36,155 bases of DNA from Trueperaceae bacterium (lineage in GTDB: Bacteria; Deinococcota; Deinococci; Deinococcales; Trueperaceae): the NCBI GenBank assembly GCA_035703635.1, contig DASSXV010000051.1:1-36155 (forward strand). The letters run 5' to 3'. Made by a program: the position numbers and the translations under genes. Of this stretch, positions 1 through 36,155 are shown in pieces (within the stretch, counting starts at the first letter, position 1; each line of letters starts with the position of its first letter). The notes under the pieces were generated by a model that had not been told where the DNA came from, made no database searches, and saw only the letters and a program-made list of their open reading frames with translations.

Positions 1-255
1 CAGCTCTACGAGGAACGCGCGCTGGGCATAGACATGGAGACGGCGACCCTCTTCTCGGTCGGGTTCGCTAGCAAGGTCCCCATCGGCGCGCTGCTGCTCG
101 TGTCCGACTTGCCGCTCAAGCGCGGCGGGATCAAGACCAAGGACTCCGCCAGGGCGGTGTTCAGGGAGCACACCGACAAGCACATCGAGGTTGGTATTCA
201 GGCGATGAGCGAGATCGCTGAGCGCGGGGAGCATATTCGGCATTACCGCTGGTAG
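1..255 (+). CDS. amn: AMP nucleosidase, 3' part (truncated by window start)
   Basis: Frame open from base 1: QLYEERALGIDMETATLFSVGFASKVPIGALLLVSDLPL..GIKTK, ending HIRHYRW*. DMETA and LLLVSD..P are PNP/UDP-family motifs of the AMP nucleosidase type. Confidence 0.85.
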   Translation, partial: QLYEERALGIDMETATLFSVGFASKVPIGALLLVSDLPLKRGGIKTKDSARAVFREHTDKHIEVGIQAMSEIAERGEHIRHYRW

Positions 256-284
256 AAAGCCCCTGGCAGGAAGATGTATCTGTC
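244..284 (+). repeat. att-like repeat copy 1 (overlaps amn stop; attL-like)
   Basis: TACCGCTGGT-AGAAAG-CCCCTGGCAG-GAAG-ATGTATCTGTC. The right arm matches copies 2-4; the left side is amn coding sequence. Confidence 0.8.
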
Positions 285-418
285 AGGCTCTCCCAGCGCT
301 CTGGGCCTAGATTCGGACAGGCGCTCCTGCCCGACGACCACGATCTCCATCTGAGCCAGTTCGGCCCAAGGCGCCATCTCGTGAACGAGGCAGGGCGCCG
401 GAGCCTTGCGGCCACCGA

Positions 419-862
419 CTATCTCGACTTGTCGTTGGCCCTGGCGGTGCGTCTGATCGTCCCCGTAAGTTCGGTGCCCGGTGCGATGGTGTTGAAGACG
501 GTGCCGAACTTCTGGACGTTCTGGTGCAGGAGCTCGATACGGTTGTCGTTCTCGTCGGTGTCGATGATAATCTCGTACTCGATGGACTCCATGCGTGGGG
601 GCGTGTCCTGGCGGGTGCCGCGGACGTTGACGGTGACGCCGCGGGCTTGGAACTTGAGGATGGGCGTGACGCGCTCGATGCCTTTGATGATGCAGGCGGC
701 CAGCGCGGCGAGCAGGAGTTCGGCGGGGTTGAAGGCGTCCGTGCGTCCGCGGAGGTCGGTGTCGAGCGTGATCTGGGCCCGCTTCGTGCGCGCGGCGCTG
801 CCGTGGGCGTCAAGCCGCTGGGCGGTCACCCTGAAGCGCAGCTTGTCGTTGGGGCTTGCCAC
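419..862 (-). CDS. OsmC-family protein
   Basis: FNPAELLLAALAAC motif. GTG start at 862 with GGAGG 6 nt upstream; last gene of the ars operon. Confidence 0.85.
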   Translation of the reverse strand: MASPNDKLRFRVTAQRLDAHGSAARTKRAQITLDTDLRGRTDAFNPAELLLAALAACIIKGIERVTPILKFQARGVTVNVRGTRQDTPPRMESIEYEIIIDTDENDNRIELLHQNVQKFGTVFNTIAPGTELTGTIRRTARANDKSR

Positions 863-864
863 GG

Positions 865-1326
865 TCAACCTCCGGTCACCGTGGGTTCGGGCAGGAGCTC
901 GGCCTCGGTCGGTTTCCGCCCCTCCCTCAGGGCGTGGATGAGCTTCCGGCTGGCGTCGCCGATGGCGTCGCGCACCTCGCGCCAGCGCTCGGGGTCCTGG
1001 CCGCTGGGGTCGGGGAAGGAGACGTGCAGGCGCGTGGTCCTCGCAGGGTAGGCGGGGCAGGCCTCGTTGGCGGCGTCGCACACGGTGAGCACCAGGTCGA
1101 ACCCCCAGGGGTCGGGCAGGTCGTGGAGGGTCTTGGAGGCGTGGCCGCTGATGTCGACGCCGACCTCGCGCATGGCCTCCACCGCCTCGGGCTTCACGCG
1201 CGTGGCCTCGGTGCCGGCCGAGTGGATGTCGGCCTCGAGGCCAGCCTCGCGGGCGTGGTGCCTTAGCCAGCCCTCGGCCATCTGGCTGCGGGCGCTGTTG
1301 TGGGTGCACAGGACTAGGATCCTCAT
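865..1326 (-). CDS. arsC: Arsenate reductase ArsC (LMW-PTPase type)
   Basis: [20 protein letters not shown]-loop, TVCD..A.EACP and FPDPS motifs; ATGA overlap with the acr3 stop. Confidence 0.92.
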
Positions 1327-2447
1327 CGCGATGCTCCTTCGAGGCGTTCGGCTAACGCGGCCGTGGGGGCGCACGCTTCCTCGGCAGCGGTGAGCACGCC
1401 CGCGGGCGCGGGGGTGGTGGCCTTGAAGAGGCGGCCGCGCAGCCACAGCGCCACGCTGACGAGGCCGATGAGCAGCGGCACCTCCACGAGCGGGCCGATG
1501 ACGGCGGCGAAGGCGACGCCGGAGCCGAGGCCGAAGACGCTGACGGCCACGGCGAGGGCGAGCTCGAAGTTGTTGCTGGCGGCGGTGAACGACAGGGTGG
1601 CCGTCCTCGAGTAGTCGGCGCCTACCGCCTTGCCCATGAGGAACGACACCAGGAACATGATGACGAAGTAGAGCACCAGGGGCACGGCGATGACGAGCAC
1701 GTCGAGGGGACGGTCAAGTAGCGTGCCGCCCTGGAGGCCGAACATCATCACGATGGTGAAGAGCAGCGCCATGAGCGTGAGGGGGCTGATACGGGGGAGG
1801 AAGACGCCTTCGAACCACGCCTGGCCCTTGCGGGGGATGAGCAGCGCGCGGGTGAGGAGGCCGGCGGCGAAGGGGACGCCCAGGTAGATGAGCACGGCGC
1901 TGGCGATCGCGCCCATGGAGATGTCGACCACGCTGCCCTGCAGGCCGAGCAGGCCTGGCAGGACGGTGATGAACAGCCACGCGTAGAGGCCGAAGGCGAG
2001 GATCTGGAAGACGCTGTTGAACGCCACCAGGCCGGCGGCGTAATCGTTGTCGCCTTCGGCGAGCTCGTTCCACACCAGCACCATGGCGATGCAGCGCGCC
2101 AGGCCGATGAGGATGAGGCCCGTCATGTACTCGGGGTGATCGCGCAGAAAGATGACGGCGAGGGCGAACATCAGCACGGGCCCGAAGAGCCAGTTCTGCA
2201 CCAGGGAGAGCGCGAGGAGACGCCGGTTGCGGAACACCTGCGGCAGCTTGCCGTAGCGCACCTTGGCGAGGGGCGGGTACATCATGACGATGAGGCCGAT
2301 GGCGATGGGCAAGTTGGTGGCGCCCACGGAGAGGCCATCGAGCAGGTCGCCGAAGCCGGGTGCGAGCGCGCCTAAGGTCACGCCCAGGGCCATGGCGGCG
2401 AAGATCCACACCGTGAGGTAGCGGTCGAGGAGCGAGAGGCGCTTCAT
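1323..2447 (-). CDS. acr3: ACR3-family arsenite efflux transporter
   Basis: [53 protein letters not shown] motifs. Confidence 0.95.
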
Positions 2448-2767
2448 GCGGGGGCCAGTTCGGCGCGCGCCTCGGCCGCGGCGGCGAAGCCCTCCAGGGC
2501 GCCGGCTAGCTCGCGTAGCGCGGCGGGCTGGAGCTCGTAGTACACCCAGCGGCCGCGGCGCTCACCCGTCACCAGGCCGGCGTCGACGAGCTGCTTCATG
2601 TGGTGGCTGACGGTGGGCTGGGTGAGCTTGAGATAGGTCTCCAAGTCGCAACCGCACACGCCGTCGTCACGGGTGCAGTAGCTCTCTACCGGCTCGGCGA
2701 GGAACTGCAGGATCTTGAAGCGAGTGGGGTCGCCCAGCAGCTTCAGCTTGTCGGGGTACTCGTCCAC
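2444..2767 (-). CDS. arsR: ArsR/SmtB transcriptional repressor (start GTG 2767 or ATG 2791)
   Basis: [49 protein letters not shown] overlap with acr3. Confidence 0.9.
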
Positions 2768-2769
2768 GG

Positions 2770-2872
2770 CATCGATGCTAATCGATGGCATAGACGGATG
2801 TCTATGGGGCGGAGGTCCCGCGCGCTCCGCAGCGGGCATTGACGGACATCGATGCATCGACTACTGTCGATG
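2770..2872. promoter_or_regulatory. Four 18-bp palindromes (CATCGAC-N4-GTCGATG type), putative ArsR operators
   Basis: CATCGATgctaATCGATG 2770-2787, CATAGACggatGTCTATG 2789-2806, CATTGACggacATCGATG 2837-2854, CATCGACtactGTCGATG 2855-2872, in the divergent promoter region. Confidence 0.7.
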
Positions 2873-2958
2873 TGGTTGGCGGCGGTCGCTCGGGCCGTGA
2901 TCGGCTCGCAGTGGTAGGCCGCCGCCCCGACACCTCACGGACAGGCAGGGAGCCATCC

Positions 2959-3504
2959 ATGACCACTGCGGAGTTCATAGCCCGACTCGAGCCCCACGCC
3001 AACGAGCCTCTCATCTTCAGTGCCGCCGGCGCGCGCGTGCCGGGCGGCTACCACGTCACCGAGTTCAAGTCCACGAGCGTCAACGCCATGGACTGCGGCG
3101 GCCGCGCCGCTGCCTGGCAGGAGCTCGTGCTGCAGGTGCTGCCGCCCGCCGCCGGAGAGGGAGAGGCGCCCATGAGCGTCGGCAAGTTCCTCTCGATCTA
3201 CCGGCGCGTGGCCAACGCCCTGCCGCTCCCGGCCGACGCGTTGGTGCGGATCGAGTACGGCGCAGCCGGTGAGCGCGCCGTCAGCTACCCGGTCGGGGCA
3301 ATCGCGAGAGGTGCCGGGGGCGTGATCGTCGAGCTGGCGGCGCCGACAGTCGCCTGCAAGGCCAACGACCACACCGTGGGCAACGTCCCTGCGGTGGCCG
3401 CTCACGCAGTGCTTGTGGGCGGCTCCCGCGCTCAAGCGCTGCAAGCTACCGGCTGCTGCGCGCCCGCAGTGAGCGGCTCGACGTCATCGGCCTGCTGCGC
3501 GTAG
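2959..3504 (+). CDS. DUF6428-family protein (ars-associated, Cys-rich C-terminus)
   Basis: VPGGYHVTEFK...MDCGG...WQELVLQ motif; ends CCAP...SACCA; GGGAG RBS before ATG 2959. Confidence 0.8.
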   Translation: MTTAEFIARLEPHANEPLIFSAAGARVPGGYHVTEFKSTSVNAMDCGGRAAAWQELVLQVLPPAAGEGEAPMSVGKFLSIYRRVANALPLPADALVRIEYGAAGERAVSYPVGAIARGAGGVIVELAAPTVACKANDHTVGNVPAVAAHAVLVGGSRAQALQATGCCAPAVSGSTSSACCA

Positions 3505-3962
3505 GTCTGCCGCAAGCGTAGCTCGCCGAACTGGGAGAAGAACCGGCAGCGTCCATCGAAGCCCTCGGGTACGACGGCGTGGCGTGGCCTCGGCGCCTCA
3601 CCGTGATGGCACCCGAGTGCGATGGCCGGAGTCGAGAGCCGTGTGCACGCGACATGCCGATCAGCCATGGAGGGCGCAATGCTTCCCGCCGAGGCGCTTT
3701 TGGCGCCCTTAGGGTCGGATGGCGTTTCCTCTGCGGCGGGATCATGCGGCTGCAAAGTTGCCCGTGCTTCGATGGGGCTGCGAGCCTGCTGTTCGCCTCG
3801 GTGCCTTCTACGCTCTCTCCCCGAGACGTCCGCCTAGTTCGGCGCCTCGAAATCGAGAAGGAAACGAAACGACCGAAGAGAAGACGATTCAAGAAAGGCC
3901 TCGGAAACTCCCACGGCGGCCCTTGGAGGAAATGCCGTCCTAGTCGCGTGTCTGTAAGAAGA

Positions 3963-4015
3963 CAATAGGTAACTACTACCGCTGGTGAAGCCACCGGCGG
4001 GAAGATGTTTCTGAC
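3963..4015 (+). repeat. att-like repeat copy 2
   Basis: CAAT-aggtaa-CTAC-TACCGCTGGT-GAAG-CCACCGGCGG-GAAG-ATGTTTCTGAC. Confidence 0.8.
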
Positions 4016-4098
4016 TCTTACGCCCCTTGCGAATTCGCGTGGTCAGGGAGCCGAAGTTTGGCCCTGTCAGCCGCCTTCATATTCCATCCACGCCCTTT

Positions 4099-4793
4099 CT
4101 ACGGGCCCTGCCTGGCGCCGCTCAGGATCGGCCCGATGAAGGCGTTTATGTCTTTCATCAGGTCAGGGAAGCTGTCGGGGGAGGTCTGGCGGATGCGCTT
4201 CAGGAAGGCGCTCCACTGCACTTGTCGACCCTGGTCGTCCGCGAACGCGGGTGCGAAGAGGCGGTGCGCTTCGGGGATCGCCGTTCCTCTCCGGTTGAAG
4301 GTCGCTTCGATGGCCCTGTGGAGGTCCTGGGCACCGAAGGCCTGGCTGATAGCAAGCTGGTGGATGTCGTAGAAGTCCTTGTAGCGGGAGTTGACCTCGT
4401 AGAGGACGGTGGCGGCTTGGAGCTTCTCGGCGATGACGGTTTCGAGCGAGTAGGCGAGGACGTTCGGCGGCGGGGCATCGAGGAGCGTCGGGTAGTCGAG
4501 TTAGGTGGGGCCCGATGGAAGAGCGTCACCGAGGCTGGCGTCGCCCGGCCCATGAAGTCGATGTCGCGGGTAGGGCGCGAAGCGAGCCCGAAATTGCCGT
4601 ACAGGTACAGGCCGCCTTTGAGGATGAGCCGGTCGCGGTGGCTGCTGTGCGCGAGGCGCGCCAGCCACCTTTCTTGCACGTAGAGAAGTTGCAGGCGGTT
4701 GTAGTCGACGCCTTGGTCGCTGTAGTCGACGCCTTGGTCGCGTGCGAGGTTCCTCAGGCGCTGGTGCACGGAGGCAGCCATGTTGGCCGTCAT
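4099..4793 (-). pseudogene. abiEii: AbiEii nucleotidyltransferase toxin, disrupted
   Basis: N-terminus LILKGG...RPTRDIDF, then an internal deletion/frameshift. Another frame reads GDALPSGPT*LDYPTLL...YSLETVIAEKLQA...NSRYKDFYDI. Also a 21-bp tandem duplication at ~4701-4742. Confidence 0.85.
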
Positions 4794-5416
4794 AGGAGCG
4801 CCTCGAGGTAGGTGCGCATCTGGCCGTGCTCGCGGCGTACGCGCGCCGCCTCCATCACCTCGGCGGGGTTGGGCCTTGGCTTACGCCTGCGCACGTAGGT
4901 CTGGAGGGCTTCCAGGAAGAGGTCGTTGCCGAGCTCGTTGCGGTAGTAGAGCATGTCGGCGAGAGTCTTCTCGGGGGAGTAGACCTTGAGCGTGGCCGGG
5001 CCGGCGGGGTGCTCCTCGATCCCGTAATGGTAGACGCGTTCGGTGAAGTAGTAGAAGCGCACGGGCGGGTAGTCGATGGGGGGTGTGCGGGCCTTATTGG
5101 GGATGGCTAGGTCGATCTCTCCCGGTACTATCGTGCTGAGCTCGTGGAAGGAGAGGGCGCTGCGGAGGCAGACGACGCCTTTGGGGATGCGGAGCGCCAG
5201 CTCGACGTACGTCTCGTCCGTCAGGGCTGGGGCGGTAGCGTCGCGGTAGACGCCGCGCTGGACGCGCTCGGCGCGGCCTTGCTCCACCCAGGCTGAGAGC
5301 AGGTGCGGGTCGATGCCGGCGTCGACCACCTGCTGGCGCCGCAGGTAGCCTTGGTGCTTCTTGAAGAGCTGCTCGAGGCGGGTGGCGGGGGTCTGCTGGT
5401 CGTGGGGGGCTTCCAT
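4790..5416 (-). CDS. abiEi: AbiEi type IV TA antitoxin / transcriptional regulator
   Basis: ERVQRGVY, GVVCLRSALSFHELST..P, VYSPEKTLAD motifs; ATGA overlap with abiEii; probable start ATG 5416. Confidence 0.9.
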   Translation of the reverse strand: MEAPHDQQTPATRLEQLFKKHQGYLRRQQVVDAGIDPHLLSAWVEQGRAERVQRGVYRDATAPALTDETYVELALRIPKGVVCLRSALSFHELSTIVPGEIDLAIPNKARTPPIDYPPVRFYYFTERVYHYGIEEHPAGPATLKVYSPEKTLADMLYYRNELGNDLFLEALQTYVRRRKPRPNPAEVMEAARVRREHGQMRTYLEALL

Positions 5417-5718
5417 ATAGTGTAGGTACCTTAGCACGAAGCACCGACGGTTTGTGGGCCTGGGAGGACGGCATCGATATGGTGTAACAGTGAGGTTGAG
5501 CCCTGTAGGCTTACGTGTTCGTCCAAAGCGGGCAGTTCTAGGTTTCGTAGAGGGGGCGTACCTCACGCAATCGTTGTCCTGGACGGCCTTCGCCGACGTC
5601 ACCCCACGCCAGTCCCAGTTCATAACCCCGTAAGGGGTCACCAGTAAGACTTTGCGGGCGGGAATCTTGCGGGTTCCCGCCCCGTACCGTTTTGGAGCCC
5701 CGACCGATTGGACAGAAC

Positions 5719-5966
5719 ATGCTCAAGAACCGGCCGCAACTCCTCGCCGTGCTCCTCGGCCTCACGCTGCTCCTGGCCGCCTGCCAGGACCCGCCGCCCA
5801 CGCTGGCCAGGTAGCCGGCGAGAACGTCACCGCCGAACTCACGCCCGCCCCCGACTGCACCTACGCCTTCGAAGGCACCCTCACCAGCACGACCCTCGCT
5901 GGCGCGTACGAACCACTCGCCTGCCCGGGCGGGCAGAGCGGCACGTGGGCGCTCGAGCTGCGATGA
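5719..5966 (+). pseudogene. Frameshifted lipoprotein
   Basis: MLKNRPQLLAVLLGLTLLLAAC-QDPPPTLAR* (5719-5814) continues in another frame as [11 protein letters not shown]...SGTWALELR* (to 5966), whose stop overlaps the next ATG. Confidence 0.65.
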
Positions 5967-6106
5967 AGCGCGCCCGCCTCGCCGCGCTCCTGGCGATCGC
6001 CACCCTGCTCCTGGTCGCCTGCCAGGACCCCACCCGCAACCCCCTCACCGGACCACGGCCCAACCAGTGGGACGCCAGCGTCTGGGACAACGCCCAATGG
6101 GAGTAA
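5963..6106 (+). CDS. 47-aa lipoprotein with C-terminal W-D-x3-W-D-x3-W motif
   Basis: [47 protein letters not shown]; lipobox LVAC; ATGA coupling. Confidence 0.75.
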
Positions 6107-6111
6107 TAACC

Positions 6112-7608
6112 GTGAAGCGCACCCTCACCCTCCTGCTCACCCTGCTCCTCGTCGCCCCCGCCGCGCTGGCGCAGACCACGCCCGAACTGTTCATCTTCAA
6201 ACCCGGCACCTCGATCCGTGCTGACGAGATGAACGCCAACTTCCAGCTCCTACGCGACCACATCAACAACGCCCTCGGCCTCGCCGACATCACCAGCGAA
6301 GACCTCGAGGAGCTCGCCCACCTCGTGGCGCAGATCCAGGCCCTCGCCGAGTCTGGCGAGCTGCACGGCACCAGCCTCGAGTACGCCTGGGACGGCACCC
6401 GCCTCGGCATCCGTGCCGAAGGGGACGAGGCGTACGCCTACGTCGACCTCCTCGGCCCCGCCGGCCCCCAAGGCGCAACCGGCCCCGGCTTCGAGTACGC
6501 CTGGAACGGCACCCAACTCGGCGTCCGCGCCGAAGACGAGGACGAGTTCACCTACGTCGACCTCCGCGGCCCCCAAGGCCCCACCGGACCCCAAGGCGAA
6601 CAAGGCGAACGCGGTGAACCCGGCGCCGCCGGTCGCGACGGCGCTGACGGCCGCAACCTCGTGTTCGAGTGGAGCGGCACGCAACTAGGCGTCGGCTACG
6701 AGGGTGGCATCATCTTCTTCTCCGACCTCCAAGGCCCACAAGGCAACCAGGGCGAGCATGGCCCACGCGGCGAGGCCGGCCCCCAAGGCCCGCAGGGCGA
6801 ACGCGGCGAGACCGGCCCCCAAGGCCCCAAAGGCGACCAAGGCGAGGCCGGACCCCAAGGCACCCCCGGCCCGCAAGGCGAACGCGGCGACACCGGCCCC
6901 CAAGGACCAACCGGACCCCAAGGCGAACCCGGACCCCGCGGCGACACCGGAGCAACCGGCCCGCAAGGCCCCACCGGCACCCCCGGTGCCGACGGCCGCA
7001 CCCTCCTCAACGGCAACTTCCCACCCCCCGACACCATCGGCCAAGACGGCGACTTCTACATCAACACCAACACGTGGCAGATCCACGGACCCAAACAAGC
7101 CGGCACCTGGGGACCCGGCGCAAGCCTCACCGGCCCTCAAGGCCCCCAAGGCGAACCCGGCGCACCCGGCCCCGAATACCACGCCGGCTACGGCCTCCGA
7201 ATGGACGGCACCACCATCAGCCTCCAGAACGCCCAAGCCCTCCCCGCGTGCGGCGCGCACGCCGTACCCAAAACCGACAGCTACGGCGAGTGGACGTGCG
7301 GTCCCGCCTTCGGCACCGACCCAGGCGACTACCCCACCCAGGTCGACGGCAGGGAGGTCACCGACTGCGTCATCGGTGACGTCTGGCTCACCGCCGGCGT
7401 CGTCGGCGGCGGCGCCATCGCCAACGGCGCCCTGTTCAGCATCGCCCAAAACACAGCCCTCTACTCCCTCCTCGGCACCCGGTACGGCGGCGACGGCGTG
7501 ACCACCTTCGCCCTCCCCGACCTCCGCGACTCCGCCCCCCGCAGCCGCAACGGTCCCGCCCTCAACTACGTCATCTGCATCCACGGCCTCTACCCCAACA
7601 GGTACTGA
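6112..7608 (+). CDS. Secreted collagen-like fibre protein with C-terminal phage tail-collar domain
   Basis: Signal peptide (GTG 6112; ...AALA-Q), EMNANF motif, three (E/F)xWxGTxLG repeats, long G-X-Y tracts, and IGDVWL...[30 protein letters not shown] tail-collar motif. Confidence 0.85.
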
Positions 7609-7657
7609 CCCAACCCACTGAAGTCACCCCCCCACCCAACCGCACCCAATACCCCCT

Positions 7658-7692
7658 CGAGGGCGCCCCCGCAACACCAAGGGGCGCCCTCG
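7658..7692 (+). terminator. Stem-loop downstream of collagen gene
   Basis: CGAGGGCGCCCC-N11-GGGGCGCCCTCG, perfect 12-bp stem; weak U tract. Confidence 0.55.
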
Positions 7693-7912
7693 CTCATTAA
7701 CGGCCAAGGCAGAGGCCATAGCGCCAGCCCCCACGGGCCGGCGCACCCCCAACACCAGCGCCCTGAACGGTCCTGGGTCTTGTGGAGTGCAAACCTCACA
7801 CAGTCGTCGTCTCGGACGCGACTTTGGGAGTCGTCAAAACAAGTGCCGGAGCGCCGCTCGAAGCGAGTCGCGCCGCTGACGCGAGATGCCGCGTCTCCAT
7901 CGAGAATCGGCG

Positions 7913-7973
7913 TCAAATCAATCGACCGCTACTACCGCTGGTAGGAATCCACCGGCGGGGAAATGTCTCTGAC
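7913..7973 (+). repeat. att-like repeat copy 3
   Basis: TCAAAT-CAAT-cgaccg-CTAC-TACCGCTGGT-AGGAAT-CCACCGGCGG-GGAA-ATGTCTCTGAC. Confidence 0.85.
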
Positions 7974-8053
7974 CGCGTCGCTGGGCGTGCTTCGGACGTG
8001 TCTGGGCACATAGCCAGGAAGGCAAGCAGCTCCAGCAAGGCTAGACGGTCCAG

Positions 8054-9301
8054 CTACTGCTGCTCACCTGTAGGCAGGCCGGCTGCGCGGCCCTCGAGGA
8101 GGTTCTGCGTGAACCATGAAACGTCTGCCGTCAGTCGTGGGTGGGCTCGAGGGTGCGGATCTTCACGATGGACGGTCTCGAGCACCGTACCGAGCGCCTC
8201 GTCGATGATGGACTCAGTGTCGGCAAGGCCCCATGAGAGGGCTTCCTCGACGAGATGGCTCCGCGTGACATGCGCGTGGCGGTACTCGCCGGCGACCGCG
8301 AGCGCCATCTCCCCGTCGTTCCGTTGGTGCGCTTGCGGTACGAAGTCGTAGGCCGGGGCCAGCTCCACGGTTCCCCCTTCGAGATGCAGGAGGGAGATGT
8401 TCTTGGCGTGCATGTCCAGGTTCCCGACGGCGGCGGCTAGCACCACCATCCGGAGGAGCGCCTCGCGGCTCTCGGGCCCTGTGTGCTGTTCGAGCAGGCG
8501 CGCGATGCGTGCCAGGCTGGCCTTCCCGCCGTATCGCTGGTACTTTTCGTCGCCGCTCGCGCCGAGGGCCTGGTTGAAGTCCTCCTGATGGAGGCGTGCT
8601 TGCGGAGCGTCGGGGGAGCGGTCGTAGCGCTCGATGACCAGCGCCGGCACGCCTGCGAACTCTTGGATCCACGTGCGGTATGGGATCAGTCCTACGGCGC
8701 GGGCTAGGCGGGCGCCGTACTCCTCGTCGTAGATGACGGTGGGGAGGCCCTCGGGCACGGGTTTGAGGATGTGGCTGGAGGGATAGCCGTCGAGTGCTCT
8801 GTTCCAGCCGTCCGCGGTATGCGCCAGGACGATCTTGTCCTGCACCCCGGCCAATGACGACTTGCCGCCCCGGGGCTTGTTGCCTAGCGGGAAGTCCTGC
8901 ACGTTCTCGAGCAGCTCTGCCACCCCGGCCTCGTCGAGCGGTTCGAGCCTTGGTTGGCGGGGCTCGCCGGGTACGTCCGGGTCCCAGATCTGCAGCGCCC
9001 CGGCGACGTCGCGACCGTAGCGGCGGAGCAGCCCGATGGTGTCGCTCTCGGGCACGTTCGCTTCCTGAGCCAGCCGCTTCAGCATGCGGCCTTCGGGAAG
9101 GAGCTCTTGGAAGAAGTTGCGCCGCTTCTGCTTGTGCGCTCGAGTAGGCACCACTGCTAGCGGGACGGCGACCGACAGTATGGGGCTGTCGATACCGAAT
9201 GTCCTCACGGCGCCTGGCTCGAACTGCAGGTCGAACGTGCGCCAGTCGCCCTCCAGCGTGCCGATTCTGGTGCCGTACAGTTCGACGACCAGGTCAGCCA
9301 T
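8054..9301 (-). CDS. hipA: HipA-family Ser/Thr kinase toxin
   Basis: N-terminal couple domain (FFQELLPEG), SSLAGVQDK, HILKP, LVIERYDR, LHQEDFNQALG, GNLDMHAKNISL, LAPAYD. Confidence 0.95.
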   Translation of the reverse strand: MADLVVELYGTRIGTLEGDWRTFDLQFEPGAVRTFGIDSPILSVAVPLAVVPTRAHKQKRRNFFQELLPEGRMLKRLAQEANVPESDTIGLLRRYGRDVAGALQIWDPDVPGEPRQPRLEPLDEAGVAELLENVQDFPLGNKPRGGKSSLAGVQDKIVLAHTADGWNRALDGYPSSHILKPVPEGLPTVIYDEEYGARLARAVGLIPYRTWIQEFAGVPALVIERYDRSPDAPQARLHQEDFNQALGASGDEKYQRYGGKASLARIARLLEQHTGPESREALLRMVVLAAAVGNLDMHAKNISLLHLEGGTVELAPAYDFVPQAHQRNDGEMALAVAGEYRHAHVTRSHLVEEALSWGLADTESIIDEALGTVLETVHREDPHPRAHPRLTADVSWFTQNLLEGRAAGLPTGEQQ

Positions 9302-9533
9302 GCTTCTCGGGCGATCTGATGGTGGCGGAGAGTTCGACGTCTACCTCGCGCATCATCGCGAACAGCCGCTCCATGAAGATGGAGGGTTTGCCGGCCTCGA
9401 TCTCCCAGATGTAGCGTTGGGTGGTGCCGAGGCGCTCGGCGAGTTCGCGTTGGCTCAAGCCTCTGAGCAGGCGGGCTTGTTGCAGGATCCTTCCAAGCGA
9501 CTCGGCGCTTGTGACCTTGCCCGTGAACTCCAC
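9294..9533 (-). CDS. XRE/HipB-like HTH antitoxin
   Basis: LGRILQQARLLRGLSQRELAERLGTTQRYIWEIEAGK; overlaps the hipA start; GGAGG RBS. Confidence 0.9.
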   Translation of the reverse strand: MEFTGKVTSAESLGRILQQARLLRGLSQRELAERLGTTQRYIWEIEAGKPSIFMERLFAMMREVDVELSATIRSPEKHG

Positions 9534-9543
9534 TTCCGCCTCC

Positions 9544-9617
9544 TGACTACTGAATCGTAGTCATCCTATGCGACTACTAAAAGGTAGTCAAGCTCCCTGA
9601 CTACGAAATAGTAGTCA
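9544..9617. promoter_or_regulatory. Three 20-bp operator palindromes TGACTAC-N6-GTAGTCA, 27-bp period
   Basis: At 9544-9563, 9571-9590 (one mismatch) and 9598-9617, immediately upstream of the antitoxin gene. Confidence 0.85.
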
Positions 9618-9720
9618 AGGCGTTGCTGGCGACGGGCTGGTTAAGAGCAATCCGCGGAGACGTACGTTCGAGAGCGCGAGCCTCTGGGTCGAGAAGGCTC
9701 GTTGGTGGCATGCCGGGCAA

Positions 9721-9781
9721 TCAAAACAATCGACCCCTACTACCGCTGGTAGAAATCCACCGGCGGGGAGATGTTCCTGAC
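9721..9781 (+). repeat. att-like repeat copy 4
   Basis: TCAAAA-CAAT-cgaccc-CTAC-TACCGCTGGT-AGAAAT-CCACCGGCGG-GGAG-ATGTTCCTGAC. Confidence 0.85.
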
Positions 9782-9829
9782 CCCGTCCCCTGGCGCTCTT
9801 ACGCCTTGTCCGGCTACCTCGCCAGTAGG

Positions 9830-10057
9830 TCAAGCGTTCTCATCAAGGCCAAACGGTTCGGTACGCCGCTCGCCTGTGGGCAGACCGGCGGCGCGGCCGT
9901 CTAGTAGGTTCTGCGTGAACCATGAGATGTCCGCCGTCAAGCGTGGGTAGGCTCGCGGGTGTGGCTCTTCGTGCCGCACGGTCCGGAGCGCGGTTTCTAG
10001 CGCCTCGTCGATCGCCGGTTCGGGCTCGGCGAGGCCCCAGGAGAGAGCCTCCTCGAT
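9830..10057 (-). pseudogene. 3' remnant of a second hipA paralogue
   Basis: IEEALSWGLAEPEPAIDEALETALRTVRHEEPHPRAYPRLTADISWFTQNLLDGRAAGLPTGE aligns with the C-terminus of the HipA at 8054-9301. Confidence 0.9.
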
Positions 10058-10127
10058 ACGGCCCCGCCGAAAGGCACGTCGATCGCGTCAAGCTCATCAA
10101 CCGCCGCATCTACAACTGCGGAAGCGA
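10057..10127 (+). mobile_element. Tiny ISL3-like transposase C-terminal remnant
   Basis: GPAERHVDRVKLINRRIY resembles the ISL3 motif GxxEGxxNRIKxIKRxxYG. Confidence 0.5.
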
Positions 10128-10130
10128 CGC

Positions 10131-11168
10131 CTACAACGAGCCGCCCGTGCACTGCTTCTGGCCCGCGGGGTCGTAGGCGGTGCTGCTGCCGCCGAGGAGC
10201 ACGTTGAGGCGCGAAGCCTGCAGCATGCGGCTGTAGCTGCCGTAGCAGGGCGTGGTGGCTTCCTTCCAGCAGAGGTGGGCGCCGGCGCGCACTGCGCTCT
10301 CCACCAGCTGCGCCTCGGCTGCGAAGGTGGCGCCCATGCCCGCCAACTGCGTGGTCCTCACCCAGCCGAGCACCTTGCTGGCGTGGGTCGCCACGCCGGC
10401 GCAGCTGCCAGAGATCTCCGGCAGCAGCGGCGCGTTCGCGCGCTGGAAGATGGTGTTGAGGATGGCCTCCAGCTTCTCCGCCAGCTCGGGGTCGCCCTCC
10501 TCGCCACGGAGCTCGGCCGTGCGCTCCTTGGCCAGCAGGTCGCTGAGCAGCTGCTCGAGCTGCGCCTCCCAGTCGCTGGGCGTGAAGTCATCGAGCGATC
10601 CTTCGATGGCGTAGGGCGCCGCCTCGGTGCCGAGGTAGGCGCCGTGCAGCGAGAAGTGGAACAGGTTGAACGTCACGCTGTTGGCGCTGCCGGTGCGCGT
10701 CGGCGCCACTAGGTGGAAGTCGCTGAAGGAGGCGCCGACGTTGTCGTCGTGGGCGGCGAAGCCGATGGCGCTGATGGCGTCGCCTGTGGCGGGCGTGACC
10801 TCGAGGGTGGCAGCGTCGTAGAGGCGCAGCCCGGCCGGCTCCAGGACCACGCCGTGCAGGCTGCCGGTTACCGGCGCGCCTTCGATGCTGCTAAGCGGCG
10901 TAATGGAGATCCTGACGGGGGAGAGGAGCGCCTCGCCCGTGACGGTGAGGTGGTAGGTGGTGCCGTCTTCGCTGGTGGTCACGAGCGTGCCGCCGGTGAG
11001 TGGGATCTCCGCGCTGACGTAGCCGATGGCCCGGTAGGCCTGCACCGTCAGGGGCTTGGGCTCGGGGAGCTTGATGGTGGGCTTGGGCGGCGGCGTGTTG
11101 GAGACGCATGCGACCAGGAACGCCAGCAAGACCATGGGTACGCCGCAGCGAAGGTGCAAATCGCGCAT
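10131..11168 (-). CDS. Hypothetical lipoprotein (possibly C-terminally truncated)
   Basis: Lipobox LLAFLVAC; beta-rich N-half with LEPAGLRL and LFHFSLHG (ZU5-like pattern, uncertain). Confidence 0.7.
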   Translation of the reverse strand: MRDLHLRCGVPMVLLAFLVACVSNTPPPKPTIKLPEPKPLTVQAYRAIGYVSAEIPLTGGTLVTTSEDGTTYHLTVTGEALLSPVRISITPLSSIEGAPVTGSLHGVVLEPAGLRLYDAATLEVTPATGDAISAIGFAAHDDNVGASFSDFHLVAPTRTGSANSVTFNLFHFSLHGAYLGTEAAPYAIEGSLDDFTPSDWEAQLEQLLSDLLAKERTAELRGEEGDPELAEKLEAILNTIFQRANAPLLPEISGSCAGVATHASKVLGWVRTTQLAGMGATFAAEAQLVESAVRAGAHLCWKEATTPCYGSYSRMLQASRLNVLLGGSSTAYDPAGQKQCTGGSL

Positions 11169-11419
11169 AAGCCTGGTTCCTCCTGCCGCAATTGCGCTTT
11201 CGGCGTCAACGGCGAGACTCTGGTTGTGATGTAGGAGCGGTGGGAAGTGCTCTTGCGGCAGGTTACAACATGTCCAGCGGGCATGCGCGGGTGACGTGTC
11301 TCGCCATGCGCGCGGCCGCTCGCGCCAACCACCGTTCCTCCAAGGCGCGAAGGGATCTAGGGCTGGAACTCCCTGCCTCGACCTGACCCCGTTACCTGTG
11401 CCTCATGGTTCCGTCGTCG

Positions 11420-13888
11420 TTACCCATGCTGTTCGTCGTTCTCCGCGCCCGGCGTGGCCGTCGCGCCTGGCCAGGTCCACGCCGTGATCTCGGGCGCGTC
11501 CTCGCCATGAGCCCGCGTGTACTCTCGCGCCCGTACCCGCGCATCTTGCATCTGCTGCCGCAGGCCGGCGTAGCGCGCCGCCAACCCAGGCACCTGATCG
11601 AGGACGTCCATCACCAGGTGGTACCGGTCGATGCCGTTCATCATCACCATGTCGAACGGGGTCGTCGTGGTTCCCTCCTCGATGTAACCGCGCACATGCA
11701 GGTTGTCGTGGCCGTGCCTTCTGTATGTCAGGCGGTGTATCAGCCAGGGGTAGCCGTGGTAGGCGAAGACGACCGGCTTGTCGGCGGTGAAGATGGCGTC
11801 GTACTCCAGGTCGCTGAGTCCGTGCGGGTGCTCCGATTCGCTCTGCAGGCGCATCAGGTCGACGACGTTCACCACGCGCACCTTCAACTGAGGAACCCGG
11901 TCTCGCAGGATCGCGGTGGCGGCGAGAACCTCGAGGGTCGGCACGTCTCCAGCTGCGGCCAGGACGACATCGGGTTCTTCTCCCGGTCGCTCCGCGCCGG
12001 CCCACTCCCAGACGCCGAGCCCACGAGTGCAGTGTTCGATCGCCTCGCTCATCGTGAGCCAGTTCGCGGTGGGCTGCTTGCCGGCGACGACCACGTTCAC
12101 GTAATCGACCGAGCGCAGGCAGTGGTCGTATGTCGATAGCAGGGTGTTCGCATCGACGGGGAGGTACACGCGCACGATGTCTGCCTTCTTGTTCACGACA
12201 TGGTCTATGAAGCCCGGATCCTGATGCGAGAAGCCGTTGTGATCTTGCCGCCAGACGTGCGAGCTTAGCAGGTAGTTCAACGATGCGATCGGACGGCGCC
12301 AAGGCACCCGCCGCGCCGTCTTGAGCCACTTGGCGTGCTGGTTGAACATCGAGTCCACGATGTGGATGAACGCCTCGTACGAGTTGAGCAGCCCGTGCCG
12401 CCCGGTCAGCAGGTACCCCTCGAGCCAGCCCTGGCACTGATGCTCGCTCAGCATCTCCACGACGCGGCCCGTACGTGACAGGTGGTTATCGGCATCTAGC
12501 GGCAGGAACTCTGCATCCCACTGCTTGTTCGTCGCCTCGAACACGGCGTCCAGGCGATTGGAGGCCGTCTCGTCGGGACCGAAGATCCGGAAGCTGTGAG
12601 GGTTCCAACTGATCACGTCGCGCAGCCAACGCCCGAGCACACGCGTCGCCTCGCTCGTCGAGGCCCCTGGCGAAGGCACGTCGACGGCGTAGTCCCTGAA
12701 GTCCGGGATCCTTAGTTCCTGCCGCAGGAGCCCGCCGTTGGCGACCGGGTTGGCGCTCATCCGCAGCTCCCCGGCCGGCGCCAGTGCCGTCACGGACGCG
12801 GAGACCGCACCGTTGGGATCGAAGAGCTCCTCGGGCCCGTATGAGCGCATCCAGCTTTCAAGCAACTGCGTGTGCGCGGTCGTGTCCCTGGCGTCCGGCA
12901 ACGGCACCTGGTGTGAGCGCCAGTTGCCTTCGACCGGGTGCCCGTCGATCTCTGCGGGGCAGGTCCAGCCCTTCGGCGTGCGCAGGATGATCATCGGCCA
13001 TCGTGGTCGACACTGCAGGGCCCCGGACGCGGCGTCCGCCTTGATCGCGGCGATGTGGTTGATGACCTCGTCCAGGGCAAGCGCAAGACGTCGGTGCACG
13101 GCGATCGGGTCTTCGCCGTCGAAGCCGCCCGACACGAGGTAGGGCGTGTACCCGTAACCGCGCATCAGCTCGAGCAGCTCGCTCTCGGGGATGCGCGCGA
13201 GTACCGTCGGATTGGCGATCTTGAAGCCGTTGAGGTGCAGGATCGGCAAGACGACGCCGTCGTGGACGGGGTCGAGGAACTTGTTCCCGTGCCATCCAGT
13301 GGCGAGCGGCCCCGTCTCTGCCTCCCCGTCCCCCACGACCGTTGCGACCAGCAGGCCCGGGTTATCGAACGCGGCGCCGAACGCGTGAGATAGCGAGTAG
13401 CCGAGCTCCCCACCTTCGTGGATCGACCCCGGAGTCTCGGGCGCCACGTGGCTCGGGATCCCTCCGGGCAAGGAGAACTGCCGGAACAACCGGCGCACGC
13501 CGTCTTCCGTGAGATCGATCGTGGGGTAGACCTCGCTGTAGGTGCCGTCCAGGTAAGCATTGGCGACCATGCCGGGCCCGCCGTGCCCCGGCCCGGCGAT
13601 GAAGATCGTGTTGATCGAGCGCTCTCTTATGACCCGGTTGAGGTGGGCGTAGACGAGGTTGAGGCCGGGGGTGGTGCCCCAGTGACCGAGCAGGCGGGGC
13701 TTGACGTGCTCGCGAAGCAGAGGCTCGTGCAGGAGAGGGTTGTCCAGGAGGTAGATCTGGCCGACGGAGAGGTAGTTCGCGGCGCGCCACCACCTGTCGA
13801 GGCCCTGGAGGGCCTCCGCGCTTGGCTCGCTCACTTCCCGGAACGGCCACGGAAGCTGCCCGGACGCGTCCACGGCAGGACTCTCCAT
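11420..13888 (-). CDS. xfp: Phosphoketolase (XFP family)
   Basis: [61 protein letters not shown]; probable start ATG 13888 (AGGA RBS). Confidence 0.95.
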
Positions 13889-14004
13889 GCGCAACATCCT
13901 ACGGCCCGATCGGATTCCTTGCCACGCCAAGCGCCGCTTGCCGTTTCGAAGCCGAGGCGCGCAGCGTGTTGTGGCCCAAGGCGGTTAGGCGCCGCTCGGC
14001 CTTT

Positions 14005-14285
14005 AGTATCGTCGGCTCGCTTGGCCGCGTCGCGCTCGGCTTGCTCGGAGTTGTGCACCACCACGAAGCGGCGGCTGGCGACGCTGCCAGGGTTGATGAT
14101 CACTTCCTTGACCTGAAGGCCGTTCGACAGGGTCTTGCAACGACCAGCTCGCGTCAGCGCCTCGCGCAGGCTGCCGTCCGTGCCTAAGCGCATCTTCTCG
14201 CCCAGGATGACAGCGTCGCCGGCGCCTTGCAGGGCGCAGCGGTTCTCGGCGCTGTCGAGACCCGTGTCCATCGGATATACACAGT
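14005..14285 (-). mobile_element. IS1634-family transposase internal fragment
   Basis: DTGLDSAENR..LQGAG..VILGEKMR...EALTRAGR...LQVKEV...RRFVVVHNSEQAERDAAKR; no intact ends seen. Confidence 0.7.
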
Positions 14286-14332
14286 GCCCACGTGGCGGTC
14301 GGGTGCCATCCCGGCGGCAAGCGGCGGCACGA

Positions 14333-15022
14333 CTAACTCGCCCCGTCCACCCCGATGCCCGCGTCTCGCGCCCGTTGCGCTGCGGCCCTGCGGTCACTGA
14401 CTTCGAGCTTCCCGAGGATGGTGGAGACGTGGTTGCGCACGGTCTTGCTCGTCACTTGGAGGTGACGCGCTATCTCGGCATTGTTGAGGCCCTCGGCGAT
14501 CAACGCCAGCACGTCACGCTCGCGCTTGGTCAACTCAGGGAACGGCAGCGCACCACCGGAGACAGACGCTGCAGAGAAATAGCGGCTGAAGCGCTGGACG
14601 ACGTTCGGGTCGAACAACGCCTCGCCGTTCGCGGCAGCCATGATGGCGCGCTCGAGCTCCGCCTTGCTGCCGCCCTTGAGGACGTAACCCTTGGCGCCAG
14701 CCTTCATGGCGCGGAACACGGTCTCGTCGTCAGCGAACATCGTCACCATGATGATGGCGGCTGTCGGATCGTTGGTCAGGATGCGGCCAGCGGCCTCAAC
14801 CCCAGAGAGCCCTGGCATGCGCGCGTCCATCAGGATCACTTGCGGGTCCAGACTCTCCGCCAGCGCGACTGCTTCGCTGCCGTCGTGCGCCATCCCGACG
14901 ACTTCACAACTAGGGAGCGTGGCAACCAATAGTGCCAGCCCCTCGAGGAAGAGCTCGTGGTCGTCTGCTACCAGCACTCTCGTCGGAGGCGCCAACTCTG
15001 GGGCGGAGGTCACGCCGGTCAC
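14333..15022 (-). CDS. NarL/LuxR-family response regulator
   Basis: VLVADDH..LMDARMPG..GAKGYVLK receiver domain; LTKRERDVL..GLNNAEIA..KTVRNHVS HTH. Confidence 0.95.
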   Translation of the reverse strand: MTGVTSAPELAPPTRVLVADDHELFLEGLALLVATLPSCEVVGMAHDGSEAVALAESLDPQVILMDARMPGLSGVEAAGRILTNDPTAAIIMVTMFADDETVFRAMKAGAKGYVLKGGSKAELERAIMAAANGEALFDPNVVQRFSRYFSAASVSGGALPFPELTKRERDVLALIAEGLNNAEIARHLQVTSKTVRNHVSTILGKLEVSDRRAAAQRARDAGIGVDGAS

Positions 15023-15777
15023 GTTGCTACGGGCCGACCGGTGGTCGTCAAGAGGAAACGCCGTGCGGCCCCAGGCAGCGGCACCGTGACTATCAGGGTC
15101 ATGCCGTGGGCCTCGTTGCGTAGGAGGTGCGCCCTGCCGCCGGCGCGGCGCGCCGATACCCGCAACGACGCCAGGCCGATGCCACCCCTGTGGCCAGTCA
15201 AGCGGCCGCCAACCCCCACGGCCCCGACTCCGTCGTCACGCACGATGAGAGTCGCCCGCGCTGAGCGCAGCTGGATGAGCACCCAACAGTGCCGCGCTTG
15301 GGCGTGGCGCACGACGTTGGCCGTGCCTTCCAGCGTCGCTCGGTAGAGGAGTTCGGTTACGGCAGGAGAGAGGTTGGCGGCGGACCCGGAGGCGGCGAAG
15401 CTCACTTCGAGGCCAGCTAGCGCCAGCAGGTTCAGCGCCTCCTTGACCGCGCCGATCAGGTCTAGCCGCTCGAGCGTCTCGGGCGGTTCGCTATGCACGA
15501 TGCGGCGCAACTCGCCGACGAGGCGTGAGACCTCGTCACGTAAGGAGGCGACCTGCTCGGGGGCGGTCGCGCCAAGCTTGGCGTCTTCGGCGAGGAGTTG
15601 AAGTCTTACCTCGAGGCCAGCCAGGCCTGGGCCGAGGCGATCGTGGAGGTCGCTTAGGAGCTGCTCGCGAGTCCGGGAATCGGGGTGGCTCACGCTTGGC
15701 CCACTGACCCGGCGTGCTTGGCGGTCAGCCACCGCGTTAGTGATGTGGGGCTCGGCTAACTTAGTGCTGAATGGCAT
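15019..15777 (-). CDS. HisKA_3-type histidine kinase without an evident sensor or TM region
   Basis: DLHDRLGP H-box, EGTANVVRHA N-box, VRDDGVG, GIGLASLR; AAGGAGG RBS before ATG 15777. Confidence 0.85.
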   Translation of the reverse strand: MPFSTKLAEPHITNAVADRQARRVSGPSVSHPDSRTREQLLSDLHDRLGPGLAGLEVRLQLLAEDAKLGATAPEQVASLRDEVSRLVGELRRIVHSEPPETLERLDLIGAVKEALNLLALAGLEVSFAASGSAANLSPAVTELLYRATLEGTANVVRHAQARHCWVLIQLRSARATLIVRDDGVGAVGVGGRLTGHRGGIGLASLRVSARRAGGRAHLLRNEAHGMTLIVTVPLPGAARRFLLTTTGRPVAT

Positions 15778-15826
15778 GCCAGTGCCCCTCCTTTCACCAG
15801 CGCTCACGCTACTCCGACAAGGTGAG

Positions 15827-15858
15827 ACGCGAGGGTGCCGATGATGGCACCCTCGCGT
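15827..15858. terminator. Stem-loop downstream of the secreted-protein gene
   Basis: ACGCGAGGGTGCC-gatgat-GGCACCCTCGCGT, perfect 13-bp stem. Confidence 0.55.
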
Positions 15859-15915
15859 GCGAGGCTTAGGTTTGTTTCATGCACGCTCAACGGCGTGCTC
15901 AACAAGCAGTACTAG

Positions 15916-16803
15916 CTAGTTGACAGTGAACTCCTCGATCATGCCTTCCATGTAATGCGCCATGGCCGGATTGTTGAGGTCCTGCACGAAGCAGACGGCT
16001 ACCCAGTTGCCGGCAGTCAGGTCGAGAGGCATGTAGACGGTCTGTCCGGGCGAGAGCGCTTCGATGTCGACTGTGGTCGTCGTGTCGAACGGCGGGGCCA
16101 TGGTATGCGTCGTGTCCTTCAAGAACGTTTCGAGGTCGGCCTGGGTCTTGCCGTCAGTGAGCTTGAAGAACGCGGCGATGTGCGGCTGGTCGCCCACGTT
16201 CGTGACCTTCCACAGGTCATTGCCTGCCTTCATTGTCGCCGGGAAGTCGAACGAGAAGTCTGCGAGCTGTAGGGTGTGGCTCGTTTCAGGGGCGGCTACT
16301 GGAGAGCCCGAGGCTGTAACTTCGAACGGTAGGTAGGTGGACGCGGCGGATTCGCTGCTCGTCGCATGCGACGCGATAACGTAACTGCCCTGTTCTAGGT
16401 CGACGACCATGTCGTACTCAGCGTGCGGCTTGACGACCGCGCCGCTGAGCGCGACTGCGGTCTCCAGGTACGTCTTGACGGCAGCCGTCTGGTCGCCCGA
16501 TGCGATCGCCGCGTTGAGGGCGTCGTTGGCGGCGATGTAATCGCCTACGGCAAAGCCATTGTTGAGGCGCGCGATCGTGAACGTCATGTCCTCAGTGCCG
16601 TTGTTGACGAGCGAGACCGTGCGGTAGCCCTCGCCAGCGAAGACCTGAGGTCCGACTAGCTGACCATCTACGAACTCCGCGCTCAAGTCGGCGGCTGCGC
16701 TTGCCAAGCCCAACGTCAAGAGGCCAGCGAGCAGCGAGTACTTGACGAGCCGCCTCGGGGCGACCAAGCTCCGTAGGAAGCGTGTAATGGAAGAGTCATT
16801 CAT
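15916..16803 (-). CDS. Secreted protein with cupredoxin-like domains
   Basis: Signal peptide; two similar beta domains; the C-terminal one has NVGDQPH...VCFV...HYMEGM (H/C/H/M, type-1 Cu-like). Confidence 0.65.
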   Translation of the reverse strand: MNDSSITRFLRSLVAPRRLVKYSLLAGLLTLGLASAAADLSAEFVDGQLVGPQVFAGEGYRTVSLVNNGTEDMTFTIARLNNGFAVGDYIAANDALNAAIASGDQTAAVKTYLETAVALSGAVVKPHAEYDMVVDLEQGSYVIASHATSSESAASTYLPFEVTASGSPVAAPETSHTLQLADFSFDFPATMKAGNDLWKVTNVGDQPHIAAFFKLTDGKTQADLETFLKDTTHTMAPPFDTTTTVDIEALSPGQTVYMPLDLTAGNWVAVCFVQDLNNPAMAHYMEGMIEEFTVN

Positions 16804-16898
16804 AAACTGCCTCCGTTTCCTAGCGAAGCTTGCGCTCCCGGGCGTCCCGCTGTCATGGGGCGCCGTCCCTACCTAGTTCGGGACGACCCAAGAGGCGC

Positions 16899-17852
16899 CT
16901 ACTCGGTTGGCGGCAGGCCCTCTGGGTGAGGGTGCTCTTCCGGCTTGCCCCAGAGGAGCGATGCCACGACGCTGATGACGAGAATCGCGACGACAACTCC
17001 CAGAGAGACGAGGCTTGGGATATGCAAGACGTCGAGGAGGACCATCTTCGCGCCTATGTAGACGAGGATGATGGCCAGGCCCGTCTTGAGGAACACGAAG
17101 CGGTGCACGACGTGCGCCAGCAGGAAGTACATGGAGCGCAGGCCTAGGACGGCCATGATGCTGGCCGTGAAGACGATGAAGCCGTCCGTGGTGACGGCGA
17201 AGATGGCCGGGATCGAGTCGACGGCGAAGAGCAGGTCGGTGAACTCGATGACCACCAGCACGAGGAGGAGAGGCGTCGCCATCCGCACGCCGTTCTTACG
17301 CGTGAAGAACTTCTGGCCGTCGTACTCACTGCTTACCGGCATCAGGCGCCGTACGAGGCGCAGTGCCGGGTTCTTCTCGAGGTTGGTCTCGCCATCGCCC
17401 TTCTGGAACAGCATCCTGAAGCCCGTGATGAGGAGGAACGCGCCGAAGACGTAGAGGATCCAGCTGAACGCTTGGATGAGCGCAACGCCGACGACGATCA
17501 TGATCCCGCGCAGCAGGAGGGCGCCGAGGATGCCCCACAGCAACACGCGTTGTTGGTACTTGAACGGCGTCTTGAAGTAAGTGAAGACGAGGACGAAGAT
17601 GAAGATGTTGTCGACTGACAGCGACCACTCGAGAACGTAGCCGGTGATGTACTGGATGGCCTTCTCTTGGCCGAGCCAGAAGTGGAACAGCACGCCCAAG
17701 AGGAGCGACAGGCTCACCCACGTGACGGTCCACATGGCCGCCTCTTGAGGTTTGACTACGTGCGCTTTGCGTTGGAAGATGCCTAGGTCGATCGCGAGCA
17801 TCACGATCACGAACCCGATGAATGCGAACCAAGCCCATAGCGGTTCGGTCAT
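16899..17852 (-). CDS. TerC/Alx-family metal (Mn) homeostasis membrane protein
   Basis: GYVLEWSLSVDNIFIF, IEFTDLLFAVDSIPAIFAVT, LGLRSMYF motifs. Confidence 0.95.
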   Translation of the reverse strand: MTEPLWAWFAFIGFVIVMLAIDLGIFQRKAHVVKPQEAAMWTVTWVSLSLLLGVLFHFWLGQEKAIQYITGYVLEWSLSVDNIFIFVLVFTYFKTPFKYQQRVLLWGILGALLLRGIMIVVGVALIQAFSWILYVFGAFLLITGFRMLFQKGDGETNLEKNPALRLVRRLMPVSSEYDGQKFFTRKNGVRMATPLLLVLVVIEFTDLLFAVDSIPAIFAVTTDGFIVFTASIMAVLGLRSMYFLLAHVVHRFVFLKTGLAIILVYIGAKMVLLDVLHIPSLVSLGVVVAILVISVVASLLWGKPEEHPHPEGLPPTE

Positions 17853-17863
17853 GTTGACCTCCC

Positions 17864-17960
17864 GTTAGGGTCTTGCCTTCGTGTGCGCCACCGGGACGTC
17901 TTTGACGTCCGTGTTGACGATGGCGAACTCCCGGGGTGCGGGCGGCTACTCCCCCTCAAC
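17864..17960 (-). ncRNA. yybP-ykoY (Mn2+) riboswitch
   Basis: Minus strand GTTGAGGGGGAGTAGC...CGTCAACAC...GGCAAGACCCTAAC, immediately before GGAGG and the terC ATG. Confidence 0.85.
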
Positions 17961-18100
17961 GAACGGTAACTGTACCCTACCGCTTCGCTCCGTGTAACCT
18001 GGGGCCGGTCGCCCTGAACAAGGCAGCGTGGAACGGTGCACGACCGTACCGTCAGCTCTACCCTTCGCGCGCTCGCCAGTTGGCGGCCAGGAGGCGGATC

Positions 18101-19759
18101 ATGTCGGCAGGCCAGCACGGCGGTCAGCTAAGCATCGAGGAGCTGCGCAAGGACGTGATCGGCGAGGGCGCAGCGTTCGCCACGCCGTTCGGCGTAAGGC
18201 GCTTGACCTACGCGGACTACATCGCCTCGGGCCGGCCTTTGCGCTCGGTCGAGGCCACGCTCGAGCGCAGCGTGCTGCCGCTTTACGCCAACACCCATAC
18301 GGAGGACAGCGCTACCGGCGCGCATACCACTGCCTTGGCAGACAGCGCGCGTGATTACGTGAAGCGCTGCCTCGGTGGCGAGGACACCCACAAGCTCTTC
18401 TTCGTCGGCACCGGGGCTACCGGTGCGGTTAAGCGCTTCCAGGAGGTTCTGGGCGTGTCGGTGGCGCCTGAACTACGGCAGATGGTCTTGAGCGACCTAC
18501 CTACTGCCAACCGCTGGGTCGTGTTCGTTGGCCCTTACGAGCACCATTCGAACGAGGTGTCGTGGCGCGAGTCGTTAGCTGAGGTCGTGGCTATCCCGTT
18601 AGCAGTCGACGGCACTCTCGATCTGGCAGCGTTGAAGGCGGCGCTCGAGGATCCGCGCTACCTCGGCAGGCCCCGAGTCGGCTCGTTCTCGGCCGCGAGC
18701 AACGTCACTGGCCTCATCACCGACGTGCGCGCCGTCGCCAAGCTGTTGCACGAGCACGACGCCATCGCGGCCTTCGACTTCGCCGCCAGCGCGCCGTACG
18801 TCGCCATCGACGTGCAGGAGTCGAGTCCTGGCGCTAACGACGGCATCGACGCCGTCATGCTCAGCCCTCACAAGTTCCTTGGCGGGCCAGGTTCGCCTGG
18901 CGTGCTGCTCGTGCGTAAGGAGCTCTATCACCTGACGTCACCTACGACAGCTGGTGGGGGCACCGTGCTGTACGTGAGTCACGTGACGCACCGCTTCGTG
19001 AGCGACGTAGAGTCCCGCGAGGACGCGGGCACGCCCGCCATCTTGCAGAAGCTGCGCGCGGCCATGGCTTTCAGGGTCAAGGAGAGGGTAGGGGCAGACT
19101 TCATCGCACGGCGCGAGGAGGAGCACATCGGGGTGGCGCTGCGGCGGCTCGCCGCTAACCCGAAGGTGGAGGTGCTTGGCTCGCTTGATGCGCCGCGTCT
19201 GGCGGTCCTGTCGTTCCTCGTCAAACCGGCTGGCCGTTACCTCCATCCGCGCTTCGTGGTCCGCTTGCTGTCCGATCTCTTCGGCATTCAGGGCCGGGCA
19301 GGGTGCTCTTGTGCTGGGCCGTACGGCCACGACCTCTTGGGTATCGACGGCGAGACGTCGGTGCGTTTCCTGCATGAGATGGAGGCGGGCTTCGAGGGCC
19401 TCAAGCCCGGTTGGAGCCGCGTGAGCTTCCACTACCTCTGCGATGAGGCCGAGCTGGAGTTCCTCCTCGCCGCCATCGAGTTCCTGGCCGAGGAGGGCGA
19501 TGCCTTTCTTCCCCTCTACGACTTCGATTGGCAGACCGGCGCCTGGTGCCACCGCGGCACCCCTCCAGAGACGCGCGTCGACGACTTCGCGCCTGAGGCG
19601 TGGGAGGCGATCGCCACCGCTAGCGGCGAGCGGCTGGCCGATTATGCCGCGTACCTGGCAGAGGCGCGGCAGTTGGCGCGAGAGTTGCGCGCTGCGCCGC
19701 CGCTAGCGCCTGACCGCAGCACGGCGGCAGACACGCGCTTGGCCAACTTCCAGTACTAG
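18101..19759 (+). CDS. Aminotransferase class V (PLP; cysteine desulfurase-like)
   Basis: YADYIASGR, YANTHTE, GPYEHHSNE, AASNVTG, SPHKFLGGPG, RAGCSCAGPYGH; ATG 18101 after GGAGG. Confidence 0.92.
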   Translation: MSAGQHGGQLSIEELRKDVIGEGAAFATPFGVRRLTYADYIASGRPLRSVEATLERSVLPLYANTHTEDSATGAHTTALADSARDYVKRCLGGEDTHKLFFVGTGATGAVKRFQEVLGVSVAPELRQMVLSDLPTANRWVVFVGPYEHHSNEVSWRESLAEVVAIPLAVDGTLDLAALKAALEDPRYLGRPRVGSFSAASNVTGLITDVRAVAKLLHEHDAIAAFDFAASAPYVAIDVQESSPGANDGIDAVMLSPHKFLGGPGSPGVLLVRKELYHLTSPTTAGGGTVLYVSHVTHRFVSDVESREDAGTPAILQKLRAAMAFRVKERVGADFIARREEEHIGVALRRLAANPKVEVLGSLDAPRLAVLSFLVKPAGRYLHPRFVVRLLSDLFGIQGRAGCSCAGPYGHDLLGIDGETSVRFLHEMEAGFEGLKPGWSRVSFHYLCDEAELEFLLAAIEFLAEEGDAFLPLYDFDWQTGAWCHRGTPPETRVDDFAPEAWEAIATASGERLADYAAYLAEARQLARELRAAPPLAPDRSTAADTRLANFQY

Positions 19760-19769
19760 GCGCCGCGCT

Positions 19770-21149
19770 TCAAGCCGCGGCCAGCTCGCGCACCTCGACC
19801 CGCACTTGCCACCATAGCCAGGTGACCTGTGCGAGGGTCGCGACGACGAACGCCACCATCGCCGTCGGTAGCGCTGTGAAGCGTTGGGTTATCACGCCTA
19901 ACGCAAGCAGTCCCGCGCTGACGATGAGGAAGAGGATCATCGAGGCGCTGATGGCGGCTGTGCGCCGGGCGTAGACTGCCACGCCCTGGATGAGGTTGCG
20001 GAAGGCGTCGATGGCCGGCCACAGCAGCGCCCAAGCGCATCCGAGGATGGCGAGGGCAGTTAGTTCCGGCCCGAGCCCGGACACCGTGCCGAACCAGAAC
20101 TGCGCCAACGGCGTGAACGCCACTGCCAACGTGATGACGAGCAGGCTGCCGGCCAACACCATGGTGAAGCGCCTCAGCGCCCGGAAGGCGCCGGGCCGGT
20201 CGAGCAGCGCGACGACCACCTCGTTCAGGGCGAAGCTCACCGACCTAAGCATGAAGAGCAGTCCGTTGGCCACTGGCCACGCCGCCAATGAGGCGAGGGC
20301 GTCTGGCATGCGCGCGATGGCGGCGCTGCCGATGGGTTGCACTAGCAGAGACAGGAGGCCGGTGAGGACCAAGGGCAGGTAGAAGACGAGGAACGGTCGC
20401 ATGGTGAGTGGTGTGGCGAGCGGAGTGGCGTTCACTAGTCTGACGCGCGTGACCGGTAGCGCGGCCCAGGCGCTGTAGAGCGCTTCGACCGTGACGCCGA
20501 CGGAGATGGCCGTGGTCGCCGCCACTATGCCGCTGGCCCCGAGCCCGAACCCAACGACCGCGGCAGTGCCGCCGACGCCGATGAGGCGTAGCACCGTGCC
20601 GATGCTCACGTGGTGCGAGCGCCCGTAGCGGATGAGGAGACCCTGGTGGTAGCGCCGGTAGCCGATGGCCCACGTCCAGGGGAGCATGATCTTGAGGCCA
20701 AGGCGCGCCGGTTCGATGACGGCCTCTGGCGGGCCAAGGAGCGGCACCACCACCGCGTCGAAGAGCGGCGTGAACGCTAGCAGAGCGTGCAGGACCGTCA
20801 GGGCGGCGCCGATCACCATCATGAAGCTGTAGATGAGCCTGCCAGACGCGGCGTCCTTTGCGAGGGCGACGCTGGCGGCCAAGAGCATGATGACCGGCGC
20901 CTCGACGATGAGGGCAACGGGGAAGACCACGCCACCGTATGCGGCCAGGTGGATCTCTGGGTCGGCGAGCCGCGCCATGATCGCGCCGACCAACGGCATC
21001 TCGAGGCCCATCACCAGCCAACTTGCCGCCAGTGGCAGCCAGGTCCTCACCACGTCCCGCATGCGTACGGGTGGCTCGCTTACGGGCGTGAGCACCGTGC
21101 CCGGCTCTACGTTGGGGCCGGCATGGTTGAGGCTAGTGGCGGGGGTCAC
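19770..21149 (-). CDS. MATE/MOP-like multi-pass membrane transporter
   Basis: About 12 TM segments with two-fold internal repeat (WLPLAAS../YLPLVLT..; MARL../IARM..). Confidence 0.75.
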   Translation of the reverse strand: MTPATSLNHAGPNVEPGTVLTPVSEPPVRMRDVVRTWLPLAASWLVMGLEMPLVGAIMARLADPEIHLAAYGGVVFPVALIVEAPVIMLLAASVALAKDAASGRLIYSFMMVIGAALTVLHALLAFTPLFDAVVVPLLGPPEAVIEPARLGLKIMLPWTWAIGYRRYHQGLLIRYGRSHHVSIGTVLRLIGVGGTAAVVGFGLGASGIVAATTAISVGVTVEALYSAWAALPVTRVRLVNATPLATPLTMRPFLVFYLPLVLTGLLSLLVQPIGSAAIARMPDALASLAAWPVANGLLFMLRSVSFALNEVVVALLDRPGAFRALRRFTMVLAGSLLVITLAVAFTPLAQFWFGTVSGLGPELTALAILGCAWALLWPAIDAFRNLIQGVAVYARRTAAISASMILFLIVSAGLLALGVITQRFTALPTAMVAFVVATLAQVTWLWWQVRVEVRELAAA

Positions 21150-21202
21150 TGGCGAACTCTACCGCCGCCGGCCACTTGGGTGGGCCTTGAGGGGCGTTAG
21201 GG

Positions 21203-21856
21203 TCAGCGCGGCGCGAAAACGCAGGCAGCTTTGCCGTCGGTGATGCACGACAGCTGCTTGACGTCCTCGCCGAGCAGGCCGCGTAGCAGCGCCTGGTCGT
21301 AACGGCATACGGCCCTGCTCGAGCGCGCTAGCTGGTGGAACACGCAGTTGACGGCGCGCAGGCGGCCGTTCGCGTCGACGTGGGCTTCGTAGCCCAACTC
21401 GGTGAGGATCGACGCTACTTCGAGCAAGCGCTCACGAGGCGTCATGCCTGCGAGGCGCGGTGCGAAGTCGCGGGCAGCGTCGTCTGCCATCTTGGCGAGC
21501 ATGCGCTCGAGGCCCTCCTCGCCGTATAGCTCCCGTACGGTACGCAGCATGTCGTCAGCTAGGCGGGCGTAGCTGCGGGGGAAGAGTTCGAGGGCGGCGT
21601 CTGTCAGCGCGAAAGCCCTGCCCGGCCGGCCACCGGTGCTGCGTTGCCCTGACACGCGCAGGAGCCCGTCGCGTTCGAGCGCAGTGACGTGCTGCTGCAC
21701 GGCCGTGCGCGACACTTCCAGCGCGTCGGCCAGCTCCTCGACGGTGCACCCGCCTTCGCGATGGCGCATGACCTCCCCCAGCAGCTTGCGGCGCGACTCG
21801 GTGAGGTGCGCAGCGCTGGGCATGGGTGCGGTGGTTGCGGTGTCTAGGCCGGCCAT
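21203..21856 (-). CDS. Winged-HTH transcriptional regulator (SufR-like, Cys-containing C-domain)
   Basis: VEELADALEVSRTAVQQHVTALERDGL..GGRPGRAF; NCVFH..VCRYD..SC..ACVF. Confidence 0.85.
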   Translation of the reverse strand: MAGLDTATTAPMPSAAHLTESRRKLLGEVMRHREGGCTVEELADALEVSRTAVQQHVTALERDGLLRVSGQRSTGGRPGRAFALTDAALELFPRSYARLADDMLRTVRELYGEEGLERMLAKMADDAARDFAPRLAGMTPRERLLEVASILTELGYEAHVDANGRLRAVNCVFHQLARSSRAVCRYDQALLRGLLGEDVKQLSCITDGKAACVFAPR

Positions 21857-22056
21857 GGGAAGTGGGGGCCTTTGCCCTCGCGGGGCATCATGGCACGGTG
21901 TGTGCCGCTAGATGTGGCGGCGGTTGACGGACAGGAGACTTTAGGTATCGACTGGTGATACGGTGGGGCTGCGCACAGTTACGGTAGTGCAGGTCGGGTC
22001 TCGGGGTCGCCGAGCGCCACGGCCCGTGCCGCGCGCGCGGTTGGCGGGGAAGCGCG

Positions 22057-22758
22057 ATGACGAAACACAGGTTGGCTTATGAGACTCTGCGAGAGGCCAT
22101 TCTTGAGGGCCTCCTGCCACCAGGCACGAGACTCGTGCTGCACGATATCGCGGCGCGCCTCGGCGTCAGCCCCATCCCCTTGAGGGAAGCGTTGCGGTTG
22201 CTCGAACGCGATGGCCTGATCGAAGTGCAGCCGCACACCAAGGTCGTGGTCAAGGAGTTCCCCTTCGAAGAGGCGCTGTGGGCCGCGGAGATGCGACTGC
22301 TGCTAGAGCCGGCCGCTGCGCGCGACGCGGTGCCGAACTTCACGAGTCGCCATCTGACGGCAACGAGGTTGGCGTTCGAGGAGCTGAGAGCGCACGGATC
22401 CGGCGGCGTGTCGCGCGCCTACCTTGAAAGCTACGGCGCGTTCTACGACAGTATCTTCGTCGCGACGCCGAACCAGCGCCTAGTCCGCTCCCTCATGGAG
22501 CTGCGCGCGGTGGCGAGGCACTTCAGGTCGGTGTACCTTGGCGACGACATCGTTCAAGGGGCGGAGGCGGACCTAGCGCTCGTCCTTGGCGCGTTGGCGG
22601 CAGGTGACGCCGACGGTGTGTACGTAGCAGTACGGTTACACCGCTCGAAGTGCCTGGCGCTACTACAAGGCCTTGCCGGCGAGCGGCCGGAGGGGGTCAG
22701 CCCCACCGCGTCCGCTGGCGCCTCGCGTAACCGGACTGCGCTCATGAACGTCTGGTAG
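22057..22758 (+). CDS. GntR-family transcriptional regulator (FCD domain)
   Basis: AYETLREAILEGLLPPGTRL..IAARLGVSPIPLREAL. Confidence 0.9.
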   Translation: MTKHRLAYETLREAILEGLLPPGTRLVLHDIAARLGVSPIPLREALRLLERDGLIEVQPHTKVVVKEFPFEEALWAAEMRLLLEPAAARDAVPNFTSRHLTATRLAFEELRAHGSGGVSRAYLESYGAFYDSIFVATPNQRLVRSLMELRAVARHFRSVYLGDDIVQGAEADLALVLGALAAGDADGVYVAVRLHRSKCLALLQGLAGERPEGVSPTASAGASRNRTALMNVW

Positions 22759-22768
22759 TCTGACGGGC

Positions 22769-23344
22769 ATGTTGCTAGCACGAGAGAAGCGTGTACTACG
22801 CGGTGGATGGAGTTCGTGGCTCCGCGGTGGCCAGGTGCGCTGGCTGGCGGCCTTAGCCGCACTGTTGCTCTTGGCCGCGGGCTGCGCGCCGACGACGGCT
22901 GGCACGAGCAGCAGCGCCCCGCTCGTCGTTGGCGCTGGCGGAGACACGGGCGCGCCGGTGCCGCAGGGCGATACCTACTACCTGCGCTTCGATCTCTCGC
23001 TCGAGCAGTTCGGGCTAGCGCCACGTGACCTCCAGGCCGCGCTGTGGGTGCCTTCGGGGTACGCCTCCGACGTCGGCGACGTCACGTCGATGTTCGGCCT
23101 CAACGATATTCGTGCGGCAGAGAACTGGACCGTCGAACTAGTTCAAGTGAAGGCGCAGCGCAGGACCGTCACCACGAGCGCGTCGTTCAACCAAACGCGG
23201 GTCGACTACTCGCTGTGGGCGGTGGTCAAGGCGGTCGTGCCGAGCGGCATCGTGCCGGGCCCGTACCGCGTGCGCGGCACCTTGCAGGTGCGCTCCGGCG
23301 CTACGGCGCCACTGTCGGCGACCTTGAACATCGCGGCGCCGTAA
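22769..23344 (+). CDS. Hypothetical lipoprotein (start uncertain)
   Basis: LLLAAGC lipobox; coherent beta-rich body. Confidence 0.65.
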   Translation: MLLAREKRVLRGGWSSWLRGGQVRWLAALAALLLLAAGCAPTTAGTSSSAPLVVGAGGDTGAPVPQGDTYYLRFDLSLEQFGLAPRDLQAALWVPSGYASDVGDVTSMFGLNDIRAAENWTVELVQVKAQRRTVTTSASFNQTRVDYSLWAVVKAVVPSGIVPGPYRVRGTLQVRSGATAPLSATLNIAAP

Positions 23345-23350
23345 GCGAAC

Positions 23351-23728
23351 TTACAAGTCGACGCCTTCGCGAGCGATACCGCTCAGGCACCACTCGCCCT
23401 TGCGGTCGCCTGACTTGGCGAGAGCGACGGCGAAGACGAACGTCACCTGCCCGTCGGACGTTTGAACGGCGACGGTGCCCCTGGCGCTGTCGCCGATCTC
23501 CATCACTTCCACCAACTGGGCCGCTGCGCCGTTCACCAGTGGCGAGTAGCGGTCGTTGCCGATGGCGCGCGCGAACTGCACCTCGTTGCCCATGACGCCG
23601 CGCATGCGGTCTGACGCCCGCGCGTAGTACGTGGCTGCGGTGGCCGCGCCCCCGCCAACCGCGGCGACGAGTTCCGCAAGCAGCTGGTAGCCGGGGCGTT
23701 GGTCCCCGCCGTCCCGCTTTGGCGTCAC
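23351..23728 (-). CDS. Hypothetical protein (DUF4864/NTF2-like)
   Basis: Follows gabD directly (GTG 23728); YARAS..F...RYSPL...F......GEWCLSG pattern. Confidence 0.6.
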   Translation of the reverse strand: MTPKRDGGDQRPGYQLLAELVAAVGGGAATAATYYARASDRMRGVMGNEVQFARAIGNDRYSPLVNGAAAQLVEVMEIGDSARGTVAVQTSDGQVTFVFAVALAKSGDRKGEWCLSGIAREGVDL

Positions 23729-23732
23729 GCCG

Positions 23733-25172
23733 TCACGCTGGCCCAAGTCCGAGCGAGACGTACTTCGTCTGGAGGTACTCCTGGATGCCCCACGGCCCGC
23801 CCTCGCGCCCGATGCCCGACTGCTTGACGCCGCCGAACGGGGCGTACGGCGCGGAGGGTAGCCCGTCGTTCACGCCGACGATGCCGTACTCGAGGGCCTC
23901 TGCGACGCGGAAGGCGCGCGCCAGGTCGCGCGTGTGAACGTACGCCGCTAGACCGAACGGCGTGTCGTTGGCCATGCGGACGGCGTCTGCGTCTTCGCTG
24001 AACGTGACGATGGGCGCCACCGGCCCGAACGTCTCCTCGCTCAGCACGAGAGCGCCCGGTTGCACGCCGGCGAGGACGGTGGGAGCGTAATAGAGCCCGC
24101 CGAGTTCGCGGCCGCCCGTGACGACCGTGGCGCCGCCTGCCACGGCGTCGGCAACGTGGCGCTCGACCTTGGCTACCGCCTGCGCGTCTACCAGTGGACC
24201 GATGTCCGTGTTCTGGTCGAGGGGATCGCCGACGATCAGGCGCTCGGTCGCGGCCGCGAACTGGGCGGTGAACTCGGCGGCGAGCGACTCGTGAACGTAG
24301 ATGCGGTTAGCGCATACGCACGTCTGGCCGGCGTTGCGGTACTTGCTCGCCATCACTTGGGTAACGGCGGCAGGCACGTCGGCGTCCGCGAAGACTAAGA
24401 ACGGTGCGTGACCACCTAGTTCCAGCGAGATGCGCTTTACCGTCGCCGCTGCCTGCGCGTATAGGAGCCTGCCGACCTCCGTGGACCCCGTGAAGGTGAT
24501 CTTGCGGATGCGCGGGTCATCCAACAGCGAGGAAGAGAGCGGCGCCGGGTCGGAAGTTGGCAGCACCTGCAGGGTGCCAGGCGGGCCACCCGCTTCAAGC
24601 CACAGGTCGGCGAGGAGGAGGGCCGAAACCGGCGACTGTTCGGCCGGCTTGAGGATGAAGGTGCAACCAGCCGCCAAGGCGGGGGCGGCCTTGCGCGTGA
24701 CCATCGCCAGCGGGAAGTTCCATGGGGTTATTCCGAACGCCGGTCCAACGGGCTGCGGCATGGCCAGCAGCCGCTTGCTCGTGTCCTGGCCGGGGAAGAG
24801 GTCGCCGTAGATTCTGGTGGCTTCCTCCGCGTACCAGCGGGCGAAGCCGGCCGCATACCGCACTTCGCCGCGCGACTCCTTCAACGGCTTGCCCATCTCG
24901 CGCGCCATGGTGGTCGCTAGGTTCTCGACGTTCTCGAGCATCAGCGCGTGCCAGCGGTTCAGGATGTCTGCCCGTTCGAACGCGCTCGTGGCGCGCCACT
25001 CGAGGAAGGCTTCCCACGCCACGTCTGCTGCCTGCCGCGCTTCGGCAACGCCACAGTCGGCGACGCGCGCCAGCACCCTCTTGGAGGCGGGTTCGACGAC
25101 CTCGAAGGTACTCGCAGCTGGGCGCCAAGCGTCCGTTAGGTAATGACCAGCGAAGTTCTCTAGGTCCCTCAT
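23733..25172 (-). CDS. gabD: NAD(P)-dependent succinate-semialdehyde dehydrogenase
   Basis: ITPWNFP, FTGSTEVG, LELGGHAP, NAGQTCVC, EETFGP, PFGGVKQSGIGREG. Confidence 0.9.
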   Translation of the reverse strand: MRDLENFAGHYLTDAWRPAASTFEVVEPASKRVLARVADCGVAEARQAADVAWEAFLEWRATSAFERADILNRWHALMLENVENLATTMAREMGKPLKESRGEVRYAAGFARWYAEEATRIYGDLFPGQDTSKRLLAMPQPVGPAFGITPWNFPLAMVTRKAAPALAAGCTFILKPAEQSPVSALLLADLWLEAGGPPGTLQVLPTSDPAPLSSSLLDDPRIRKITFTGSTEVGRLLYAQAAATVKRISLELGGHAPFLVFADADVPAAVTQVMASKYRNAGQTCVCANRIYVHESLAAEFTAQFAAATERLIVGDPLDQNTDIGPLVDAQAVAKVERHVADAVAGGATVVTGGRELGGLYYAPTVLAGVQPGALVLSEETFGPVAPIVTFSEDADAVRMANDTPFGLAAYVHTRDLARAFRVAEALEYGIVGVNDGLPSAPYAPFGGVKQSGIGREGGPWGIQEYLQTKYVSLGLGPA

Positions 25173-25212
25173 GGACCGAGTCTAGCGCTGAGCGCCGCCT
25201 GGAGGCACTCGC

Positions 25213-26376
25213 TCAGGGGTCCAGCTCGAGACGCCAGAGGTCAGCCGGCTCCTCGCGGCGGCGCGCCAGCTTCGCCTCGCCAGCCGCGACGGTCACCTCG
25301 GCGCCGCGCAGGTGCGACACGTAGTTCGATGCCATGGCGAACCCGTACGCTCCGGCCCTGCCGACGGCAAGCAGGTCGCCTTGCTGCACGGCGGGTAAGC
25401 CGACGTCCTGACCGAGACGGTCCGCGTTCTCGCAGAGTGGCCCATCAACGTCCGTGGGGAGAGCGCGCGCGGCTTGAGGCGCCTCGCCGACCAGCCTGAT
25501 GGGGTGATGAGCGCCGTACAGAGCCGGACGTAGCAGGTCGGCCATGCCGGCGTCCGCGATAACGTGGCGGCGCCCGGACTCCTTGACGTGCAGCACGCGC
25601 GTTAGGAGCGTGCCAGCGTCGGCCACGATGAAGCGCCCAGGCTCGAGCACGATCTTCACGCCGTGGCGCGCCGCGAACGCGGCGTAGGTCTCCGCGAAGG
25701 CGTGCAGCGGCGGGTGCGGAACCGCGAAGCCGCCGCCGAGATCGACGAGCTCGAGGCCGACGAACTCCTGGTAAAGGGGCTCGAGCGCCGCGACCACCAG
25801 GCCCGCGACGCTTTGGTCGTCGAGCATGGAGCCGGCGTGCACGTGGAACCCGGCGAGCTTGCCTGCTTCGTAGAGCCGGGCGGCGATGGCGCGCGTCGCC
25901 TGGAGGGTCTCTCCGAACTTCGAGGTGGCGGCGGCGGTGGCGAGGTGCTCGTGTGTGTGAGGGTCGAACCCCGGGTTCAGGCGCACGACGAAGCGCGTTT
26001 GCGGCGCCTGCACCGAACTCCAGATGGCGTACGCGCCCTCCGAGTCGAGGCTGACGAGCCCTACGCCGACTGCGGCAGCGCGGGCCGCTAGGGCGGCGGT
26101 GTGCCCTGGGCCGCCGAGGATGATGGTGGCGGGATCGAAACCTGCCCGGAGGGTGCGCTCCAGCTCCCCTTCCGTTAGCGCCTCTGCCCCTATGCCGAGG
26201 CCAGCCAAGTGCCGGAGGATCGCGCCGTTGGCGTTGGCCTTGACGGCGTAACGCACGAGCGCGCCTGGGAAAGCTGCTTGGAGGTCGGCGACGCGGGCGC
26301 TGATGGCGTCGAGGTCGTACACGTAGGTTGGGGTGCCGTAGCGGGCAGCGACCTCTTGCAAGAGCGCGTCTGTCAT
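25213..26376 (-). CDS. lysA: Diaminopimelate decarboxylase
   Basis: YGTPTYVYD, YAVKAN, HVHAGS, LEPGRF, RPALYGAHH, GPLCENAD, GAYGFAMASNY. Confidence 0.85.
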   Translation of the reverse strand: MTDALLQEVAARYGTPTYVYDLDAISARVADLQAAFPGALVRYAVKANANGAILRHLAGLGIGAEALTEGELERTLRAGFDPATIILGGPGHTAALAARAAAVGVGLVSLDSEGAYAIWSSVQAPQTRFVVRLNPGFDPHTHEHLATAAATSKFGETLQATRAIAARLYEAGKLAGFHVHAGSMLDDQSVAGLVVAALEPLYQEFVGLELVDLGGGFAVPHPPLHAFAETYAAFAARHGVKIVLEPGRFIVADAGTLLTRVLHVKESGRRHVIADAGMADLLRPALYGAHHPIRLVGEAPQAARALPTDVDGPLCENADRLGQDVGLPAVQQGDLLAVGRAGAYGFAMASNYVSHLRGAEVTVAAGEAKLARRREEPADLWRLELDP

Positions 26377-26429
26377 GAGTTGCGCGAGCGTAGCACGGGG
26401 TCATTCACCGAGGCGGTTACACTTACGGC

Positions 26430-27011
26430 ATGAACCGACAACTGCGCAGGGCGCAGGCGAAACTCGACGAGAAGGCTGACAAGGAGAAGAGCAAGAAGCG
26501 CGATGCGCGTCGGGCTCGACTAGCCGCCGTGCGCACGCGGCGCCGTGCTCCAGCTGCGAGCAGTGCCAAGGGTCAGGCTGGCGCGACGGCTGGTCCCGAC
26601 CTCAAGCAAGTGAACGTGGCTTCGCTCACGCCGGAACAGCGCCGCAAGTTGCCCGGTCGTTTCTCCGGGGCGCTGATGATCGCCACGGTCTTCTTCATCG
26701 TCTTGCAGGCGGCCGTTCCGTCCACGGAGAGCACGGTGGTTACGAGCCTGACCGGTGCCGGCTTCTTCCTCCTCTTCGGGTACTTCTCCGTGCTCTTCCA
26801 GTTGCGCCAGGGCCGCCCCAACGCCCTGACCGTGACTCTGGTCACGGGTCTTGCCTTGACGCTAGGCGTTCTAGCTACGCGCTTCTTCGGCCCGAACGCG
26901 GGGCTCGACCTCAACTTCATCATCCTGATCGTGGCTGGCGCCGTTGGCGTGGTCGCTGGTGCTTACCTGGGGCGCCTCGTGTTCTACGTCGCGCCCACGC
27001 AGCGCCGCTAG
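26430..27011 (+). CDS. Hypothetical membrane protein (basic N-terminus, 4 TM)
   Basis: MNRQLRR start, four hydrophobic helices; 3 bp upstream of mtnN. Confidence 0.75.
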   Translation: MNRQLRRAQAKLDEKADKEKSKKRDARRARLAAVRTRRRAPAASSAKGQAGATAGPDLKQVNVASLTPEQRRKLPGRFSGALMIATVFFIVLQAAVPSTESTVVTSLTGAGFFLLFGYFSVLFQLRQGRPNALTVTLVTGLALTLGVLATRFFGPNAGLDLNFIILIVAGAVGVVAGAYLGRLVFYVAPTQRR

Positions 27012-27014
27012 GCC

Positions 27015-27728
27015 GTGGCGCCTCACGCCGGGCCGCTCACCGCCGTCATCGGCGCCATGCCTGAGGAGGTCGTCAGGCTGCGCGCGGCCCTAGGTTCGCC
27101 GCGCGCGGAAAGCGCTGGGCCGTTCACTTGGACGAGCGGCGAGTTGGAGGGTTTGCCTGTTCTCCTGGCGGAATGCGGCATCGGTAAAGTCAACGCCGCC
27201 GCCCTCACTCAGGCACTGTTGAGCGCTGGTGCTGGCCGGGTGGTGTTCACCGGTGTCGCGGGCGCCGTCGACCCGTCGTTGGCGGTCGGAGACGTCGTCG
27301 TCAGTGTGGACGCGGTGCAGCACGACGTCGACGTAACCGGGCTCGGTTATCCGCTCGGTGAGGTCCCCGGCACGGGGCGCGCCTGGGCGGCGGACGCTGA
27401 GCTGCGCACCGCGGCGGCGGCCGCTGCCCGCGAGCTAGGCGGCGTGCGCGTCGTCGAGGGGCGGGTGGCGTCAGGTGACGTCTTCGTCGCCGACCGTGGC
27501 AAGGTCGAGTACCTTCGTGAGACCTTCGGCGCGGCGTGCGCGGAGATGGAGGGAGCCGCCGTCGCCCAGGTGTGCTCCAGGTGGGGGGTGCCGTTCGTGA
27601 TCGTGCGGAGCATCTCCGACACCGCCGACCATGCGGCCGAGGTTGATTTCAGGGCCTTCACGGAGCTGGCTGCTGGCCGTGCCGAGGCCGTGGTGCGCGG
27701 CCTGTTGCGGCGCCTCGCTAGCGCCTGA
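27015..27728 (+). CDS. mtnN: 5'-methylthioadenosine/S-adenosylhomocysteine nucleosidase
   Basis: IGAMPEE, GIGKVNAA, TGVAG, EMEGAAVAQV, RSISD. Confidence 0.93.
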   Translation: MAPHAGPLTAVIGAMPEEVVRLRAALGSPRAESAGPFTWTSGELEGLPVLLAECGIGKVNAAALTQALLSAGAGRVVFTGVAGAVDPSLAVGDVVVSVDAVQHDVDVTGLGYPLGEVPGTGRAWAADAELRTAAAAAARELGGVRVVEGRVASGDVFVADRGKVEYLRETFGAACAEMEGAAVAQVCSRWGVPFVIVRSISDTADHAAEVDFRAFTELAAGRAEAVVRGLLRRLASA

Positions 27729-27753
27729 CGCCCGTCGCCCCGACTGGCACCAG

Positions 27754-27779
27754 CTTGTGGTTAATCGGTTAACCACAAG
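27754..27779. promoter_or_regulatory. Perfect AT-rich palindrome upstream of aceE
   Basis: CTTGTGGTTAA-tcgg-TTAACCACAAG (11-4-11). Confidence 0.5.
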
Positions 27780-28001
27780 GTACGTCGCGCGGCCCTGGTT
27801 GGCGTAAGATAAGGCGTTGCAGTGAGGCCAGGCACGGCGGCTACCGTCGGCGCACGCGGTCAACCGGCCAGGCCCACTCGAGCTAGGCAGAACCCCGACC
27901 AATGGCGGGTACCACGGCAAGCGTTCGGCCACAGCCGCGGTCAAGCACCGCGCGCCGGGCACGAGCCGAAAGCGGCACGAGTGCGCGAGAGGACTGAACA
28001 C

Positions 28002-30728
28002 ATGGCAGACGTCTTGGATCGCTTGCTAGATCTAGACCGTTCACAGCTAGGGCCACAGGAGCTAGCGGCCCTGAACTCGGTTGAACTCAAGGAGTGGCTC
28101 GAGTCGCTCGACTACGTGCTCGCTAGCGGCGGCGCCGACAGGGTAGTCGAGATCCTCCAGCGCCTGGAGGCTCACGCCGAGAAGCACGGCATCCGCCTGC
28201 CGTTCGAGTCGGACACGTCGTACGTGAACACCATCCACGTAGACGATCAACCCGAGTACCCGGGCGACATCGCCATCGAGCGGCGCATCACCAACCTCAT
28301 CCGCTGGAACGCCATGGCCATGGTGGTCCAGGCCAACAAGCACTCATCCGGCATCGGCGGGCACATCGCCACCTACGCCTCGGCGGCCATCCTGTACGAG
28401 GTCGGCTTCAACCACTTCTTCCGCGGCCCTGGCAAGGGCCCAGACGCGGACTTGGTCTACTTCCAAGGGCACGCCAGCCCGGGCATCTACGCGCGCTCCT
28501 ATCTAGAGCACCGCTTCGACGACGAGCGCATGCACAACTTCCGCCGCGAACTGCAAGACTCGCCGGGCCTCTCCTCCTACCCGCACCCGTGGCTCATGCC
28601 CGACTACTGGAGCTTCCCGACCGTATCGATGGGCCTTGGCCCCATCACGTCCATCTACCAAGCGCGCTTCAGGCGCTACCTGGAGGACCGCGGCCTCTAC
28701 CCGAAGGGTAGCGGCAAGGTGTGGGCGTTCATCGGCGACGGCGAGACAGACGAGCCGGAGACGCTCGGTGCAATCCGAGTCGCTTCCCGCTCCAAGCTCG
28801 ACAACCTGATCTGGGTCCTGAACGCCAACCTCCAGCGGCTAGACGGCCCCGTGTTCGGCAACGGCCAGATCATCCAAGAGCTCGAGGGCATCTTCCGCGG
28901 CGCAGGCTGGAACGTCATCAAGGTCGCGTGGGGCAGCGCTTGGGACGACCTCCTCAAGCGCGACACCGAGGGTGTCGTCGTCAAGCGCTTCGAGGAGCTC
29001 GTAGACGGCGAGTCGCAGCGTTACGCAGCGTTCGGCGGCCAGGAACTCAAGGAGCGCTTCTTCAACACCCCCGAGCTCAAAGAGCTCGTGAAGGACTGGA
29101 CGGACGCCGACTTCGCGAAACTCAACCGCGGCGGCCACGACCCCGTCAAGGTCTACGCGGCGTTCGACCGCGCCACGAAGCACGTCGGCCAGCCCACGGT
29201 CATCATCGCGCGCACGGTCAAGGGCTACGGCATGGGCGCCGCCGGTGAGGCGCAGAACATCACCCACCAACAGAAGAAGCTCGACGAGAACGAGATGCGC
29301 GCGTTCCGCGACCGCTTCAACCTGCCGATCTCTGACGATGAGATCGCCAACGAGCCGTTCCACCGGCCACCAGAAGACAGCCCCGAGCACCAGTACCTAG
29401 TCAAGCACCGTGAGGAGCTCGGCGGCTTCTTGCCTGCCAGGAGCGTCAAGGCCGAGCCGCTCGCACCGCCCCCCGCGGAAGCGTTCGAGGAGTTCATGAC
29501 CTCGAGCGAAGAGCGCGCCGTCTCCACCACCATGGTGATGGTCAACGTCATGCGCAAGCTCCTCCGCGACCCGAACTGGAGCAAGCTCGTCGTGCCCATC
29601 GTCCCCGACGAAGCACGCACGTTCGGCATGGAGTCGTTCTTCCGCCAGATCGGCATCTACTCGCCAGTCGGGCAGCTATACGAACCAGTGGACAGCGCGC
29701 ACCTCATGTACTACAAGGAGTCGCGCGACGGTCAGATCCTCGAAGAGGGCATCACGGAAGCCGGCGGCATGTCGTCGTTCATCGCTGCAGGCACGGCCTA
29801 CGCCAACTACGGCGTTAACACCGTCCCCTTCTACCTGTACTACTCGATGTTCGGCTTCCAGCGCGTCGGCGACCTCATCTGGGCGGCAGGCGACAGCCAC
29901 GCCAAGGGCTTCCTCGTCGGCGCCACGGCTGGCCGCACGACCCTAGCTGGCGAAGGGCTGCAGCACCAGGACGGTCACTCCCACGTCCTCGCGTACCCGG
30001 TACCGAACCTCATGGCGTACGACCCGTCCTTCGCTCACGAACTAGCCATCGTCGTGCGCGAGGGCCTGCGCCGCATGTACCAGGAGCAGGAAGACATCTT
30101 CTACTACGTCACCGTCGGCAACGAGAACTACCTGCAGCCGGGCGCTCCAGCGCACCTCTCGCGTGCCCAACTCGAAGAGGGCGTGCTCAAGGGCATGTAC
30201 TTGTTCCGCCCCGCGAGCCGCAAGCGCAGCAAGCTGCACGCGCAGCTCTTCGGCAGCGGCAGCATCATGAACAGCGTGCTCGAGGCGCAAGAGATACTCG
30301 AGCGCGACTACAGCGTCGCCGCCAGCGTCTGGAGCGTAACGTCTTACAAGGAACTTCACCGCGACGCGCTGCAAGTCGAGCGTTACAACCGCCTCAATCC
30401 CGACCAGGAGCAGCACCGTCCGTACGTAACTGAGCTCCTTAGCGGCGCGAAGGGCGTGTTCGTGGCGGCCTCCGATTACATGAAGATCCTGCCGGACGCT
30501 CTAGCAGCGCACCTCCCGCGCCCGATGGTCGCCCTTGGTACGGACGGGTTCGGCCGCAGCGAGGCGCGCGAGGAGCTCCGCGAGTTCTTCGAGGTCAACG
30601 CCGCGCATATCGTGTACGCCACCCTCACCGCCCTAGCTGCAGACGGCCTTGTCGACAAGAAGACGCTCCTGGCCGCCCGCGACGACCTCAAGATCTTCCC
30701 CGACAAAGCCGACCCATACGTCGACTGA
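28002..30728 (+). CDS. aceE: Pyruvate dehydrogenase E1 (homodimeric type)
   Basis: RWNAMAMV, GGHIATYAS, YFQGHASPG, FPTVSMGLGP, GDGETDEPE, GEGLQHQDG; ATG 28002 after GAGG. Confidence 0.97.
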   Translation: MADVLDRLLDLDRSQLGPQELAALNSVELKEWLESLDYVLASGGADRVVEILQRLEAHAEKHGIRLPFESDTSYVNTIHVDDQPEYPGDIAIERRITNLIRWNAMAMVVQANKHSSGIGGHIATYASAAILYEVGFNHFFRGPGKGPDADLVYFQGHASPGIYARSYLEHRFDDERMHNFRRELQDSPGLSSYPHPWLMPDYWSFPTVSMGLGPITSIYQARFRRYLEDRGLYPKGSGKVWAFIGDGETDEPETLGAIRVASRSKLDNLIWVLNANLQRLDGPVFGNGQIIQELEGIFRGAGWNVIKVAWGSAWDDLLKRDTEGVVVKRFEELVDGESQRYAAFGGQELKERFFNTPELKELVKDWTDADFAKLNRGGHDPVKVYAAFDRATKHVGQPTVIIARTVKGYGMGAAGEAQNITHQQKKLDENEMRAFRDRFNLPISDDEIANEPFHRPPEDSPEHQYLVKHREELGGFLPARSVKAEPLAPPPAEAFEEFMTSSEERAVSTTMVMVNVMRKLLRDPNWSKLVVPIVPDEARTFGMESFFRQIGIYSPVGQLYEPVDSAHLMYYKESRDGQILEEGITEAGGMSSFIAAGTAYANYGVNTVPFYLYYSMFGFQRVGDLIWAAGDSHAKGFLVGATAGRTTLAGEGLQHQDGHSHVLAYPVPNLMAYDPSFAHELAIVVREGLRRMYQEQEDIFYYVTVGNENYLQPGAPAHLSRAQLEEGVLKGMYLFRPASRKRSKLHAQLFGSGSIMNSVLEAQEILERDYSVAASVWSVTSYKELHRDALQVERYNRLNPDQEQHRPYVTELLSGAKGVFVAASDYMKILPDALAAHLPRPMVALGTDGFGRSEAREELREFFEVNAAHIVYATLTALAADGLVDKKTLLAARDDLKIFPDKADPYVD

Positions 30729-30749
30729 CCGGCCTGAAAGGAACTGCTA

Positions 30750-32072
30750 GTGGCTACTGAAGTAAGACTTCCTGACATCGGCGAGGGCATCGAGAAGGGC
30801 ACCGTGGTCGGCGTCCTGGTCAAGGTCGGCGACACCGTCACCAAGGACCAGCCGCTCGTCGAGCTGGAGACGGACAAGGCCGTCGTCGAGATCCCATCGT
30901 CCGCGAGCGGCGTCGTCAGCCAGATAAACGTTAGCGAGAACCAAGAGGCGGCCGTCGGCTCCGTGCTGCTCGTCGTGGACGAGGACGGCGCCGCCGCGGC
31001 GCCAAGCTCACCTGAACCCGTCGCGCCAGCGGCCCAGGCGGCGCCGCCAGCCCCAACACCAGCGCCGGCGGCGCCTCCAGCGCCAACGCCCGCCCCGGCC
31101 GCCGCGCCGCAGGCACCGCTCGCTGCGGCCACTAGCGCGGAGACGCCCGGCGGCCTCGTGCCAGCGGCGCCATCGGTGCGGCGCCTAGCCCGCGAGCTCG
31201 GCGTCAACCTGCAAGGCGTGACCGGCAGCGGCGTGCTCGGCCGCATCTCCGCCGCCGACGTGCGCGCCTACTCTCAGGGCGCACCAACGGCCGGCGCGAC
31301 CAGCGGCGTAGCGCCGACGGTAGCAAGCGTGGCGGCGGCGCCTCTCCCAGACTTCACCCGCTGGGGCGAAGTGACGAGGACCCCGATGACGGGCATCCGC
31401 AAGGCGACCGTGCGCTCCATGAGCAACGCCTGGTCGACGGTGCCGATGGTCACCCACTTCGATGACGCCGACATCACGGAGCTCGAGGTCATCCGCAAGC
31501 GTTACCAGCCGAAGGTCGAGGCTGCGGGCGCCAAACTGACGCCGACCGCCATCCTCGTCAAGGTCGTGGCTGCCGCGCTCAGGCGCTTCCCTGACTTCAA
31601 CGCCAGCATCGACGTTGCGGCTCAAGAAGTGGTTCACAAGCGTTACGTCAACGTCGGCGTTGCAGTCGACACCGACGCTGGACTCCTCGTGCCCGTCATC
31701 AAGGACGCCGACCGTAAGAACCTCGTCGAGCTCTCCATCGACCTCGGGGAGCTGGCGGTCAAGGCGCGCGACCGCAAGCTGACCCCAGACGAGATGCAAG
31801 GCGGCAACTTCTCCATCTCGAACCTGGGAGGCATCGGCGGGCACGCGTTCACGCCCATCGTCAACCCACCTGACGTCGCCATCCTCGGCGTGTCGCGCTC
31901 GAAGATGACTCCGGTGTGGAACCCCGAGACCAGCACCTTCGAGCCGCGCCTCATGATGCCGCTGGCGTTGACCTACGATCACCGCCTGATCGACGGCGCC
32001 GCGGCCGCGCGCTTCCTACGCTGGGTATGCACCGCGCTCGAGGAGCCTTTCCTGGTAGCCCTCGAAGGCTGA
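30750..32072 (+). CDS. aceF: Dihydrolipoamide acetyltransferase E2 (one lipoyl domain)
   Basis: ETDKA lipoyl motif, Pro/Ala linker, [11 protein letters not shown]3-binding domain, DHRLIDG. Confidence 0.95.
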
Positions 32073-32091
32073 TCGCGGCCAACTAGCATCT

Positions 32092-32134
32092 CGCGCTGGC
32101 GAACCGGCCACCCGGTTCGCCAGCGCGCTTTCTT
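32092..32134 (+). terminator. Intrinsic terminator after aceF
   Basis: CGCGCTGGCGAACCGG-ccac-CCGGTTCGCCAGCGCG (16-bp stem) followed by CTTTCTT. Confidence 0.8.
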
Positions 32135-32207
32135 GCGCCATTGGGGCCCATGGGAGCGGAAAAGGTTCACCCGGCTCTCACGGTCGTGCGTGATAGCATG
32201 CCATCGT

Positions 32208-32981
32208 ATGTCAGCCCTGAACAGCGTCGCCAACGGCGTGAACCCCGCGCCAACTGGCGTCGAGCTACGGGCCACCGGCCTAGTCAAGCGCTACGGCCGC
32301 CGCAAGGTAGTCGACGGCGTAGACCTAGTGCTGAGGCGGGGCGAGATAGTCGCGCTCCTCGGGCCGAACGGGGCAGGCAAGACCACCAGCTTCTACATGG
32401 TCGTCGGCTTCGTGAGGCCGAACGCCGGCCGCATCGTCCTCGGCGGCCAGGACGTGACGAACTGGCCGATGCACCGCAGGGCCCGGATCGGGCTTGGCTA
32501 CCTGGCCCAGGAACCCAGCGCGTTCAGGCGCCTGACCGTCGAGGACAACTTGCGCGCCATCCTCGAGTTCCAGGGCCTCACGCGCGCGGAGCAAGAACGG
32601 CGCGCCGCTGACCTCCTCGAGGAGTTCCATATCAGCCATCTCGCCAAGAGCCGCGCGGACACCCTGTCTGGCGGCGAGCGGCGCCGGCTCGAGATCGCCC
32701 GCAGCCTGACCGTCGACCCCGACTTCCTCCTCCTAGACGAGCCGTTCACGGGCGTCGACCCCAAGTCCATCCGTGAGATCCAGTCCATCGTTCACGACCT
32801 AAGGGACCGGCGTGGGCTCGGGGTGCTCCTCACCGATCACAGCGTGCGCGAGACCCTCGCCATCGCTGATCGCGTCGTGCTCATGTTCGACGGGCGCGTG
32901 CGGTTCGACGGGACTCCCGCCGACTTCGCTGCCGACCCTGACGTGCGCACCTACTACCTCGGTAATGAGTTCCAACTCTAG
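32208..32981 (+). CDS. lptB: LptB-family ABC ATPase
   Basis: [56 protein letters not shown]. Confidence 0.92.
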
Positions 32982-33026
32982 GCTCACTGCGAGCATGCCG
33001 CACTCGACCTCAGCGGACGTGCGCGC

Positions 33027-34883
33027 ATGACCCTCATCAGCCTGCTGGTAATCATGCTGGTAGTGCTTGCCGGCATCATCGCCTACTTGGGTGACAGGCT
33101 CGGCACGTACGTCGGAAGGCGGCGCCTCAGCCTGTTCGGCGCCAGGCCACGCACGACCGGCCAAGTCGTTGGCGTCCTGTCCGGCATCCTCATCATGCTG
33201 ACCACCATCGGGGTCTTGGCGCTGGCGTTCCAGAACGCTACCCGCACGCTCCTCAACGTGCAGCGAACCCTGGACGAACTGAACCAGCTCCGGGCGCAGG
33301 AGCGCGTGCTAAACCAGAACGTCGCTGACGCCAACCAGCAGCTCGCTGCCTTACGTACCCAGCTCGAGGCGGCGCAGCAAACGATCAGCGTGGCAGAGGA
33401 GCAGCGCGACTCCGCGCTCGAGGCGCGCGACGCCGCCCTCGAGGAGCGAGAGTCACTAGTCGCGCAGCGCGACGAGCTAACGAACCAGGTCGCTGCTGCC
33501 GAGGAGCGCGTCGCTGCCGCCGACGCGGAGGTGAGCCTGGCGGAGGAACGTTTGCTCGCCACGCAAGCTGAGGTGGCGGACGTGACGGCGGCGCTGGCAA
33601 CGGCACGCCAGGACCGCGACCGCGCGCTAAGCGAGGCCGACGAGGCGCGCGCTTCGGCCAACGCCGCGGCCGCCGAGGCCGCCGCGCTCGAGCTTGGCTT
33701 AGCGGACGCGAGAAGCGAGCTCGATGACGCTAACCGGCAGTTGGCGGGCATGCAGACGGCGCTTGTCGACGTGCAGCTCCGCCTGGCACGCGCCGAGAAC
33801 CAAGTGGCTGCCGCGCAGAACGACCTCGAAACGGCGCAGGCGGCCCGCGACTTGGCCCTCGGCGACAGGGAAGCGGCCATCGCAGACCGCGACGCCGCAA
33901 CGGCCGACCGCGACGCCGCCGTGGCCGACCGCGAGGCCGCTGTAACGGCCCGCGACGAGGCGCTGCAACAACGCGCAGACCTGGCCGTGCGCCTCGACGA
34001 GCTCAACAACGAGGTAGCGGTCCTCGAGGCGAACGCCAACGAACTGCGGCTGCAGGCTCAGGGGCTCCGCGAGGAGAACAGCAACCTGACTGGCACGAAC
34101 GGCGCGCTGCTGGCGGAGAACGCGCGCATCCAACTGCAGAACAACTCGCTAAGTGAGTTGAACTTGCGTTTGGAGACCGAGATCAGGCAACGCAACGCCA
34201 CGGTGCAAGAGCTGCAGGGCAACGTCGACGACCTGCAGCGCGAGGTCGAACTCCAAGCCCGCGACCTAGCCGACCTACAGCAGGAGTTCCAACGCTTCGA
34301 GGGCGGCGAGGTCTACTTCGTGAAGGACCAGCTCATCTACTCTGGCGCGATCAAGGCGCAGGAGCCGGCCGCCATCCGTGAGGAGTTGGCCGCGTTCGTC
34401 AATGATGCAACGGCCTTCGTTGCGCGGCGTGGCGTAGAGCGTGTGAGGGTAACTACCGACCAGTTCAACGCGCTCGTTGACGTCATCGGCCAGACCCCTG
34501 GCTCCGACCTCGTGCGCTTCATCTCGCCGAGCAACCAGATAAGCTCGACCATCGACGTGCTCGTCGAGGCGATCGAGAACACGGAACTCTTCGGCGCAGG
34601 GCAACTCATCGCGAGCCTCAGCGTGCACCTGGGCTCGGCGGCGCTGCCAGCCAGCCAGGACGAGATCCGCGCCGCGACCACACAACTGAAGGCCGACGCA
34701 GTGCGCAAGTTGCGCAGAGCCGGCCTAGACGACGGTCAACTGCCTGACTTCGGGCCCGTGACGGAAGACATGTTCACGAGCTTGCTGCTGCGCCTGACGG
34801 GGCCGGTCACTATCGGATTGGTGGCCACTGAAGAAGTGTGGCGCGCCGGCCCCGCCAAGCTCGAGTTGCTGATCCTCTACTGA
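33027..34883 (+). CDS. DUF3084-domain coiled-coil membrane protein
   Basis: GIIAYLGDRLG..VGRRRLSLFGARPR N-terminus followed by a long coiled coil. Confidence 0.85.
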   Translation: MTLISLLVIMLVVLAGIIAYLGDRLGTYVGRRRLSLFGARPRTTGQVVGVLSGILIMLTTIGVLALAFQNATRTLLNVQRTLDELNQLRAQERVLNQNVADANQQLAALRTQLEAAQQTISVAEEQRDSALEARDAALEERESLVAQRDELTNQVAAAEERVAAADAEVSLAEERLLATQAEVADVTAALATARQDRDRALSEADEARASANAAAAEAAALELGLADARSELDDANRQLAGMQTALVDVQLRLARAENQVAAAQNDLETAQAARDLALGDREAAIADRDAATADRDAAVADREAAVTARDEALQQRADLAVRLDELNNEVAVLEANANELRLQAQGLREENSNLTGTNGALLAENARIQLQNNSLSELNLRLETEIRQRNATVQELQGNVDDLQREVELQARDLADLQQEFQRFEGGEVYFVKDQLIYSGAIKAQEPAAIREELAAFVNDATAFVARRGVERVRVTTDQFNALVDVIGQTPGSDLVRFISPSNQISSTIDVLVEAIENTELFGAGQLIASLSVHLGSAALPASQDEIRAATTQLKADAVRKLRRAGLDDGQLPDFGPVTEDMFTSLLLRLTGPVTIGLVATEEVWRAGPAKLELLILY

Positions 34884-35309
34884 TTACTGCTTGTTGAGGG
34901 CGTCGCGGATCTGGGTGAGAAGCTTGACCTCGTCACTTGGCTCTGCGGGGGCGGCCGGGGCCGCTGGCTTCTCGAACTTCGCCTTCATGTTGTTGAACGA
35001 CTTGACGATGAAGAAGAGCACCAGCGCGATGAGCAGGAAGTTGATGACGGTATTGAGGAACGCACCGTACTGGATCACCGGGGCGCCAGCGGCGACTGCC
35101 TCGGCCACGCTCTTGTACTGATCTGCGCCCTTCATGATGATGCCAAGGTTGCTGAAGTCGACTCCGCCCAGGACTAGGCCGATCACCGGCATGATGACTT
35201 CGTTGACGAGGGAGCTAGTGATGGCCCCGAACGCGGCGCCGATGATGACGGCGACGGCCAGGTCCAATACATTGCCCCTGCTGATGAAATCGCGGAACTC
35301 CTTGATCAT
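34884..35309 (-). CDS. mscL: Large-conductance mechanosensitive channel
   Basis: MIKEFRDFISRGNVLDLAVAVIIGAAF...LLTQIRD. Confidence 0.97.
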   Translation of the reverse strand: MIKEFRDFISRGNVLDLAVAVIIGAAFGAITSSLVNEVIMPVIGLVLGGVDFSNLGIIMKGADQYKSVAEAVAAGAPVIQYGAFLNTVINFLLIALVLFFIVKSFNNMKAKFEKPAAPAAPAEPSDEVKLLTQIRDALNKQ

Positions 35310-35387
35310 CTCTCCTCCTGGTGTGCGGCTCGCTTCAGTTTACAGCGCTGTGACGTCATGACTCGCACAATCCACTAAGCTTGAGGT

Positions 35388-35792
35388 GTGAGCCGAACTG
35401 AAAGCAAGACGAGGGTGCTGGTCGCCGACGACGCAGAAGGACAGCGCCTGGTCCTAGACATGTTGCTTAGCGTCGATGGTTACGAGGTGGTTACCGTCGC
35501 TGACGGCCGTGAGGCCCTGGATTACCTCAAGGACAACACCCCTGACCTCGCCATCCTAGACGTGCAGATGCCGCACCTGACCGGCCTGGAGGTGTGTGAC
35601 CGCATGAAGCGCATTCCGCGCCTCAAGGACGTGCCCGTCATCATCCTGACGGCATATCGCGACGATCACATCGTCACGCAGGCGCGCATGGCGCACGCGA
35701 ACCGCATCGTCTACAAGCCGCTCGAGGGCAAGGACTTCAGGGCAACGGTGCGAGAGGTGCTCCAAGACCCGTCACTGGGTGCGCTGCCTTAA
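35388..35792 (+). CDS. Single-domain response regulator (CheY-like)
   Basis: VLVADD, ILDVQMP, IILTA, KP. Confidence 0.9.
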   Translation: MSRTESKTRVLVADDAEGQRLVLDMLLSVDGYEVVTVADGREALDYLKDNTPDLAILDVQMPHLTGLEVCDRMKRIPRLKDVPVIILTAYRDDHIVTQARMAHANRIVYKPLEGKDFRATVREVLQDPSLGALP

Positions 35793-36155
35793 CGCCTCGT
35801 ACAACAAGACGGCGCCTGCGACGGAGACGTTGAGGCTGTCTGCTGCGCTTGCGCGCATCGGGATGCTGACGCGCTCGTCAGCCTGAGCAAGCCACCAAGG
35901 GCTTAGCCCCTCGTGCTCGCGGCCTAGTAGCAGCGCCACGCCGCTGCTTAGGTCGCTCTGCCAGTGCGGGGTCGTTGCTCCAGGGGTGGTAGCCACTACC
36001 CGCAAGTTGGCCGTCCGCAGCGCCGCCAGGACCTCGCTAGCGCTACCGACGCCGATCGGTAAGGCGAAGGAGCTTCCCATGGCGGCGCGTATCACGTTCG
36101 GGTTCTCCAAGTCGACGCCCGCCTGCTCGCTCGCCTCCAGTTCGTCAGGGGCGGC
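35772..36155 (-). CDS. TrmH/SpoU-family RNA methyltransferase, 3' part (truncated by window end)
   Basis: NPNVIRAAMG, LLGREHEGL, IPMR..DSLNVSVA. Confidence 0.9.
   Translation of the reverse strand, partial: AAPDELEASEQAGVDLENPNVIRAAMGSSFALPIGVGSASEVLAALRTANLRVVATTPGATTPHWQSDLSSGVALLLGREHEGLSPWWLAQADERVSIPMRASAADSLNVSVAGAVLLYEALRQRTQ

Follow-up and report, generated by a model that had tools for sequence, protein, structure and literature searches.

The 3' end of the AMP nucleosidase gene amn in a Trueperaceae bacterium is followed by a tandem array of small gene modules that probably accreted as non-autonomous islets through site-specific recombination, with the recombinase acting in trans. 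The modules lie between two-armed repeats that are restricted to the amn locus, related genomes differ by insertions and deletions whose breakpoints fall on the core of these repeats, and one module occurs in different array positions. We describe the array as it appears in the window, i.e., the whole stretch of 36,155 nucleotides analysed here, together with the corresponding loci in relatives and metagenomes.

Results

Organization of the array downstream of amn

The window starts within amn. The remainder of the gene is located on contig C21, where positions 2693-3346 correspond to positions 7-222 of the NF005500 profile, and C21 overlaps the start of the window by 141 nt without a mismatch. 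The features of the region are as follows.

1-255, plus strand: 3' end of amn (84 codons), C-terminus of a short-form AMP nucleosidase, TAG stop at 253-255 (NF005500, E 8.8e-29)
244-288, plus strand: site 1 (attL type), core TACCGCTGGT made up of the amn codons Tyr-Arg-Trp, then a long right arm
289-3916, minus strand: module 1, with OsmC-like, ACR3/SBF and ArsR genes and ~1 kb without family match (Pfam, NCBIfam)
419-1309, minus strand: OsmC-like gene of module 1 (Pfam/NCBIfam)
1323-2447, minus strand: ACR3/SBF arsenite carrier of module 1 (Pfam/NCBIfam)
2444-2857, minus strand: ArsR of module 1 (Pfam/NCBIfam)
3917-4019, plus strand: site 2, B-type left arm, core and long right arm, with a TGA stop and a spacer shorter by 2 nt
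4020-7872, both strands: module 2, with AbiE genes, small ORFs and a collagen-repeat protein (Pfam)
4200-4793, minus strand: truncated AbiEii of module 2 (Pfam)
4790-5641, minus strand: AbiEi of module 2 (Pfam)
5652-6106, plus strand: small ORFs of module 2
6067-7608, plus strand: collagen-repeat protein with a phage tail-collar domain, module 2 (Pfam)
7873-7977, plus strand: site 3, A-type left arm, core and long right arm
7978-9680, minus strand: module 3, with hipA and an HTH antitoxin (Pfam)
8054-9301, minus strand: hipA of module 3 (Pfam)
9294-9533, minus strand: HTH antitoxin of module 3 (Pfam)
9681-9785, plus strand: site 4, A-type left arm, core and long right arm
9786-14320, minus strand: terminal variable segment, closing site not recognisable
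9843-10109, minus strand: hipA 3' remnant in the terminal variable segment
10131-11168, minus strand: ORF of 345 aa of no known family in the terminal variable segment
11420-13930, minus strand: phosphoketolase in the terminal variable segment
14321-17000, minus strand: conserved chromosomal flank, where synteny with relatives resumes (blastn to G003, G013, G016, L317 and L320)
Flank genes (Pfam): LuxR-type response regulator region; histidine kinase, 15019-15807; TerC, 16899-17852

The remaining window ORFs with Pfam matches are housekeeping genes. An earlier note, made from the letters of the window alone, had assigned the cargo as ars genes, AbiE with a fibre operon and a hipA toxin-antitoxin pair, and had given core-to-core spacings of 3733, 3956 and 1808; Pfam agrees with the former and the latter hold. 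Modules in the window, in the loci of relatives and on metagenome contigs hold two to six genes and use both strands. The AbiE part of module 2 is 89-93% identical to modules of G095, G022 and G012. A recognisable site closing the array was not found in the window.

Anatomy and specificity of the repeated sites

An exact-match search detected the core at 244, 3977, 7933 and 9741, in agreement with the earlier note, and each copy is followed by a conserved right arm. The core alone is not rare, with 9 copies genome-wide against 6.1 expected, and position 8532 carries it with one mismatch and without arms. Alignment confirmed that the right arm is common to all copies with ATGT at +30 (+28 in copy 2), that CAAT-N6-CTAC is found only in copies 2-4 and that every copy reads Tyr-Arg-Trp-stop in the amn frame (TAG in three, TGA in copy 2). 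As proposed, copy 1 represents an amn-core-right-arm junction and copies 2-4 represent left-arm-core-right-arm junctions. The left arm of copies 2-4 had been described as 14 nt long; it is indeed present, but its conservation extends over ~60 nt or more. The repeat unit amounts to ~100-110 nt and all sites are in direct orientation. Copies 3 and 4 have ~330 nt in common, including the hipA 3' remnant.

An nhmmer profile of the four 45-nt copies of core and right arm recovered its own copies with E 7e-13 to 4e-11 and no further site in the 2.9-Mb genome outside the amn array, the next-best match having E 3.4. When the left arm was included in a profile of copies 2-4, these copies scored E 4e-21 to 1e-18 and copy 1 scored 5e-7; for the left-arm profile of copies 2-4, the next match in the genome had E 1.3. 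The core/right-arm palindrome does not occur elsewhere in G000, G003 or G014. Genome-wide scatter of the motif, which the earlier note had named as speaking against integration at amn, is thus not seen, as the site profile finds the amn locus only.

A repeat that recurs between operons could also be a regulatory or structural element such as a terminator, a small RNA or a REP/MITE. The long right arm can form an 8-bp stem with the core, as would fit such an element, and a terminator-like call was obtained for one of the four sites, on the minus strand. However, terminator-like matches number 5 against a shuffled expectation of 4.6, the sites have no Rfam match and show no covariation, and the four copies are not dispersed but all lie in the array. 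A regulatory role would also leave unexplained why breakpoints fall on the core and why the stop in the amn frame is conserved. This explanation is largely refuted and we give it hardly any weight. A dispersed repeat of the REP/MITE type was ruled out, there being four copies only and none beyond the array.

We give equally little credence to an integron-type cassette array minus its integrase (CALIN) with the repeats as attC sites, even though the cargo is bounded by direct repeats, the array contains no integrase and the toxin-antitoxin cargo resembles that commonly found in chromosomal integrons. Integron attC sites share a conserved folded structure with little sequence conservation, and their cassettes are mostly single promoterless genes in one orientation. 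Here, primary sequence rather than structure is conserved: RNAalifold on 17 sites yielded 4 pairs and no covariation, single-strand folds were mostly unremarkable (z +1.3 to -2.6 in 7 of 8), and there was no match in Rfam. The modules hold several genes on both strands, and the genome's four tyrosine recombinases, none of them in the window, stay at or below 64.6 bits, where the integron-integrase cut-off is 265. The label "integron-like" used in the earlier note holds only loosely, for an array without an integrase inside; IntI, attC-type structure and promoterless one-gene cassettes were not found.

Sites and cargo in relatives and metagenomes

True sites are present in 11 of 128 genomes of the family, representing four genera, and on all 19 metagenome contigs retrieved with the left-arm pattern; in G004, only the amn junction with a long arm was seen. 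The array begins at the amn stop codon wherever amn shares its contig, and MAG contigs often stop at this codon (G005, G006, G096, G100, and G143). The islets are chromosomal, 0.9-7 kb long and stacked up to at least five deep, and their cargo includes AbiE, HipBA, MazF, HepT/MNT, HigBA, MFS, and ABC genes. Unrelated cargo carries the same long two-armed sites in four genera. Genera g1 and g6 share the AbiE module at 89-93% identity and amn at ~82% identity.

The left arms, ~60 nt in length, fall into four types (A-D). The right arms form two families: long ones contain a segment that is complementary to the core, and short ones read AAATAGTTTC... In our census, 20 long and 12 short right arms follow left arms of types A-C, and 8 long and 3 short ones follow type D, showing that left and right arms combine independently of each other on either side of an invariant 10-bp core. 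The exact core is kept in 49 and the amn-frame stop codon in 50 of the 52 distinct internal sites. At every junction the terminal bases of the target gene are duplicated, the core being the amn codons Tyr-Arg-Trp, and 4 of 16 armed amn junctions carry synonymous variants of the resident amn allele at core positions 3 and 6. The spacers of the right arms differ between copies, which would hinder exchange between copies by a tyrosine recombinase. The CTAC/GTAG dyad had been taken as a sign of such an enzyme; CTAC is missing from copy 1 and from the left arms of type D, and in short right arms GTAG is replaced by GTAA or GTGA. Since the dyad is not conserved, it provides no evidence for a tyrosine recombinase.

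Breakpoints between genomes

The content downstream of amn varies among relatives and even among near-identical strains, contrary to the invariant region that the earlier note had set against its own reading. Its further concern, breakpoints lying off the core, did not materialize either: G003/G014, L328, and the X5 contig break on the core. Compared with G003, G014 contains an extra 6.8 kb bounded exactly by two cores. The sequence to the left of the G003 core aligns with the amn junction of G014, as for an empty and an occupied site, and the sequence to its right aligns with an internal junction of G014 6.8 kb further on. The difference has the form that would be expected of an integrating circle. 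Occupied and empty sites likewise differ exactly at the core between L328, L317, L334 and the window, and on the X5 contig.

The hipBA module occupies the third position in the window and the second on L317, and on L328 it directly follows amn. The L328 copy starts at the core and is 98.9% identical to that of the window over 1835 nt; in G072, the first module is a hipBA module with 87.9% identity to the window's. A 24-kb contig from run X5, another metagenome, is colinear with window positions 1427-9736 and switches at site 4, across the shared 14-mer CTACTACCGCTGGT, to a different right arm. In run X2, one contig crosses site 1 as the window does and a second departs at 258 into the right arm found on L317. 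The X5 contig, L317, L320, and L334 lack the terminal variable segment and become colinear with the window again at 14321-14327.

Such differences could also arise without a dedicated recombinase, if the ~100-nt boundaries together with amn and the right flank acted as portable homology. Recombination with imported DNA, either RecA-dependent or facilitated by homology, would then add, remove and rearrange modules, as it does at the cassette-exchange loci of bacteria capable of natural transformation. Natural competence occurs in the phylum Deinococcota. No recombinase was found anywhere near the arrays, and array segments of L334 and L328 are 97-99% identical to the window but their flanks 88-90%, a mosaic that the exchange of larger segments would produce. 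X2 and X17 show a deletion joint 10499->14148 that uses no site; this joint and the decayed terminal module indicate that ordinary rearrangements are also at work. However, copies within one array are 69-86% alike over 29-59 nt with short exact runs, making them a poor substrate for RecA. Homology alone also fails to explain why the same two-armed sites surround unrelated cargo in four genera, why arms assort independently around a nearly unvarying core, why the stop codon is kept and why G003 and G014 differ exactly as by insertion of a circle. We consider it unlikely that homologous recombination accounts for the array.

Search for the recombinase

The earlier note's statement that the window encodes no recombinase proved correct for both PF00589 and PF00239; the genome's four PF00589 matches lie on other contigs, and PF00239 has no match anywhere in the genome. 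The integrase that might be expected beside the site in relatives was likewise absent from the loci examined. No tyrosine or serine recombinase lies beside any array examined; none was found among 76 ORFs of relatives' loci, among 98 ORFs of 15 metagenome contigs (IS transposases on L333 excepted), or near amn in G003 and G013-G016. Among 946 ORFs from the 10 kb that follow amn in 50 Deinococcota loci, a phmmer search with the genome's four integrases gave no match. Two integrases were tested for their spread in the genus and neither tracks the sites; in G029, which has sites, nothing matches PF00589.

Among the tyrosine recombinases seen in the genus, two Xer-like paralogues alone are widely conserved. 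This raises the question of whether the end of amn contains a dif-like site used by the host's Xer-like enzymes, as would be the case for IMEX or the Acinetobacter dif modules. IMEX arrays (CTX/TLC/RS1 in Vibrio, the gonococcal island) are direct tandems at dif without a recombinase of their own, an arrangement that the amn array resembles, and the toxin-antitoxin cargo is similar to that described for pdif modules. However, amn lies away from the terminus: in G003 (2.92 Mb), the GC skew peaks at ~1.305 Mb, ~0.68 Mb from amn at 0.63 Mb, and dnaA maps to 2.79 Mb. The predicted dif, a perfect 28-bp palindrome with inner GATAA / TTATC, is located at the skew maximum directly upstream of an Xer-like gene. 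It is also conserved in the genome of the window, and the amn sites do not resemble it. In addition, G015 and G016 encode the second Xer-like paralogue yet have no intact sites, and it was not found in G003, where sites are present. An Xer-dependent origin therefore appears improbable.

Circular junctions were not seen among the assembled contigs of the runs. The patterns searched also revealed no autonomous element with a left-arm/core/right-arm site in viral contigs, plasmids or phages, and no related autonomous ICE/IME with these sites in the collections of genome contigs and metagenome contigs or in those of viral contigs, plasmids and phages.

Discussion

Together, our data favor tandem accretion of islets at amn. 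Region 244-9785, with a decayed tail to ~14320, would consist of islets that each run from a core through right arm, cargo and left arm to the next core and that were added one by one at the last codons of amn. Each islet would have a circular intermediate carrying a composite attachment site of ~110 nt (left arm, core TACCGCTGGT, right arm), and insertion at the amn-proximal site would shift older islets distally. The Amn C-terminus would be preserved because each right arm provides a stop directly after TGG. Exchange probably takes place within the TGGT/stop part of the core or immediately 3' of it. The dedicated recombinase would most plausibly be a tyrosine integrase; since it lies neither within nor next to the array in any genome examined, it would have to act in trans or be absent at present. 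For the serial site-specific integration put forward in the earlier note, anatomy, restriction to the locus and core breakpoints hold, while the recombination itself we infer. Counted against this reading are the missing recombinase, autonomous element, circular junction and closing site, the differing right-arm spacers, and the deletion that is independent of the sites.

The array shares with integrons and CALINs that it lacks an integrase inside and that new units seem to enter beside a fixed anchor, so that it grows away from this anchor. It differs from them in that IntI, an attI next to an integrase and attC sites defined by structure are all lacking, and in its multi-gene modules with their own orientation. 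CIMEs are cis-mobilisable, att-flanked elements without integration and transfer genes that occur in tandem and depend on the integrase of a related element, as in the ICE/CIME accretion at the fda 3' end of Streptococcus thermophilus. The amn islets similarly have att sites, lack recombination and transfer genes and form tandems at the 3' end of a protein-coding gene. In contrast to CIMEs, a related autonomous ICE/IME with the amn sites is absent from the collections searched, the cargo is mostly toxin-antitoxin or defence, and there are four left-arm and two right-arm families.

Like IMEX, the amn islets form direct tandem arrays and encode no recombinase, but their site is neither terminus-located nor dif-like. 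The pdif sites of Acinetobacter alternate in orientation and are mostly on plasmids. The pdif modules are small, recombinase-free units that often carry toxin-antitoxin or resistance genes; short recombination sites, namely 28-bp XerC/D sites, delimit them, and they are shuffled between replicons and mobilized by an enzyme encoded elsewhere (PMC6449649, PMC13141974, PMC12907356). The amn islets are likewise small, recombinase-free and site-bounded with toxin-antitoxin or resistance cargo; their sites, in contrast, are ~110 nt long, all direct, chromosomal, placed on the end of a coding sequence and unlike the predicted dif.

Islands of tyrosine integrases are expected to carry the integrase gene beside the att site, which is not the case here. 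The earlier note knew of no description of amn as an integration hotspot; its 3' end is, however, already known as an attachment site in Burkholderia, where, according to PMC3091744, phage KS5 and related prophages use it and other genomes contain phage remnants at the same place. KS5 is a 37-kb P2-like phage with a tyrosine integrase gene directly beside amn (PMC3091744). The two systems share the target gene, the end that is used and the replacement of the gene terminus by the element, whereas the islets described here are 0.9-7 kb long, integrase-free, stacked and found in another phylum. As described there, KS5 provides a precedent for the use of the amn 3' end by a tyrosine integrase (PMC3091744).

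Composite repeat sites at the end of amn

The 10-mer core TACCGCTGGT lies at positions 244, 3977, 7933 and 9741 of the window, and the core-to-core spacings of 3733, 3956 and 1808 nt were confirmed. The core alone is not rare, with nine copies observed in the 2.9-Mb genome versus 6.1 expected. A 45-nt profile of the four copies recovered them with E values of 7e-13 to 4e-11, the next match in the genome having E 3.4. When 25 nt of the left arm were included, the profile of copies 2-4 returned its own members at 4e-21 to 1e-18, copy 1 at 5e-7 and the next match at 1.3. Specificity resides in the core plus its arms and not in the core, and the repeat is real and well beyond chance. A dispersed repeat was ruled out by the profile search of the genome and by searching genomes for the core and right arm. 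Alignment also bore out what the earlier note had read from the sequence: all four copies have the right arm in common, the left-arm motif CAAT-N6-CTAC is confined to copies 2-4, and the amn frame ends in Tyr-Arg-Trp-stop in every copy. The dyad structure of the core, which had been taken to suggest a tyrosine recombinase, could not be upheld as an argument.

Comparison with relatives revealed that the left arm is larger than first seen, spanning 60 nt or more and containing invariant positions. Four types of left arm can be told apart, of which A, B and C terminate in AAAACAAT-N6-CTAC and D terminates in ...TTCGGTTCG-N-GTTAC. The right arms are of two types. The long arm, which is the type present in the window, consists of a segment able to pair with the core followed by GAARATGTTTCTGAC; the short arm begins with AAATAGTTTC, reaches about 45 nt in some copies and resembles the long arm minus its pairing segment of about 17 nt. 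By eye, a GCGTCYCC-like word was noticed in both left and right arms. Copies 3 and 4 have about 330 nt in common because the segment after site 4 opens with a 3' remnant of hipA.

The arms are kept as sequence rather than as structure. RNAalifold found four pairs and no covariation across 17 sites, and single-strand folds were unremarkable in seven of eight. A search of window positions 1-15000 against Rfam with E up to 1 gave nothing but a chance snoRNA-like match, and a terminator scan matched the shuffled expectation; on these results we rejected the reading of the repeat as a structured RNA or terminator.

Modules and flanks

The frame at 1-255 encodes the C-terminus of a short AMP nucleosidase (amn, NF005500). 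The window is an entire contig, and the front of amn lies on contig C21 of the same genome, the end of which overlaps the window start by exactly 141 nt. On metagenome contig L328, the amn gene beside the hipBA module lacks about 100 internal nt (~1300-1470, reverse strand); the deletion ends near window position 141, where the overlap with C21 stops. A mixed population containing this amn variant may explain the assembly break inside amn.

The cargo is as first described: genes for an OsmC-like protein, ACR3 and ArsR in module 1, AbiEi, AbiEii and a collagen/tail-collar protein in module 2, and HipA with an HTH antitoxin in module 3. The tail (9786-14320) holds the hipA remnant, an ORF of no known family and a phosphoketolase gene, and continues straight into the conserved flank; the window contains no recognisable closing site for its array. 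The remainder consists of housekeeping genes plus a small number of ORFs that match no family. A tRNA-Pyl (anticodon CTA) called by ARAGORN at 9963-10039 lies inside the hipA 3' remnant and is probably a false positive.

Several details of module 2 vary. Its AbiEii gene (4200-4793) is truncated, encoding 197 aa that match only positions 3-42 of the 238-position profile, and the antitoxin partner looks whole. In this region, other samples lack 21 nt at 4700 and have small insertions at 4104-4105. The 513-aa protein encoded at 6067-7608 combines collagen triple-helix repeats with a phage tail-collar domain, and its repeat length differs between samples, 18 nt at 6571 being absent in sequencing runs X5 and X17. 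Runs X2, X5 and X17 have 121 additional letters between 5804 and 5805.

Elsewhere, AbiEi/AbiEii and HipA each recur many times. Further cargo comprises MazF/PemK, HepT with its nucleotidyltransferase, HigB/HigA, NERD and HEPN proteins, MFS and ABC/MacB transporters, BlaR1/BlaI, a CAAX protease, Kelch and LRR proteins, erythromycin esterase and glyoxalases. These genes occupy both strands in the relatives' loci and in the metagenome contigs. The likeness to an integron proposed in the earlier note fails: IntI and attC-like structure are absent, and the modules are multi-genic and lie on both strands.

Distribution of the sites

The 14-mer CTACTACCGCTGGT occurs in 22 of 128 family genomes. Judged by their flanks, 11 genomes from four genera have true sites (the window's genome G000 and G002, G003, G011, G012, G014, G022, G029, G072, G095 and G099), and the other 11 have coding-sequence or chance matches. 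In G004, only an amn junction with a long arm is visible before the contig ends. The left-arm pattern identified 16 stretches in genome contigs, ten true and six due to chance, and 19 in metagenome contigs, all of them true. It found none in viral contigs, and plasmids and phages searched by blastn with site 3 yielded no match either. A strict right-arm pattern was too strict: in the window's genome and 60 relatives (61 genomes), it matched only the window's own copies. Matches to the hairpin pattern CCGCTGGT-N6-10-ACCGGCGGG numbered at least 120 in genome contigs and 89 in viral contigs; none of 209 such loci was recognised by the site profiles, so they are GC-rich matches due to chance.

Loci with the same sites are annotated as Trueperaceae, Deinococcaceae or Deinococcales MAGs, and the habitats of these strains comprise activated sludge, biofilm, soil and leachate. 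In every case with amn on the same contig the array starts at the amn stop codon, and one metagenome contig (L331) has five sites within 11 kb. We found amn in 81 of the 128 family genomes. In many genera amn is immediately followed by a conserved gene and there is no site, which shows that the phenomenon is restricted to certain lineages. The contigs of G005, G006, G096, G100 and G143 end within 25 nt of the amn 3' end, as expected where an assembly graph branches. In G016 (L041/L362), what directly follows amn is a long right arm in degenerate form; next come a hipA remnant and a hipB-like gene, the latter 84% identical to window 9272-9615. The whole looks like a decayed hipBA module in the amn-proximal position, one that escapes the site profiles.

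Probable exchange point and stop codon

A census of 50 of 80 loci, leaving aside 30 labelled Bdellovibrionota and allied groups, yielded 52 distinct internal sites and 52 distinct amn junctions after removal of identical copies. A right arm is recognisable at 16 of the amn junctions (12 long, 4 short). Left and right arms assort independently around the core, which is exact in 49 of the 52 internal sites. Among the 16 armed amn junctions, four carry synonymous variants at core position 3 or 6 (TATCGTTGGT, TATCGGTGGT, TACCGTTGGT and TACCGGTGGT), and these alleles also occur in relatives without arrays. This distribution fits an exchange point that would lie 3' of core position 6, in or just after TGGT. 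Later drift under coding constraint would give the same picture. In 50 of the 52 internal sites TGGT is followed by AG, AA or GA, which completes a stop codon in frame with amn, as though every right arm had been made to terminate the gene.

Module order and signs of transfer

Differences between genomes have their breakpoints on the core. The complete genome G003 matches the G014 amn junction to the left of the core; to the right of it, G003 matches an internal junction that lies another 6.8 kb along G014, and this match includes a long stretch. The G014 insertion is therefore bounded by core-long right arm at one end and B-type left arm-core at the other. This is the form expected from a circle integrating into an amn-core-short-arm site. 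The AbiE module that follows the junction is homologous in both genomes (87%).

Module order differs between samples. The hipBA module, third in the window, is amn-adjacent on L328, where amn and core are followed by this module at 98.9% identity over 1835 nt from the core. Metagenome contig L317, the amn end of which is 97.8% identical to that of the window, has the order amn, AbiE, hipBA. A 24-kb Logan contig from X5 is colinear with window 1427-9736, continues into a site-2-like right arm and rejoins at 14327; the switch spans 14 letters, the 14-mer, that fit both sides. Stretches of low or absent cover in single runs, such as 9613-14418 in X5, were taken as evidence only together with the bridging contig. 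In X2, one contig crosses site 1 as in the window and another departs at 258 for an L317-type right arm; module depth differences in X2 and X10 were not used as evidence. Further Logan contig ends fall at 4006, 7944, 7956 and 7908. A deletion/insertion variant in X2 and X17 joins 10499 to 14148, a joint that is not bounded by repeat sites, and lacks the phosphoketolase gene and part of a 345-aa ORF.

Modules are also shared between genera. The window's AbiE module is 89-93% identical to modules in G095 and G022 (both of another genus) and in G012, and the amn genes of the two genera sharing it are about 82% identical. Locus L334 matches the window at 97.4% over modules 2-3 and at 88.6% in the right flank. 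An array segment of 4110 nt is 99.9% identical between G011:C125 (L312) and G072:C19:2720-6829 (L303), which are filed in different genera; this could be a recent module transfer or a mis-binned contig. Following DNA uptake, array segments could clearly also be swapped by homologous recombination, a further source of variation.

Search for a recombinase

The four PF00589 (tyrosine recombinase) matches of the genome all lie on contigs other than the window, and PF00239 (serine recombinase) has no match in this genome or four relatives. Neither family was found among 76 ORFs of the relatives' loci or among 98 ORFs from 15 of 19 metagenome contigs, the other four having been left out as apparent near-duplicates. 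Apart from two IS transposases on L333, the surveyed cargo contains no mobile-element genes. Those ORFs of the window that match no family have no similarity to one another, so no hidden common recombinase ORF was seen. Using phmmer, which is less sensitive than Pfam, we detected no match to the genome's four integrases among 946 ORFs within 10 kb downstream of amn in 50 loci. A PF00589 survey of the family, which included G117 although no conclusion draws on that genome, listed 150 of 481 matches; among those listed, one, in G066, shares a contig with amn and lies 18.5 kb downstream of it, and the 21 kb between amn and this gene contain no site repeat. Neither the 429-aa integrase type, present in 5 of 18 genus genomes, nor the 464-aa Xer-like type, with close orthologues in 16 of 18, tracks the sites. 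The 377-aa integrase adjoins a tRNA-Ala gene. No circle, autonomous partner or enzyme was found; rare excision products are invisible here because the runs were compared as assembled contigs.

The Xer/dif system was considered in G003 (2.92 Mb), which has dnaA at 2.79 Mb, amn at 0.63 Mb and a cumulative GC skew maximum at about 1.305 Mb. A regular expression for canonical dif (ATAA-N6-TTAT with flanking C/G) found nothing in 400 kb around the terminus. A general search detected a perfect 28-bp palindrome with 11-bp arms, a 6-bp centre and inner GATAA/TTATC:

G003:C1, ~1.3098 Mb (L344): palindrome at the skew maximum, directly upstream of a conserved Xer-like gene
G000:C13, ~1523-1555: palindrome upstream of the same Xer-like gene (1571-2599)

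In XerS and XerH systems, dif lies beside the recombinase gene. The palindrome, with a recombinase gene alongside, is likely the dif site, and this predicted dif shows no likeness to the amn sites. A second Xer-like paralogue, a tyrosine recombinase of 464 aa encoded at G000:C2:51954-53348, is kept in 16 of the 18 genus genomes with 66-88% identity; it was not found in the complete genome G003, which carries sites. The passages of PMC9764985 consulted give no Deinococcus dif sequence.

Nature and significance of the array

As far as sequence comparison reaches, serial insertion of non-autonomous modules at the amn terminus is upheld. The array belongs to a known kind, namely integrase-less islets with att-like repeat bounds, accreted at the end of a protein gene; it stands out by the elaborateness and conservation of its site and by the missing enzyme. 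The earlier note knew of no description of amn as a target. Burkholderia phages do attach at the amn 3' end (PMC3091744), as restated in PMC5247547. Our literature search on Trueperaceae genomic islands and AMP nucleosidase integration found no such arrays in Deinococcota, to which the amn 3' end as an attachment site is now extended.

Integron cassettes, dif modules, IMEX and CIMEs are recombinase-less arrays and major bacterial trade routes for defence and resistance genes. To our knowledge, every known kind of such array has a known enzyme. The amn arrays follow the same logic in a little-studied phylum without an enzyme in sight, and combine a long two-armed site anchored on the end of a coding sequence with toxin-antitoxin-rich cargo and clear strain differences. 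The site definition makes them findable in metagenomes, and an acting enzyme is testable by a two-plasmid recombination assay. Should no enzyme turn up, the locus would be a clear-cut example of portable homology driving the exchange of cassettes.

It is possible, if rather doubtful, that Deinococcota possess a new kind of active cassette-capture system, in which a recombinase acting in trans inserts small circular modules at the amn stop. The enzyme might then be the second Xer-like paralogue or belong to an unrecognised family. It would act on composite sites of about 110 nt, in which an invariant 10-bp core is flanked by left arms of four families and right arms of two. In this way the chromosome would come to store modules for toxin-antitoxin, defence and resistance functions, shuffled by strains and exchanged across genera. 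Such a system would parallel integrons and dif modules in function, but would differ from both in site architecture and enzyme.
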